From Roseibacillus sp. (GTDB lineage: Bacteria; Verrucomicrobiota; Verrucomicrobiia; Verrucomicrobiales; Akkermansiaceae), in assembly GCA_002715825.1 (NCBI GenBank), contig PBAI01000011.1:9020-73019 (forward strand): a stretch of DNA of 64,000 nt, written 5' to 3'. The position numbers and the translations under genes were made by a program. Within the stretch, counting starts at the first letter, position 1. Each line of letters begins with the position of its first letter. The notes under the pieces are model-generated. The model saw only the letters and a list, made by a program, of their open reading frames with translations, was not told where the DNA came from and searched no databases. This document shows, in pieces, positions 1 to 64,000 of this stretch.

Positions 1-201
1 ATTACCGTGGTTCACAACGGCGTGCTGATACATCACCGTAAAACTTTGCTTGGGCCCACGCGGCACAAGGCTCTGGCCTCCTATCCAGCTAGTCACCCTG
101 CGAAAGCGCCAATCAGTCTTCAGGATCATGGAGATCCAATTCAGTATCGCAACATCTGGATCAGAGGATTAGGGGAGTATGACGCTGCCGCCGGAAAGTA
201 G
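1..201 (+). CDS. DUF1080 (3-keto-disaccharide hydrolase-like) domain protein, C-terminal fragment; the gene starts left of the window
   Basis: The frame is open from base 1. The tail APISLQDHGDPIQYRNIWIRGL matches the characteristic DUF1080 C-terminal pattern (LQxHG...FRNI.I..L). Confidence 0.7.
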   Translation: MTVVHNGVLIHHRKTLLGPTRHKALASYPASHPAKAPISLQDHGDPIQYRNIWIRGLGEYDAAAGK

Positions 202-386
202 ATGAGAGTTCTTCATATTTTTAATCAGGTTGCACAAAATTCGAAGGTGGCTCCGCTGGGAAAACAGAGGGAGGGGAAGACACCAGATATACATTACCTG
301 CGGATCGGAGCGGGGGGGAACACGCCCTTTACGAATTCATCTTTCCACCAATAAGAATTGCTCAGAGACAGAATACAGCTAACCAT

Positions 387-2663
387 TTGGATATGAAAAA
401 GCAGAGCGTGCGAAATGCTACGATCATCCTTGGGGCCCTTGGAGCCCTTGGAGCCGGCGGTTGTGGTGATAGTGTTACCAATGTTTCGGTTGCGTCTGAC
501 GGAGCCAAGGCGATTGCCATCAAGGTTGCTCCTGACAGGTCTTCTCCTGCCTCATTGGCTGGTTATGAGGCGGTTGCACGAGCGACGGGATTCGCGAGAT
601 ACATGCCTGCAACAACCCATGCCTACATGGGAATCTATGACGGGAAAGGTTTTGTCGATGAGATTCGGAAGTCGGCTCTTCTCAAGATGGCCGAGGACCA
701 ACTCGGAGGTGGGCTCATCCCAGAGAATCCTGATTTTGAACTGAATATTGAGGAAAATCCGCAATTGCAGATGGTGGCTGCATTGCTGGCGGAGGAAATT
801 TTTGTGGGTGTCGGCAACGGAGCCCCGGGACAGGTGGCAAACATGGTTGCCTTCAACGAGTCCTACAGCCGTCAGTCTGTTAAAATTGCGATGAAGACTT
901 TGGAGGCGACTCTTGCCGGCGAAGAGGAATTTGAAGGGGTCGGATTTCCGCTTCTTCTCCGAGGTTTGCTCAGTGATCCCAAGGGTGGCATCGGTATTGT
1001 CGAGAAAGCCCAGATGCCGCCAGTAACCTTCGGATTCAAGGTCAGCGACGGGGATCTGCGCGGACAATTGTATGAGATGGCCGCTCAAGGAATTGGGGCG
1101 ATGCTTGAGGGTCTGGGGCCAGACGGTGAGGGTTTTGCTGAAGCAGTGAATGTGGAACGCGGAGGATCAAAATTCACGGGGATCAAGATCAAGGGGGAAG
1201 AACTGGTGGCCTCAATGCCCCCGGACATGAAGGAAGGGATGGCACAGTTCATGGATGCAGCCACCGTGACGAGGCTGATGAAAATGCTGGAGTCGAAGAA
1301 TCTGGTTGTCGCGATTGGAGTTCACGAAAGTTACCTTGTCGCATTCATGGGCTCGAGCGCCGATGACCTTCAGATAGCCCCAAGTCCTGCGGAGTCTTTG
1401 CTCTCCCGCCCGGAAGCGGCGTTCATCAAGCCGTTTACAGGGAAAAGACTGGTGAGCCTTGTCACGATGTCGGAGGAGCTGCAGGAGAGCTCAAAGGGAG
1501 CTTCAATTTTCGGAGGCCTTGCTGCGGGCGTCAAAGAAGGCCTTGCGGAGACAGATACATTCGGAGACTCGCAGGATCTCGAAGTTCTTCTAGGGCTGAT
1601 CACGGAACAGGAGAGCGCGATTTTAGACCTGCACAGGCATACGCCTGGGGGGAGTGTAACCTTCATGGAAGATGGTCTCAAGATTGAGATCTTTGGTGGA
1701 GCGGAGCAGCCCAGTCTTAACTTGGACAGTGTCCGCACCTACTCGGAACTCGGAGCTCAGGACGATGTGCTTCTTTTTGCGAACTGGGTCAATGATGCTG
1801 CCTACAAGGACAAGGTTCTCGAATATATTGAAACCCTTGGAGAGACGGTGTATCTGGCTGCCAAACGCGTTTCATCCATGGAGTTGCCTGAGGGGGTTAT
1901 CCCTTTTGATGCGACAGAAGCCGAGGGAATCCTTGGCATGTTCGATGAGCAGATCCTTCCTCACTTTCTGGAGTTGTGGACGGGTGTCCGCGATGATTTG
2001 GTCGCAGGTCTCGGGGATGAGCGCGCCGTGATTATGGATCTAAAGGGAGCACTCCCTACCGTGCCAGGGCTTCCTCAGCTTCTTGCTGACGAGGGGAAGG
2101 CTCCCCGTGTGGCGGTGCTCGCGCCGGCGCGCGATAAGGAGCGACTCCAGAGTTCCTGGAAGAACACGGAAAAGGCGATCAACGGGATCATTAAGATCGT
2201 GGGGGATATGACGGGAGAAAATATTCCCATGCAAAGGCCGATGAGCAGTGAGAAAAATGATCTGAAGACTTGGTTTTTCCCGTTCCCTTTCCAGACCGAT
2301 GATTTCGTCCTGAACGTCTCAGCTGACGAGAAAAACGTTTATGCCTCAACTTCTAAGTCCTACGTGCAAAGTCTCGCGGCGAGTCTGGAGAAAGTGGAAG
2401 CTGAGCCTGGAAAAAAAGGGGCTTATTTCCATCTGGATTTGACCGTTCTGAACGATTATCTCAGCGGCTGGATCAAGTTGCTTGAGGAGGAAAAAGGAGC
2501 AATCTTCGGGGAGGGTTCGCCTGACGCGGAAGATCTGATGCAAATTCTCCCAATCGCCAAGCAGGTGGTATCAGCGCTCAGTGAGCTCAAGGGAATCAGC
2601 AGCCATACCCGGAATGAGGGGGGCACCCTGAGAACCTCTGTTCATTTCAGGACCGGTAACTAG
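387..2663 (+). CDS. Large putative lipoprotein, function unknown
   Basis: 758-aa ORF. The N-terminus MKKQSVRNATIILGALGALGAGGCGDS has a signal peptide plus a lipobox-like GAGGC. The likely true start is ATG at 393 (the track start at 387 is TTG). I recognise no conserved domain. Confidence 0.6.
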   Translation: MDMKKQSVRNATIILGALGALGAGGCGDSVTNVSVASDGAKAIAIKVAPDRSSPASLAGYEAVARATGFARYMPATTHAYMGIYDGKGFVDEIRKSALLKMAEDQLGGGLIPENPDFELNIEENPQLQMVAALLAEEIFVGVGNGAPGQVANMVAFNESYSRQSVKIAMKTLEATLAGEEEFEGVGFPLLLRGLLSDPKGGIGIVEKAQMPPVTFGFKVSDGDLRGQLYEMAAQGIGAMLEGLGPDGEGFAEAVNVERGGSKFTGIKIKGEELVASMPPDMKEGMAQFMDAATVTRLMKMLESKNLVVAIGVHESYLVAFMGSSADDLQIAPSPAESLLSRPEAAFIKPFTGKRLVSLVTMSEELQESSKGASIFGGLAAGVKEGLAETDTFGDSQDLEVLLGLITEQESAILDLHRHTPGGSVTFMEDGLKIEIFGGAEQPSLNLDSVRTYSELGAQDDVLLFANWVNDAAYKDKVLEYIETLGETVYLAAKRVSSMELPEGVIPFDATEAEGILGMFDEQILPHFLELWTGVRDDLVAGLGDERAVIMDLKGALPTVPGLPQLLADEGKAPRVAVLAPARDKERLQSSWKNTEKAINGIIKIVGDMTGENIPMQRPMSSEKNDLKTWFFPFPFQTDDFVLNVSADEKNVYASTSKSYVQSLAASLEKVEAEPGKKGAYFHLDLTVLNDYLSGWIKLLEEEKGAIFGEGSPDAEDLMQILPIAKQVVSALSELKGISSHTRNEGGTLRTSVHFRTGN

Positions 2664-2774
2664 CTAATTATCGCTCAGAGCTTGGCCAGAATGACTGCTC
2701 CACCCGGTGGTCTGCTGGTTGGCTAAGCCTATTTCCGCTGGTAAAGTGTGTGCCTGAGGGATTACACTGCCCCT

Positions 2775-3848
2775 ATGGCGAGAATGATCGTGCCTCAGGA
2801 AGACGAGCAGGAGCTCGGCGTGGCACAATCCCAGAACGTGGAGCTCCAGCTGGCGCGCCAGCGCCAACGCGATACGGTTCAGTCACTTGTCAGCTCAGTG
2901 ATCCTTATTGGGTTGCTCGTAGGGGTGCTGGCCTTGATTACGATTCTCTCACTTCGAACAGAATCTCCGACAATCGTCACCTACCAAGCCACTATGCCCG
3001 AGCAGGAGCGGGTCGAGCGTCCTGAAGTAAACCAGAGAGCAAGGCCGAATCCGCCGGGACAAAAGTCTTCGCGTGCAAAAGTGATTGCCTCGCAGGCGGC
3101 ATCACCGATATCTGTGCCGATTCCTGACAACCCCGTGCCCGAAGGACCTTTCGGGATGTCAGATGAGATCGGGGAAGGATGGGGAGACAACGAGGGAGAC
3201 GGTACTGGAGGTGGAGGAGCCTCCTTCTTCGGCAGTTATAGAAAGGGAAAGCGGGTGGCTTATGTTGTCGATTTCTCAGGATCAATGGGCTCCACCGCAG
3301 CAGGGGGAGGGACCTTCGCTCAAGCGCTGAAGAAGGAACTTACGACTTCGATCAGCAACCTTTCCTCCGGAATGTACTTCACCGTGATCTTCTTCTCATC
3401 GCGTGCCTGGAATTTAACGACAGAGGGCGATGATTATGTGGGGAACGGGTGGCACGGTCTGGGAGAGCCGCCGCACACCGGATGGTATCCAGCTAGTGAG
3501 GGGGTGAAAAAGGAAGTCATCAATAAGATCAACAGGATGCCAGTTGCAGGAGGGACAATGTGGTATCCCGGCCTCAAGATGGCCATGACCATGACGCCAA
3601 CACCAAGTATTGTATTTCTTCTTTCGGATGGAGAGCCTCGTGATGGAGATGAAATCTCCTTCAATATGAAGCAACTTAATCCGGGAGGAACGCCGATCGA
3701 TACCATCGCTTTTGAAGTGCCTGGATCGCCCGCCGGGCGCCTCATGGATATAGCGAAGGATACAGGTGGAAAGTTTGTCATGGTTCACAAGGGTGAACGC
3801 AAGACTGGAAGAGCTGCTGAGGCCCTTACGGATCCTAAATACGATTAA
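2775..3848 (+). CDS. Membrane-anchored von Willebrand factor type A (VWA) domain protein
   Basis: MIDAS motif DFSGSMGS (DxSxS), plus later GGT and LLSDGEP motifs. There is an N-terminal TM helix (LVSSVILIGLLVGVLALITILSL) and a Pro-rich linker. ATG at 2775 is preferred over the track's GTG at 2748. Confidence 0.75.
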   Translation: MARMIVPQEDEQELGVAQSQNVELQLARQRQRDTVQSLVSSVILIGLLVGVLALITILSLRTESPTIVTYQATMPEQERVERPEVNQRARPNPPGQKSSRAKVIASQAASPISVPIPDNPVPEGPFGMSDEIGEGWGDNEGDGTGGGGASFFGSYRKGKRVAYVVDFSGSMGSTAAGGGTFAQALKKELTTSISNLSSGMYFTVIFFSSRAWNLTTEGDDYVGNGWHGLGEPPHTGWYPASEGVKKEVINKINRMPVAGGTMWYPGLKMAMTMTPTPSIVFLLSDGEPRDGDEISFNMKQLNPGGTPIDTIAFEVPGSPAGRLMDIAKDTGGKFVMVHKGERKTGRAAEALTDPKYD

Positions 3849-3881
3849 AGAGACCCTCGGCCACCTCGACTGAGTCCGCGT

Positions 3882-4550
3882 TTAGGAGTGAAGGCTGTTC
3901 AGAATTGCCTCTGCGAGAGGAAGGTCTCCCGAAACAGTCACTTTTGGGTTGGGCCGCTGATTTTCTACAAGCTTTGTGGTGACTCCGACAGCTTCTGCAG
4001 CGGACACCTCGTCAGTTACGTGAATCCCGCGCTCCTGTATCAGCTTGTAGGCCTCGGAAAGTGTATCGAACCGAAAGGCTTGGGGAGTTTCCATTATCCA
4101 AAGATTTTCGCGGGATAAAGACTCACTTGTGACACACTCGTCATTGGTTCTCTTCACGGTTTCGGTCATGCGGCGAGCCAGCGCAGCAGCTCCTTCGGTC
4201 CGGGCTGTCTGGACGACCGCATTAATTTGACTTGGTAGTACCAGAGGACGAGCCCCATCATGAACGGTGATATAATCCGGCTCGGATGGAAGAGCTTCCA
4301 TGCCACGGATGACGGAGAGGTAGCGCTCCTGGTCTCCTTCGATTCTGAGGACCGGCTTGCCAGATCCTGGATCAAGTTTTGCGAATCGCTCAGCACTTGT
4401 GACAACCATGATCACGTCAATTTCTTCAGCCTCCAGAAAGGCATCGAGGGTCCATTGGAGAACAGGCTGTCCGTTAAGAATGGACAGCATTTTATCGAAG
4501 CCCATCCGCTGGCTTTTGCCAGCTGCAACAATAATTGCGGCACAGCTCAT
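3882..4550 (-). CDS. ispD: 2-C-methyl-D-erythritol 4-phosphate cytidylyltransferase
   Basis: 222 aa. The N-terminal AIIVAAGKSQRMG nucleotide-binding motif and overall IspD-like sequence (NGQPVLQWTLDAF, VHDGARP). Confidence 0.85.
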   Translation of the reverse strand: MSCAAIIVAAGKSQRMGFDKMLSILNGQPVLQWTLDAFLEAEEIDVIMVVTSAERFAKLDPGSGKPVLRIEGDQERYLSVIRGMEALPSEPDYITVHDGARPLVLPSQINAVVQTARTEGAAALARRMTETVKRTNDECVTSESLSRENLWIMETPQAFRFDTLSEAYKLIQERGIHVTDEVSAAEAVGVTTKLVENQRPNPKVTVSGDLPLAEAILNSLHS

Positions 4551-4613
4551 TCTCAGGGGCAGATCATGGGTTGTTTTCGGGGGATCCGTGTCAAGCGAGA
4601 GGGAGGAGCTACC

Positions 4614-5069
4614 CTAGGCGAGGTGTTGCATCACTGCCTGAGAAAGAGCCTTGCCATCCGCTCGGCCAGCGGTCTTGTCCTGAAGGAGTTTCATGACCTT
4701 ACCCATATCTGCTCTTGAGGAGGCATTGCATTCCGCAATGGCAGCATTAACGAATTCATCAATTTCCGCAGGCGAGAGAGGAGACGGAAGATACTGCTCA
4801 AGGAGGGCGATCTCAGATTCTTCTTTCTGGGCCAATTCTGAACGGCCCGCCTTGTTGAACTGATCCATGGATTCCCTGCGCTGTTTGATCTGTTTGCGGA
4901 TTATGCCCACGATCTCACCTTCATCCAGAACCGCATCGGCTCCTCCTTTCTCAATTGCAGCATTCTTGACCGCACTTTTAACCGCGCGGAGAGTATTGAG
5001 AGCCATGCTATCCTTTGCTCGCATGGCATTCTTCAGGTCTTCTGTGAGTCTTTGTGCAGTGTCAGCCAT
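4614..5069 (-). CDS. yqeY: GatB/YqeY domain-containing protein
   Basis: 151 aa. LKNAMRAKDSMALNTLRAVKSAVKNAAIEKG and LEQYLP are typical of the YqeY family. Confidence 0.8.
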   Translation of the reverse strand: MADTAQRLTEDLKNAMRAKDSMALNTLRAVKSAVKNAAIEKGGADAVLDEGEIVGIIRKQIKQRRESMDQFNKAGRSELAQKEESEIALLEQYLPSPLSPAEIDEFVNAAIAECNASSRADMGKVMKLLQDKTAGRADGKALSQAVMQHLA

Positions 5070-5158
5070 TGGTTGGAAGTAGAATTCTCAAGAGGTAATT
5101 TGCAAGGTTCAAGTTCAGCAAGCAGGTCCGTCTCCTGTGCGAATGCTCATTTAAAAAC

Positions 5159-5707
5159 TTGAAACTTGAAAGAGGAGACAAGAGGAGCCTTCTTGATGTC
5201 GTGCGTGCAGGAAGTTTCTACCTCGTTCTTGTAGGATTAGCATTATGCGTTGTAGGGGTGATATTCGTCGCCCTGATGTGGCGGAGTTTTGATCGAGCTT
5301 CTGACCAGAGGGCGTGGACCGAGGTGCAAGCCACAATCATTGAGTCCAGAGTCGACCAGCGTCAGATTGGGGCCCAAGTTAAGGTAGAATATGGTTTTTT
5401 TGTGGCCTATGGGTATTCGTATGAAGGAGTTCCCTTCACCTCGGAGCGCTATAGCCTTCGGGGTTCTCCTTGGAGTTCTTCGATCGAGAGGTCTCAGCGT
5501 CGGGTAGATCAATTCCCAGTCGGTTCAGAGGTCACCTGTTTTGTCGATCCCGGGGATCCGGCTTTTTCAGTTCTAAAGCTTGATTCAAAAGCTCCAGGTT
5601 ACTCTCTCTGGTTCCCCACAATCTTCATCATCGGAGGAATCGGGATGATAGTGGGTGCCATCCGGGGAGATCTGATCCTTAAGCGCTCGCAGGAACCGTC
5701 GGGCTGA
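5159..5707 (+). CDS. DUF3592-like membrane protein
   Basis: N-terminal and C-terminal TM helices flank a beta-rich core (WTEVQATIIESRV...YGYSYEGVPFTSERY...VTCFVDPGDPAFSVL), as in DUF3592. The start is uncertain (TTG 5159 or GTG 5201). Confidence 0.55.
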   Translation: MKLERGDKRSLLDVVRAGSFYLVLVGLALCVVGVIFVALMWRSFDRASDQRAWTEVQATIIESRVDQRQIGAQVKVEYGFFVAYGYSYEGVPFTSERYSLRGSPWSSSIERSQRRVDQFPVGSEVTCFVDPGDPAFSVLKLDSKAPGYSLWFPTIFIIGGIGMIVGAIRGDLILKRSQEPSG

Positions 5708-5730
5708 TCAATGCCCGTAGGGGGTGAGGT

Positions 5731-6528
5731 TCAGCTAGAGGTTACTTTGACGAGGAAGCCCTTGCGCCGTGCGGACGTGAGCATCCCGTGGAGCAGCCAA
5801 AGAGATGCCCCCAAAAAAAGGATGTTTGTAGCAAGGGCAGTGGCCATCTGGCTTGCGGGGAAACTGTTAAACTCGATAACTTGTCTCATTCCTTCAAAGA
5901 CATGCGTGGATGGCAGAGCCTGCGCGACAGGTTGCAGCCATCCCGGCAGGGCAGAAACTGGGTAAAATACTGCAGAAAAGGGCTGCACCATAAAGGGGAC
6001 GGCCCACGCCAACGACTCGGCACCATGGCCGAACCTCAGGATCAGGCTGACCGAGACGAGTCCAAGGGCCCAGCCAAAGAGAAGGAGGTTGAGGTAAAAG
6101 GGAATCAGAGCGAGTTCGAGATGAAAGAGATTGAACTGGTAGGCGACGATTGCAATCAGCGCCAAAATCACCCCTGTGAACATAACCCTGCACAATCCAA
6201 CCAAGAACATTGCGCCTACATATTCGGTAATCCTAACTGGTGCCGCAAAGATGTTCAGAAGGTTACGAGTCCACACATCCTCAAGGAATGAGATCGATAC
6301 GCCTTGCTGTGAACGAAACAGTGCATCCCAGAGAATGATTGCCCCAATAAGGTAGGTGATCGTTTCTGGAAAGTTTCCAGCACCCTCGGATTGGAGATAT
6401 TTTGTCAGGAATCCCCAGACGAGCAATTGCACAAAAGGCCAGAACACGAGCTCGATGATGCGCACCGGGTGGCGGGTGTAGAGCCAGAAGTAACGCAGGG
6501 CGATGGAGCCAAGAATTCGGACGTTCAT
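5731..6528 (-). CDS. ABC-2 type transporter permease; no cognate ATPase gene adjacent
   Basis: 265 aa with about six hydrophobic helices. The N-terminus ALRYFWLYTRHPVRIIELVFWPFVQLLVWGF is typical of ABC-2 permeases. Confidence 0.75.
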   Translation of the reverse strand: MNVRILGSIALRYFWLYTRHPVRIIELVFWPFVQLLVWGFLTKYLQSEGAGNFPETITYLIGAIILWDALFRSQQGVSISFLEDVWTRNLLNIFAAPVRITEYVGAMFLVGLCRVMFTGVILALIAIVAYQFNLFHLELALIPFYLNLLLFGWALGLVSVSLILRFGHGAESLAWAVPFMVQPFSAVFYPVSALPGWLQPVAQALPSTHVFEGMRQVIEFNSFPASQMATALATNILFLGASLWLLHGMLTSARRKGFLVKVTSS

Positions 6529-6598
6529 GCAGTCGGTTAAAGAGCTAGGGAGCGCGATCTTATGACACGCTCGTCAGCAATAAGGGGGGTATGTGAAT

Positions 6599-8032
6599 TC
6601 AGGCCAAAATCTCCTTTATGACCCGGGCCTCTTCCACACCTGTTAGCCGTTGATCCAACCCCTGATATCGGAAGGTAAGCTTTTCGTGGTTAATGCCAAG
6701 CTGGTTAAGGATTGTTGCATTCAGATCACGGATATGAACTGGATTCTCCAAAATGTTGTAGGAGTAATCATCGGTCTTCCCATGCTCATAGCCCCGCTTG
6801 ATTCCTGCTCCGGCCATCCAGGTGGTGAAGCATCGCCCATGGTGGTCACGGCCGTAGTTATCTTTTGTCAGCTTTCCCTGTGAGTAAATGGTCCTGCCGA
6901 ATTCGCCACCGCATATTACAAGGGTATCATCGAACATGCCCCGCTCCTTCAGATCCTTGATTAAGCCCGCGCATGGTTGATCGATATCCTCACACTGCTG
7001 GCGCAGTTTCGAGGGCAGGCTGCCATGCTGATCCCATCCACGATGAAAAAGCTGCTGGAAACGGACTCCTTTCTCGGCCATGCGTCTCGCCAGAAGACAA
7101 TTTCGAGCGAAGCTTCCTGGTTTCTCCACGTCAGGACCATAGAGGTCTTTCACGTGTTGGGGTTCGTTGGAAATGTCCATCAGCTCAGGCACTTCTGATT
7201 GCATGCGGAAAGCCATCTCATATTGCTCAATTCGTGACTGAGTTTCCGGGTCGGCGAACCTCTCGAATGTCTCGCTGTTAAGGTCCTTAAGGCCATCAAG
7301 CATCTCGCGACGAGCATCTCGATCGATACCCGGAGGGTTGTTGAGGTAAAGCACTGGCTCTCCGTTACTTCGCAACTTTACTCCCTGATGACTGGAAGGA
7401 AGGAATCCGCTACCCCACAACCTGTCGTAAAGCGCCTGCAGTTGCCCTCGTCCACGAGAGATCATGACAATGTATGCTGGCATGTTCTCATTCACGCTTC
7501 CCAGGCCATAACTCAGCCATGATCCCATGCTCGGTTTGCCCTGCTGCTGCACTCCGGTATTGATGAACGTGATCGCGGGGTCGTGGTTGACCGCCTCGGT
7601 ATTCATGGTCTTGATGATCGTGATATCATCAACGATGCCTGCAGTATGGGGCAAGAGGTCCTTGTTGACCCAGGTTCCGTGTTTTCCGAAACGCTCAAAT
7701 TCAAACATCGGAGCCACGCACGGGAAGGACTTCTGCCCGCTCGTCATGCCGGTGATACGCTGACCTTGGCGAATGGAATCTGGCAATTCCTTGCCATGGA
7801 TCTCCCGCAACGCCGGCTTGTAATCGAAAGTATCAATATGAGAAGGACCCCCGGGGAAAAACAGGTAAATGGCACGCTTTGCCTTCGGAGCAAAGTTTGG
7901 AAACCCCGGGATGCCATCCGCCGCCTCTGCGGAACCAAAAATCCCTGGGTTCCAGAGACCGCTTAGGGCCGCTGCGCCCATTCCGTGCCCGGTATGTAAC
8001 AAGAATCGGCGCCGTGTTGGATCGTAATGCAT
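6599..8032 (-). CDS. DUF1501 domain protein (sulfatase/alkaline-phosphatase-like fold), Tat signal
   Basis: Twin-arginine motif TRRRFLL. Conserved [21 protein letters not shown] and GRDHHG motifs. Confidence 0.9.
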
Positions 8033-8060
8033 TTCTTACTGGTGTTTGATTCTCTAAAAA

Positions 8061-11000
8061 TTACCCGCGTGTCAGGGTTTCATCCATATTCAGGAGGAGT
8101 TGACCAACTACCATCCAAGCGGCATGTTCGACTGCATCGATCGTCTCATCGCGAGGCATCTCGCCAACGCCGAGAAACTCTTTCGCCTTTTTGGGGTCAT
8201 CCCGGAATCGCTTTAACTGCTCACCGAGGACCCGCTCGATTACAGTAACCTCGGATCCGGTTGCGGGACGCGACAAGGTCAGTTTGAAACCATAATCGAT
8301 TCTTGATGCCGTGCCGTTACCACCTTCCTTGATCAACCTCTGTCCGAGAGCACGAGCCGCCTCAACGAATTGCGGATCATTAAGGGTGACGAGAGCCTGA
8401 AGTGGAGTGTTGGTAATAGGCCGCTGGATCATGCATTTTTCCCGCGTCGGAGCATCGAAGATCAGCATGTTTGGCATTGGTGCAGATCGCTTCCAGTAGG
8501 TGTACATGGAGCGGCGGTAAAGCTTTTCGCCACCGTCGCGTTTGTATCGCAGCCCCCCATTGAGAGACACTTCGTTCCATATATTCGGAGGCTGGTAGGG
8601 TTTGACGCTTGGCCCGCCAATTCTTTCCACCAGCAAGCCAGAAACGTCCAGCGCGGTGTCACGGATAAATTCGCCCTGCAGACGAAAGCGTGGGGATCGT
8701 GCAAGCAAGATATTCTCAGGATCTACCTGAGCCAATTGCGGCGTTAAACGCGACATCTGGCGGTAAGTTGCCGAAAGAGCTATCTGCTTTATCATACGTT
8801 TCACATCCCAGCCGTTCTCCACAAAATCCACAGCTAGCCAGTCGAGTAACTCTCGATGACTGGGCGGGCTGCCTTGGTTTCCAAAATCATCAACAGATTT
8901 GGTCAATCCGCGTCCAAAAAGGAGCGCCCAGTAACGGTTAACCGCAACCCGGGCAGTGAGAGGGTTCGAGCCCGAGGTAAGCCACTTCGCCAGTCCCAGC
9001 CGGTTTGAAGGGGACCCTTCCGGTAGCGGTGGCAGTGCAGCCGGAACGCCGGGCAGAACGACGGCGTCCGGTCCCTCTGTAATTGGTTGGTCGTAGGCTC
9101 CACGATCGAGGATGTAGGTTTTACGGGTCTTATTGGCCGCATTGTCCTGCATCACCATCACACTGGTATTCTTCTGGCTTTTGATCCCGGTTTCCTCGGC
9201 CAGAAGCTTGCTGTGTAACGCAGCCAGGTTCTGGTAATCCTTGTCTTCTGTGGAAAGATAGTGCTCTAGCAAAACCGCCTTCTGCTCTTGTGTGCGGGAA
9301 GCAGCAGGGAGAGCGAGGATACCCTTGATTGGATCCCCACCAAGTCGCTGAATCTCAGCGTCGGAAAGATTACGGTTGTAGATTCGTAATTCATCGACTT
9401 CACCAATGTAATTTCCCTTTCCTGAGCGACTACCGATTTTAAATGGGGTCTGAGTCGCGATCGAATCCCTGAGTGAATCCTGCTCCACCTTGTTAGCCGT
9501 CAGCTTACCATCGATATAAATCTTAACACCTGTGGCCTTGGATGATCCGTCATAACTAACGGCCACATAGTGCCATTTGTCTGCCGTGAGGGATTCTGCG
9601 GATACCACCTTGAGGGCATTTCCTGGCCAGCTACTGATGATATGTGTGCCCACCGAGCGATTCTGGATCCATAAATCATAGCCTCGGAAAGCCTGTCCTT
9701 CGTCTATCCGGGCAAGCACTGCACCGCTCCCGCTGTTTGGAACCTTGAGCCACGCGGCGAAGGTGAACGGTTCGTTGCGTTCGCGAGCCGGCCACGAACC
9801 GAAAGAAACCGCACTCTTGCCATCAAATCGGATTCCCCCATGAGACCCGCGCTTTGCGGGATAGACCTTGCCGCCAATCTGTCCAACTCCACCACCTACA
9901 GTGGCCTTGATTTGTTTTCCTCCACGCTCATCCAATGGGAAGAAATGGGACAGGCCAGCAGGCTCAGGCAGGGTGTCTCCTGCAGATTGTTCCATGTTCT
10001 TCAGCCACTTGAGATATTTGGTCATCGCAGCCTGTTTGTAGTCGTTTATCTGAATGTCACTGGCCTCGATAGCTTTCCGCAACTCAGCCAACTGCTCGGC
10101 CTGTTCCCGGGGTGGGACATTAACGACAGGGGCTTGATTGCCCCCCCGCGTCTGCATTCCTGGATCCGTGGTATTATTGAAGTAGGCGAACATCTGGTAG
10201 TATTCCCGCTGAGAAATCGGGTCATACTTGTGGTCGTGACATTGGGCGCACTCCATGGTCAGGCCCATCCAGACATTTGCCGTGGTCTTGACCCGGTCGA
10301 CGACGTATTCGACCCGTAGCTCCTCGGCGAATGCTCCACCCTCATCCGAGGTGGCATGGTTACGGTTAAAGCCGGAGGCCACGCGTTGCGCAACCGTAGC
10401 CTCTGGCAACAGATCGCCTGCAAGCTGTTCGACAGTGAACCGGTCAAACGGCATGTTAGAGTTGTAGGCGTCGATTACCCATTCACGCCAAGCCCACATA
10501 TCGCGTGGGCCGTCCGCATGCATTACCGAGGAGTCTCCATAGCGCGCCGCATCCATCCACGCCAAGGCCATTCGCTCACCGTATCGTTTTGTAGCAAGAA
10601 GACGATCAACGACCTTTTCATAGGCGTCGGGCGATTGGTCGTTCACGAATGCTTCAACCTCGGAGGGTGCCGGGGGGAGCCCTGTCAGGTCGTAGGTCAC
10701 TCTGCGGATCAGGGTGCGCCGATCTGCCTCTTTTGACTGCTTCAGTCCTGCTTCCGCCAGCCTTTCCAAAATAAATGAGTCAATAGGGTTATGGATCCGC
10801 TGATTTTGATTTTCTGTTGCTACGACCTTCGCCTTTGACGGCTGGAGGAAAGCCCAGTGCTCCTTGTATTCTGCCCCGGAGAGAATCCATTGCTTGAGCA
10901 ATGCTTTCTGCTCCGAGCTCAAGACCTGATGAGATTCAGGTGGAGGCATCACCTCGTCTTCATCTTGCGAGGTAATCCGGTGTAGAAACTCACTGTCAGC

Positions 11001-11231
11001 AAGATTGTCGGGATTAATAGCGCTGATTCCATCGTTGGGTCTGATCGCTCCTTCGCGAGTATCCAGGCGGAGATTAGCCTTACGATCCGCGGCATCCGGT
11101 CCATGACAAAGGAAGCAATTACTCGATAGAATCGGACGGATGTCGCGGTTGAAGTCAATCGTATCTGCTGCCCGGAGGATTGGACTCACGCAGATAATAA
11201 AAAGGACCGAGGCGTACTTGGGCATGAGCAT
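8061..11231 (-). CDS. Planctomycete cytochrome c / DUF1549 / LamG-like / DUF1553 protein
   Basis: Sec signal. N-terminal CFLCH haem motif, DUF1549 block (LTGLPPAPSEVEAFV, RYGERMALAWMDAARY), central CAQCHDHKYDP, a LamG-like block (FTFAAWLKV...WHYVAVSYDG...VDELRIYNRNLS) and DUF1553 (NPLTARVAVNRYW...HRELLDWLA). Confidence 0.9.
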   Translation of the reverse strand: MLMPKYASVLFIICVSPILRAADTIDFNRDIRPILSSNCFLCHGPDAADRKANLRLDTREGAIRPNDGISAINPDNLADSEFLHRITSQDEDEVMPPPESHQVLSSEQKALLKQWILSGAEYKEHWAFLQPSKAKVVATENQNQRIHNPIDSFILERLAEAGLKQSKEADRRTLIRRVTYDLTGLPPAPSEVEAFVNDQSPDAYEKVVDRLLATKRYGERMALAWMDAARYGDSSVMHADGPRDMWAWREWVIDAYNSNMPFDRFTVEQLAGDLLPEATVAQRVASGFNRNHATSDEGGAFAEELRVEYVVDRVKTTANVWMGLTMECAQCHDHKYDPISQREYYQMFAYFNNTTDPGMQTRGGNQAPVVNVPPREQAEQLAELRKAIEASDIQINDYKQAAMTKYLKWLKNMEQSAGDTLPEPAGLSHFFPLDERGGKQIKATVGGGVGQIGGKVYPAKRGSHGGIRFDGKSAVSFGSWPARERNEPFTFAAWLKVPNSGSGAVLARIDEGQAFRGYDLWIQNRSVGTHIISSWPGNALKVVSAESLTADKWHYVAVSYDGSSKATGVKIYIDGKLTANKVEQDSLRDSIATQTPFKIGSRSGKGNYIGEVDELRIYNRNLSDAEIQRLGGDPIKGILALPAASRTQEQKAVLLEHYLSTEDKDYQNLAALHSKLLAEETGIKSQKNTSVMVMQDNAANKTRKTYILDRGAYDQPITEGPDAVVLPGVPAALPPLPEGSPSNRLGLAKWLTSGSNPLTARVAVNRYWALLFGRGLTKSVDDFGNQGSPPSHRELLDWLAVDFVENGWDVKRMIKQIALSATYRQMSRLTPQLAQVDPENILLARSPRFRLQGEFIRDTALDVSGLLVERIGGPSVKPYQPPNIWNEVSLNGGLRYKRDGGEKLYRRSMYTYWKRSAPMPNMLIFDAPTREKCMIQRPITNTPLQALVTLNDPQFVEAARALGQRLIKEGGNGTASRIDYGFKLTLSRPATGSEVTVIERVLGEQLKRFRDDPKKAKEFLGVGEMPRDETIDAVEHAAWMVVGQLLLNMDETLTRG

Positions 11232-11265
11232 GGGTTTGGTTTTGAAGGATTCCGGCGGTACTTTG

Positions 11266-12741
11266 CTAGGTCATGATATCCCCGATCACGTGGCCGTGGA
11301 CATCGGTGAGGCGATAGTCACGTCCCGAGTAACGGTAGGTGAGCTTCTCGTGATCCAATCCCATGAGGTGGAGTATGGTCGCCTGTAGATCATGGACGTG
11401 AACACGCTTATCGACAGCAGTGAGGCCAAATTCATCTGTTGATCCATAACTCATTCCGCCCTTTACCCCGCCGCCGGCCATCCAGACGGTATATCCGTAG
11501 TGATCATGGTCCCGTCCTTTTTTGCCTTCGGAAGTGGGGGCTCTTCCGAACTCGCCTCCCCAGATGACGAGGGTTTCATCGAGTAACCCACGAGACTTCA
11601 GGTCCTTGATGAGGGCTGCGATTCCTTGATCGCACGCATCAGCAAGAGCCTTATGACCGCCTGGGATGTCTCCATGTCCTGTATCCCATGCGATATCGTA
11701 TCCGCTGATGGAGTGAGAAAGCTGGACACAGCGCACTCCTCGTTCCACCAGACGACGGGCGATCAGGCATCCCTTGGCGTATTCCGTTTCCCCGTAAAGT
11801 TTGCGGGTCGCTTCCGATTCCTTTTCGACATCGAAGACGTCCGGAACTGAGAACTGCATCCGGAAGGCCATCTCCATCGCCTCAATTCCAGCTTCAAGCC
11901 CTCTGTCGCGCTCCCGGCGCTCGAGATGTACCCTGTTCAGCTCGGTGAGGAGGTCAGCCTGCTTTCTTTGCTCGGTCCGAGAAAGATTACTGTTTTTCAG
12001 ATTACGCATCGCTGCATCCGGAGTCATCTGCTCGATGTTTACGTAAGCGCCTGCGTAGGCTCCTGGCAGGAACGAGTTTCCCCAGTTGGCAAGTTTACCA
12101 CGGGGTTGTGCGCGCGGGGACATTGCCACAAAGCCGGGAAGGTCTTCATTTTCACTACCAAGGCCGTAGACGAGCCATGATCCCATACTCGGTCGATTTG
12201 GCTGAAGCGAACCCACATTGGACATAAGAATCGCTCCAGCATGTTCGGGGATATCCGTGTGCATCGAATGGACAAAGCAGAGATCATCCACGACCTCTCC
12301 TACCTTCGGGAAAATATCGCTGACCCACTTTCCGCACTTGCCGTATTGCTTAAACCCAAAATAGGACGGCGCGAGTCCACCCTTGGTGTTACGGAGAGAC
12401 TTGCGATCTACGAGTTGAGGCCTCTGACCAGCATATCTGGCAAGGGCAGGCTTGTAGTCAAAGGTGTCGACCTGAGATGGACCGCCCGGCATGAAGAGTT
12501 GAATGACGTGCTTCGCTCTCGGAGCAAAGTGCGGAGCCTTCGGGGCGAGGGGACCCGGCTCTGCAGCTGTTGTGGTGGTAGCGCCGGCGACAGTCGAGCC
12601 GGCTTGCTGGAGGGCTCCTGCGAGACCAAGAGTGCCGAACCCCGCGCCCATCTTACGGAGAGCCTCGCGGCGGGAGAGCTGGCCATTATGCAGGGTTGCG
12701 AGAGCCTTGCGGTAAGCGGCTTCGTGTTCTTGAAATTTCAT
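11266..12741 (-). CDS. DUF1501 domain protein, Tat signal
   Basis: SRREALRKMG twin-arginine motif. PGGPSQVDTFDYKP, WGGEFGRAP and GRDHDH motifs. Confidence 0.9.
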   Translation of the reverse strand: MKFQEHEAAYRKALATLHNGQLSRREALRKMGAGFGTLGLAGALQQAGSTVAGATTTTAAEPGPLAPKAPHFAPRAKHVIQLFMPGGPSQVDTFDYKPALARYAGQRPQLVDRKSLRNTKGGLAPSYFGFKQYGKCGKWVSDIFPKVGEVVDDLCFVHSMHTDIPEHAGAILMSNVGSLQPNRPSMGSWLVYGLGSENEDLPGFVAMSPRAQPRGKLANWGNSFLPGAYAGAYVNIEQMTPDAAMRNLKNSNLSRTEQRKQADLLTELNRVHLERRERDRGLEAGIEAMEMAFRMQFSVPDVFDVEKESEATRKLYGETEYAKGCLIARRLVERGVRCVQLSHSISGYDIAWDTGHGDIPGGHKALADACDQGIAALIKDLKSRGLLDETLVIWGGEFGRAPTSEGKKGRDHDHYGYTVWMAGGGVKGGMSYGSTDEFGLTAVDKRVHVHDLQATILHLMGLDHEKLTYRYSGRDYRLTDVHGHVIGDIMT

Positions 12742-13154
12742 TAGTCAGGACCCCGGTGCTCTACTGCTCCACCATCTTTCATCTTGTGGAAAAATCCAGT
12801 TTCTTTGCAGGATTAAACTCTATGCGCGGGCGGGGTGGGGGACAAGACAGAGAATGTCACCCGATGCGCTTAGCCGCTCTCGCGTTTCCCTGAATTTTCA
12901 CGGTTTCGGGTCAGGGGGCTCTGTCCAGCTGGCCTTGAAAACACTCTCGCATATTCTGGTAGAAGGACATACTCAAGGCTCGGCGGAGAGCCATTCAGTC
13001 CGAGGACGACTAAATTCCCGAAATGACCGAATCCGGTCGCGAACGAGATCTCATCGGCAGAGGTCTCCCTTCAAAGACACCCCCTGCGGAACAGCAGGTG
13101 GCACGGTGGTAGATCTTGTCTTCGACCGGTAGACTGTTTGCGTTGGGAGTTCAC

Positions 13155-15494
13155 TTATTCGACCTGCATGAATTCATGGGTTCCGAGGAGAACCTGTGCG
13201 TATCTGGCCCACGCTTTCTCGTTATCCTCCGCTTCGGAGAGATAGAGCAGCCCTGCTTGCTTTTCGATCGGTTCTGGTCGTCTCTGGAACAGAATCGAAT
13301 ACGCGAGTTCAAGGCGGGTCGCGTTGTCAGGCGCTGCCTGCCGCAATCGTTGGGCGAGGCTTTCTGAACGTGCAATCATGAAAGGACTGTTGAGGATGAA
13401 AAGGTACTGCTGGGGAACCGTGCTTTCAGTGCGCGCGGCGCTGGAGGAGCGGGGAGAGGGAAAGTCGAAAATACGAAGAAATTCCTCCGAAATCGATCGA
13501 TCAAAATTTCTGCTGATTTTCCCATACATCGTTCGGCGTCTGCTTTCCAAGACATGCTCGTCTGGAGCGCCACCCACCTTGGAGTCAAGGTCCCCGCTGA
13601 CGAAAAGGAGGCTGTCCCACCACGCCTCGATATCAAGCCGCCGGGGGTTCATGCGCCAAATAAGTCGGTTGTCTCCATCTTTGGCAAAGGATTCAGCCGC
13701 ATAGGAGGTGCTCTGCTGCCACGTGCTCGATAGCATGATCTCCCGGTGTAATTTTTTCATGGACCAACCATTTTCAATGAAGGTGGCAGCCAGCCAGTCG
13801 AGCAGCTCCGGATGGGTAGGTTTCTGTCCGATCACGCCAAAGTTACTGGGAGACCGCACTAGCGCACGGCCAAAATGCTGAAGCCATATCCGGTTCACCA
13901 TGACACGGGCGGTGAGTGGATTGCGAGGGTCGGCAACAGCCTCGGCCAACTGCCTGCGGCCTGATCCATCGGTGAAGTGCGGGCGCTCAGGTCCGGACAC
14001 GATTTCTAGAAATTTACGTGGAGCAACTGGTCCTTTTTTTCGGAGGTCGCCCCGGATCGCAATATGCATGTCTCCACTCCCTGATTCGCCCAGCCCATGT
14101 GCGCTTGCAGGTTTTGGCGGAAGTGCAGCTTTGATCTTATCGAGTTGCTTTCGCAGGTCTTTCAGTTGCTGAGACGCAGATTCGGAGATCTTAGCCTCGA
14201 CCTCGTTACGGGATACCTTCAGTTCCCGGGATTTCTCCTCAAGAAATTCATGGATGACTTTTTCCTGAGCCTTTATCCCGGATTGTATGGTCGTGAAGAC
14301 GTTTTGTTCTGCCTCGCTCGCTATCGGTATATCCCGAGCCTTGGAGTTTCGAAAAATTCCCGCGATGGCGTAATAATCAGCGGCAGTAATGGGGTCGAAT
14401 TTGTGGTCGTGACAGCGCGCGCAGGCCGCTGTGAGAGCAAGGAAAGCCCGCGAAAATGTATCAACCCTGTCTGCGAGGGTTTCTGCTTCTGCTTGCGCCT
14501 TGGATTCAGGATCTCCACCGTCCGAGGTATAGGTTGGTCCTACCGCAAAAAAGCCGGTCGCCAAAGCGTGCCCTTCACCAAGAAGATCTCCCGCAATCTG
14601 GTGTTTTACAAATTGATCGTATGGGAGGTCAGAGTTGAAGGCATTCACTACCCAGTCGCGGTAGCGCCACGCGTTGGGAAGGGGCTTGCTGTCCTGCGAA
14701 GCGCCCATTCCATCACTGTAGCGAGCCACGTCGAGCCAATGTCGACCCCAGCGTTCCCCGTAAAGCGGAGACTTAAGTAGTCGGTCAATTACACGGGCGA
14801 AGGCGTCGGGGTCCGCATCTTCGATGAATGCGTCGACCTCCTCCGGGGTAGGGGGTAGTCCCGTAAGTGTGAAGGATGCACGGCGAATGAGAGTGCGCTT
14901 GTCTGCAGTGGGAACGGGACGCACACCACTACCTTTCATCCCAGCAAGAACAAAAGAGTCAATCGGGCTGAGCAGCACTCTATCGGTAGATTGAACTGGA
15001 GGTTCAGGCTTACTCAGCGGCCGGAAAGCCCAGTGCTCCCTGCGAAACTTTTCAAAATCGTAGGAGGAACCCTTTGCGGCAACCTTGCTTCCATCCTCCG
15101 GGATGGGGGAACCCATTGCTATCCAGGTCGCGAGGTGGTTCGCCGCTGTGTCAGACAGTTTCTTTTTTGGAGGCATTTCAAGGTCCTCAACCTGATAGCG
15201 GACGACCTTGATGAGCAGGCTCTCGTCGGGTTTTCCCGGGACGAGAAGGGCCCCGCTGTCTCCACCACTCAGAATCCCTGCTTTGCTGTCCAGATAGAGC
15301 GACGCCTTCAACTTGGAGGACTTACTGGAATGGCACTCGTAACAGTAAGTGGCGAGAATCGGCCTGACGTGATTCTCGAAATAGTGGATGCCTTCTTCGG
15401 TCGGAGAGGCGGCTCTCAGCAAGCTGCCTGCGAAAGGAGTCATCGCCGCCAATACCGCAAGCCCTGAGAGGAAGCTGCTGGAGGGACGAACCAT
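13155..15494 (-). CDS. Planctomycete cytochrome c / DUF1549 / DUF1553 protein
   Basis: Sec signal. CYECH, LTGLPPTPEEVDAFI, CARCHDHKFDP, NPLTARVMVNRIW and HPELLDWLA motifs. Confidence 0.9.
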   Translation of the reverse strand: MVRPSSSFLSGLAVLAAMTPFAGSLLRAASPTEEGIHYFENHVRPILATYCYECHSSKSSKLKASLYLDSKAGILSGGDSGALLVPGKPDESLLIKVVRYQVEDLEMPPKKKLSDTAANHLATWIAMGSPIPEDGSKVAAKGSSYDFEKFRREHWAFRPLSKPEPPVQSTDRVLLSPIDSFVLAGMKGSGVRPVPTADKRTLIRRASFTLTGLPPTPEEVDAFIEDADPDAFARVIDRLLKSPLYGERWGRHWLDVARYSDGMGASQDSKPLPNAWRYRDWVVNAFNSDLPYDQFVKHQIAGDLLGEGHALATGFFAVGPTYTSDGGDPESKAQAEAETLADRVDTFSRAFLALTAACARCHDHKFDPITAADYYAIAGIFRNSKARDIPIASEAEQNVFTTIQSGIKAQEKVIHEFLEEKSRELKVSRNEVEAKISESASQQLKDLRKQLDKIKAALPPKPASAHGLGESGSGDMHIAIRGDLRKKGPVAPRKFLEIVSGPERPHFTDGSGRRQLAEAVADPRNPLTARVMVNRIWLQHFGRALVRSPSNFGVIGQKPTHPELLDWLAATFIENGWSMKKLHREIMLSSTWQQSTSYAAESFAKDGDNRLIWRMNPRRLDIEAWWDSLLFVSGDLDSKVGGAPDEHVLESRRRTMYGKISRNFDRSISEEFLRIFDFPSPRSSSAARTESTVPQQYLFILNSPFMIARSESLAQRLRQAAPDNATRLELAYSILFQRRPEPIEKQAGLLYLSEAEDNEKAWARYAQVLLGTHEFMQVE

Positions 15495-15534
15495 GGAGCG
15501 CGATCTTCAGGCAAGAGCAAGTGCCAACGATTTT

Positions 15535-16206
15535 CTACTTATTCCAAGGCGCTCTCTCAAGGGAGTCACGATATTTCATCGCAGCCTCGGTCCGGGAACG
15601 GACGTGCAGCTTCTCATAGATATGCTTCAAGTGAACACGAACGGTTTCAACGCTGATCGAAAGTTCAGCAGCGATTTCCTTGTTCGCGAGACCTCGGGCA
15701 ACAAGTTGCACGATTTCGGTTTCACGCTTGGAGAGATTAAAGGCCTGACTTGCCTCGCTACTTGCGGGGCGATGGAAGGCTTCCACGACAAGTCGAGCAA
15801 TCTCAGCCGACATTGGCGCTCCTCCAGCCCGGACTTCGAAGATTGCACGACAAAGATCGTCGGGCGAAGCATTCTTGAGGAGGTACCCTGAGGCCCCAGC
15901 TTGAAGGGCGTCAAAGATCTTTTTGTCATCGTCGTGCACAGTAAGCATGATCACGTCGACGTCAGGGTGGGTTTCCTTCACCTGTATTGTCGCCTCGATG
16001 CCAGACATTCCGGGCAGGCTGATATCCATCAGTATTACATCTGGACCACCGTTCTCGATGGCCTTCAAGCCATCCTCGGCGTTTTCCCAGACACCAAAGG
16101 TTTGGATGCCGTCCATGGCGTCGACAATTTTTCGAACAAGCTTTCCAAGCGCCGGAGTATCCTCAATGACGGCGACCTTGATGGGGTCTCGATTAATAGT
16201 AGCCAT
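15535..16206 (-). CDS. Response regulator, NarL/FixJ family (REC + LuxR-type HTH)
   Basis: 223 aa. Receiver motifs ([30 protein letters not shown]) and a C-terminal LuxR HTH ([43 protein letters not shown]). Confidence 0.9.
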
Positions 16207-16382
16207 AACTCGAAGTGGAAGGTTCGTCCCAGAGAGGGATCAGTTCAACGCAAAATCTCCAATATTTCCGGGAAATTGGTGATAGAGCCCGCTTTGCCAT
16301 TGGTGGAAAGAACTCTGATTTTGGCAGAAAAGGAGGAGGCCCTGTCCCCGGAATCCCCGGGAGGACCTTCTCTCCTGCTGGC

Positions 16383-17840
16383 TCAGGACAGTAAATCGTG
16401 AATCACCTTTGATTCCCGAGTCAAGCTAGTGAGGCGTTTATCCGCACCTCCGTGGCGATGGGTTAACTTGAGGTGGTTTATACCGAAGAGGTGGAGGAGA
16501 GTCGCATGGAAGTCGTTGACGTGAACAGGGTTACGAGAAGGCTCCCAGCCGATATCGTCTGTTTCACCATAGTTGAAGCCGGGCTTTACCCCGCCTCCGG
16601 CCATGAACATGGTGAAGGCGTTCGGATGGTGATCGCGTCCAGTATTGGGCTTGCGCCCCGGGCGGTTCTCGCCAAGAGGTGTACGGCCAAATTCTCCTCC
16701 CCAGACCACAAGAGTCTCGTCAAGGAGGCCCCGTTCCTTGAGGTCGGTGATCAAGGCGGCAACAGGTTGGTCACTCATCCCGGCGTTAAATTCGAGTTCG
16801 TTGTCGAGGTTAGAGTGCTGATCCCATGACGCGTGAATCAGGTTTACGAAGCGAACACCTCGTTCCGCAAGGCGTCTGGCCAGGAGGCAGTTCCGCGAGA
16901 AGGTGCTCCATGTGCGAGAGCTACCCTTCCCCCGTCCCCCGGAGGCTGGGTCATCGCGGTTAATACCGTAAGCTTCGAGAGTTTGATTGGATTCACCCGA
17001 GAGGTCTGCGAGCTCAGGTGCGGCGGTCTGCATTCGGAAAGCCAGCTCGTAGGCTGCTATCCTGCTTTCGATTTCTGGATCGCGGATAGCCTCATGAGCG
17101 ATCCCGTTCAGTTTACGCAGGGCGTCAAGGCCCCGCCTCTGAATTTCCGGAGAGATGCCCCCGGGGTTGCGGAGGTTGAGAACAGGTTCATCACCATTAC
17201 GGAAGCGCACCCCAGCAAAGCTGGATGGCAGGAATCCGCTTTGATAGAGAGTTGCCCCCCCGCTGGAGCCACGACCTGCAAGGAGAACAACATAGCCGGG
17301 AAGGTTTTCATTTTCACTGCCAAGCCCGTAGGTCAGCCATGAGCCCATGGTCGGAAGGCCGAAGTGCGGTTCTCCACACTGCATCATCAGCTGTCCAGGA
17401 TGATGATTGAACTGAGTTGTATGCATGCTCTTGATCATGCAGAGGTCATCTGCGCAGGAAGAAAGGTGAGGAAGGAGGTCAGAGAACCACATCCCAGACT
17501 GCCCATGCTGCCGGAAGGTTCGTGTACTACCCATCAGGGTTGCACTTTCCTTCTTGAGGAAAGCAAAGCGCATCTTCTCAAGGATCGAGGGATCCATTTT
17601 TTTCCCATCGAGCTCGTTGAGTTTCGGCTTGTAGTCGAAGAGATCCAGTTGAGATGGAGCCCCTGCCATAAAAAGAAAGATGCAGCGTTTTGCTCTGGGG
17701 GCAAAATCAGCGAAGGCGTTTTCGGCTCCTCCGGCATTGGACGCGAGTATATGAGTGAGCGCGAGACCACCCAGACCGCTGGCCGAGGTAGCAAGGAAAT
17801 CTCTCCGGGTCCGGAGGTAGAATTCTTCAGGAGATATCAT
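16383..17840 (-). CDS. DUF1501 domain protein, Tat signal
   Basis: The track ORF extends to 17942, but that extension overlaps the upstream gene. ATG at 17840 gives MISPEEFYLRTRRDFLATSA, a Tat motif. AGAPSQLDLFDYKP, WGGEFGRTP and GRDHHP motifs. Confidence 0.88.
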   Translation of the reverse strand: MISPEEFYLRTRRDFLATSASGLGGLALTHILASNAGGAENAFADFAPRAKRCIFLFMAGAPSQLDLFDYKPKLNELDGKKMDPSILEKMRFAFLKKESATLMGSTRTFRQHGQSGMWFSDLLPHLSSCADDLCMIKSMHTTQFNHHPGQLMMQCGEPHFGLPTMGSWLTYGLGSENENLPGYVVLLAGRGSSGGATLYQSGFLPSSFAGVRFRNGDEPVLNLRNPGGISPEIQRRGLDALRKLNGIAHEAIRDPEIESRIAAYELAFRMQTAAPELADLSGESNQTLEAYGINRDDPASGGRGKGSSRTWSTFSRNCLLARRLAERGVRFVNLIHASWDQHSNLDNELEFNAGMSDQPVAALITDLKERGLLDETLVVWGGEFGRTPLGENRPGRKPNTGRDHHPNAFTMFMAGGGVKPGFNYGETDDIGWEPSRNPVHVNDFHATLLHLFGINHLKLTHRHGGADKRLTSLTRESKVIHDLLS

Positions 17841-17854
17841 GACTCGGATTCTAC

Positions 17855-20092
17855 TTACGGGCAGGTGATGAACTCGTCGAGGTTCGTGATGATTCGGACG
17901 GTAGCTGTCCAAGCGGCTAAGCTGGGCTTGTCTTCTCCGCAAAGATCCCGGGTCTGATCGGGGTGATCCAGATAGTATGCATGGTTTTCCTCCAGAAGTC
18001 CGAGGGTAATATCAAGCTCCTCGGATTCCGGTAGCCTCGAAAGGGCCAGCTTGAAGAGATGCTCGACCCGCTGCTGGTCATCGGTGAGAGAAGGATCTCC
18101 ATCGATCCGTCGTGCAAGGGCCTGACTGGCCTCATGAAAAACAATGTTCTGAAGGGTAGTCAGTGCCATCAGAGGCGTATTGGAAACGTTTCGCTGAGTG
18201 ATAGAGGTGTTGGAGTCCGGGCAGTCAAACGTCATAAGATTTGGAGCGGGTGCAGTACGTTTGAAGAAAGTGTACATTCCGCGCCGATAACGATTCTCAC
18301 CCTTGCTGACATTCCATTTGAAGTTATTAGCGAAGCTTTGAGCTGCAACATCTGCAGGAATAGGAGGAAATTGGCTTTCTCCGCCCGTTTCTGTATTTAG
18401 AAGACCCGCGACAGAAAGGTGGAGATCCCGGATGATTTCAGCCTCCACACGCTTTCGATTTTGCCGGTGAAGCAGTCGATTGTCCGGGTCCTCGCTGGCA
18501 TACTCCAAACGGTGTCTTGATGACTGACGATAGGTTTGGGAAGTGACGATTTTTCTTATCAGTTCCTTACGGCTCCACCCCTTTTGAATAAAGAAATTAG
18601 CCAGCCAGTTCAAAAGTTCAGGGTGTGACGGACTCTGACCCTGCGATCCAAAGTTTTCCGGTGTGGGAACAAGACCATTCCCGAATAGATGTAGCCAGAC
18701 AGTGTTTGTTGTGACTCTTGCGGTCAGAGGGTTGTCCGTGCTGCTCAGCCACTTGGCCAGATCCATTCTGTTGGGACTTCCTCCGGAAGGTGTCAGAGGG
18801 TGAAGGGAAGAGATTCCTCCCGGAGCAATAACACCTTTTTCTGTTGCGGGCTGCAGGAAGTCACCTCGATGAAAGAGGTAGGTCTTACGTTTTCCCTGCC
18901 CTCTCATGACCGCCGCTTTCAGGGGCTTTCCAGTGTTCAGAGGGAGCTGTATTTCTCCTTCGTCTGCTTCATTGAAAAAGGCAAAGATGCGATAGAAGTC
19001 AACTTGAGTCATCGGGTCGTAAGGGTGATCGTGGCACTGTGCGCATTCGAGGGTGAGCCCCAGCCATGTCCGGGTCGTAGTTGCGACCCTGTCAATGGCG
19101 CGTTTTACCCTGTCCTCCTCCTGATCAGTCCCACCTTCTGTGTTGCGCAGCGTTTGACGATGAAATGCGGTGGCGAGATGCTGTGATGGGTCGGCATCTT
19201 CCAAAAGATCACCTGCGAGCTGCTCGATGGTGAACTGATCAAAAGGCATGTCCTCATTGATGGAACGAATCACCCAGTCACGCCAGAGCCACGCGTTGGG
19301 GCGTGGATTGTCCTTTTCGTATCCGTCACTGTCCGCGTAGCGAGCCTGATCGAGCCAATGGCGGCCCCACCGCTCTCCAAAGTGAGGAGATGCGAGAAGT
19401 CGGTCTACTTCAACAGTCACTGCACTTTCCGGATCTTTCTGCCAGGCGGTCAGAAACGCTTGTAGCTCTTCCACAGCTGGAGGCAGACCTGTGAGGTCGA
19501 GGCAGAGACGTCGCAGTAATGTAGCGGGTGCGGCAGGAGGAGAGGGGGTCAAATTCTCTTTTTCAAGTCGATGCAGGACGAAGTGATCGATTTCGTTAAC
19601 GGCCCAACCCTGTTGGCCTACATCGGGTGGAGGCATTGTCGGAGGAGGGATGTAGGCCCAGTGCTCAGGCCATGGGGCACCCTGCTTGATCCAACTCTGG
19701 ATCAGCGCCAGGTCCCTTTCGTTGAGGGGGCTTTCCGGAGGCATGCGTAGGTCGGGGTCCTCGTGAGTAACCCGGAGAAAGAGTTCGCTTCCCTCTGGGC
19801 TTCCTGGCACTAGAAGTGGCTCGCCCGTCTTTCCCCCGGCCAACGCCAGCGTACTACTGGTAAGGTTCAGATCACCCCGTTGTTTGACGCCACCGTGGCA
19901 TTCCGCGCAATGCTTGTTCAGTAACGGCTGGATATCCCTCTTGAAATCGACGGGTGCTGCTGCTCCATGATGCGCAAGAGCACCGAGGAACATGGTAAGG
20001 AGAAGGCAGGACTTGAATGCCAGTTTCAAGGAGGAGGCTTGGGTTTGCTTCAAAAATGGTGATTTTTCGGGAGTAAACAAGAAGCTTTCCAC
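17855..20092 (-). CDS. Planctomycete cytochrome c / DUF1549 / DUF1553 protein
   Basis: CAECH, LTGLPPAVEELQAF, CAQCHDHPYDP, NPLTARVTTNTVW and HPELLNWLA motifs. The start at 20092 is GTG, so the exact start is uncertain. Confidence 0.88.
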   Translation of the reverse strand: MESFLFTPEKSPFLKQTQASSLKLAFKSCLLLTMFLGALAHHGAAAPVDFKRDIQPLLNKHCAECHGGVKQRGDLNLTSSTLALAGGKTGEPLLVPGSPEGSELFLRVTHEDPDLRMPPESPLNERDLALIQSWIKQGAPWPEHWAYIPPPTMPPPDVGQQGWAVNEIDHFVLHRLEKENLTPSPPAAPATLLRRLCLDLTGLPPAVEELQAFLTAWQKDPESAVTVEVDRLLASPHFGERWGRHWLDQARYADSDGYEKDNPRPNAWLWRDWVIRSINEDMPFDQFTIEQLAGDLLEDADPSQHLATAFHRQTLRNTEGGTDQEEDRVKRAIDRVATTTRTWLGLTLECAQCHDHPYDPMTQVDFYRIFAFFNEADEGEIQLPLNTGKPLKAAVMRGQGKRKTYLFHRGDFLQPATEKGVIAPGGISSLHPLTPSGGSPNRMDLAKWLSSTDNPLTARVTTNTVWLHLFGNGLVPTPENFGSQGQSPSHPELLNWLANFFIQKGWSRKELIRKIVTSQTYRQSSRHRLEYASEDPDNRLLHRQNRKRVEAEIIRDLHLSVAGLLNTETGGESQFPPIPADVAAQSFANNFKWNVSKGENRYRRGMYTFFKRTAPAPNLMTFDCPDSNTSITQRNVSNTPLMALTTLQNIVFHEASQALARRIDGDPSLTDDQQRVEHLFKLALSRLPESEELDITLGLLEENHAYYLDHPDQTRDLCGEDKPSLAAWTATVRIITNLDEFITCP

Positions 20093-20142
20093 CGGACCCT
20101 CAAGCCTTCAGGCTTTTGGGGTTTCAGAGAACCTATCAACCC

Positions 20143-20982
20143 ATGGGAATCTTCACCAGCGATCAACTTACGGCGTTTAAAGAGGATGGATACCTGATTA
20201 TCCGGGGCTTATTCGGTGAGGAGGAAATCAGGCTTCTTGGAGAAACTGCTCGAAATGATCACGCCATGGATCAGGCGTCCTCCACCATGGATGATGGAGA
20301 AGGAAATAACGTCAGATTATCTCTTTGGAATCATCCGGGAGACGGGGTGTATGGGATGGTGGCCCGGTGCAGGCGAGTTGTGGACGGGGTGGAGGAGCTT
20401 CTCGGAGAAGAAGTCTATCATTATCATTCAAAGATGATTTTGAAGGACGCCAAAGTCGGAGGAGCCTGGGCCTGGCACCAGGATTATGGCTACTGGTATC
20501 AGAATGGCCTGCTTTTCCCCGACCTCGTGAGTGTGATGATCGCGGTTGATCCCGCAACACGGGAGAATGGCTGCCTGCAGGTTCTGCGTGGGTCTCATCG
20601 GATGGGGCGGGTTAACCATACGCTTTCCGGTGATCAGGCTGGTGCTGACATGGAGCAGGTAGATGAGGCCCGCCGGCGCCTTGAAACTGTTCATTGTGAA
20701 ATGTCGGCGGGTGACGCTCTCTTCTTCCATTCAAATACCCTGCACTGTTCTGCGGCAAATAATTCGGATCACTCGCGCTGGGCATTAATATGCTGCTACA
20801 ATACGAAAAGTAACGACCCCTTCAAAGACTCACATCATCCCGGATATACTCCGCTTTCCAAAGTTGATGATGAGATGGTACTTAAAGTGGGGCGGAATGA
20901 TGCGCAGCGCTCCAGTGTCGCCTTTGCGAATCTGGCAGACGAGGACCAAAGCGCGAAGAGCCTATCAAGCGAAGAAATGTGA
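20143..20982 (+). CDS. Phytanoyl-CoA dioxygenase (PhyH) family Fe(II)/2-oxoglutarate oxygenase
   Basis: MGIFTSDQLTAFKEDGYLIIRGLF, WHQDYGYW (HxD) and a distal FFHSNTLHCS histidine. ATG at 20143 is preferred to the track's TTG at 20116. Confidence 0.8.
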   Translation: MGIFTSDQLTAFKEDGYLIIRGLFGEEEIRLLGETARNDHAMDQASSTMDDGEGNNVRLSLWNHPGDGVYGMVARCRRVVDGVEELLGEEVYHYHSKMILKDAKVGGAWAWHQDYGYWYQNGLLFPDLVSVMIAVDPATRENGCLQVLRGSHRMGRVNHTLSGDQAGADMEQVDEARRRLETVHCEMSAGDALFFHSNTLHCSAANNSDHSRWALICCYNTKSNDPFKDSHHPGYTPLSKVDDEMVLKVGRNDAQRSSVAFANLADEDQSAKSLSSEEM

Positions 20983-21059
20983 CAGCTAGCGAGCAGCTCC
21001 GATAACTGTTGGCCGGGGGTCATCATTAAATACCAGAAACAAACCCAAATAGCAAAATC

Positions 21060-21881
21060 ATGAAACTTGGAATTATCAACAGCGCGTTCGACCAGGCAGG
21101 AGTCGATACGAAAACAGGACTAGAGCATGTTGCCCGGATCGGGTTTGACTCCGTGGATATATTTACTGAGGCGATGACCATCGAGCAGGAGGAAATCGAT
21201 CTTATCAGAGGGACGTGCGAGGATAATGATCTGCCCATCGTATCCACCGTAGTCGTTGCGGCCGGACTTGTTGACTTTAATGACCCCGTCCGGGATTACC
21301 ATGTCAAGAGGGCTAATCGATTCGTAGATCTCGGACAGACATTCAGTTCGAATAACCTTCTGCTGGTGCTTGGAGAGTATATCTGGCAGCGAGAAGTGAT
21401 CCCACCTGAAGCACAGTGGGAATGGGGAGTCGAAGGGGTTAGGAAAATCGGTGAGTATGCTGGCGAGCGAGGGATGGAGATTGCCCTCGAACTTGAACCG
21501 TTCAGGCTGAGCCTCCTCAACAGCGTTCCCAAGATGGCTCAGTTTATCGATGATTGTGGTCTGCCCAACGTAAAAGCCAATATTGATATCAGCCATCTCG
21601 TCCTGGCAGACACTCCGCCGGATGCGCTCGAGCTTCTCAGGGGAAAGGCGACTCATGTGCATATCAGTGACTGCGACGGCAAGGTGCATGGTGACCTTCC
21701 TCCCGGGCGGGGAGTGGTTAAGTTCGCACCTTACCTGCAAGCGATCAAGGACCTGGAGTTTGAGGGAGCAGTTTCGCTGGAGCTGGAGTATTCACCTGAT
21801 CCCGATAAGATCGTCGAGTGGGTCGAAGAGGCTTATAATGCAACGGACAGTCTCATGGAGCAAGTTGGGTTACGAGGCTAA
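21060..21881 (+). CDS. Sugar phosphate isomerase/epimerase (xylose isomerase-like TIM barrel) family protein
   Basis: 273 aa. Family-typical blocks IGFDSVDIF, IALELEP and HVHISDCDG. Confidence 0.8.
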   Translation: MKLGIINSAFDQAGVDTKTGLEHVARIGFDSVDIFTEAMTIEQEEIDLIRGTCEDNDLPIVSTVVVAAGLVDFNDPVRDYHVKRANRFVDLGQTFSSNNLLLVLGEYIWQREVIPPEAQWEWGVEGVRKIGEYAGERGMEIALELEPFRLSLLNSVPKMAQFIDDCGLPNVKANIDISHLVLADTPPDALELLRGKATHVHISDCDGKVHGDLPPGRGVVKFAPYLQAIKDLEFEGAVSLELEYSPDPDKIVEWVEEAYNATDSLMEQVGLRG

Positions 21882-21937
21882 CAAGGCTTTTGACCGGATG
21901 AGCTGGTGGAAAGAATTTCTTATTACGCCGAATCGAT

Positions 21938-23062
21938 ATGCCTGAAGATGATGATTACGGATTGAGTCCCACCAAGGAGATCACTGAGATCGATCCTCCA
22001 GAAGTTAATTACAGGCCCTCCACCCCGAGAAGCTATCGTCCTAAAATCGCAATAATCGGAACTGGAGGCATCAGCGAATTCCATTTGAAGGCTTATCGCA
22101 GGTGTGGTTACGAAGTTGTGGCTTTTATGAGTCGAACCCGGAGTAAGGCCGAAGCCAAGCGCGATGAGTTTTTCCCGGAGGCCGAGGTTTATGATGATTA
22201 TCGCGCCATTCTGGAGCGGAAGGATATTGAGGTGCTCGACATCACACCGCACCCTGCTGATAGATTGCCGATCGTGAGGGAAGCCCTCATGGCCGGAAAG
22301 CATGTGCTGAGCCAGAAGCCCTTCGTTCTCGACATGTCTGATGGTGAAGAGTTAGTGCAGATCGCGCAGGAGAATGGGGTCAAGCTTGCCGTGAACCAGA
22401 ATGGGCGCTGGGCACCTCATTTCGCTTACCTGCGAAACGCTGTGGCGGAAGGTGTCATTGGACGGGTGACTTCGGTAGATTTCAGTCTCCAGTGGGACCA
22501 GACATGGATCAAGGGAACGTCAGAATTTGAGAGTATCCACCATCTCGTCCTTTTTGATTTCGCAGTCCACTGGTTCGATATCACCAGTCAGATCATGGAC
22601 GGGCAGGATCCGATCCGGGTGCTGGCTTCGGCGGTTCGCTATGATGAACAGGTTTACGGGCCTCCCGCTCTGGCAGCCGCGATCGTGGAATACCCCGGGG
22701 CTCAGGTGCGTTTTTCCTTTAATGCTCATGCTACTCTTGGAGAAGAGGACGTGACCACCGTAGTGGGGACGAAGGGGACGCTGCGCACACGCGGACCAGG
22801 CCTTAACGATCAGTCAGAGATGGAAGTCTACCTTGAGAAAGGGCAGTGTAAGGTTCCACTCGAAAGTTGCTGGTTTGATGCCGGATTCGAGGGGACGATG
22901 GGGGAACTGCTTTGCGCCATTGAGGAAGATCGCGAACCGAACAACTCTGCGAGAAGCAATCTCAAGTCTCTGGAATTATGTTTCGCAGCACTGGCCTCGG
23001 CTGATACCGGTCGACCCGTGGAGGTGGGCTCGGTGCGGACCGTCTCAACCGGCCCGTCCTAG
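21938..23062 (+). CDS. Gfo/Idh/MocA family oxidoreductase
   Basis: Rossmann motif KIAIIGTGGISEFHLKAY and HVLSQKPF (EKP-like) motif; 374 aa. Confidence 0.85.
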   Translation: MPEDDDYGLSPTKEITEIDPPEVNYRPSTPRSYRPKIAIIGTGGISEFHLKAYRRCGYEVVAFMSRTRSKAEAKRDEFFPEAEVYDDYRAILERKDIEVLDITPHPADRLPIVREALMAGKHVLSQKPFVLDMSDGEELVQIAQENGVKLAVNQNGRWAPHFAYLRNAVAEGVIGRVTSVDFSLQWDQTWIKGTSEFESIHHLVLFDFAVHWFDITSQIMDGQDPIRVLASAVRYDEQVYGPPALAAAIVEYPGAQVRFSFNAHATLGEEDVTTVVGTKGTLRTRGPGLNDQSEMEVYLEKGQCKVPLESCWFDAGFEGTMGELLCAIEEDREPNNSARSNLKSLELCFAALASADTGRPVEVGSVRTVSTGPS

Positions 23063-23922
23063 TCTTCAGTCCGGGCAGTGCCAAAATCCTTTCCGGCCTG
23101 CTCTACGAGTGAGGCCTTGAAATCGTCTCCCTCGTAGACGAGTAGTCGGTAGCGGTAGGTGAGACTCTCTCCCATGGCGATCTTGATATCGCCACGTCTT
23201 GCAAGGGCTGGACCTATTCCAAACTGGCCGTCGATACGCCAGAGGGTGGGGTAGCCCGGATTCTCTGGATGATCGATCATAACAACATGGGCCATCTTAG
23301 CCATGCCTTCGATTTGCATGGCGAGGTCAACCCATTTGGCTGATTTTCCTTCTCCCTGCTGGTTTCTGTGTCCCTCGCTGTTGAGGCAAGCAGCCTTGAT
23401 TCCTCGTTTCCAAGGCATGCGCAGAAAGAGTCCCCCATAGGAATACTTGCCGATGGTGACATCCTGCAGTGCGGTGCCAGTCCACTTGAGATCGAGTATG
23501 TAATGGTCCTTCCCCGGAGAGTAATGCCACTGCTGCAGGTCTCCGAGAATCGGGGTTCCCTTGCCGTCAAGAAGCTGGGAATGGAATTCCATGGCGTTTT
23601 CACCCCGACGATTTTGAAGGTGCTTCCAATGGTCTGCCTTGTAATTATGAAAGTAGTCGCGCCTGTTTATTCGTGTCTGGCCCCAGTAAAGCCCGGTCTG
23701 GTGTTTGTGGTGTCCGGGCGAAAACTGGGTGAGGACGTGTTTTCCATCTGGTGACCGGAGTGGGTGAATGTAGGGGCGTGTGTGATTCTTGCTGTCCCCC
23801 TGCTCTACGATAACATGTCCATTCGTGGTATTTGGGATGCCCACAGGCTCATTCACGGTGACGGTTTTTTCCGCCATGCAGAGACAAGGGATGAGGAAGC
23901 TCAGAATAATTTTTCGGATCAT
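23059..23922 (-). CDS. DUF6807 (so-called PmoA-family) protein, secreted
   Basis: Signal peptide. RPYIHPLRSPDG...LTQFSPGHHKHQTGLYWG is typical of the DUF6807 family, which is often found next to Gfo/Idh/MocA genes in PVC genomes. Confidence 0.7.
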   Translation of the reverse strand: MIRKIILSFLIPCLCMAEKTVTVNEPVGIPNTTNGHVIVEQGDSKNHTRPYIHPLRSPDGKHVLTQFSPGHHKHQTGLYWGQTRINRRDYFHNYKADHWKHLQNRRGENAMEFHSQLLDGKGTPILGDLQQWHYSPGKDHYILDLKWTGTALQDVTIGKYSYGGLFLRMPWKRGIKAACLNSEGHRNQQGEGKSAKWVDLAMQIEGMAKMAHVVMIDHPENPGYPTLWRIDGQFGIGPALARRGDIKIAMGESLTYRYRLLVYEGDDFKASLVEQAGKDFGTARTED

Positions 23923-23929
23923 GGTAGTA

Positions 23930-25363
23930 TCAGGTCAGGATTCCTTTTACAGGATGTGCGGGTTCGACCCCGGTAATTTTTTCGTCCAGCCCGCGATAGG
24001 GAAAGATGAGACGGTTGTGGTCAATACCCAGTTGATGAAGAATGGTAGCATTAAGATCACGGATGTGGACGGGATCCTTCTTCACGCTCCAGCAGTAGTC
24101 ATCGGTTTCCCCGTAGGTGATCCCTCCCTTGATGCCGCCTCCCGCCATCCAGATTGAAAAGGCCCGTCCGTGGTGATCCCTGCCTGCTCCGGAGCTGTCA
24201 AGCTGGCCTTGTTGATAGACGGTTCGACCAAATTCGCCACCCCAGATCACCAGTGTTTCGTCGAGTAGTCCTCGTTTCTCAAGATCAAGGACCAGTGCCG
24301 CTGAGGGCTGGTCGGTATCCTGGCATTGGCGGGGCAGCTGGGACTGCAGTGCGATGTGCTGGTCCCAGCCACGATGGAAGAGCTGAACACAGCGGACTCC
24401 ACGTTCTACGAGACGTCGAGCCATGAGGCAGTTGGCAGCATAGGTACCTGGTTTCCGTGATTCTGGTCCATAGAGGTCGAAGGTGGAATCAGGCTCCTTG
24501 CTTAAGTCGGTGAGCTCCGGAACGCTGGCCTGCATGCGGTAGGACATCTCATAGGCCTGAATACGGGCCAAGGTTTCCGGGTCACCAGACTGCTGTGCGA
24601 ATGCCTGATTGAGTCGCGCGAGGTCGTCAAGTTGGCCACGTCGCTGCGAGCGGCTGATTCCCGGGGGATTATCCAGATAAAGAACAGGATCTGCACCAGC
24701 TCGCAGGAGAACGCCCTGGTGCTCAGAAGGAAGAAACCCGCTGCCCCAGAGGCGCGAATAGATTGGTTGTCCCGGATTCTTCCCTGTGCCCTGGCTGAGC
24801 ATGACCATGTAGGCTGGGAAATTCTCCGTTTCGCTACCCAGTCCGTAGCTGAGCCATGCCCCGAGACTCGCCTTACCCAGCTGCATAGTTCCCGTGTTGA
24901 TGAAGGTTATCGCTGGATCATGGTTGATAGCCTCCGTATTCATCGAACGCACCACACAGATTTTGTTGGCGATCTTCTGAGTCCACGGCAGGAGATCGGA
25001 GATCCATGCGCCGGCGGGTCCGCATTGCCTGATTGGAGCCACAGGTTTTGCGACAGGGAAATTTTTCATGCCGGCGGTCATGCCGGTGACACGTTGTTCA
25101 CCTTTGACCTCCGGGGGCAGATGTTTGCCGTGGTTCTTTATGAGAAAGGGGGATCCGTCAAAGAGGTCAATGTGAGAAGGACCCCCCGACTGGAACATGT
25201 AAATGACGTGTTTGGCTTTCGGTGCCAGCTGAAAGGCAGGGTGAGGAGAGTTACTTGTATCTCCCCTCGCCATCATGGCGGTCAGAGCTGCCGCTCCGAA
25301 ACTGTTACCCGCAGTTCCGAGAAAGGCACGGCGATTCAGCATCGTGGAAAGATCGGTTATCAT
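23930..25363 (-). CDS. DUF1501 domain protein, Tat signal
   Basis: NRRAFLGTAG. SGGPSHIDLFDG, WGGEFGRT and GRDHHG motifs. Confidence 0.9.
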   Translation of the reverse strand: MITDLSTMLNRRAFLGTAGNSFGAAALTAMMARGDTSNSPHPAFQLAPKAKHVIYMFQSGGPSHIDLFDGSPFLIKNHGKHLPPEVKGEQRVTGMTAGMKNFPVAKPVAPIRQCGPAGAWISDLLPWTQKIANKICVVRSMNTEAINHDPAITFINTGTMQLGKASLGAWLSYGLGSETENFPAYMVMLSQGTGKNPGQPIYSRLWGSGFLPSEHQGVLLRAGADPVLYLDNPPGISRSQRRGQLDDLARLNQAFAQQSGDPETLARIQAYEMSYRMQASVPELTDLSKEPDSTFDLYGPESRKPGTYAANCLMARRLVERGVRCVQLFHRGWDQHIALQSQLPRQCQDTDQPSAALVLDLEKRGLLDETLVIWGGEFGRTVYQQGQLDSSGAGRDHHGRAFSIWMAGGGIKGGITYGETDDYCWSVKKDPVHIRDLNATILHQLGIDHNRLIFPYRGLDEKITGVEPAHPVKGILT

Positions 25364-25364
25364 A

Positions 25365-28300
25365 TCATCTTCTGGTTACGGATTCCGAAAGATTCAAGAG
25401 CAGGCCGCAAATATTCGTCCAAGCAGCGTGTTCAGCCGCTGGAAGGGTGGGATCAGGAAGTGATTCTCCTACCGCAATAAGGCTTTGTGCCCCCGATATA
25501 TCGTTGAGGTAGCGGGTTCTCTCGCGGGCGATAGCGATTTCTAGGATGGCCAGCTCCTCTGGATCTGGTGGCCGTGAAGTTACGTGCTCGAAAGCTCGCC
25601 GCAGACGTTCCTGATCGGATCCGTCTCTGGAGAGAAGTTGCTGAGCGAGGACCCTTGAAGCCTCAACGTATTGAGGATCATTCATGAGAATAAAGGCCTG
25701 AAGGGGGGTATTGGTCACTCCGCGTCCAGTGATACAGGCCTCTCGATTGGGAGCATCAAAAGCTGCCATTGCGGGCGGAGGCAGGGTTCGCTTCCAGTAA
25801 GTGTAAATCGACCGACGATAAAGGTTTTCCCCATGGTCCTGAACGTAGGTCTGTGATGTGGCAGGGGTTGATCCGTAATGACTGACCTGCCTCCAGAGAT
25901 CTCCAGGATGATAGGGTTTTACGCTGGGGCCGCCGATTCGTCTGACAAGAAGCCCAGAGGTCGCAAGAGCGTGATCCCGTATCATCTCAGCTGAAAGGCG
26001 AAAGCGAGGACCCCGTGCGAGGAATTCGTTCAGAGGATCTCGCTCGAGGAGTTCGGCGGTGGTGTTTGAGCTTTGGCGGTAGGTGCGAGAGGTGACAATT
26101 GTTCGGATCAGGCCCTTTACGTCCCATCCGGAATTTTGGAATGTGAGTGCCAGCCAATCAAGCAGTTCCGGATGGGTCGGCCATTCTCCCTGAGTTCCAA
26201 AGTCGGCACTTGTTTTTACAATTCCGCGACCGAAGAGCATTTGCCAGAACCGATTGACCGCGACCCGGCTGGTGAGGGGATGATCAGGCCGCACCAGCCA
26301 GCGGGCGAGATCCAACCTGTTGAGATCGCGATCAGCCGGAACCTCCAGAGGGGGAAGGAATGCGGGAACACCCGGTTTGACGGCCTGTCTCTTGTCCGCA
26401 TAAAACCCTCTCTCGAGAACGTGGGTGACCCGTGGTTTTTGAGATGTGTTCATCACCATGATGCGGTGATTTCCGGTCAGGACCTCGAGTCGTCTCTGCA
26501 GGTTGGAGACTTGGTGCCTCGCAGGAGATTTTGCGCTGCTGTGAGCATTAAAATAATCACGAATGAATTCAATCTGTTCGCTCGTTCTGTCCTCCGGTGC
26601 AAGAGTGATAGCTTCTCTGAGCGCTGTCGGCAGCATGGAGGTATCGTCCGCACCCTTGATCAGGGCGAGGCGGAACTTTTTGGGAGAGGCTCCTTCCCCG
26701 TAATTGAATACGAGCTCAGTCGTTAGATAGGGTTGATTGACCGTATCGACAGGTTCCTTGAAAGTGACGGTCAGGTGCTGCTGCTGGTTCACCTCGGAAA
26801 GGGCTGGGGCCCAGCCAGTGCGGCGGCTTGTGTCATGCACTGACTCAGGACGAAATCCGGGTTTGAAGGATGAAGCGGTGACGCGTTGGTAGGGGGTTGC
26901 AGTATTGAGATCTATATTTTTGGCAGGAAAGGGGTTGAAGCACGGTGTGATAGTGCTCATTACGAATCCCCCGGGCATTGATTTACCCCCGAAGCCAATC
27001 TTGCCTTTGTTCGCAGGTTCGAAGATCACACGTAATCCGGTAACGACTCCTGTTCCTTCTGGAATGCGACAGCAGACATTGTAGGCCGAGAAATCTCCAC
27101 CTGCAGCCTCAACCGATTCATCGCTCTTCACTTGAATCCGGTTGGGATCACCGTTGGGTAAAGTGGCGGTCAGGTGATCAAGAGAGATCAGCTGAAAGTC
27201 CCTGCCGGTGCGCTTTAAGTCGTTCAGGACGTCTTCCTCCCACTGGGCCTGTAAGGTTGGTTTCGGGGCGGCAAGTTCCCGTTCTGCCTGTTCAAGTTCC
27301 TTTTGAATGGAAGCCACTTCAAGATCAGTCGCAAGAGGTGTCTTGGTCTGAATGAATGGGCGCGGATTCACCCCGCGATCTCCGTCATGGCCGTGGTCGT
27401 CAAGAGTATTGAAGAACGCGAACAGCTTGTAGTATTCCACCTGCTTCAGGGGATCGTATTTATGGTCATGGCACTGACCACACCCGGTGGTGAGGCCCAT
27501 GATGGATTCTCCCGTTGTTTTTACCCGATCGACCACGTAGTTAACCAAATTTTCCTCTCCAATAGTTCCACCCTCGTGGGTAACCGAGTGATGTCGGTTG
27601 TATGCCGTTGCGATTAGCTGACTGTTAGATGGTTTTTCAAGTAGGTCGCCAGCCAACTGCTCAATTAGAAACTGATCGTAGGGCATGTTATCGTTGAAGG
27701 CCTTGATGACCCAGTCCCGCCAGAGCCAGGCATCACGCCCTCCATCGATTGAGTATCCATTGGTGTCGGCATAGCGGGAAGCATCCAGCCACGGTAGTGC
27801 CAGTTGCTCTCCGAAGTGAGGAGAGTTTAGCAGCCGGGTGACAAGATTTTCGTAGGCGCTATCTTTTTTGTCCGAGAGGAAATCCGCGATTTGTTGTTCC
27901 GAGGGAGGGAGACCGGTTAAATCGAGATGAAGACGCCGGGCGAGAGTGCGCCGATCAGCCTCCGGGCTGAACCTTAATTTCTCTTTGGTAAGACGGGATG
28001 CTACAAATCGGTCGATAGGATTTTTTTCTTCTACCGCAGGAAGAGCCGGTAGCACAGGAGTGGTAAATGACCAGTGACCCTCGTATTTCGCTCCTTGTTG
28101 AATCCACTCCCGAATGAGATTTTTCTCTTCCGTGCTAAGTTCCTTGTGGGACTCAGGTGGAGGCATGATCTCGTCAGGGTCATCGCTGACAAGGCGTTCC
28201 CAGAGCATGGATTCCTCCGGGTTGCCTGCCCGTATAACGGGTTCATCACTCGCGCCTCCTGTGAGAAACCCGTCTGCAGTGTCGAGGCGGAGTTTTGCCT

Positions 28301-28445
28301 TGCGCTCGTGCTTGTCAGGTCCATGGCAGGTAAAGCAATTCCGCGCCAATATCGGTTGGATATCGCGATTGAATCGGACTTCCACTGCTTCACCGTGACA
28401 TGGCAGGGTGAGCAACAAAAAGATGGGCAGGCGCTCCCAGTTCAT
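25365..28445 (-). CDS. Planctomycete cytochrome c / DUF1549 / unassigned ~400-aa insert / DUF1553 protein
   Basis: ATG at 28445 gives the signal peptide MNWERLPIFLLLTLPCHGEA; the track's extension to 28619 has no signal-like sequence. CFTCH, LTGLPPSEQQIADFL, CGQCHDHKYDP, HPLTSRVAVNRFW and HPELLDWLA motifs. Confidence 0.88.
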   Translation of the reverse strand: MNWERLPIFLLLTLPCHGEAVEVRFNRDIQPILARNCFTCHGPDKHERKAKLRLDTADGFLTGGASDEPVIRAGNPEESMLWERLVSDDPDEIMPPPESHKELSTEEKNLIREWIQQGAKYEGHWSFTTPVLPALPAVEEKNPIDRFVASRLTKEKLRFSPEADRRTLARRLHLDLTGLPPSEQQIADFLSDKKDSAYENLVTRLLNSPHFGEQLALPWLDASRYADTNGYSIDGGRDAWLWRDWVIKAFNDNMPYDQFLIEQLAGDLLEKPSNSQLIATAYNRHHSVTHEGGTIGEENLVNYVVDRVKTTGESIMGLTTGCGQCHDHKYDPLKQVEYYKLFAFFNTLDDHGHDGDRGVNPRPFIQTKTPLATDLEVASIQKELEQAERELAAPKPTLQAQWEEDVLNDLKRTGRDFQLISLDHLTATLPNGDPNRIQVKSDESVEAAGGDFSAYNVCCRIPEGTGVVTGLRVIFEPANKGKIGFGGKSMPGGFVMSTITPCFNPFPAKNIDLNTATPYQRVTASSFKPGFRPESVHDTSRRTGWAPALSEVNQQQHLTVTFKEPVDTVNQPYLTTELVFNYGEGASPKKFRLALIKGADDTSMLPTALREAITLAPEDRTSEQIEFIRDYFNAHSSAKSPARHQVSNLQRRLEVLTGNHRIMVMNTSQKPRVTHVLERGFYADKRQAVKPGVPAFLPPLEVPADRDLNRLDLARWLVRPDHPLTSRVAVNRFWQMLFGRGIVKTSADFGTQGEWPTHPELLDWLALTFQNSGWDVKGLIRTIVTSRTYRQSSNTTAELLERDPLNEFLARGPRFRLSAEMIRDHALATSGLLVRRIGGPSVKPYHPGDLWRQVSHYGSTPATSQTYVQDHGENLYRRSIYTYWKRTLPPPAMAAFDAPNREACITGRGVTNTPLQAFILMNDPQYVEASRVLAQQLLSRDGSDQERLRRAFEHVTSRPPDPEELAILEIAIARERTRYLNDISGAQSLIAVGESLPDPTLPAAEHAAWTNICGLLLNLSESVTRR

Positions 28446-28592
28446 AGATGCGTCTCCGGATGCAAACATGAGAGGGGAGGGGTGACAAGCCGGGGAGACA
28501 TTCTGTTTAGAACAGAGGGACGAGAGAACTGGGAGGCGCGCATGTTCGATTTCCGCTTGGCACCCTCCCGCCCTCCTGAGATGCTGCAAGAG

Positions 28593-29519
28593 ATGCACCT
28601 TAAGTGCAAATGCCCGCATTGCGGAACGAAGATTCGTTATTTGGTCGAGCTCTCAAGCGGGTTTGCCCACTGCCCGGGGTGCAAGACGCAGTTCCAGCTG
28701 CCTGATGCTCCACCGGGGGTTCCCAGAATGGCAAGTCGAAGCCCCTTGGAAGAGCGCTCCGCTGCGGCTCGAGCAGGGAGAGCTGGGGACAGAATGGGTC
28801 GAATGGGAGCTATGAGCCTTGCCCTCACCGACCCGATGAATTCGCAGCCTGCTGCGATGAAGTCGATGGGGAAGGAGACGATGTTGACATGGGGATTTCT
28901 ATTGTGGATAGCATTCCCGATTACAGGGTGGCTGGCATTTTGGAGAGGGACGAATGTTCTAAGCAGGCATCTCTTTGGTAGTGTCCTGGAGGTTGCCGGG
29001 AATTCTGGTCCGGGCGCATCAGGAAGTGCAAAAGCAGCTGATCACATAGCGGTGGGTGCAGAGCTTCTAGTTTTTGCACTCCTCCTTCTCGGAGTTCTGA
29101 TTATCCTCAATATTCTGCACGGAAGACGGGTGTCCGTTCGTGAAGTTCTTTTTACCGCGGCTCTGGCACTCCTTCCATTCGTGGGTCTCTCGCTCTATTT
29201 CTCCATGCTCTCGTTTGTCGACCTGAAGTCTCCGGAAGCAGGTGAAGCTCTCGGCCATCTCACGATGTTCGTGACACTGCTTGCCTTAAGCAGTTTCTTT
29301 CTCCTTCTCTTTTCCTCGATTACAAGAGTGATTGGATTTTCGCGGAAGGCAGGGTTCTGGTTAGTCCCGGGTAGTCTCATTGTTGTATTCGTCCTTTTCA
29401 CGTGGATTACCAAGTTGACTGGCGAAATCAGCCAGAAGGGAGGAAAAAGTGGAGCAACGGTGCCACTGCATGTCGATGTCTGCTGGAATGGCTCCAGTCA
29501 TCCTCGGTCACCCAAATAG
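28593..29519 (+). CDS. Zinc-ribbon (CxxC...CxxC) multi-pass membrane protein, function unknown
   Basis: MHLKCKCPHCGTKIRY...HCPGCKTQFQLP followed by about five hydrophobic helices. The start could be ATG 28542, 28581 or 28593. The part of the track ORF from 28074 overlaps the opposite-strand gene and is discounted. Confidence 0.6.
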   Translation: MHLKCKCPHCGTKIRYLVELSSGFAHCPGCKTQFQLPDAPPGVPRMASRSPLEERSAAARAGRAGDRMGRMGAMSLALTDPMNSQPAAMKSMGKETMLTWGFLLWIAFPITGWLAFWRGTNVLSRHLFGSVLEVAGNSGPGASGSAKAADHIAVGAELLVFALLLLGVLIILNILHGRRVSVREVLFTAALALLPFVGLSLYFSMLSFVDLKSPEAGEALGHLTMFVTLLALSSFFLLLFSSITRVIGFSRKAGFWLVPGSLIVVFVLFTWITKLTGEISQKGGKSGATVPLHVDVCWNGSSHPRSPK

Positions 29520-29662
29520 GCCAAAACCTTCAGAATGCCCCAGATAATTTGTTCTATCCGGCATTCCTGACCCGTATTGATCGCAGGTAGATGAATTCGC
29601 AGTTTGACCGCAAGGCTCTTTTCCTGTGGCTTTGGGGTAACTGACTGAGTTCCACCAAAATC

Positions 29663-31147
29663 ATGAATATTACCCGCTTTATCCCAGCTGCCGGACTCTC
29701 CTCCGCAGTATTCCTCCTAGGACTTTGCAAAGCCAGCGCCGAGGTGTCTGTTTCCAAGATCTTTGGAGATCACATGGTTCTTCAGCAGGAGGCGCCTATT
29801 AGAATCTGGGGTGCGGCCAAGCCGGGAGAACAGGTTATCGTGGGTGTTGCAGGGGGAGGGAATGCGCTCGTTAAAGCAGACGATTCGGGCCACTGGAAGG
29901 TTGAGTTACCAGCAATGAAAGCTGACGGAAAAGCTCATACCATTACCGTGCAGGGTTCCAAAGAGGCCGATAAGATCACCCTGAAAGATGTCCTTATCGG
30001 TGAAGTCTGGATCTGTTCCGGTCAGTCCAACATGGAGTGGAGCGTTCGTCAGTCCATGAATGCTGACCGGGAAATTTCGGGAGCAAAGCATCCCCAGATC
30101 CGTCTCTTCAACGTTCCGGGCCATGTTCGTAATGCGGAACCAATGGATGATCCAAGAGGGCAGTGGCAAATCTGCTCGCCCCAGACCATTTCAGGATTTA
30201 GCGCGGTGGGTTACAGCTTTGGAAGGGAATTACAGAAGAGTCTCAAGGTCCCTGTTGGACTTGTGGGGACAAACTGGGGAGGAACCCGAATTGAACCATG
30301 GACACCGCCAGTTGGCTTCAAGTCCGTCTCAAACTTGAAAGATTATGTGGAAAATCTGGATGCAATTGAGGCCGCCAAAAAAAGTGGAGGTAGTCGCCCT
30401 CGTCCCAAAGGAGGCGCAGTTGAGATTTTCAATGGGATGGTCGCCCCTCTCGTTCCGCTCAGTGTGCGAGGAGCTATTTGGTATCAAGGGGAGTCAAATG
30501 CTGGAGATGGGCTTCGCTACGAATACCTCAAGGAAGCGCTGGTGAACGGGTGGCGTTCTGTTTTCAAGAACGACAAGCTTTCATTCTACTGGGTGCAGCT
30601 AGCAAATTTTCAAGGGCCAAATGGAAACCCCGCGGGTGGGGGATGGGGTCCTGTGAGGGAAGGTCAAAGGAGAGCCCTGAGAGTGCCCGGGACGGGAATG
30701 GCAGTCATCATTGATATAGGGGATGCTCGTGATATTCACCCGAGGAATAAACAGGATGTCGGTAAGCGTCTCGCGCTATGGGCTCTGGCCAAGGACTATG
30801 GCAAAGAGATCGTGTTTTCAGGGCCTCTCTACAAGAGCATGAAGAAAGAGGGGGATGCCATAAGGATCAGCTTTGATCATGTGGGTTCAGGCCTGATCAC
30901 GGGCCGCAAGGAAGGCTTGAATCCAGTTATGGAAGTCGGTGGAGGCCAGCTTGGGCATTTTGCTATTCAGGGGGCGGACGACAAGTGGCACTGGGCTAGC
31001 GCAAAAATTGATGGAGAGACCGTGGTTGTTTGGAAGGAAGGATTAAAGAACCCCAAGCATGTCCGCTTCGGATACGAGTCCAATCCAGCGACGATCAACC
31101 TTTACAATAAGGAGGGCCTTCCGGCATCTCCGTTCACGACTGATTAG
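29663..31147 (+). CDS. Sialate O-acetylesterase-like (SASA/DUF303 family) carbohydrate esterase
   Basis: Signal peptide. GEVWICSGQSNMEW and WYQGESN catalytic-region motifs; 494 aa. Confidence 0.8.
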   Translation: MNITRFIPAAGLSSAVFLLGLCKASAEVSVSKIFGDHMVLQQEAPIRIWGAAKPGEQVIVGVAGGGNALVKADDSGHWKVELPAMKADGKAHTITVQGSKEADKITLKDVLIGEVWICSGQSNMEWSVRQSMNADREISGAKHPQIRLFNVPGHVRNAEPMDDPRGQWQICSPQTISGFSAVGYSFGRELQKSLKVPVGLVGTNWGGTRIEPWTPPVGFKSVSNLKDYVENLDAIEAAKKSGGSRPRPKGGAVEIFNGMVAPLVPLSVRGAIWYQGESNAGDGLRYEYLKEALVNGWRSVFKNDKLSFYWVQLANFQGPNGNPAGGGWGPVREGQRRALRVPGTGMAVIIDIGDARDIHPRNKQDVGKRLALWALAKDYGKEIVFSGPLYKSMKKEGDAIRISFDHVGSGLITGRKEGLNPVMEVGGGQLGHFAIQGADDKWHWASAKIDGETVVVWKEGLKNPKHVRFGYESNPATINLYNKEGLPASPFTTD

Positions 31148-31150
31148 GAA

Positions 31151-31168
31151 GTCGGCCCTGTTGCCGAC
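31151..31168 (+). terminator. Possible weak stem-loop just after the esterase stop
   Basis: gtcggc-cctgtt-gccgac: a 6-bp perfect stem (7 bp with the flanking a/t pair) and a 6-nt loop, 4 nt after the stop at 31147. No U-tract follows, so terminator function is doubtful. Confidence 0.2.
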
Positions 31169-31299
31169 TGCCGTGCTGAAACTTCCCAGGAGATTTCTAT
31201 GCACGGGTTTGCGCCTCGGAGGTAGCTACAACTTTTTCAAACTTGTGTCTCAGCGGGTTTGAGAATCTGAATGCGTGCCATGAAATTCCTTAGACCAAG

Positions 31300-31773
31300 G
31301 TGGGGCTGCTGCCTTTGTTGGTCTCATCTTTTGTATATGGAGCGGAGAACTTGAGTTGGCACGCCTCCGGGAAAGGCGGTGCGGTGGTCGCCGAGAATCC
31401 ACAGGCGATCAGCGTGGCGGGCGGAGACCTGCAGGACCAGACGACCTTGAACTGTCTGCTAAACGTGATCGAATTTGGAATGGATCCCAAGCAAGCAGTA
31501 TCCTGTGCACGTTTCAGTACACGGCACCATGAGAACTCCTTCAATCCTGCTCGGACGCGTGAGATTTACGGGCTGGGGCATGTGACGCTGCAGAGTACAG
31601 TCCGGGAGTCAATAGTCAGGAACCTCTCGGCGCGTGGGCATCGGGTAGTGGAAGCGGAGGGTGCGATTGCGGCTCCCGTTATGCTGTTTCTTGATCGGGA
31701 AAGCGAGCTTCTGCATGCGGCAGGCGATCCGAGAGCTGGTCGCCACGCTGCAGTGCTTCAACCGGTGGAATAG
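31300..31773 (+). pseudogene. ggt: Gamma-glutamyltransferase C-terminal remnant (small-subunit tail only)
   Basis: The 157-aa ORF aligns by eye only with the last ~130 aa of GGTs (TTLNCLLNVIEFGMDPKQAVSCARF...AAGDPRAGRHAAV). An in-frame TAG lies at 31291, and I see no GGT-like sequence in that frame upstream. Confidence 0.6.
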
Positions 31774-31803
31774 TTCAGATCCCGACTGGCGCGGAAGCAG
31801 GAA

Positions 31804-32595
31804 TCAGGACGACCAGTTGGTGCCGAATTCCGGGTAAAGGGTGAGGCCGCCATCAATGAAGATCGTCTGCCCAGTTATGTAGGACGCATCGTCAGAGCAG
31901 AGGTAGGCGGTCAAACCTGCCATTTCCTCCGGGGTGCCTGAGCGTCCCATAGGAATATGGCTTTCAACGTCTGCACGGGCTTTGGGATCGTTGATCCAAG
32001 CACGATTGATAGGCGTGATGGTAGCTCCAGGGGCTACGCCGTTGACCCTGATTCCGTGCGGTGCATATTCCAGAGCCAGCGTTCGTGTGAGATTCTGCAT
32101 TCCACCTTTGCTGGCGGAGTATCCGATAAATCCGGGCTTGGGAATGATTTCGTGAACACTTGAGATGTTTATGATTACTCCGGGTCTGCTCTCTTGACGA
32201 AGGTTCGAAAGGGTGCGCTGCGCGCAGTGGAATGCCCCCGTCAGATTGGTAGCGAGGATCGCTTCAAACTCGCTGCGAGAGGTTTCATGACTTGGGCACT
32301 CGGCCTGCCAGGCCGCATTATTGATCAGGATGTCGATCCCCCCCATTTCGTCCAGAAAATGGTCGAACATGCTGTCTACCGAGCTCTCATCGGCAAGATC
32401 AGCCGGGAGGAGAATGGGCGAGTGTCGGGAGCCGGCACCCTGAATGACGTCCATTGTTTCCTGAGCGCCTTCTCGACTTCGGAAGAAGTTGATTCCCACG
32501 CGGCCCCCTTCTGCTGCGAGGCGGATGGCAATCGCCTGACCGATTCCTGAGCTAGCTCCAGTTACGAGGATGCGCTTGTCTTCAATGCCGTTCAT
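31804..32595 (-). CDS. SDR family oxidoreductase (glucose 1-dehydrogenase-like)
   Basis: TGASSGIGQAIA cofactor motif, NNAA, and the YSASKGG catalytic YxxxK; 263 aa. Confidence 0.85.
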   Translation of the reverse strand: MNGIEDKRILVTGASSGIGQAIAIRLAAEGGRVGINFFRSREGAQETMDVIQGAGSRHSPILLPADLADESSVDSMFDHFLDEMGGIDILINNAAWQAECPSHETSRSEFEAILATNLTGAFHCAQRTLSNLRQESRPGVIINISSVHEIIPKPGFIGYSASKGGMQNLTRTLALEYAPHGIRVNGVAPGATITPINRAWINDPKARADVESHIPMGRSGTPEEMAGLTAYLCSDDASYITGQTIFIDGGLTLYPEFGTNWSS

Positions 32596-32651
32596 TGCAG
32601 CGTAGGATGGTAGGTTACCAGCGTGCTGGCGATCCTGTAATTCCGCAGTCG

Positions 32652-34043
32652 TCAGCTCAGGCCCTTGATTGGAGAGGCGCTGGTGACCAGTTGGTGGATG
32701 TCACGTGGGAGATTTTCCATGAGGCGAACCTGACCAACATCCAGAAGGGTGTGCATTATGGTTCCGATAAGATTTTCAGTCGTGACAGCGTTCGAGGCGG
32801 GTTCTCCTGCATCGGCTGAGGATTCACCGATTACTTGCCCCATTCGAAGCCCACCGCCGGCGAGCATCAGAGGAGCCAGTCGGCCCCAGTGGTTTCGTCC
32901 GCCGTTTTTCTGCAGTTTCGGCGTGCGACCCATTTCCCCGCAGCAGACGAGGAGAATCTGGTCACTTAGACCACGGTCATGGAGATCATCCAGAAATGCC
33001 GACACTGCATGATCAAAGGGGACTCCACAATAATCCATGCCCTCGGCAGCGCCTGCGTTGTTCTTGTCGGAATGAAAGTCCCACACAAAGTTGGTGGTAA
33101 CTGTAACGAAACCAGCTCCACGCTCGCAGAGACGCCGTGCGAGCAGCATGAGTTTGCCGAGGGTTTGGCCATGGTCCCTGTAATTCCGATGGTTGTTCCA
33201 CGATTTGCTGATTGAATTGGGATTGATCAGAGGAGCGGTGTCATATCGTGCAATAGTTCTGGGGTCTTCTCCGGAGAGGTCGAAGGCCTCGGAAATACCA
33301 CCAGTTATCATATTAACGGCCTGCTTCTGCAGCTCTCCGAGCCCATCGGCGGCACCATTGTCAATGGCTCTTTTGAGTCGATCCATCTTGTTGAGAAGAT
33401 ACATGCGGTCCTCGAGGCGCTGTCGGGACATCCACATCGTCATGTCTCCCTGCAGGCTATTTTTTGCGCTTCCCGGCGCGAAGGGCGCACAGGAGGCTCC
33501 AGCTGTGCCATGTGCAAGGAGATCACCGAATTGCTTGACGCGTTCCTGAGAATTCTCGTCCACAGCCCGGGGGAAAAGAGCGACGTTCCGGGGCATGCCG
33601 GTGGTTGGAACATTCGCCCCTGCGATCCTGGAAAAGAGCGATCCGATGTTGGCTCCCAGAGAATCTTTTCCCACGATGGGTTTTATGTCGTGGTTCCCAT
33701 TTCCGGTGGTGTAAGACCTTACAATGGCGAGTTGGTTTGCCCTTTCAGCAAGCTTTTCAAACGTACTGCCGAAGGTTACTCCCGGAATGGAAGTCTTCAC
33801 CTCACCTGTGGAGCTGCGAATCTCGGCTGGCGCATCCATTTTTGGATCAAAGGTCTCCTGCTGGGGAGGGCCGCCATGCATGAAGAGAAAGACCACAGAT
33901 TTGTTCTTCAGTGGGATTCCCGCCTTTGCGGCAGCGGCTCGCCAGCCTATCAACTGTGAGAGGGAGAGTCCTCCAAGGCTCAGGCCTCCTACTTGCAGAA
34001 AGGAGCGGCGGCTATAGGGGCTGGAGTCTGCAAAGGTAATCAT
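32652..34043 (-). CDS. DUF1501 domain protein, Tat signal (short subtype)
   Basis: SRRSFLQVGG. HGGPPQQETFDPK, CGEMGRTP and GRNHWG motifs. The start ATG overlaps the upstream stop (ATGA at 34040-34043). Confidence 0.88.
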   Translation of the reverse strand: MITFADSSPYSRRSFLQVGGLSLGGLSLSQLIGWRAAAAKAGIPLKNKSVVFLFMHGGPPQQETFDPKMDAPAEIRSSTGEVKTSIPGVTFGSTFEKLAERANQLAIVRSYTTGNGNHDIKPIVGKDSLGANIGSLFSRIAGANVPTTGMPRNVALFPRAVDENSQERVKQFGDLLAHGTAGASCAPFAPGSAKNSLQGDMTMWMSRQRLEDRMYLLNKMDRLKRAIDNGAADGLGELQKQAVNMITGGISEAFDLSGEDPRTIARYDTAPLINPNSISKSWNNHRNYRDHGQTLGKLMLLARRLCERGAGFVTVTTNFVWDFHSDKNNAGAAEGMDYCGVPFDHAVSAFLDDLHDRGLSDQILLVCCGEMGRTPKLQKNGGRNHWGRLAPLMLAGGGLRMGQVIGESSADAGEPASNAVTTENLIGTIMHTLLDVGQVRLMENLPRDIHQLVTSASPIKGLS

Positions 34044-36841
34044 TTCGAGGCTGTCTCAGTAGAGGCCTTTCCTGGCGAAGGAAAGGAGTAGAGAAGCTTG
34101 CGATCGTTGGACTGCCAGACACGCAGAATTCCATTCTCACCACCTGCGAGAATGAGGGATCCATCGGCGCTGACAGCGGAGTCGTATATGAAATCGTCGA
34201 TGCCTGGCAGATTCTGCCCTCCGGCTTTCAAAAGCCTGTCCCCACCTCCTGTCACAATGGTTTCACCGGTTCCAACGAAGGCGATCGTGGTTAGCTCTTT
34301 TTTGAAGCCAGCCTCGGTTTTTTTCTGCTTCCGCGTTGCGACGGTCCAAAGCTTGGCGACATGATCTGCTCCAGCGGAGGCAATGGTTTCACCATCAGCA
34401 CTCCAGGCGACATCCAGAACATGACTGGTGTGTCCCTCCAGTTGGGCGAGCATCTCCTGATTGCCGACTTCGTGGATTCGGATATATCGGTCTGTAGAGG
34501 AGGACGCGATTCTTTTGCCGTCGGGAGAAAACGCCAAGCCGGTTATCGTGTCCTCGTGAGCCTTAATGACTCCCTGAATCTGTTCCTCATCAATGTTCCA
34601 AAGAGTCAGCGACCCATCCCGGGAAGGAACCCCTGAGCCAGCTGCGAGGAGCTGCCCTTCGGGGTGAAAGGCGAGGGAAAGGACGCGATCAGAGAAAGGC
34701 TCCTCGCGCTTCTGGTCCCCGAGAGTTGTCCGAAGTTTCCAAAAAGAGGTCTGGGTCCAGTGGAGAAGCCCCTTTTCCGAAGTTGAAGCGAGAATATGGC
34801 CTCCAGCGCCGAATATGATGGAGGAGACGGGAGATGAATGGAGGACATCAAGGGGCTGTCCGGTAACTGTACTCCACAGGCGAAGCCCGCGTTCATCGGT
34901 TCCAACCGCCAGCAAATTGCCATCTGGTGAGAAAGAGAGTGTAGTTATCTGATCCATCTCGAGCTGGGAGGCCCTCTCTTCGATTTCCTTGAAGGAGGCT
35001 TCATGCCGAGCGAGTGATTCATTGGCCTGGACCGAAGCGGATTCTGCAGCCTGCAGTTGCTCGGTGGCTCGGGCAGTATCTTTTATTGTAAGATCCCGGG
35101 TTCGTTCGGCGTTTCGAAGATTGCGCTCGGCGGTGACAAGATCATTTGCGGCCTTGGTTGCCTCTTCAGCAGCTTTCTTTGCTGCAGCCTGAGCCTCTCC
35201 GAGGGCCGAATCACTACTGGCTTCAAGCTCCGCGACGCGTTTTTTCGAGGCCTCGTCAATCTGGCGTTTTTCTGTCGCAATGACTTCCTTGCCGCCGAGA
35301 TCCTTTTGAGCCTCTGCGACTTTGCTGGAATCATTCTGGGCCTTGGTTTTGAGCTGCTCGAGTTCCTTCGCTATTCCTTCTGCCTGTTTTTTGCGAAGTT
35401 CTGTAATACGCTTGGCCAACTCGAGATCCTGACTCGACCGGGTTCGCTGCTGTTGGAAATCCAGATCACCCTTGAGTTCTTGCTGCAGCTTGCCGTCCTG
35501 AATGGACCAGATCTTGATCACCCCGTCTGCTCCCGCAGTGGCGAATTGCTTGGTTTCGTCGTGGAACGCAACTGCGCGGATAGATCCCCCGTGATTGGAT
35601 GTCCGGATGACGCGTCCCGTCGAGTCCCGTAGCTCGAGGAGACCCTCACTGCTCGCAGAGAGTAGTTGTTGGTCCCTGTCGCCAGTCGCGTAAAGAGCCA
35701 TGATCTGCCCTGCGGCTTTCCATTCGGTCTGGTCTGCGGTCTCACGAGGAGCGGCGGCATCCGCTGCGAAATCATCCAGAGGGATAAGTCGGATAGAGCC
35801 ATCCGCACCACCGACAGCGAGCTTGGAGCCTTCAGCAACTACTGCAAGACTTCGGCCTCCGGAAGGCGTGTCCACGCGGGAGGTCTGAGCGGGATCAGAG
35901 AGGTTCACACGGATTATGGCCTTATCGTCAGATGCAGAGAAAAGGTATTTTCCGTCGAGAGAATACTGGAGAGCTTTGATCGCGGTCTCGTGCAGTTTGA
36001 GCAGAACCGGGTTCTCAGGTTGGTCGAGATCCAGAATGGCAACATTTCCTTTGCTATCCCCGGCAGCAGCTTTCGTGGTGCCGGAATGGGCGGCAAGGAC
36101 GGTGGCAGCTTCCTGCAGAGGGAGCACCAGAGCTGCGGGAGGCACAACGCTGCGCTCCCATAATTTGACTGAGCGATACCCTCCAGAAGCGAGTGTTCCC
36201 TGGGAATTAAAGGCCAGAGTGTGAACGAGATCACGATGGGCGGTGCCGGGACTTCCAGAAGGGTCAACAAGTTCTGCGTCAAGATTACCGGAGCGCAGAT
36301 CGTAAACGTGCAGCCGATTTCCGTTACCGGTGGCCGCGAAGCGGGCATTATCCGAAATTGCGACAGCGTAACTCGAGTGAACACCTTCCAGGGGCTCCCA
36401 CTCTATTGGCCCGGCAAGGATGGAAGAAGAGTTACCTTCACCACCCTGCTCGATCCAAAGTCTCAGAAGTGCGAGTTCTGCAGGGTTGAGGTTGGAAGCA
36501 TTCGACTTGTTGTTATTTGGAGGCATGAATTCCTCCTCGAGATGAGCCGCCGTTGTAAAAAGGAGGCTCTCCATTGGTTTGCCAGGAACGAGAGCGGGAC
36601 CGCTGTCTCCTCCAATTAGCATTTCCTCCGGAGATTCCAGATTGAGATCTCCCCTGGCCTTCTGCTCATTGTGACAGGCAAAGCAGTTTTTGCGCAGAAA
36701 GGGAACAACCTCCTTGGCGAAGTCGACTTTAGTGCTCCGCGTCAGGTCGGCTATTGGCAGACCCTCTTCGGCAACGACGCGCTGGGACTCTGTCAGGGCG
36801 AGACCAACAATAATGGAATAAAATATAAAAGGGGATCTCAT
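34040..36841 (-). CDS. Planctomycete cytochrome c domain / WD40 propeller protein with a central ~175-aa coiled coil
   Basis: Sec signal and CFACH motif with LNLESPEEM...MPP. WD40-like repeats lie on both sides (e.g. VLSLAFHPEGQLLAAGSG..., ITGLAFSPDGKRIASSSTDRYIRIHEV, VLDVAWSADGETIASAGADHVAKLW). An Ala/Glu/Lys-rich heptad-like segment is encoded at about 34955-35480. Confidence 0.85.
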   Translation of the reverse strand: MRSPFIFYSIIVGLALTESQRVVAEEGLPIADLTRSTKVDFAKEVVPFLRKNCFACHNEQKARGDLNLESPEEMLIGGDSGPALVPGKPMESLLFTTAAHLEEEFMPPNNNKSNASNLNPAELALLRLWIEQGGEGNSSSILAGPIEWEPLEGVHSSYAVAISDNARFAATGNGNRLHVYDLRSGNLDAELVDPSGSPGTAHRDLVHTLAFNSQGTLASGGYRSVKLWERSVVPPAALVLPLQEAATVLAAHSGTTKAAAGDSKGNVAILDLDQPENPVLLKLHETAIKALQYSLDGKYLFSASDDKAIIRVNLSDPAQTSRVDTPSGGRSLAVVAEGSKLAVGGADGSIRLIPLDDFAADAAAPRETADQTEWKAAGQIMALYATGDRDQQLLSASSEGLLELRDSTGRVIRTSNHGGSIRAVAFHDETKQFATAGADGVIKIWSIQDGKLQQELKGDLDFQQQRTRSSQDLELAKRITELRKKQAEGIAKELEQLKTKAQNDSSKVAEAQKDLGGKEVIATEKRQIDEASKKRVAELEASSDSALGEAQAAAKKAAEEATKAANDLVTAERNLRNAERTRDLTIKDTARATEQLQAAESASVQANESLARHEASFKEIEERASQLEMDQITTLSFSPDGNLLAVGTDERGLRLWSTVTGQPLDVLHSSPVSSIIFGAGGHILASTSEKGLLHWTQTSFWKLRTTLGDQKREEPFSDRVLSLAFHPEGQLLAAGSGVPSRDGSLTLWNIDEEQIQGVIKAHEDTITGLAFSPDGKRIASSSTDRYIRIHEVGNQEMLAQLEGHTSHVLDVAWSADGETIASAGADHVAKLWTVATRKQKKTEAGFKKELTTIAFVGTGETIVTGGGDRLLKAGGQNLPGIDDFIYDSAVSADGSLILAGGENGILRVWQSNDRKLLYSFPSPGKASTETASK

Positions 36842-39345
36842 TTCGGAGCATCTTTCGGAGTTGGGTGCACCAGCACGGTAATCAACTTTGAGTGGATTGT
36901 ATGCTTACGGTCTTTCTCCTTGGCGATATCATTTGCCCGTTTCAAGCGTTCAGAGGCCGTTTGCCTGGCAGCAGCAGCACGCTTCAATTTTTCGTCTGCG
37001 GCTGCAGCGAATTTCCGGGCCTCTTCAAAGAGTAATTTTTTGGCTACTACTGATTTTTCGAGAGTTTCCCGGGCTTCTACTGAGGCGGCGGCACGGTTTT
37101 TTTCCGCTTCCTGCAAAGCTTGCTGGGCGCGGGCTATTGCGGTCTTGGATTCTTCAGCTTCCTTCTGTGTTTCCTTTTCCAGTTGAATGATTCTGGCTTC
37201 CTCTGCTTGAGCTCGTTCTACCGAGGAAAGGTTGTGCCTGTGTTTTATAGTAGTCTCACCGCGAAGGCTGAAGGTCCACAGCCCAGGCGTGGCCTTGAAC
37301 TCAGCAGTGTCGCCAAACGTGATTGCCACGTTTCCTCCGCCAGCGTCCTGTTTCAGTTTTACTGAGGGAGGCTTAGTGTGAGGAAGACCGTGAACTCCGA
37401 CCAGCAGGTCGCCTTTCAGTCCCATGGACTTTTTAATCTTGAATGGAATTTCCAGTTTTTCTCCAAGGGTTACCTCATAACGATCCGAAGCTGGCTGAAT
37501 AATCAGCGGTGCCGGTTCGTCTGCGGTAACAGAGAGAGGAAGCTGACAGGAAAGACGAGATCGGGTGAACTCGGTATCTCGATTGCCGATGGACCAGGAG
37601 ATGGTCCCGGGACGGGCAGTCCGTCTGGTATCACCTGCCGTTCCGACCACTCTCACGAAACCTTGCCAGTTGTCTACCTCCTCGGTCCCATAAAGAACCA
37701 GCGTTGCAGAATCTTTCCCCGCTGGAAGGATAACCGGGGGACACTCAATTCCATTCGGGAGCCCTTCCACTGAGAGTGAAATGGAATTCTTGAATCCATT
37801 TCTACGGATCGCAAAGACTCTGAGGAGAGTCGTTCCGCCTCGCCTGATTACCGCACTATACCGGGAGATAGCCTTGGTGGCCTTTTCGGGGGCTGCATAC
37901 CATGCAGTGGTCAACAGATCGTAATCAGGTGCGCCTGGATGGATTATCAGGCGGTAAAGATCCGCAGGGCTGCCACCACCGGTGTAATCGTGAATCCGGA
38001 GGCGGTAAATGCCATCACTTGGAGGCGTAAAGAGCAGCGAGCAATCATGGTTTTGCAATGGAAAATTGAGTCCTCCCGGATTGCCCCCTGAGTCATCGTT
38101 GCCGGTGATTTCCTTGAAACTTTCAATCCCCTCAGCATCTACGGTAACGCGGTCTATCCACAGGACGGGATCAGAGCCCGCCCGGATCCGGCTCGCAATA
38201 CATTCGATCCAGAGAGGCTGACCCTCTTTGGCTTCGAACCGATATTGGTCGAGGTCTCCCTTGGAGTCAAAACGAGCGTGGGTCTCGCTGGGAATTTGGA
38301 TTGCCTGCTCCTGCCCCTCATTTTCCTCGATAACCGGGAAACGGGAAAAACCAATGCGGATAGGATTTGATCTCCTGCCATTCAGCTCCAGGCGCCATGT
38401 CATTCCGGGAACAAGAGACGAGTAAATTCCCCCTGTTTCCAGTTCGAGAGCGTCCTCGTGATTCAAGGGAATCTCAACCTCGATACTCTCCAGTTCCTCG
38501 TGTCCGAGTCGGATCCCTTCGCCGGGGCTGCCTCCTGGAAGATTGCGTCCATAGATCTTGAATTTCCCAGTGCTACCATGGGGCCCTGCAGGGGGGTCGA
38601 TAAAGTCGATGTGAGGAGCATCGGTTACAATCAATCGGTAGGGGTAATGCACGCCGCCCGCGTAGGTGAAATCGTAGACCCGGAGCAGGTAGTGACCGTC
38701 CTCGGGTGCAGTAAAATCAAGAAGGGGATCCCGCCCACTGGTGTCCCTGTCGGACTTGTATTCGTGTCCACCACTGCTCGCGATGGATATCGTGGCATCC
38801 ATCCGGGAGTCGATGATTTCAGCCTCACAACGGATAATGACACGCTGTCCCTGCTTGAGGCTGACTTTGTAATGGTCTACCGCCGCAGCATCGGCATGTC
38901 CGTTGATCACTGTGTTGATCGGGACTTCTTCTGCCGTTTCGGGTGAGTGATTGACCTGATGAACCTTCTCCGGAAAGGAGCTTACCGCAAAGGCACGCGG
39001 TGCAGTCATGCCGAGCCGGGTTGCGGCGATTACTTCGTAGACGCCGGGAGCCACATCTGGTGCCACAGAAACCAGGTAGTTAAGCGCTTTGTGGCCGGCA
39101 GGGGTGAACTCGGTAGCTTTCGTAGGGACTTGCTCGCACTTGATTCCTGGGTGCGAAAAAAGCAGCCCTGTGGTCTCTTCCAGTTCAGACCCTCCGATAA
39201 CGACTTCCACGGTCTGTCCAGCTTGGCCACCTTGCGGGAAGATGGTTTGGAGATCAGGATGAGGGAGCTGAGCCTTCGCTAAAGAGGCTCCAACAAGGAG
39301 GCAAGAGGTGAGGATGTTCCGCCTTCTGGTATTTGAGATAGTCAT
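36838..39345 (-). CDS. Secreted protein with two [Ig-like + pre-peptidase C-terminal (PPC)-like] units and a C-terminal coiled coil
   Basis: Signal peptide. Two similar blocks (DHYKVSLKQGQRVIIRCEAE...APEDGHYLLRVYD and DQYRFEAKEGQPLWIECIAS...PPSDGIYRLRIHD). The C-terminal ~100 aa is rich in A/E/K/R (encoded at about 36900-37225). The stop overlaps the next start (ATGA). The domain assignment is by eye only. Confidence 0.6.
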   Translation of the reverse strand: MTISNTRRRNILTSCLLVGASLAKAQLPHPDLQTIFPQGGQAGQTVEVVIGGSELEETTGLLFSHPGIKCEQVPTKATEFTPAGHKALNYLVSVAPDVAPGVYEVIAATRLGMTAPRAFAVSSFPEKVHQVNHSPETAEEVPINTVINGHADAAAVDHYKVSLKQGQRVIIRCEAEIIDSRMDATISIASSGGHEYKSDRDTSGRDPLLDFTAPEDGHYLLRVYDFTYAGGVHYPYRLIVTDAPHIDFIDPPAGPHGSTGKFKIYGRNLPGGSPGEGIRLGHEELESIEVEIPLNHEDALELETGGIYSSLVPGMTWRLELNGRRSNPIRIGFSRFPVIEENEGQEQAIQIPSETHARFDSKGDLDQYRFEAKEGQPLWIECIASRIRAGSDPVLWIDRVTVDAEGIESFKEITGNDDSGGNPGGLNFPLQNHDCSLLFTPPSDGIYRLRIHDYTGGGSPADLYRLIIHPGAPDYDLLTTAWYAAPEKATKAISRYSAVIRRGGTTLLRVFAIRRNGFKNSISLSVEGLPNGIECPPVILPAGKDSATLVLYGTEEVDNWQGFVRVVGTAGDTRRTARPGTISWSIGNRDTEFTRSRLSCQLPLSVTADEPAPLIIQPASDRYEVTLGEKLEIPFKIKKSMGLKGDLLVGVHGLPHTKPPSVKLKQDAGGGNVAITFGDTAEFKATPGLWTFSLRGETTIKHRHNLSSVERAQAEEARIIQLEKETQKEAEESKTAIARAQQALQEAEKNRAAASVEARETLEKSVVAKKLLFEEARKFAAAADEKLKRAAAARQTASERLKRANDIAKEKDRKHTIHSKLITVLVHPTPKDAPK

Positions 39346-39358
39346 ACCAGTTGGACAG

Positions 39359-41941
39359 TCAGTGGTTGAAGAGAAACTCCTTGGTATTGAGAAGCGCCCA
39401 GATCAGATCTTCATAAGGTTCACGAGCGAGGGCCTCTGGTGATGGCTGTTTTTTCCTGGCGTCCCCGCTGAGGGTCGAGGGGTCCACCGGACTACGTTTG
39501 CGATTGAGATACTGTATTCCTACCTTCAACTCTTCCGGTCCGGGAGCTCGTGAAAACGCTCGGCGGTACAGTTCGCTAATACGTGCTTCATCACTGAATT
39601 CCTTCTTCTTAACCAGAAGAGCGGCTCGTGCATTATCGGAGGCAAGCTTGTTCCGGATATTGGTGGAATTGACGAGGTGGAGGGCCTGCGCGAGATTGAC
39701 ATCATCTGCCCGTTCGCATTCGCAGGCACTATTCATGTCCGGGCGGCCAAACACCGAAAGAAAGTAGGATTCCTTGGTGAACTGATCATCAGGGAGTTGG
39801 ACCGCTCGAACACCCTGGGGCTGTCCACTGAACGTTTCCTTTGCGTTGGTGACCGTATTAATTCCATCGAGAAGAATCTCGGCGGGTAGACGGCGAGGGT
39901 AAAACCGAGAGTAATTCTGCCGGTCATCAATGTTGAAATCGTTGGGATTGGAACTGAGTTGGTAGGTGGTGCTGTTACAGATCGTGCGAACAAGCCCCTT
40001 CAGATCATATCCGCTTTTGACAAAACTCCGTGCGAGTGCGTCGAGAAGCTCTGGGTGGGTTGGAGGATTGGTGACGCGCATATCGTCCTCCGGGTCAACA
40101 ATGCCGCGTCCAAAGAAATGTTTCCAGTAGCGGTTCACCAGCATTCTGGCGAAGAACGGGTTATCTTCGTTGGTCATCCAGTCAGCGAGGGAGTCCCTTG
40201 GGTCATTATGCTGATCAAGGATGAGCTCTTTCCCTCCGAGGGGTCTTGGTGGAAGAGCGCGCCCGCTTCTCGGATTCTTAGCGCTCGCTACGCCAATTTT
40301 GTTGAAGATGACCTCCTCTCCCGGTTGAGCACCGGGTTTACGGCCGATCTTCGAGAAGAATGCCTCAAACCCGTAATAATCGTCCTGACTCCATTTCTCA
40401 TACGGATGGTGATGACACTGGGCGCACTGCAGTCGCTGGCCGAGAAAAATTTGGGCAACATCCTGTAGTTGTTCCTTGCTGTCCTTGACTGTCCGATACC
40501 AGATGACCGGTGGGTTTTTTCCGACCTCCCCGGATGCCGCAACAAATTGGCGGACGAACGAGTTGTAAGGCACGTTGTGGTGGAGAGAATTCCGGATCCA
40601 CGAGTGAAAAGCAAAACTACCCCTTGCGTGATGAGCTGAGGCCCGTTTGTTGCGAAGAATAGCCGACCACTTCCCGGCGAAATAGTCCGCATAGTCAGTG
40701 CTGGCAAGCAGCTCATCAATCTTGCGGCTCCGCTTTTCCGGATTCGTATCAGCGAGGAACTTATCGGTTTCGTCGAGGGTTGGCAGGCGCCCGGCGATGT
40801 CAATTGTGGCCCTGCGAAGGAAGGTGGAGTCATCACTCAAGGATGATGGAGGAAGGCCAAGGGTGCGAAGCTTGGCAAAGATGTGCTGGTCTACAAGGTT
40901 GTCCGAGGACGGCAAATTATCGACTGGTGCTCCCAGAGGAATTGTGGCCCGAAAGACACCGACATGCTCCTGAAAGCGGATCATTACAGAGGCACTTCCT
41001 GTGCGCTCCTGCATGGTCACAAGTCCTCGGTCACTCACGATCGCCATTTCTTCGTCGTTGGCCTCATATTGAGCGATACGGGTGACATCCTTGCTGGATC
41101 CGTCATCGAAGTGAGCGACCACTCTCAGCTGCTGAACGGCCTTGGCGCTTGTCAGGCGCTCTCGCGGTTCAACAGAAATCCGAGTTACCGGAGAGTCACC
41201 CTCGGATCCATAGGGGAGGCCCTGCCGAATCCAGCGAACAATGGTCTTGTAATCATCACTGCCTCGAGTGAGGCGGGATCCTCCCTGATGAGGAAGTTCG
41301 CCACTTGCTTTCAGGAGAAGCAGGCTGTGGCTTGGAGACGCCCTGAAAATGCGTCTCCCCAATCCCTCTCGGGCAAGATAGTTGTGGTCGTCTTGTGGTT
41401 CGTATCCGAGCAGTGAAAGTTTAAATCCGTTCTGGCCCTCAGCCTTTCCGTGACACCCACCTCCGTTGCAGCCGTGGCGCGTAAAAATGGGTACGATTTC
41501 ATTGGGGAAACTGATCGGAAGTTGTTCTTTCGCCTGACTCACCTTGACCGTTCTCGCAAGGAATGAACCTGCGTGTTTCGCGGTTATTGTGGCGCTGCCG
41601 TTACCGATGACGCGGATAAGGCCGGTAGGAGAGACCGACACGACGCCGGCAGGCTCTACCGCGAATCCTGCACTAGCGGTTACATCTTCTGTTGCTCCAC
41701 TCTCATGGAGGGTAAGCACGAGCTGATGGAGGTCGTGCGGACCTTTCATCGTGATGTCCTCCTCACTACTCCACCGAAGAGTAGCACCATCCAAAATACC
41801 ATTGGGGGTGCTCCTGATTGCGACCGAGGCCTGACCCGGAAGGCTCTCCTCGGATGCACCGTTTCCGGTAGTTAAAATCACCAGGAGGCTCGAGAGTAAA
41901 AGAAGAGAAGGCTTCACGGTTGGGACAATGGGGCTATCCAA
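39359..41941 (-). CDS. Big_2 (Ig-like) / DUF1549 / DUF1553 protein
   Basis: Ig-like segments ([25 protein letters not shown]; [17 protein letters not shown]...VSDRGLVTM), [51 protein letters not shown] and HPELLDALA. The start may be GTG 41917 (giving [20 protein letters not shown]) rather than TTG 41941. Confidence 0.85.
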
Positions 41942-43286
41942 CGAGTTCAGGGATCGGAGCGTATTGACTTTCTACAAGAAAACGAGGGCGTCCGGAAAGG
42001 TCATTCACGGTAGTGCGTCGCGCATCAACGCCCAGACAGTGATACAGCGTAGAGAACACTTCCGGGAATTCTACTGGTCGGCTGTTTGCTTCTCCACCGT
42101 CGCGGGTTGTTGATCCGATCACCTGGCCGTGGTTCATTCCTCCTCCAGCGAGAAGAGCAGTGGAAACCTTGGGCCAATGATCGCGTCCCGCATCCTTATT
42201 AATTTTCGGGGTGCGTCCGAACTCTCCCCAGACGATCACACTAACGTCCTTATCCATGCCACGGTTATGCAGATCGTCCACCAGCGCGGTGATCCCCTGG
42301 TCGAGGAGAGGAAAGTCCTCCCGTGCACGTTTGAAGTTGCCTCCATGCCAATCCCACCGGCTAAAGCCGAGGGTGACACAGCGAGCCCCTGCCTCCACTA
42401 GTCTTCGTGCCATCAGAAACTGATCCAGTCGCTTCCATGGTCCATCAGCAGTCAGCTTCTCCGTCCCTTTTCCATACCTCTCAATGACTTTTGGATCTTC
42501 CGTGCTCAGATCAAGTGCTCTCGCCAGACGGCTTGAAGTCAAGACCCCGAACGCCTGTTCGGTAAAGGTATCCAGTCCTTCCATTGCGCCAGAATGATCT
42601 ACATCCCGACGGAAATTGTCGAAGGAGTTCAGCAGGGCCTTCCGGTCTGCGAGCCGCTCAATACTGATATCCTTCAAGACCATGTCTTTCTTCCCTCCAC
42701 CACGAAAAGGGGAGAAAGCTGCATGCGAAGGACCAAGAAACCCTGATTGGCCCGGGTCGCCCCACTGGTCATGCTTGCACTTTGGCGACAAACCAAGGAA
42801 GGAGGGCACTCCCGGCCTGGTCTGTCCAGAAAGCTTGGACAGCACCGAGCCGATGCTGGGCCAGCCTCCCGGAGGTTGCGGACCCTGTGGCTTCCGCCCC
42901 GTGAGGCACTGAACAGCATCATGACCGCCTCCGGCACCAACCATGGAACGAATGATGGAAAACTTGTCCATCATCGTGGCCATTTGCGGGAACAGCTCGC
43001 AGATTTCAATACCGGGAACGTTTGTGCCAATGGGGTTGAATTCGCCCCGAATTTCGGAAGGGGCATCAGTCTTCAGATCCCACATATCCTGATGGGGAGG
43101 TCCACCTGCGAGAAAGATCATGATAACCGCCTTATGATCCATGGGCTTAAGCTGAGCTTCCGATTCGGCGCGCAGAAGTTGAGGGAGGGAGGCTCCGCCC
43201 AGTCCGAGTGCGCCAATCTTCAGGAAACCGCGGCGTGTCATGCCGTCGCAGAAGGCTTCTCCTTTTTGGGCGGCGATGGTCAGCAC
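41934..43286 (-). CDS. DUF1501 domain protein, Tat signal (short subtype)
   Basis: [16 protein letters not shown]; ATG 43241 is a plausible true start and the track start at 43286 is [24 protein letters not shown] and GRDHWP motifs. Confidence 0.88.
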
Positions 43287-43457
43287 GGCAGAATAGAATT
43301 TAAGATTCTTTAAGCTATCTTAGGTCTGATCCGGGTCATGGCTATCGCCAAAAGCCCACGACTATGTCCACGTTTATATGTGTTCATATGATCACTTTTT
43401 TTAATAAGGGTTTCGCCGAGGTGGCCCAGAGGATCCACGGTCGGTTTTGGTGACACC

Positions 43458-44396
43458 TCAGGGGACGTCAAAGCGATAAATCGACGCCCCAACTCCCTCG
43501 CTGACAGTGAAAAAGAACTCGCCGTCAGGAGAAAAAGCGATCGATTCGCCCTGGGGCTCAGAACGAACAGGAACCCCAATGGGGTCTTCTCTGAAAATTT
43601 CGTGCAGCGGGGAGTCAGGGTCCGGTTTCTTCCAGAGGAGAGCTCCTTTTTTGGGCTGTGGCGAATGGCTTCGCAGAATGATCATGCGCCCGTCCCTTGA
43701 AATATCTCCTCCACGTATTCCCGCGGATGGAGCGAAGCTGCCTACCGCGCCGAGGGTGCGGAGAGTGCCGGATCTATGTGGTCCTGGTGCATGAAAAACC
43801 GAAGCCACCTCTCTGGCGCCCTCACTTCTTTCGCGACTGATGAGGTAAATGTCTTCGGTGAGAGGATCGACTAACAAAGTTTCGCACTCTCGTGGGTCGG
43901 CGGGAAATCGCATCGAAAGAACCTCAATACCAGTCAAGGTCCGGTGTTTTGGAGCAGGGATTGTCTCCAATAGCGGTTCCAGAACCCGGTAAACAGTGAC
44001 AGTTCTGCGGGATAAGTCGTTGTTCCCGGTATCGGCAATATAGAGATAATCCCGGTCTTTTGACGGTCCCGGACCGATAGCAATGTCTTCCCAGTCGATA
44101 GCCCGGGCCCCTTCCAGTCGGAATACCCCGAGGAGGCCACCATCAGTGCCAAGAGCGAATACTCTGGCTTCGTCTCCTGAGTCATTATGAGCCCAGATTA
44201 CATCGTTATTCTGTCGGCTCAGAGCAATACCTGAGATTTCCGTGAGGCTTTCGGTTTGCACCCGTCCTGTACGGGTGCCCGGTTTCGACCCCGCTGATTC
44301 GAGGGCCCACCATGCGACGCTCAGCAAGAGAAGAACTGAGATCAAGACGAAGAATCGGTCGGCCATCAAGGTTCGGTAATGCTTTCCTAGTTTCAT
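43458..44396 (-). CDS. Secreted or membrane-anchored beta-propeller-like protein (SdiA-regulated/phytase-like pattern), function unknown
   Basis: N-terminal hydrophobic anchor. ISGIALSRQNNDVIWAHNDSGD...AIDWEDIAIGPGP...YLYIADTGNN resembles that family pattern. No search was run. Confidence 0.4.
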   Translation of the reverse strand: MKLGKHYRTLMADRFFVLISVLLLLSVAWWALESAGSKPGTRTGRVQTESLTEISGIALSRQNNDVIWAHNDSGDEARVFALGTDGGLLGVFRLEGARAIDWEDIAIGPGPSKDRDYLYIADTGNNDLSRRTVTVYRVLEPLLETIPAPKHRTLTGIEVLSMRFPADPRECETLLVDPLTEDIYLISRERSEGAREVASVFHAPGPHRSGTLRTLGAVGSFAPSAGIRGGDISRDGRMIILRSHSPQPKKGALLWKKPDPDSPLHEIFREDPIGVPVRSEPQGESIAFSPDGEFFFTVSEGVGASIYRFDVP

Positions 44397-44467
44397 CGAG
44401 ATTCAGTTTGTTTGTTCTCGGGTTAATCCTGTAGCATTGCTGGTAACGCTACGAAATTCTGTGTCAT

Positions 44468-44671
44468 ATGGCTACTTACGTATACGAGACGATTCCAGAA
44501 AACGCTGATGAAAAGCCCCGACGTTTTGAAGTTCAGCAGAAAATGACGGAAGACGCTCTGACGCATGATCCGGAGAGTGGCCTGCCGGTTAAACGGATCA
44601 TCACTGGCGGGTGCGGAATCGTCACTCATGGAACCAGTATCCTGTCCATGCGCTCCCGGGGATCAAAGTAG
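44468..44671 (+). CDS. Small FmdB-like protein lacking the zinc-ribbon cysteines
   Basis: 67 aa. MATYVYETIP...RRFEVQQKMTEDALTHDPESGLPVKRIITGG follows the FmdB-family spacing (MPxYxYxC..CG..FE....m.....CP.CG..v.R), but both CxxC knuckles are replaced. Confidence 0.5.
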   Translation: MATYVYETIPENADEKPRRFEVQQKMTEDALTHDPESGLPVKRIITGGCGIVTHGTSILSMRSRGSK

Positions 44672-44814
44672 GGGGTCTCCCTTCCTTCACTGGCGACAAA
44701 AATGAAGGGTTGGGACCCGACTGACGCGGGCAGCCGGCAAGTCTCTGCGAATCTGAACTGACAAGTCAGATTTCGTGCCGTATCAAGAGAGAGCTCACAG
44801 GCCATTAACCCACG

Positions 44815-46713
44815 ATGCCTCGATCTTTTATTCGTTCTCTAGTAGCAGCGCTGACCCCCTTTGGAGGCGCTGCCTTTGCGGAGGCGGAAGTCGCGCCTCG
44901 AAAAATGCCGCCGCTGCTTTCCCGCAAGGTTGATTTTGCCGAAGAGGTCAAACCCATCCTGGCCAGAAGTTGTACGATCTGTCATGCGAATGGGAAAAGT
45001 AAAGGTGGGTTCAACATGGATCATATTCACTCCTTTGTCGGAGGAGGTGATAGTGGCCCGGCGGTCGTTTCCGGAGACAGTGGGAAAAGCCTGCTGGTTG
45101 AGCTGCTTCTCAGTAATGACCCTGACGAGAGGATGCCCGTCAAAGGAGATCCGCTGAGCCTTGAGGAGATCGCGGTCATAAGAACTTGGATTGATCAGGG
45201 GATGCAGTGGGAAAAGGGCTTCACCTTTGCGAAGTTTCGAAATGCTCCTATCGCGCCTCGGAAGGTGGCTCTGCCCGGAGGGAATTCTGCCAACCCGGTG
45301 GATCGATTTCTCTCTCCATACTACGCTGAAAATAATATCGAGGAAGTCCCGCCGGTAGGAGATGAGGTTTTCGCGAGACGAGTGTATTTGGATGTCCTCG
45401 GGATTCTACCGACGGCGGGGGAGTTGCAGTCCTTCAGGCAGGACGCACGGACAGACAAGCGTGAGCAGCTCGTGAAGAATCTCCTTTCAGACAAGGAAAA
45501 CTATGCCGAGCACTGGGTGACATTCTGGAATGACAACCTGCGTAACAGTTATACCCGTCAATATCACGGGGGAGGTGGGAAGCCGATCACCGGATGGCTG
45601 AAGTCTGCCTTGTCCGAAAACAAGCCTTACGATCAGTTCGTGAGGGAGCTAATCGACCCAGTGGGAGGCTCGGATGGTTTTATCAAGGGGGTGGCTTGGA
45701 GAGGAACGGTTAACGCGTCACAGGTAACTGAAATGCAGGCAGCTCAAAATGTGGCGCAGGTATTCATGGGGCTGAATATCAAATGCGCCTCCTGTCATGA
45801 TTCCTTCATCAATGACTGGACCTTGAAGGAGACGTATTCATTTGCGGCAATTTTCGCTGGTGGGCCACTTGATATTCATCGCTGTGATAAGCCTACCGGA
45901 GAAAAAGCCGAGCCCGCCTTTCTTTATCCAGAGCTCGGCACGATCGATCCGCAGGCTTCTCCGGAGAAACGGGTTGCACAGCTAGCGAAGATCATGACTT
46001 CCCCGGAAAACGGGCGAATGACCCGAACAATAGTAAATCGTTTGTGGGCCATCTTCTTCGGTCGGGGACTGGTTGAGCCTGTCGACGAGATGGACAACCC
46101 GGCCTGGAATACGGATCTGCTGGACTGGCTTGCGGTTGACCTGGCGGAGAACGGCTACGACCTGAAACACACCATGAGTGTTCTTCTTAATTCCCGGGCC
46201 TATCAGCGACCAGCGGTCTCTCTGGATGAGGAGGCGGATGAGTTTGTCTTCGCGGGTCCGGTGGTCCGTCGGATGTTCGCTGAGCAGTTTCTTGATGGAT
46301 TGGATCAAATCATTCTGGCAGCAAAGGGTTCGCCGGCGGTGGCGCGTGGAACTGGACGCAAGCGGGCTGGTTCGCGAAATCTTGATCGGTTGATGCGGAC
46401 GCTGGGAAGGCCAAAGAGAGACGTCGTAGTTACTCGCCGGGAGTCAAGGGCGACCACTGCGCAGTTCATCGAATTATCTAATGGCAGATCCGTGGCTGAT
46501 CTGGTTGCGAAGGGGGGGAAGGAGTGGCTCGATTCGGGGCGAGCGCCGACAGCTCTCGTGGAGGATCTTTTTGTAAGTTCCTTCGCTCGAGATCCCTCGC
46601 CAAAGGAGCTGAAATCTGCTTTGGATATTATCGGTCGACCCGTGACTGCACGTGGGATAGAAGATTTGTTGTGGATGCTGGTGATGCATCCAGAATTTCA
46701 GTTAATTCATTAA
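44815..46713 (+). CDS. Planctomycete cytochrome c / DUF1549 / DUF1553 protein (short form)
   Basis: Sec signal. CTICH, LGILPTAGELQSF, CASCHDSFINDW, RMTRTIVNRLW and DLLDWLAVDLAENGYDLK motifs; 632 aa. Confidence 0.85.
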   Translation: MPRSFIRSLVAALTPFGGAAFAEAEVAPRKMPPLLSRKVDFAEEVKPILARSCTICHANGKSKGGFNMDHIHSFVGGGDSGPAVVSGDSGKSLLVELLLSNDPDERMPVKGDPLSLEEIAVIRTWIDQGMQWEKGFTFAKFRNAPIAPRKVALPGGNSANPVDRFLSPYYAENNIEEVPPVGDEVFARRVYLDVLGILPTAGELQSFRQDARTDKREQLVKNLLSDKENYAEHWVTFWNDNLRNSYTRQYHGGGGKPITGWLKSALSENKPYDQFVRELIDPVGGSDGFIKGVAWRGTVNASQVTEMQAAQNVAQVFMGLNIKCASCHDSFINDWTLKETYSFAAIFAGGPLDIHRCDKPTGEKAEPAFLYPELGTIDPQASPEKRVAQLAKIMTSPENGRMTRTIVNRLWAIFFGRGLVEPVDEMDNPAWNTDLLDWLAVDLAENGYDLKHTMSVLLNSRAYQRPAVSLDEEADEFVFAGPVVRRMFAEQFLDGLDQIILAAKGSPAVARGTGRKRAGSRNLDRLMRTLGRPKRDVVVTRRESRATTAQFIELSNGRSVADLVAKGGKEWLDSGRAPTALVEDLFVSSFARDPSPKELKSALDIIGRPVTARGIEDLLWMLVMHPEFQLIH

Positions 46714-46737
46714 GTTGCCGTGTAGAGCGCCAAGGTT

Positions 46738-48165
46738 ATGACTAGCCAAAAAAATCGCCGTGATTTCCTTTCTTCAGCCTCGGCTGCCACCCTTGGGGCC
46801 TTGGCCGCTGGTTATCCCTCAAGCAGTGCTCTGGCAAAGCCCGGGGGGAGTCTCAACTCTACAGCTGATACGGTAATCGTTCTGTGGATGGGGGGAGGAA
46901 TGGCGAGCACGGATACTTTCGATCCCAAACGCTACGTGCCCTATGAAAAAGGCTTGGATCCGAAGAGAGTGCTTTCCACCTTTCCAGCCGTCGATACCGT
47001 CGTAGATGGTCTCCAGTTTACGGAGGGTCTTGAAAAAATTGGCCGCGTGATGGATCGGGGAACGCTGATCAAGACCTATCAGGCAGCGGATCTTGGATTT
47101 ATTCTTCATAGCCGGCATCAGTACCACTGGCACACCGCTTACGAGCCGCCGCTGACCGTGGCGGCGCCTCATATCGGGTCATGGGTCTCGCGTAGTCTGG
47201 GTCCGTTGAATCCTGATCTCCCGGCATTCATTGATATCGGGCAAACGTTCGATGGCGGGGAAAAGGAATCTCTCAAGGCGTTTCATACCGCTGGATTCCT
47301 TGGAAGTGAGTTTGGCCCCTTCTTCCTTGTAGAACCCGATCAGGCCGTGGAAGCGGTGAAACCTCCTCCGGGGATGAGTGACGAGCGTTTTTCGAAGCGC
47401 TATCAGGCGTATAAGAAGCTTCTTGCTGACAGTCCGATCCAGCAGCATGGATCTGAGCATCAACGTGATTCCCTGTTGAAGTCGATCGACAATGCTCACC
47501 GTCTGCTTTCCAGTCCGAAGGCCCGTAAGGCTTTTGACCTGAGCCTCGAACCCAAGGAAAGCTACGACACATACAAGGTAGGGGGACGCTTTGGACTTGG
47601 GTGCCTGCTGGCCCGTCGCCTAACCGAGGCTGGGGCCCGTTTTATTGAGGTAACGCACGGCTATTACCCATTCAAGTACTGGGACACTCATGACAATGGG
47701 CACACCAGAATGAAGGATCTTAAGCAGATGATCGATGCTCCAATCGCTCAGCTGGTTCTCGATCTCGAGGAGCGTAAGCTCTTGGATCGCACCTTGATTG
47801 TGGTGGCCAGTGAATTCAGCAGAGACATGATGATGGAGGGTAAACCTGAAAAAAGAGTTAAAGATCAGGTTAACGTGCCTCCCAAGATCGATGGGCCCCA
47901 GCACTACGGAATGCATCGCCATTTCACAGGAGCAGGAAGCGTTCTTCTCTTCGGCGGCGGCGTCAAAAAAGGATTTGTCTATGGGGAGACGGCGGATGAG
48001 CGTCCCTGCACGACGGTGAAAAATCCGGTAAACACCCAGCAGTTACATGCCAGCATTTATCGCGCGCTTGGTATTCCCCATGACCATCACTATGCGGTCG
48101 AGCAGCGGCCCTTCTATGTTACTCCGGATGGGGTTACGGAGCCAGTCATGGACCTTTTTGGTTAA
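46738..48165 (+). CDS. DUF1501 domain protein, Tat signal, divergent motif set
   Basis: NRRDFLSSAS. GGGMASTDTFDPK. ASEFSRD stands in place of GGEFGRT, and HYGMHRHF in place of GRDHH. Confidence 0.8.
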   Translation: MTSQKNRRDFLSSASAATLGALAAGYPSSSALAKPGGSLNSTADTVIVLWMGGGMASTDTFDPKRYVPYEKGLDPKRVLSTFPAVDTVVDGLQFTEGLEKIGRVMDRGTLIKTYQAADLGFILHSRHQYHWHTAYEPPLTVAAPHIGSWVSRSLGPLNPDLPAFIDIGQTFDGGEKESLKAFHTAGFLGSEFGPFFLVEPDQAVEAVKPPPGMSDERFSKRYQAYKKLLADSPIQQHGSEHQRDSLLKSIDNAHRLLSSPKARKAFDLSLEPKESYDTYKVGGRFGLGCLLARRLTEAGARFIEVTHGYYPFKYWDTHDNGHTRMKDLKQMIDAPIAQLVLDLEERKLLDRTLIVVASEFSRDMMMEGKPEKRVKDQVNVPPKIDGPQHYGMHRHFTGAGSVLLFGGGVKKGFVYGETADERPCTTVKNPVNTQQLHASIYRALGIPHDHHYAVEQRPFYVTPDGVTEPVMDLFG

Positions 48166-48339
48166 CAAAAAGAGATGAGCCGCTGGTGGTCGATTGCTGC
48201 TGTGGTGCAGTGATCTTGACGCAAGGGAACTGTGCTATGGACTCGATCGGCTCTCACCCGGTCTATCCCAGTCCAGGGATTTCCCAAGCATCAGCATAAA
48301 CTTCTTGCGCGATTACAAGTGGTTTCTAGCGTGGGATCG

Positions 48340-48885
48340 ATGATCACCAAATTTTTATCTTCTGCACTCGTTGCAATTCTGATGATGCCCGTGGCTTCTG
48401 CTGAGGAAAAGGCCAGAGAACTTTATACTAACGGAGTGATCGATCTTGGAATCGTAGTCCGAGATCTTGACCAGTCAGCCAAGTTCTACACGGAGGTTGT
48501 CGGGCTTAAGGAAATCAACGGTTTCAAGGTGCCCGGGAAGGTCACCGGGGATTTTGGCCTTACCGATAACCAGGATGTGACTGCCCGTGTGTTCGTTGCC
48601 GTAGATGACGCCGGAACACCTGCGTCAAAGCTCAAGATGATGGCGTTCCCCAAAGCTCAGGGAACGAAGCCAGATCAGGAATTTATCCATAGTAGTCTGG
48701 GAGTCTCTTACCTGACACTGTTTGTCACTGATATGGATGCGGTCATGGCCCGCCTCAAAAAAGCTGGAGTGAAAACCCTTGGAAAAACTCCGGCGCCGAT
48801 CGGGGGGCCTAATTTTCTGACCGTTTTCAGAGATCCAGACGGAAACTTTATTGAACTGATTGGGCCGTCCAAGAAGGGCGGATAA
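48340..48885 (+). CDS. VOC (glyoxalase/bleomycin-resistance/dioxygenase) family protein, secreted
   Basis: ATG 48340 gives the signal peptide MITKFLSSALVAILMMPVASA. VIDLGIVVRDLDQSAKFYTEVVGLKE and FRDPDGNFIELI are VOC hallmarks. Confidence 0.75.
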   Translation: MITKFLSSALVAILMMPVASAEEKARELYTNGVIDLGIVVRDLDQSAKFYTEVVGLKEINGFKVPGKVTGDFGLTDNQDVTARVFVAVDDAGTPASKLKMMAFPKAQGTKPDQEFIHSSLGVSYLTLFVTDMDAVMARLKKAGVKTLGKTPAPIGGPNFLTVFRDPDGNFIELIGPSKKGG

Positions 48886-48925
48886 GTTCAAAAATACGGG
48901 TCTGGTCGAGCTGTGCCACGGGGTG

Positions 48926-51001
48926 CTATCTCTGCTCTGTTTTCCCGGAAGCGGGCAGGGCGAAGGCTACCAGCATCCCTCCGCGGGGTCGGTTGGATTT
49001 TCCTCCTCCGGCAGAGATGACCACGTATTGGCGTCCCTTTACCATGTAAGTGCTTGGAGTAGCGTTTCCTCCGAAGGGGAGCTTTGCTTTCCAGAGGAGC
49101 TTCCCGGTGTCCTTATCGAAGGCGCGGAAGGTTTCATCGGCGGTAGCTCCGATAAAGACGATTCCGCCGGCAGTGACAACCGGACCTCCGTAGTTTTCTG
49201 TTCCCGTTGGAGGAATCCCTCTAGCGGTGAGCTCAGGATACTCGCCGAGGATTACCTTCCACTTGATTTCCCCTGTGTTGAGATCGACCGCGTTGAGAGT
49301 GCCCCAAGGAGGCTTGATAGCGGGGTAGCCTTCCGGATCCAGATATCGGCGAAATCCGCCAAACGCGTAGGATGGTTGCCCGTCATTCTCAGATTGTTCT
49401 TCGCTGCGCGACGGCACATTGAGGACATAATCGAGAATAGCCTTACGCTTTGTCTCAGGCATTGAGGCGTAAGAGGGCATTCTTCCCGCTCCCTGCAGGG
49501 TGATTTTTTCAATTTCCGCCCGGGATTTTCGTTTTCCGATCCCAAGAAGAGGAGGAAATCCTGCGGCAAGATTGCCCTTACGATCAATTCCGTGGCATGC
49601 GCTGCAGTTGATCAGGTAGTCCCGCTCACCACCGACAAGCCCAGTGCCATCCGCTCGCTTCGTTTCGATCATCTGTACGATCCATGGCATCTCGTTGATG
49701 TTAACATAGTAGATGCCATCAGGATCTGCAGCTCCGCCGCCCCATTCCATTCCTCCATCGAAGCCCGGAAACATAATGGTCTCCTTCAAGCTGGGAGCAG
49801 GAAAGGGGCCAAAGTTGGGAGATGCCCGGATGCGGTCGAGAGTCAGTTGATAGGTGTCCGGAGAAATATTGGAGGCATCAGCCTCGGTGTAACGCTGGCG
49901 CATGAGCGGTGCAGGTTTGGTGGGGAATGGCTGGGTAGGCCATGCCTGTTCTCCGATGAGGTCTGATTGGGGGACGGGACGTTCCTCAATAGGCCAGAGA
50001 GGTTCTCCTGTGGATCGGTCAAAGACAAAAAGCAGTCCGTGTTTGGTCCCCTGTGCCACAGCATCAATTTTTTTCCCATGATGAGTGACCGTGAGGAGGA
50101 CGGGAGGGCATGCGAGGTCCTTATCGAGTAGATCGTGGTGGACGATCTGAAAGTGCCAGATCCTTTTCCCAGTTGCTGCATCGAGAGCGAGCAAGCAGTT
50201 GGCAAAAAGATTCATCCCGTGACGTTTTCCCCCGTAAAAGTCCGGCTCCGCTGTTTTAGTAGCCACATAGACAATGCCGCGTTCTTCGTCGAGAGACTGA
50301 CCGCACCAGGGCATGGTCCCGGTAGCGGTTTTCCATGCCTCTGGTGGCCATGTCTCGTATCCAACCTCGCCGGGGCGGGGAATGAGGTTGAAAATCCATC
50401 TACGTTTTCCAGTCCGGACATCGTAGGCGCGGACAGCGCCGACACCGCCCACACCTCCGACGATAACGAGGTCCTGGTAGACCACTCCCGGTGTATTAAG
50501 TCCCGAGCCGAGGTTGATGGATCCATTTTCTCCGAATTCCCGAATGGTTTTTCCGGTATCTGGATCGACAGCGAAAAGATGTCCTTTCACACCGGTAAGG
50601 ATTCTTCGCTCCTCTCCCTGATCATTTTCCCAGTATACCAGTCCCCGCTGTCGCTGCCGACCGCGTCCAGTCTTCTCCTGCCCGGGATCCCATTTCCATA
50701 TGACCTTTCCCGTCGCTGCGTCGAGAGCGAGAATCTCACGCGTCGCGGTCGGAGTATAAAGGATTCCCCGGATGATTAAATTGTTGGCCTGGTATTCCGA
50801 CTTGTGGCCTGTGTCATGACTCCATGCGACTTCCAGAGATTTGACATTCTTGCGGTTGATTTGCGTGAGGGGAGAGAAGAGGTCGCGCTCTTTGCCGCCG
50901 AGATAGACTGGCCAGTCCTGGGACTCCGGACCAGAGCGGCCCGCTGATGGCCACATGGCCACAAGAGCAGTCGCCCCGAATAAAGCGAGATGGGTATTCA
51001 C
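48926..51001 (-). CDS. PQQ-dependent dehydrogenase-like beta-propeller with an internal cytochrome c insertion
   Basis: 691 aa with a signal peptide. Quinoprotein-like repeats (ALDAATGKVIWKW, AVDPDTGKTIREF, ALDAATGKRIWHF, AVDLNTGEIKWKV, AFDKDTGKLLWKA). CSACHG plus GRMPSY, a class-I cyt-c-like motif pair, is encoded at about 49410-49640 between propeller blades. Confidence 0.75.
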   Translation of the reverse strand: MNTHLALFGATALVAMWPSAGRSGPESQDWPVYLGGKERDLFSPLTQINRKNVKSLEVAWSHDTGHKSEYQANNLIIRGILYTPTATREILALDAATGKVIWKWDPGQEKTGRGRQRQRGLVYWENDQGEERRILTGVKGHLFAVDPDTGKTIREFGENGSINLGSGLNTPGVVYQDLVIVGGVGGVGAVRAYDVRTGKRRWIFNLIPRPGEVGYETWPPEAWKTATGTMPWCGQSLDEERGIVYVATKTAEPDFYGGKRHGMNLFANCLLALDAATGKRIWHFQIVHHDLLDKDLACPPVLLTVTHHGKKIDAVAQGTKHGLLFVFDRSTGEPLWPIEERPVPQSDLIGEQAWPTQPFPTKPAPLMRQRYTEADASNISPDTYQLTLDRIRASPNFGPFPAPSLKETIMFPGFDGGMEWGGGAADPDGIYYVNINEMPWIVQMIETKRADGTGLVGGERDYLINCSACHGIDRKGNLAAGFPPLLGIGKRKSRAEIEKITLQGAGRMPSYASMPETKRKAILDYVLNVPSRSEEQSENDGQPSYAFGGFRRYLDPEGYPAIKPPWGTLNAVDLNTGEIKWKVILGEYPELTARGIPPTGTENYGGPVVTAGGIVFIGATADETFRAFDKDTGKLLWKAKLPFGGNATPSTYMVKGRQYVVISAGGGKSNRPRGGMLVAFALPASGKTEQR

Positions 51002-51056
51002 GTGGGGAGAGCTTAGGGAGAACTTGGACGAAAGGAGAATTTTTTAGTGTGATAAT

Positions 51057-51077
51057 AATTTGAGGTACTCTCAAATT
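51057..51077. promoter_or_regulatory. Candidate operator palindrome in a divergent promoter region
   Basis: AATTTGAG-gtact-CTCAAATT: perfect 8-bp inverted arms with a 5-nt spacer, in the 125-nt gap between the PQQ dehydrogenase (-) and the TonB-dependent receptor (+). It is preceded by GATAATAAT. Confidence 0.25.
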
Positions 51078-51126
51078 CAGCCCCGGGAATCGCTTTTTCA
51101 CGAAGTTGCACTAAACTAAGGCGGTC

Positions 51127-53259
51127 ATGAACCTCGAGTGCATGAAATCCCGGGGTGAAATAAAGCCTTTGGCTGTTCAATTCCTCACCGGACGCAGATT
51201 GATAATCCTCGGTCTCATCCTGAGTGGGAGTCAGAAAGCGTTGCCTTTCCCTGAGATTCTTCTCCTGCCGGAGACAAGGGTCACTGCTGAACGGCTCATT
51301 GAGGGGGATCAGGCAGCTGCTTTCTGGTCTACGGATGACATCTCCCTTGAGGCACCCCGAACCATCGACCAGATGCTTTCGGGTGAGCCTTCATTTTCAT
51401 TATATCGAAGACAATCATCTCTTTTTGGCAATCCGACCTCAGCAGGGGTGAGTCTCCGAGGGGTCGGTGCCAGTGCAGCGGCACGGACTCTTATTCTTCG
51501 GGATGGCATTCCCCAGAACGATCCCTTCGGGGGATGGGTCTCGTGGTCCCGGTATGCGCCTGGGTCCCTGAACTCTGCTCGTATTATTCCATCCGCGCAG
51601 GCCGCGGTATGGGGAAACCAGAGTCCTGCAGGAGTGGTGCATCTCACAGGAAATATCCCGTCGGGTCACTTGACGAGAATCCAGACCCACGCGGGAAGCC
51701 ATGGAACCCGCGGGTTGACCCTCCTGGGTAACAGAGAGAGCGATGATGCGATTCTGGCCACTCAAGCAACTGTTCACACCCTCGCCTCAAGCGGATTCTA
51801 CGGCTTAGCGAAAGACCAGCGTGGTTCCGTGGACCGTCGGTTGGGGTTGGCCACACGCAGTGCCGATTTCCGGGTCGTCTGGCGCCCAGATAAGGAGTTG
51901 ACCGTAGAGCCCTTCGTGTCCCTGCATTCAGAGCGGAGAGGTAACGGGACAGTTCTCTCCATGAATGCTTCCGAGGCTCTCGATTTATCAATTCGGGTCA
52001 CCAAAAACACACCATCCATCACGTGGCAGGGTCTGGCATATTACCAACGTCGTGACTTTGAGGCGCTTTTTGCAAAGGTCGCTGCGGACCGGGGAAGCGA
52101 GGTGCCTGCCCTTGATCAATTCGACGTTCCTGGCGAAGGAATTGGGGGCGGTTTTACTGCCGCCCTAAGTCCGGCAGAGCGAATGAAGGTTGTTCTCGGG
52201 GCAGATCTGAGGCGGTTGAGGGGCGAGACGAATGAGCTGGCAGGCTTTGTCGATGGGTCCTTTCTTCGACAACGAAGAGCCGGTGGCGAGCAACTGGTCG
52301 GGGGAGTTTTTCTGCGCGGAATTCATGAGGGGATTGCCACAGGTCTCTCCCTTGCGGGTAGTGCCCGGATCGATTACTGGGCCTTCAGGGATGGCGTGCG
52401 TATTGAGCGAAGGCCTGTGACTGGTGACCTGCTCCGCAATTCTTCTTATGGTGAACGGGATGGAACTGAAGCGTCAGTGAGTGGAACATTGCGATATCAA
52501 CTCGCCGAACCTGTTGGTATTCGTGCTTCTGTTGCCAGTTCATTCCGTCTTCCCACTATCAATGAACTCTACCGCCCTTTTCGAGTTCGTAATGATATTA
52601 CGGAGGCGAATCCCAGTCTCCGAACAGAGCGCTTTGATACCGTCGATCTCGGAATAGACTGGAGACCCACGCCAGAAATTTCTTGGGAGCTGAGCCTGTT
52701 TCATCATTGGATTGATGACGTTATTGCGAACGTTCCGATTTCCAACCCGGAGGAAGCTTCATCGGTTGCCGGGTTTGTTCCCGAGGGGGGATCTGTGGCT
52801 CAGCGCCGCAATGTTGATCATGCTCGAGTGCGGGGGGTCTCAGCTGCAATGCGCTGGAAGGTTTCTCCGCGGTGGACGGGTATCCTGAGATACCTGTTCT
52901 CGGAGTCGCAATTCAAAAAGTCACTGGAACAAGAGGAGATTGTGGGGCAGTCTTTTCCGCAGAGTCCTGAGCATAGTTTCATCGCGGCGATCAGGGGAAG
53001 ACCAATGAACGGGCTGAGAGTTTTTGCCGAAGTGGAACTAGGTAGCAGTCAGTTCGACGATCCCATGGGAGAGCGGCCGCTCGGGTCCTGGTGGACGGCC
53101 CGACTTGGGGGAGAATTTGAGCTTGCCAGAGATGTGACGGTTCATGCCCGAATTGAGAATCTCTTTGATCGAGAGATCACCACTGGACTCAGCAGCGTCG
53201 GATTACGCTCTATCGGTCAACCCCGATCCTTCTGGATGGGAATGAACTATAGCTTCTAG
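51127..53259 (+). CDS. TonB-dependent receptor
   Basis: Plug-domain motifs (VSLRGVGASAAARTLILRDGIPQNDPFGGWV), a long beta-barrel region, and a C-terminal ...MGMNYSF with terminal Phe. Confidence 0.85.
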   Translation: MNLECMKSRGEIKPLAVQFLTGRRLIILGLILSGSQKALPFPEILLLPETRVTAERLIEGDQAAAFWSTDDISLEAPRTIDQMLSGEPSFSLYRRQSSLFGNPTSAGVSLRGVGASAAARTLILRDGIPQNDPFGGWVSWSRYAPGSLNSARIIPSAQAAVWGNQSPAGVVHLTGNIPSGHLTRIQTHAGSHGTRGLTLLGNRESDDAILATQATVHTLASSGFYGLAKDQRGSVDRRLGLATRSADFRVVWRPDKELTVEPFVSLHSERRGNGTVLSMNASEALDLSIRVTKNTPSITWQGLAYYQRRDFEALFAKVAADRGSEVPALDQFDVPGEGIGGGFTAALSPAERMKVVLGADLRRLRGETNELAGFVDGSFLRQRRAGGEQLVGGVFLRGIHEGIATGLSLAGSARIDYWAFRDGVRIERRPVTGDLLRNSSYGERDGTEASVSGTLRYQLAEPVGIRASVASSFRLPTINELYRPFRVRNDITEANPSLRTERFDTVDLGIDWRPTPEISWELSLFHHWIDDVIANVPISNPEEASSVAGFVPEGGSVAQRRNVDHARVRGVSAAMRWKVSPRWTGILRYLFSESQFKKSLEQEEIVGQSFPQSPEHSFIAAIRGRPMNGLRVFAEVELGSSQFDDPMGERPLGSWWTARLGGEFELARDVTVHARIENLFDREITTGLSSVGLRSIGQPRSFWMGMNYSF

Positions 53260-53321
53260 TTCTTTAAACAAGTTTGCACTTAGATCAAAAGGGGGGAATG
53301 ATCTGAAGGATCAATTAACCC

Positions 53322-54608
53322 ATGCTTATACGTCATCTTTTCTTTTTAGCAGCATTGTTGGTGCAACAGGGTAATCTTCCTGCAGGTAACTGGGGCCATT
53401 GGCGTGGGCCGACGGGGAACGGATCTTCTTCAGAGGCTCAGCCCCCGACAAATTGGGGAGAGGTCAAGAACGTCAGGTGGAAAGTTCCAGTCCCGGGCAG
53501 AGGATCGGGATCTCCCGTGGTTTGGGAAGATCGTGTTTTTGTTGTGTCGGCCGTTCCAACTGCAGGGAAGTCTGGTTTCGATGGGGAAAGCTTATCGAGG
53601 CTGGCGTTCAAACTATTTTGCTTCGATCGCAAGACAGGAAAGATCAGGTGGGAACGAACTGCGATTGAGGCTGTGCCGCATGAGGGAACACACTCAACCA
53701 ACGGGTTCGCCTCCGCTTCCCCTTGTACTGATGGTGAATTTGTTTATGCTCATTTTGGGTCCCGGGGGTTGTTCTGTTTCCGGATGGATGGAACTCCAGT
53801 TTGGAGGCGTACTGATTTTGGAAAAATGACTACTCGAAACGAGTTCGGAGAAGGCAGTTCGCCCACCATTCATGGTGACAGTATTCTCGTTCCGTGGGAT
53901 CATGATGGGCCTTCATCGCTGTATGCGCTGGACCGTCGGAATGGGAAGACTCTCTGGCAGGCGCGCAGGAAAGAAGAGCCAACCTGCTGGGCGACTCCTC
54001 TGGTTGTTGATCACGATGACGGTAAACAGGTGATAATGAATGGGCAGACCTGCGCGAGGGGATATGATTTTGCGACCGGAAAGGAACTTTGGCGGTGTGG
54101 AGGGCAAACTCAGAGGCCGGTGGCCTCTGCCGTGGCTATCAACGGCCTCGCTATTGTCGGGAGTGGCTTTAGAGGAGCCTTTATCGGGGCGTTCGACCTT
54201 GATGGGCGTGGTGATTTGAAAGGCACAAGGCGTGTTGTCTGGGACCGGGATCGCCACACCCCGGATATTGCTTCCCCGTTGATTTCAGGATCGCGTCTCT
54301 ATTACCACAGTGGCAAATCAGGAATGCTGACATGTCTCGATGCGGTCAGCGGTAAAGCTCACTACGTTACAGAGCGGGTGCCAGAGGTTTCCCGCACCTA
54401 TGCATCACCAATTGCGGCAGGAGGCTATGTCTACGTGACCGGTCGCAGTGGAACGACGGTCGTTCTGAGAGACAGCAAAAAGTTCGAAGTTGTCGGAATC
54501 AATACCGTGGGAGAGGGAGTCGATGCGACTCCGGCTCCAGCAGGTCGTGAACTCTTTATCAGGGGGGAGAGGCATCTGTTCTGTATTGGACGGAAAGAAG
54601 GCGAGTAA
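53322..54608 (+). CDS. PQQ-like beta-propeller repeat (BamB-like fold) protein, secreted
   Basis: Signal peptide. NWGHWRGPTGNGSS start and repeated blocks of the type D..TGK..W (DRKTGKIRWE, DRRNGKTLWQ, DFATGKELWR, DAVSGKAHY). Confidence 0.75.
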   Translation: MLIRHLFFLAALLVQQGNLPAGNWGHWRGPTGNGSSSEAQPPTNWGEVKNVRWKVPVPGRGSGSPVVWEDRVFVVSAVPTAGKSGFDGESLSRLAFKLFCFDRKTGKIRWERTAIEAVPHEGTHSTNGFASASPCTDGEFVYAHFGSRGLFCFRMDGTPVWRRTDFGKMTTRNEFGEGSSPTIHGDSILVPWDHDGPSSLYALDRRNGKTLWQARRKEEPTCWATPLVVDHDDGKQVIMNGQTCARGYDFATGKELWRCGGQTQRPVASAVAINGLAIVGSGFRGAFIGAFDLDGRGDLKGTRRVVWDRDRHTPDIASPLISGSRLYYHSGKSGMLTCLDAVSGKAHYVTERVPEVSRTYASPIAAGGYVYVTGRSGTTVVLRDSKKFEVVGINTVGEGVDATPAPAGRELFIRGERHLFCIGRKEGE

Positions 54609-54625
54609 GCTACGGGAGGATCCAA

Positions 54626-55312
54626 ATGGTAAAAGTAATAACAGCTGTATCTATTATTGCGATTTCGGGTGCCGCCCTCGCCAAGGACGAGAGGGCAGGT
54701 TTGCGGGATCGCCTCGAAAAAAGTGATGAGCCGAGGATACTTTTCGTGGGGAACAGTTATAGTTTCAAGCTTCCCAAGGTTCTCGCCAGAATAACGCAGC
54801 ATGGCGGCAGGCAGATTTTCGTTGAGGGGGTTACTCGAGGGGGGTGGACTTTGGAGAAACATGCGCGCTCAAACGAGACCCTGACCCGGATTCGGGACGG
54901 GAAATGGGATGTGGTGGTATTGCAGGAGCAGAGCCAGCGCCCCTCCTTCAGTCGTAAGCAACGAGAGAGGGATATGAATCCTCATGTGCAAATGCTAGCT
55001 GCAGAAATAAGGAGGTCCGGGGCTCTTCCAGTGCTTTTCCAGACTTGGGGCCGACGTGATGGAGATCGGGCTAACAGGGAAAGCTTTCCCGGCGATACCT
55101 TTGAAAAGATGCAGAAGCGACTGATTGCTGGCTATCACGAAGCCGCTGTGGTCGCAGGGCATGCTCTGATTGTGCCGGTTGGAGAAGCGTGGGCAGCAGA
55201 AGTGAAGAAGGGCAGAGGGCAGCGTCTTTTTGCGAAAGACGGAAGTCACCCGTCAGCTGCAGGAGTCGAGTTTTCAGCCCGGGTGTTCAACGACTTTTTT
55301 TTCGGAAACTGA
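54626..55312 (+). CDS. SGNH/GDSL-like hydrolase (DUF4886-like)
   Basis: Signal peptide. ILFVGNSYSF (block I-like), WDVVVLQEQSQ and a distal DGSHPS (Asp/His block). Confidence 0.6.
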   Translation: MVKVITAVSIIAISGAALAKDERAGLRDRLEKSDEPRILFVGNSYSFKLPKVLARITQHGGRQIFVEGVTRGGWTLEKHARSNETLTRIRDGKWDVVVLQEQSQRPSFSRKQRERDMNPHVQMLAAEIRRSGALPVLFQTWGRRDGDRANRESFPGDTFEKMQKRLIAGYHEAAVVAGHALIVPVGEAWAAEVKKGRGQRLFAKDGSHPSAAGVEFSARVFNDFFFGN

Positions 55313-55315
55313 AGA

Positions 55316-57703
55316 ATGCCGGAGAGAGAATCAACTTCGCTTCCGTATCCTAGAGAGGCCAGATCCGGCCTTGGGTGGCTGGTCCTCGTGGTGTGCGTCT
55401 TTTGTTCCATTGCAATTCAGGCAAGGGCAGGGGAAGGGGGGGTGGTCAGTGAATTCGAAGCAAGGATCAAGCCTCTACTCGAAGAGTATTGCTATGACTG
55501 TCATGGTGATGGTGCTTCTAAGGGAGATGTTTCCCTCGATGATCCGGTCAACGGAATTCATAATATGGAAAATCAGGAGCTGTGGTTGCGGGTCTGGAAG
55601 AATATGCGCTCCGACCTGATGCCGCCGGCAAAGAAAAGTCAGCCGAATGCCAACGAGCGTGAGGAGGTGATTTCATGGATTCAGGCCAAGGTCTTTGGGC
55701 TTGATCCAGCGAATCCGGATCCAGGAAGGGTGACCCTGCGCCGACTCAATCGCGTCGAATATGGCTACTCGATCGAGGATGTTCTGGGGGTAAAATTCAA
55801 TGTGAACGACGCGTTTCCTCCTGACGACACAGGCTATGGGTTCGATACAATTGGGGATGTCCTGTCGATTTCTCCCCTTCTCATGGAGAAGTATCTAGCG
55901 GTCGCTGAGCGTGTCATGGCTCAGGCGATTCCTCTCGAGGCCGGCCGGCCTCAAACTCTGAACCTTGATCCCGGACGCATGCGCAACGAGAAGAACCGCT
56001 CCCGGTCGGCTCGCTTCATGAGGGTGGGGAGTGCTCATCGAGCCGGCATTGTCTGGGAGGCCAAGACGGCAGGGAGGCACCGTCTAACGATCAATTACCA
56101 AGTGGTGGCGCAGAGCGGAGGTAAGAATGCAAATGCCACCTGGCGCGTTCTCGTGGACGACAAGGAACTGGCATCGCGCGCCATCAGTTTCGAAAACAGC
56201 AGGACGAAAAGCTTTGAGTTGGAAGTTCTCCCGGTAGTGAAGAAGGGTCCTCGTCGACTCGATTTTGAAATGGTTCCGGGGGAGGGCGCTACCAGTGAGA
56301 ATGTTCCTCTGGCAGTAAAGGTTCTCAGTGTGGGAGTCACCGGTCCATCCGGCTCAATCTCCTGGGATAGTTACCCCGAGAGCGTTCGGCGTATCATCGA
56401 TGGAGGTCCGCCGCCGGCAGAGATGGGAAATTGGGAGCAATACGCTCGAAAGATCCTTCGGCGTGTAGCAACGCAGGCGTATCGGCGTCCGGTGGAAGAT
56501 GAGACCCTTGATGGGCTCATCGCGCTTGCCCGGGTGAAGTGGAAGGCGGATGAGGAGTTCGTTGCCGGAATCCGCTTCGCCCTCACGGCTGTGCTGAGTT
56601 CGCCAGAGTTCCTGCTCCGCGGAGAGGCTACGGGCAGTGGGGAGGAGAGTATCACGGCTATTCCGCTCGATGAATACTCTCTGGCTACAAGGCTCTCATA
56701 TTTTCTCTGGAGTTCGGTGCCGGACCAGGCGCTTCTTGACGAGGCGGGTCGTGGGGGCCTGCGGGCAAATCTGCGCGCCAGTGTAGACCGCATGTTGGAT
56801 GATCCCAAAGCGGAGCGTTTTTTCCTTAATTTTGTCGGCCAGTGGCTTCAGATCCGTGAGCTTGATGGAAGGGTCTTCGACACGCCGCTTCTTCTCGGGA
56901 TAAAGGACGGCAACCGAGCTCGCCAGATCTTCAATCTCTACACGAGGCAGGATATGATGCGAGAGACTCAACTTTTCTTCGCTCATATCCTGAGGGGAAA
57001 CCGTCCTGCGGTGGAATTGATCAATGCGAATTACGCGTTCTTGAACGATCGACTCGCCACCTTTTACGGGGTGAAAGGATTCGAAGGAAAGGACTTCCGC
57101 AAAGTAAGTCTGGAAAATGACCCGCGGCACGGCGGAATCCTGACTCAGGGAAGCTTTCTGCTTACTACTTCGAATCCTGACCGTACTTCTCCAGTCAAGC
57201 GGGGGCTATACGTCCTTGATAATCTCCTTGGCGTTCCCCCGCCACCACCCCCGCCCAATATTCCTGCTCTTGAAAACGCCAGGGAGAAACTGGGTGAGGA
57301 CGCGACCGTGGAGGAGTTGATGGAGCATCATCGTGCGCAGCCACTCTGTCATTCCTGTCACGCAAGGCTGGATCCAATCGGCCTCGCCTTGGAGCGCTAT
57401 AATGCGCTCGGGCAGTGGCGTGAGGGAGATCGGTATGAGGTCTCTGGTTCGCTTGTGACGGGGGAGACGTTCAAGGGCGTTGAAGGTCTCCGCAAAGTAA
57501 TTTCTGGTCCCCGGATGAAGGATTTTCACCGATGCCTTACCGAAAAGCTGCTGACCTATGCGGTGGGCCGTGGAGTCGAATACTACGATGCGCCAGCCAT
57601 AGACGAGATCCTTCAGCAGGCCGAGGCTGCGGGAGGTGGCTTGCGGGACTTTATTTACGAGGTCGTGGAGAGTGTCCCGTTCCAAAAGCAACGAGCTCAG
57701 TAA
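55316..57703 (+). CDS. DUF1592/DUF1595/DUF1587/DUF1588/DUF1585 family protein with a Planctomycete cytochrome c motif
   Basis: CYDCHGDG N-terminal motif. RLNRVEY and FPPDDTGYGFD (DUF1587-like). LATRLSYFLWSS, FLLTTSNPDRTSPVKRG, a PPPPPPP run, CHSCHARLDPIG and LLTYAVGR blocks typical of this family. Confidence 0.85.
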   Translation: MPERESTSLPYPREARSGLGWLVLVVCVFCSIAIQARAGEGGVVSEFEARIKPLLEEYCYDCHGDGASKGDVSLDDPVNGIHNMENQELWLRVWKNMRSDLMPPAKKSQPNANEREEVISWIQAKVFGLDPANPDPGRVTLRRLNRVEYGYSIEDVLGVKFNVNDAFPPDDTGYGFDTIGDVLSISPLLMEKYLAVAERVMAQAIPLEAGRPQTLNLDPGRMRNEKNRSRSARFMRVGSAHRAGIVWEAKTAGRHRLTINYQVVAQSGGKNANATWRVLVDDKELASRAISFENSRTKSFELEVLPVVKKGPRRLDFEMVPGEGATSENVPLAVKVLSVGVTGPSGSISWDSYPESVRRIIDGGPPPAEMGNWEQYARKILRRVATQAYRRPVEDETLDGLIALARVKWKADEEFVAGIRFALTAVLSSPEFLLRGEATGSGEESITAIPLDEYSLATRLSYFLWSSVPDQALLDEAGRGGLRANLRASVDRMLDDPKAERFFLNFVGQWLQIRELDGRVFDTPLLLGIKDGNRARQIFNLYTRQDMMRETQLFFAHILRGNRPAVELINANYAFLNDRLATFYGVKGFEGKDFRKVSLENDPRHGGILTQGSFLLTTSNPDRTSPVKRGLYVLDNLLGVPPPPPPPNIPALENAREKLGEDATVEELMEHHRAQPLCHSCHARLDPIGLALERYNALGQWREGDRYEVSGSLVTGETFKGVEGLRKVISGPRMKDFHRCLTEKLLTYAVGRGVEYYDAPAIDEILQQAEAAGGGLRDFIYEVVESVPFQKQRAQ

Positions 57704-57885
57704 CGAAGGTTGCCGAGTGACTGCCGCCCAAAGGGCGTAATACCGGGCCAAACTTGAAGTTCTGACCTCTCGAGGATAGCGATTCATTTCCAATATGCCT
57801 CGTTGATAAAGCAACCCGCCCGCCACAGAAATCCCCTTGATTCTTAAGCCGAAAGCCCGGATTATCCTGAAGTAGAAGACTGGTT

Positions 57886-59247
57886 ATGAGTTATTCCCGC
57901 GAAGCGATCGGCCGCAGAACTTTTCTGCGAGGGCTGGGTACTTGCATCACCCTTCCCAGCATGGCCTCTCTCGCGGGAGGTGCGACTCTTCCTAAGGCAG
58001 GCTCACGTGGCTTGACTGCAACGGGAGCTCCGTTACGGACAGCCTATCTCTATGTCCCCAATGGTGTAATCATGGATAAGTGGCGTCCAGAGGGGTTCGG
58101 AGCAGACTTCAAGTTCAATGAGAGCATGACTCCTCTGGAGATCTTCCGTGAGGATCTTCAGATCGTGAAAGGCTTTGCACAAGTTGAGGGAAATCCGGGG
58201 AAGGACGGGGCTGGCGATCATGCACGCGCTAATGCTACCTTTCTGACAGGAGCGCGTCCCCTGCGAACCTCGGGGGCCAACTTGAGGGTCGGAACCTCCG
58301 CCGATCAGCTTGCGGCTCGTTTTCTTTCTGCAGAGACCCGGATGCCCTCTCTTGAATTAACATGCGAGAGAGTGCGCAATACCGGCGCTTGCGACGCGGG
58401 ATATTCCTGTGCTTACCAGTATAATATTTCCTGGCGTTCCGAGCATCTGCCTGCCACTCCCGAGTCCAATCCACGCGCCGTATTTGAACGTATTTATGGG
58501 ATAGGGAGCCCGAAAGAGAGGGTTGCTAATGCCGCCCGGAGGCATGCTGAGCAAAAGTCGATCCTCGATTTCGTGCAAGAGTCTGCTCATAAGATGGGTA
58601 AGCGACTCGGGCGCGAGGATCGGGAGAAGCTTGAAGAATACCTCACTGGAGTGCGTGAGGTCGAACAGCGTATCGAGCGAGTGGAGCGACTGGGACCTCC
58701 TGCTGATCCGGGTCGGCCTGTGCCGGATGGAACTCCGCGTGCTTACCGGGATCACATTCGTATCCTCTTCGATATGATGCTCCTGGCCTTCCGAAGCGAT
58801 TCAACCCGGGTAGTGAGTTTTCTTCTGGGGCATGATGGAAGCAACCGGAGCTTCCGGGATATCGGCGTGAGCGGCGGTCATCACGATCTTTCCCATCATG
58901 GCAAGGATGCGGGCAAGATGGCGCTGGTAAGCCAGATCGATCGCTTTTACAGCGAGGAATTAGCCTATTTTCTCAGGCGTATGAAGGAAGCGAAGGATGT
59001 CGATGGAAAGTCGCTCCTGCACAACTCGATGGTTGTTTGGGGAAGCGGCCTTTCGGATGGGCACTGGCACACGCACGACGATCTTCCTATCGTAGTAGCA
59101 GGGAATGCGGGGGGTAAATTCCAGACTGGGCGCCATCTGGACGTCGGAGATGTGCCTTTAAATAATCTTTTTGTGCGGATGCTTGAGGAGGTTGGGCTCG
59201 CCGGGATGAGTTTTGGAGACTCAACAGGGGCGGAAAAGAGGGTCTAA
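57886..59247 (+). CDS. DUF1552 domain protein, Tat signal
   Basis: GRRTFLRGLG. 453 aa with family-typical blocks (SLELTCE, KSILDFV, DREKLEEYLTGVREVE, GGHHDLSHHG). It is the canonical partner of DUF1592-family genes. Confidence 0.85.
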   Translation: MSYSREAIGRRTFLRGLGTCITLPSMASLAGGATLPKAGSRGLTATGAPLRTAYLYVPNGVIMDKWRPEGFGADFKFNESMTPLEIFREDLQIVKGFAQVEGNPGKDGAGDHARANATFLTGARPLRTSGANLRVGTSADQLAARFLSAETRMPSLELTCERVRNTGACDAGYSCAYQYNISWRSEHLPATPESNPRAVFERIYGIGSPKERVANAARRHAEQKSILDFVQESAHKMGKRLGREDREKLEEYLTGVREVEQRIERVERLGPPADPGRPVPDGTPRAYRDHIRILFDMMLLAFRSDSTRVVSFLLGHDGSNRSFRDIGVSGGHHDLSHHGKDAGKMALVSQIDRFYSEELAYFLRRMKEAKDVDGKSLLHNSMVVWGSGLSDGHWHTHDDLPIVVAGNAGGKFQTGRHLDVGDVPLNNLFVRMLEEVGLAGMSFGDSTGAEKRV

Positions 59248-59512
59248 GGGGGGATCTAGCCGCCCGCTGCAAGGACGGGCAGGACAGATGGTAAAGGTAA
59301 CCATCTCCGCTATTGAGAGCTGGGGTGCATGGCGGAGTCTGTAATGGGTGGCTGATGGTGCAATCTTCTGGTGCAATTCCATCTCTAGCAAAAGAACGTT
59401 CCCGATGCCCTTCGATGATGTCAGCGTGGAAACTCACCGGCTGTTGATAAAATAAAGAATGCGGATTTTCTTCAGTAGACGTGGGAGGTGTCAGCCTCTA
59501 GAGGTTTCCAGA

Positions 59513-60412
59513 ATGAAGTTTTTAATTCTCACTCTTTTCGCCCTCGGCTTGACAGGTTTGGGCACCCTGAACGCCAAGGATCTCAAGTCGGGCGAATATA
59601 CGATTTCACAGTCATGGACACAGGAACGTTCCTTTGAACGTCTTTATATTGTTTCCGTTCCTGAGGGCAGGAAGGCAAAACATCCGGTAGTCGTTTTTCT
59701 TCACGGGGGAGGAGGGAACGCACGGGGAGCCTTCAAGGGGTTCATGCGGCGTCACAGGGTAATGGCAAAGCATTATATCGTGATCTGTCCAGAGGGTTAT
59801 TCCAGGGGTTGGAATATCGTTTCTGAGAGATCCAAGGCCGATGATCGGGGATTCATTGAGGAGATCATCAAGACGGTGTCGAAACACGATAACGTCCAAC
59901 GGGAAAACTTCAGTATTATTGGAAGTTCGAATGGGGCCGCTCTTGTGAATCAGCTAGCGATCGAGTGCCGCTTACCGAACATAAGAAACTACGTGAGTGG
60001 CGTAAGTCCGCTCAACGTGTTTCAGCACGACGGAAAAGCATTCAAGGCCAAGGGTCCTAACAATACCTATCGCAAGGCGGTAGTGCCCATGAAAGGGAAG
60101 CGGTTGATGAATATCTCAGGGACGGAAGATCATCTGGTCCCTTACGCTGGAGGGCTTTCGCGGGCTATTCCCGCGAAGGGAGGAAAGCTGGGCTTTGTAC
60201 ACGCTGAGCATTCGACGTATCTCTGGGCAAAAGCGATGGGATATGAGGGAGAGAAGTTGATCGAACCAAGCAAGGTTGAGGGAAATTTGGAGAAGTTTTC
60301 CTACCTCGATGGCGCGGTAGTTCATTACAAGGTAAAAGGAGAGGGCCATGGTGCGATGGGCGCAATCAAAGAGGACCGCCTCCTTTCCTTCTTGGAGGGC
60401 GGGGAGAAATAA
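59513..60412 (+). CDS. Alpha/beta-hydrolase esterase (PHB-depolymerase/feruloyl-esterase-like), secreted
   Basis: ATG 59513 gives the signal peptide MKFLILTLFALGLTGLGTLNA. HPVVVFLHGGGGN oxyanion-like block, a GSSNG nucleophile elbow (GxSxG) and a distal GEGHG. Confidence 0.65.
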   Translation: MKFLILTLFALGLTGLGTLNAKDLKSGEYTISQSWTQERSFERLYIVSVPEGRKAKHPVVVFLHGGGGNARGAFKGFMRRHRVMAKHYIVICPEGYSRGWNIVSERSKADDRGFIEEIIKTVSKHDNVQRENFSIIGSSNGAALVNQLAIECRLPNIRNYVSGVSPLNVFQHDGKAFKAKGPNNTYRKAVVPMKGKRLMNISGTEDHLVPYAGGLSRAIPAKGGKLGFVHAEHSTYLWAKAMGYEGEKLIEPSKVEGNLEKFSYLDGAVVHYKVKGEGHGAMGAIKEDRLLSFLEGGEK

Positions 60413-60431
60413 TCCTCGGGGTCCGTTTGTT

Positions 60432-63380
60432 TCAACGGGCAGATCGGGCCTGTCGCTGCCTTTCGATCAGAAGGGTGCGAAACTCTTTCATCCGATCCTC
60501 GTACCGATTCCCACCGGCGAGATTGTTTTTCTCTGAGGGATCGATATTGAGATTATAGAGCTCTTCGCCATCGGGCCATCTAGCGTAGCGCCAGCGCTGG
60601 TTACGGAGTGAGAATCCCAGCTTGTTACCACGGGAAACGACGCTGTAGGCGTGTTTCTTTTTTCCTGGCCGCTCCGGGTGAACGAGAAGCGGACGAAGGG
60701 ATACCCCTTGGAGGTGCTCAGGGGGCCTGAGGTCAGTGAGATCGGCCAGAGTAGGGTAGAGATCGATCAGTTCGACCATGGCTTCAGACGTAGTCCCGCC
60801 CGTAGTAATCCCTGGAGCTCTTATAACGAAGGGAACCTTTGCCCCGATATCAAAGAGAGTCACTTTTCCCCATAGGAAATGATCTCCGAGGTGATAGCCG
60901 TGGTCGGAAGTGAACACAATGATGGTGTTCTCCCAGTGGCCACTCTGCTTCAAGGCGTCGAAGACGATTTTCAGCTGGGCGTCGATAAAGGATATGCAGG
61001 CGTGATAGGCCTGCATGTACTCCCGGCGCAGAGAAGCGTCCTCCTTCCCCAGTTCAAATCCGAAGGCAGTGTAGCGCTTTGAGATCGCGGACTGTGGAAG
61101 ATTTTCCCAGAGATTGGGTTGGTCAACTCGATAGACGATTTTTTCCAGAGGGTAGAGATCGAAGTATTTATTTGGTGCGAGGAAGGGGACATGAGGCTTC
61201 TGGATTCCACAGGCAATGAAGAAGGGCTTATCGTCCGGAGTGTCGTCACTCAGCCACCGAGCGACCTGTCTTACATTCTTGCCGTCCTTGTGCTGCGCAT
61301 CAGTCAGTCCGCTTCGACCCCGCCCTGGTGGGGTCTGGGAATCGAGCTTTCCCGAAGTCTTTTTTTTCAGTTCTCTCCACCTTTTCCGGTTGGGGCGATC
61401 GTCGATGGATCCATACCGTTCCTCAAACTCCTCACGTGCTTCCCGCACGATCTCGAGTTCGTCATTTTGGAAGCGCAGGACTTCATGCCATGCGGATTCG
61501 CCGTGTTCGTGTCGGGAAGAGTGAAAGATTTTACCAACACTGGCGGTCCAGTAACCATTTTCCTTGAAGAATTGAGGTAAGGTTAGTGTGCCGGGACGCT
61601 CCTTTCGGATATCTGAGGTGTTATTCAAAACACCCGTTGATTCCGGGTAGAGGCCACTGAGAAAGGAGGCTCGAGACGGACCGCAGACCGGATACTGGCA
61701 GAAGGTGCGTTTGAAAGTCATTCCTTCGGAAGCGAGCCAGCTGAGCGTAGGGGTATGAATAGGTTCATAGCCTGACGGAGAGACGTGTGTGTTCAGATCG
61801 TCACACACGATGAAAAGGACGTTTTTCTTCTTTCCATTAGTGGGCTGGTCCTTTGATGCATTTTTCTCTACTGATCCCCGGGTGGGAGGATTTGCCCCTT
61901 TCTTCCAGCGAAAAGATTCGCCCTCAATGAGAAGGTCGCGCCTACCGTTCAGCTTTTCGCAGGGTTCTGCGAAGGTAGCAGGAGCTGCCTTGCGCATCGT
62001 GGCTTTCAGGTGGGCATGTTCAGGATCATCCGCGAGATTGTGCCACTCATGGGGATCCCTCCGCAGGTCATAAAGTTCTTCCCCGTCGTCTCCGTAACGG
62101 ATATAGCGCCAATTTCGATTGATGGTTGCGTATTCTCCCGGATGCATGTGAGGGAGGTAAACAGTTCGGTCCTCAGCCTTGTCAGGATTCCTGAGCACGG
62201 AGGCTAGGGATATTCCCTCCAGTTTTTGGCGAGGGGCGGGAAGGCGGCACATTTCGACAAGGGTGGGGAACATGTCGATCAGACTTACGGTGACATCAGA
62301 TCGCGCGCTCCGCGCTATTCCTGGCCCGGCCCAGATAAAGGGGACATTTGAAGTGCGCTCCCAGAGGGTGTGCTTTCCCCAGTCGCCCTTCTGTCCGTGA
62401 TGGTAGCCATGATCACTCCAGAGAATGACAATGGTATTATCAGCGTGAGGACTTTGCTGAAGAGCGTCAAGGACGCGCCCCATCATTGCATCAGCATAGC
62501 TGATGCAGGCTAAATATCCGTGAATGGCGTCATCTAAAGCATTCAGTGAATTGAGTTTGGCGACAATTTTTGAGCGTGCAGTCTTGATCTTGCGTATTTT
62601 TCCCGGGAGGTCGGCAAGATCATCTTCCCTGAAAGGAGGGAGCTTGATGCTTTCGACGTCGTAAAGGTCGTAATACTTTTGGGGACAGTAGTTCGGGTAG
62701 TGAGGTGCATAGATCCCAACTCCGAGGAAAAAAGGCTCCTCATGCTCTTTCTTGAGCTGGTCAACAGCCCAGTTGATGCGGATAGTGTCAGCCATTTCGT
62801 CCTCCTGCTCATTTGGGAGGGCGGCCCATTCCAGAAACATTCCGCCGGTAATATCCTGCCCTCTATTGTAGATACTGGCAGGAAAGGGGTCAGGGAGAGG
62901 GGTTTCGTCGGACCATGAGTTGAGAGGCCATCCACTGGTGCGTTGAGATTTATTCCTGAGAAAGAAGCTGTCCCATCCCCGCTGGTCAATTGCTCCCGCG
63001 GGGTGGTGAAACAGTTTTCCTGCACCCAGAGTTGTATACCCGGCCGCAGCAAAGCACATCTGGAGGGCATCAATTTCCGGATGGTGTACGAAATAATTCG
63101 CCGTTCGATAGCACCCCGTAGTTGACGCGAACTGGCCGGAGAATATGGCTGCGCGAGAGGGAGCGCAGTATACGCCGGCGGTGTGAGCGTTGGTAAAAAG
63201 CACGCCTCGGTTTGCCAGCTTGTCGAGATTCGGGGTGATTGCACGAGGGCTGGTTCCCATGCACCCGAGCCAGTCATTCATATCGTCGACGGCGAGAAAG
63301 AGGACGTTGGGTTGCCGTGCCTGGGCAGCCAAGCTGAAGCAAAAAAGGGCGACAAGGAGGTTAAACCGGGGTCGTTTCAT
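60432..63380 (-). CDS. Tandem double sulfatase (two complete formylglycine-type sulfatase domains in one polypeptide)
   Basis: ATG 63380 gives the signal peptide [21 protein letters not shown]. Domain 1 has [13 protein letters not shown] and [11 protein letters not shown]. Domain 2 has [13 protein letters not shown] and [11 protein letters not shown]. Each is followed by SDHG-type blocks (WSDHGYHHG; TSDHGYHLG). Confidence 0.85.
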
Positions 63381-63674
63381 TTGAAAACCGGCGTAGTCTC
63401 TCATATTTGAGGAGGTATTGCCGCTCTCTTTTGTGAATGCAGATTTCAGCGAATGATTGCCGAAGTGGCTTTCTTCGTGTCTCCATTTAAAGGTTGTAGG
63501 AAGTTGAGTGGTTCTTGCGACCTGGTTCATCAATTCCCAAACCGCCAGACGGGCGTGATGTTCCAATCGTATGGTGGCAGAGGCACATACCGGAGAAATA
63601 GCCCCATTCTTTTTTTCAACAGCTGGAAGCTGAATTAATTCTCGCCCGATGGTCCAGTTCTGGGACAGTAGGGT

Positions 63675-64000
63675 ATGAGGATGATGATTCTGGTATCTGC
63701 CTTTTTCTCCTTGGCTGCCCTCTCCGGTGGAGCCGAAAAGATTGCTCTCTTCGATGGTAAATCATTGGAGGGGTGGCATTCAGTGGGGTCAGCCAAATGG
63801 CGCGTCGAGAATGGTATTATAGTTGGGGGGCAGGATGGTGACTCGAGAAAGAGTGGAATCCTTATGACCAAGAAGTCATTCAAGGATTTTGACCTGGAGC
63901 TGGAATTTAAAATAGACGAGCACGGAAAATATAACAGCGGAGTCTACCTTCGTCATGGCCCCGGGGAGGGTCGACAGCGAGGTTACCAGGTGAATATTGG
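63675..64000 (+). CDS. DUF1080 domain protein, N-terminal part; runs off the right edge and is not in the ORF track
   Basis: My own translation from ATG 63675 gives [93 protein letters not shown]. This shows the canonical DUF1080 pattern (LFnGk.L.gW...g...W.vedG.i.g......L.t...y.dF.L..E.k.....NSGv..R). There is no stop before base 64000. Confidence 0.8.

Follow-up and report, generated by a model that had tools for sequence, protein, structure and literature searches.

A five-gene DUF1501/PSCyt cluster from a Roseibacillus-like verrucomicrobium and its putative haem-c core

The window, a 64,000-nt stretch of Roseibacillus sp. DNA (contig PBAI01000011.1 of assembly GCA_002715825.1), carries five consecutive minus-strand ORFs between positions 32652 and 43286, as given by an ORF listing. 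We call them A to E from 5´ to 3´ (Table 1). A and B overlap by 8 nt if B begins with TTG and are separated by 16 nt if it begins with GTG 41917. Gene callers start close orthologues of B eight codons later (852 aa), for which reason we favour GTG 41917. For A, an orthologue alignment speaks for GTG 43286 as the true start: three orthologous loci have ATG at this position, and the codons of the N-terminus are conserved. B and C lie 13 nt apart, and 4-nt ATGA overlaps join both C to D and D to E; the former is kept in 19 of 43 loci, the latter in six of eight. The ORF list, a junction check and Pfam bear out all ORFs, junctions and domains of the original prediction, and gene packing together with the ATGA overlaps upholds its co-directional, translationally coupled unit. 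The locus appears to be an operon of a marine Roseibacillus-like verrucomicrobium, and one transcript presumably spans the five genes. A scan for promoter- and terminator-like sites is uninformative in this respect, because their counts do not exceed those of shuffled sequence.

Table 1. Features of the locus and the simple gene pairs found in the same window
Feature	Position	Strand	Remarks
Gene A, DUF1501	41934..43286	-	450 aa, GTG start; Pfam 276 bits
Gene B, cytochrome-like/Big_2/PSCyt2/PSD1	39359..41941	-	860 aa from TTG, or 852 aa from GTG 41917
Gene C, Ig/PPC protein	36838..39345	-	835 aa; Pfam PPC 43.7 bits
Gene D, PSCyt1/WD40 protein	34040..36841	-	933 aa; Pfam PSCyt1 56 bits and two WD40 blocks
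Gene E, second DUF1501	32652..34043	-	463 aa; Pfam 190 bits
Intergenic leader of gene A	43287..43457	-	171 nt; likely promoter/operator region
Short-chain dehydrogenase gene	31804..32595	-	Pfam adh_short_C2, 213 bits
Simple PSCyt1-PSCyt2-PSD1 + DUF1501 pair	6599-11231
Simple PSCyt1-PSCyt2-PSD1 + DUF1501 pair	11266-15494
Simple PSCyt1-PSCyt2-PSD1 + DUF1501 pair	16383-20092
Simple PSCyt1-PSCyt2-PSD1 + DUF1501 pair	23930-28619
Simple PSCyt1-PSCyt2-PSD1 + DUF1501 pair	44815-48165

The leader of gene A contains a palindrome, GTGATCATATGAACAC, at 43380-43395, which occurs only once in the window. An alignment with five orthologous loci showed that the palindrome and other non-coding blocks of the leader are conserved among Roseibacillus loci. 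No Rfam family matches the leader. Over positions 31000-45000 Rfam gives two chance-level matches only, which speaks against a riboswitch in this region. A σ54 promoter at the conserved TGGCGATAGCCA block was considered and rejected by eye, because the window does not preserve the -12 GC. At the other end, 56 nt 3´ of gene E, lies the dehydrogenase gene on the same strand. It follows E in several further loci (L004-L007, L012 and L085), this synteny being limited to Roseibacillus, and it may be a co-transcribed passenger.

Protein B consists of a Sec signal, an Ig-like domain, a small cytochrome-like domain, Big_2 and an all-α PSCyt2/PSD1 core (158 and 174 bits, respectively). Big_2 scores 17.7 bits, under the cut-off of 22.8, and is recorded in many B orthologues. 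The cytochrome-like domain contains a CX4CH motif (C158/C163/H164) and H218, the helical core the motif C506-xx-C509-H-H-H (CXXCHHH). Among 71 orthologues, conservation of C158, C163, H164, H218, C509, H510 and H512 reaches 100%, that of C506 and H511 99%. The Pfam model misses this PSCyt1-like domain, which is recognised only via alignment to the PSCyt1 domain of D (E=0.002) and to the dihaem cytochrome FoxE (a weak match, E=3.6e-4 in a PDB profile search). The CXXCHHH motif of PSCyt2 is not known to bind haem. When the model of B (m6bf6f9bf699b, pLDDT 85.8) was compared with the PDB by Foldseek, the Ig/Big_2 domains alone found matches (LigA, S-layer proteins), and the search gave no solved structural relative of the helical PSCyt2/PSD1 core. 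B is 53-60% identical across Verrucomicrobiales, distant C homologues in Verrucomicrobiales and Planctomycetota share 33-37% identity, and B appears to be the slowest-evolving component.

Protein C starts with a Sec signal, which is followed by two successive Ig-like+PPC units, two more β-sandwiches, a helical hairpin and a C-terminal β-strand pair (model m49b2f8dffc41, pLDDT 89.8, pTM 0.85). The original prediction had named a non-coding 835-aa ORF as a refuter; the ORF is coding, with 394 homologues in one search and 5,179 clusters at 50% identity and E<=1e-30. The proposed duplication of the Ig+PPC unit stands for the PPC-like domains, which are homologous (30% identity, E=6e-12), although only the first of them passes the Pfam threshold. 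It does not extend to the Ig-like domains, which share no sequence similarity and are both β-sandwiches in the model. The supposed C-terminal coiled coil takes, in the model, the form of an antiparallel helical hairpin (706-807), which is set into the last sandwich. In a Foldseek comparison with the PDB, a PPC domain gives the one specific match of C: this domain, the copy being unspecified, resembles the collagen-binding domain of ColG (PDB 2o8o and 5sv5, TM 0.78-0.83). Whole-chain Foldseek matches of C to α2-macroglobulin, complement C3 and ciliary proteins were discarded as generic multi-Ig resemblance with TM of only 0.09-0.15, and the thioester motif C[GL]EQ (CGEQ) is absent from C. Assignment as a lipoprotein ("LTSC") was also rejected: its Cys falls within the hydrophobic core, and what is conserved is the cleavage context A-x-A|QLP. 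The alignment profile of C returned coiled-coil noise only from PDB sequences.

Protein D is composed of a Sec signal, a PSCyt1 haem-c domain, a WD40 propeller, a helix-rich linker and a second WD40 propeller. The linker (about 170 aa, 455-630) is, by composition, rich in helix-forming residues and poor in Gly and Pro. The haem motif C53xxC56H57 and M106-P107-P108 are present in 100% of 43 orthologues. The combination that marks a c-type cytochrome, CXXCH or CXnCH with a conserved axial ligand, is thus found in D and, through its 71 orthologues, in B, and both proteins probably attach haem. In one natural fusion (P0387, 1,985 aa, a single cluster representative), C is joined in frame to mature D. 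We take this in-frame fusion, which omits the D signal peptide, as an argument for a physical partnership of C and D at least. The hairpin of C is not simply a D-docking element, since it is retained in modules where D is missing.

Both DUF1501 proteins exceed the Pfam gathering threshold of 27 bits (PF07394) and have Tat-type export signals, with an RR motif in that of A. Protein A contains GGPPHQD, WDWH, GEFGRT and GRDHW, conserved in 19 A-type orthologues, and E contains GGPPQQE, WDFH, GEMGRT and GRNHW; a motif check found GEFGRTP/GRDHW and GEMGRTP/GRNHW as originally assigned to the two proteins. Both are without the Ser found in canonical GGPS, and a regex scan found no C/S-x-P-x-R formylglycine motif in A or E. 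The two had been regarded as one distinct short subtype. They are indeed mutually closest paralogues in the window (220 bits versus at most 108 for others), but they fall in different subfamilies, here called A-type (module-linked) and E-type. The GEFGRT strand aligns in the classic sulfatase register, and the DUF1501 profile finds marginal sulfatase and LtaS matches in the PDB (E 0.36-1.4; hhalign probability 5%). These weak matches, along with prior knowledge of the Pfam clan, which we take to place DUF1501 in the alkaline-phosphatase superfamily, suggest an alkaline-phosphatase/sulfatase-like fold.

Wider searches contributed less. PDB sequence searches with single sequences (A, B) and profiles (C, B, DUF1501) gave little beyond Big_2, the weak FoxE match and the marginal sulfatase/LtaS ones; NCBIfam gave nothing but one far-sub-threshold delta-60-repeat match in D, and none of the five proteins matches the PADLOC models of anti-phage defence. 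In the literature, we found comparative genomics only and no functional study of DUF1501, DUF1549, DUF1553, PSCyt or DUF1800. We know of no characterised system of the A-D type.

Conservation was surveyed over 79 genome loci and 80 metagenome loci. In the genome set, 60 of 63 loci have a B orthologue (600-1,800 bits, as against 100-170 for generic paralogues) immediately upstream of C, and 41 of 58 have D immediately downstream of it. Besides Verrucomicrobiota and Planctomycetota, a few MAGs of Acidobacteriota (L057, L066) have this B-C(-D) module. It is present in cultured strains, e.g. Anatilimnocola sp. NA78, and according to the literature Verrucomicrobium spinosum carries it as well. Its association with DUF1501 varies: the gene directly upstream is of A-type in 15 of 49 loci, another DUF1501 type sits upstream or divergently in nine, and the remaining 25 have no adjacent DUF1501. 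Tandem A-A-B arrangements occur in other lineages, and 24 of the 70 A-like metagenome genes show no linkage to B. Of 36 loci, eight have an E-type gene after D, and these eight belong without exception to the Roseibacillus clade. The predicted five-gene order therefore holds for this clade (8/8 loci with enough DNA), but across phyla the unit is B-C(-D) with optional DUF1501. As far as gene order tells, B-C, usually followed by D, forms the conserved evolutionary core to which DUF1501 linkage is optional, and E appears to be a lineage-specific late addition, appended 3´ in the Roseibacillus clade. Neighbour clustering at the 79 loci revealed no other recurrent family (transporter, regulator or CAZyme).

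Kamneva et al. 2012 (Genome Biol Evol, PMC3542564) described a "most complex four-gene cluster" of PVC bacteria, found in Verrucomicrobia and Planctomycetes. It encodes a DUF1501 protein, which often has a twin-arginine signal and was treated as the key protein of the cluster, a signal-peptide protein with weak PPC domains and further conserved regions that lack annotation, a PSCyt1/Big_2/PSCyt2/PSD1 protein and a PSCyt1/WD40 protein, and its correlation with intracellular membranes was 0.852 (PMC3542564). All four are found here, in A (DUF1501, Tat), C (PPC), B and D (PSCyt1/WD40). Because the Pfam architectures match that list, genes A-B-C-D are an instance of the cluster, and the view that they match no described system has to be given up.

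All five proteins carry export signals, Tat-type in A and E and Sec-type in B, C and D, and a periplasmic assembly is therefore plausible. To this extent the originally proposed multi-subunit envelope or periplasmic assembly stands, helped by the C-D fusion, but the conserved unit is not the five-gene set. We consider it probable that the locus represents the four-gene PVC cluster with a recruited E, and that B, C and D form a periplasmic haem-c complex with exchangeable DUF1501 partners. We infer complex formation among B, C, D and the DUF1501 proteins. In such a model, B, C and D would be exported via Sec and A and E, already folded, via Tat, so that they meet in the periplasm. B might be the redox or catalytic heart, with two invariant haem-c motifs on its helical core. 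C, in which β-sandwich and PPC domains form a compact chain together with a helical hairpin, could act as scaffold or ligand-binding partner. D, a mono-haem cytochrome c with two WD40 propellers, might serve as electron-relay platform and probably contacts C directly. The DUF1501 proteins would then be exchangeable metallo-enzyme partners docked on the scaffold. Because half of the loci have no adjacent DUF1501, coupling of enzyme to scaffold may not be obligatory.

A bolder version of this model would make B-C-D a widespread low-copy periplasmic multi-haem machine of Planctomycetota and Verrucomicrobiota, whose fold has no solved relative and whose catalytic cartridges are interchangeable DUF1501 subunits of alkaline-phosphatase fold. 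The kinds of DUF1501 in question are the A-type, the second linked type, tandem A-A and the recruited E-type. We regard this version as doubtful. If true, it would define a new class of redox-coupled periplasmic enzyme system and explain the role of hundreds of PSCyt/DUF1501 pairs in both phyla.

Among the alternatives, it is a real possibility, if somewhat short of an even chance, that E and the dehydrogenase are functionally independent hitch-hikers, co-transcribed with a four-gene module. E follows D in one clade only. Its orthologues elsewhere (62-66% identity, four other Verrucomicrobiales loci) are all stand-alone; PSCyt genes were seen beside none of the four, and two of them sit after an LTD/CotH protein. 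For this reason, the idea that two DUF1501 subunits belong to one complex is unproven. Against mere hitch-hiking, the D/E ATGA overlap is kept in the six of eight loci mentioned above while the C protein diverges down to 50% (L013), and other lineages independently hold two or three DUF1501 copies per module (A-A-B), a hint that the module can profit from additional DUF1501 copies.

A substrate-specific catabolic set of periplasmic enzymes, comparable to the many simple PSCyt/DUF1501 pairs, in which PPC and Ig domains bind a polymer (sulfated or decorated glycan, or protein) and DUF1501 hydrolyses it, seems unlikely to us. It could account for the sulfatase-like register of DUF1501, marginal as the matches are, and for the resemblance of C PPC to the Ca-dependent collagen-binding domain of ColG (TM 0.83), and a carbohydrate role for PSCyt genes was proposed by He et al. 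2017 (PMC5615132). Five simple pairs lie in the same window, one of them with a Laminin_G_3 domain, and a SASA esterase is nearby. Yet the module has no co-conserved CAZyme, transporter or regulator, A and E lack both the GGPS Ser and C/S-x-P-x-R, half of the loci have no adjacent DUF1501, and the identity of B across an entire order better fits a housekeeping role.

We give still less credit to a purely structural function, with B, C and D as non-enzymatic scaffold connected with the membrane invaginations of PVC cells or with their enlarged periplasm, in line with the original suggestion of a tie to intracellular membranes. The correlation with intracellular membranes would fit it, but comes from a small 2012 genome set, and the module occurs also in Acidobacteriota MAGs. 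Ig, WD40 and coiled-coil interaction modules abound in the proteins, and some B orthologues are annotated "S-layer protein"; the Foldseek matches of B Ig domains to S-layer proteins, however, involve generic Big_2 domains only, with whole-chain TM of about 0.1. Moreover, invariant haem-attachment motifs and axial-ligand residues point to redox chemistry. Finally, the notion that unrelated genes adjoin by chance, or that the 835-aa ORF is non-coding, is refuted, practically beyond doubt, by comparative data: gene order conserved across at least two phyla, thousands of homologues and a high-confidence model for C, and conserved overlapping stop/start codons.

In Planctomycetota and Verrucomicrobiota, which abound as degraders of organic matter in the sea and in fresh water, the PSCyt/PSD/DUF1501 genes rank with the largest families of unknown function. 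As the most conserved and most elaborate member of the PSCyt/DUF1501 family, A-B-C-D offers the best entry to its chemistry. The four-gene cluster has been known since 2012, and the five-gene form is a local variant. New are the details: CX4CH and CXXCHHH in B, CXXCH and Met-Pro-Pro in D, the model of C, the C-D fusion and a B core with no solved relative. The target is thereby narrowed to a B-C(-D) core, invariant haem-c motifs in B and D including the unusual CX4CH, the C-D fusion, swappable DUF1501 and the cultured strains that carry the module.

The probable haem-c complex can be set beside several known systems. Compared with ColG, the PPC domain of C is duplicated, placed between Ig-like domains and attached to no protease. 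D may be likened, by analogy only, to quinohaemoprotein alcohol dehydrogenases, cytochrome cd1 nitrite reductase and hydrazine synthase α, with which it shares a class-I-like haem-c domain (CXXCH + Met) and β-propellers on one chain in the periplasm. It differs from them in its WD40-type propellers, which bear no cofactor signature, and in the helical linker of about 170 residues between the two, and it has no sequence relationship to them beyond the cytochrome fold. DUF1501 resembles sulfatases and alkaline phosphatases in that its "DDLhnRGl..d..vvv.GEFGRT" aligns with the sulfatase "L..G..dnT.iiftSDHG", and in its conserved Asp/His motifs WDxH and GRDH. In contrast to sulfatases, A and E have no C/S-x-P-x-R, the E-type has GRNH in place of GRDH, and the overall similarity is as marginal as the E-values and hhalign probability given above.

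Closer are the simple PSCyt1-PSCyt2-PSD1 + DUF1501 pairs of the window, with which the module shares common Pfam families, the Tat/Sec split and a cytochrome-like protein adjoining DUF1501. The proteins of the module diverge from those of the pairs. The DUF1501 scores of A and E (276 and 190 bits) compare with 475-505 bits for four pair genes and 250 for the one at 46738-48165; the PSCyt2/PSD1 scores of B (158/174) compare with 266-348 bits in four pairs and 151/120 at 44815-46713. The first-domain motif is CX4CH in the module and CXXCH in the simple pairs, and the DUF1501 motif is GGPP as opposed to GGPS in most of them. The module includes C and D as well, and seems both low-copy and much more conserved than the pairs. 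The closest likeness is to the cluster of Kamneva et al.: both have the four architectures, a Tat-type signal for DUF1501, signal peptides for the remaining three proteins and co-linear genes. There are three differences. In the window, the WD40 gene is followed by a further DUF1501 from a different subfamily; in B, the place of "PSCyt1" is taken by a divergent domain with CX4CH and His, undetected by Pfam; and the core that emerges from the survey is B-C(-D), not DUF1501.

The five minus-strand reading frames are present exactly as the original prediction gave them. In order of transcription they are A (DUF1501), B (PSCyt2/PSD1), C (Ig/PPC), D (PSCyt1-WD40) and E (a second DUF1501). Pfam confirms the predicted domains: DUF1501 in A and E, PSCyt2 plus PSD1 in B (with Big_2 below threshold), PPC in C, and PSCyt1 with two WD40 blocks in D. 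B overlaps A by 8 nt if it starts at TTG, or lies 16 nt behind it if it starts at GTG 41917; the latter is favoured because close B orthologues are annotated as 852 aa. The B/C gap is 13 nt, and the C/D and D/E junctions are 4-nt ATGA overlaps. The long start of A is real, since in alignments with orthologous loci three relatives have ATG at the position of GTG 43286 and conservation extends over the first 15 codons. A short-chain dehydrogenase gene lies 56 nt downstream of E, and the spacer upstream of A measures 171 nt. Promoter-like and terminator-like sites show no excess over shuffled sequence.

Non-coding blocks upstream of A are conserved among Roseibacillus loci. The first is a palindrome, GTGTTCttATGAACAC (in the window GTGATCATATGAACAC, occurring there once), followed in order by GTATGAACGTGGAC, TTTTGGCGATAGCCATG (TGGC-N4-GCCA) and CCTAAGgTAGCTTAAAC; together they probably serve as operator and promoter. 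Upstream of the operon lies a 312-aa ORF with nothing beyond a weak Phytase-like match (E=0.004). It keeps this position in Roseibacillus loci L006-L008, L010 and L012 but not elsewhere, and is probably part of another transcription unit.

Coordinates of the operon and of other features in the window
Feature	Position	Strand	Length (aa)	Start
Gene A	41934-43286	minus	450	GTG
Gene B	39359-41941	minus	860	TTG
Gene C	36838-39345	minus	835	ATG
Gene D	34040-36841	minus	933	ATG
Gene E	32652-34043	minus	463	ATG
Conserved upstream blocks	43300-43400	minus		
Palindrome	43380-43395	minus		
ORF with weak Phytase-like match	43458-44396	minus	312	
Simple pair	6599-11231			
Laminin_G_3 insert-bearing pair member	8061-11231			
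Simple pair	11266-15494			
Simple pair	16383-20092			
Simple pair	23930-28619			
PSCyt gene	25365-28619	minus		
ORF without Pfam match	28074-29519	plus	481	
Simple pair	44815-48165			
Low-scoring simple-pair DUF1501	46738-48165			
PQQ-dependent dehydrogenase, fused cytochrome c domain	48926-51001	minus		
TonB-dependent receptor	51127-53259			
PQQ_2/BamB-like propeller	53322-54608			
Planctomycete-type pair	55316-59247			
PSCyt1/PSD3/PSD5/PSD4/PSCyt3/PSD2 protein	55316-57703			
DUF1552 (HXXSHH) protein	57886-59247			

The coding status of C, on which the original prediction depended, is settled: a first search returned 394 homologues (the nearest in Roseibacillus MAGs at 89-91% identity) and its profile finds 5,179 clusters (50% identity) at E<=1e-30 among 1.84 billion representatives. 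C is therefore certainly a genuine gene, and its family is large. Scanning one genome per species gave at least 577 loci with a gene for a C relative. We analysed 79 of them, which belong to Verrucomicrobiota, to Planctomycetota and to two Acidobacteriota MAGs, scoring their ORFs against the window proteins. Co-linearity is conserved: a specific B orthologue (600-1,800 bits, against 100-170 for generic PSCyt2/PSD1 paralogues) lies directly upstream of C in 60 of the 63 loci that extend far enough, and D directly downstream in 41 of 58. The overlapping stop and start codons are conserved as well, the 4-nt C/D overlap recurring in 19 of 43 loci. Among 49 loci, B is preceded on the same strand by an A-type DUF1501 (the subfamily of A) in 15, accompanied by a third type (~250 bits), upstream or divergent, in 9, and without any upstream DUF1501 in 25. 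An E-type gene follows D in only 8 of 36 loci, all of the Roseibacillus clade (L004-L013). The five-gene unit is real, but among the analysed loci the order that the original prediction expected in related genomes is confined to this clade; the form that is conserved comprises three or four genes and is already published.

The module also varies in other ways. D may be missing (A2-B-C, e.g. L002), C may be doubled in tandem (L033, L044, L076), and two genomes (L043, 1804-18088; L072, 3000-19336) carry two paralogous modules tail to tail, one A-B-C-D, the other a DUF1501-B-C set that lacks D and lies on the opposite strand. No further gene family recurs beside the module in the analysed loci. 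Outside the PVC superphylum, B-C-D occurs in the two Acidobacteriota-labelled MAGs (L057 and L066, the latter with an A-type DUF1501 as well); lateral transfer or mis-binning could account for this.

Within the window, A and E are more similar to each other than to any other paralogue (220 bits versus at most 108), and in both the canonical GGPSxxD motif is replaced by GGPP(H/Q)Q(D/E). Despite this closeness they belong to different subfamilies; E-type proteins have GRNHW where other DUF1501 have GRDHW. A protein on marine metagenome contig MDTG01329965.1 matches E itself at 100% identity. Other Verrucomicrobiales commonly have E-type orthologues (62-66% identity), and none of four contexts inspected outside the module has an adjacent PSCyt gene; in two, a large LTD/CotH protein immediately precedes the gene. 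In these two Verrucomicrobiales contigs (L083, 5632-11380; L087, 3114-8431) the stand-alone E-type gene lies directly downstream of LTD/CotH-domain proteins of 1,442 and 1,281 aa, respectively, which may represent an alternative partnership of this subfamily.

A metagenome scan with A yielded 70 loci in which the sequence runs on for at least 800 nt past the gene. B follows directly in 36, after one or two additional tandem A-like copies in 6, and after a 0.7-1.1 kb gap in 2; in 2 more a tandem copy is followed by the contig end. The remaining 24, all 65-75% identical to A (e.g. L146), show no B in the following stretch of up to 6 kb. The linkage of DUF1501 to the module is therefore facultative and variable. 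Two or three tandem A-like genes precede B in metagenome loci L118, L119, L122, L126, L144 and L166 and in genome loci L048, L053 and L063. Such copies are an independent route to several DUF1501 per module, and multi-DUF1501 modules arose at least twice, in differing arrangements.

The predicted structure of B (pLDDT 85.8, pTM 0.85) comprises an Ig-like domain, a small helical cytochrome-like domain whose CX4CH loop is modelled with low confidence, Big_2, and an all-α PSCyt2/PSD1 core (349-860) that matches no solved structure. C158-X4-C163-H164, H218 and C506-xx-C509-H-H-H are invariant in 71 B orthologues (C506 and H511 nearly so), as are C53xxC56H57 and M106-P-P in 43 D orthologues; these residues include the haem-attachment motifs. 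All simple-pair paralogues in the window have CXXCH in the first domain, in contrast to CX4CH in B. The cytochrome-like domain of B aligns with PSCyt1 of D (E=0.002), placing His218 opposite the methionine of MPP, and matches the dihaem cytochrome FoxE (E=3.6e-4).

The model of C (pLDDT 89.8, pTM 0.85) runs Ig-like, PPC, Ig-like, PPC, two further β-sandwiches and an antiparallel helical hairpin (706-807), after which two strands rejoin the last sandwich. The PPC copies are a significant duplication (E=6e-12); the Ig-like pair shows no mutual sequence similarity. In Foldseek the sole specific match among solved structures is the ColG collagen-binding domain (TM 0.83); likeness to α2-macroglobulin or C3 was rejected (TM only ~0.1). 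All five N-termini resemble export signals, with strongly hydrophobic cores in B, C and D, and RR motifs and mildly hydrophobic cores in A and E. P0387, a 1,985-aa protein of the representative library, joins a C-type Ig/PPC part in frame to a mature D-type PSCyt1-WD40 part without the D signal peptide. Because a frameshift artefact would have kept that peptide, its sequence marks it as a natural C-D fusion.

We suggest that B, C and D form a periplasmic haem-c complex. B would be its conserved redox or catalytic core, C a scaffold or ligand binder and D a cytochrome/propeller platform. DUF1501 proteins would act as exchangeable partners of alkaline-phosphatase fold, to which a weak sulfatase-register alignment points. 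The periplasmic assembly of the original prediction is probable given the export signals, with E as a putative member. A polymer-catabolic system or a structural envelope component are the competing readings of the operon. E, a recent recruit, might be a mere hitch-hiker; against this, its 4-nt overlap with D is kept in 6 of 8 loci, with C identity down to 50%. Chance adjacency of the five genes is excluded.

The same 64 kb holds five simple PSCyt1-PSCyt2-PSD1 plus DUF1501 pairs, whose DUF1501 score 475-505 bits (four) and 250 bits in Pfam, against 276 for A and 190 for E, as well as a different, planctomycete-type pair. The PQQ-dependent dehydrogenase, the adjoining TonB-dependent receptor and the propeller make up another periplasmic redox cluster near PSCyt genes. 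The 481-aa ORF, probably a shadow ORF, overlaps the 5´ part of a PSCyt gene; the gene called in L085 is shorter (235 aa) and confined to the part free of overlap.

According to Kamneva et al. 2012 (PMC3542564), the "most complex gene clusters" in the DUF1501/PSCyt system comprise four genes (DUF1501; a signal-peptide protein with weak PPC; PSCyt1/Big_2/PSCyt2/PSD1; PSCyt1/WD40). They found such clusters in PVC species including V. spinosum, and proposed membrane-targeted electron transport, with function unknown. Freshwater Verrucomicrobia are rich in PSCyt genes, nothing being known of their function (He et al. 2017, PMC5615132), and planctomycete WD40 genes often have DUF1501 as a neighbour (Hu et al. 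2017, PMC5587647). Our literature search on DUF1501/PSCyt-type proteins found no functional study. All four described genes are present in the window, whereas the fifth, E, is specific to its clade. The operon thus exemplifies a described, uncharacterised module that here carries a lineage-specific fifth gene.
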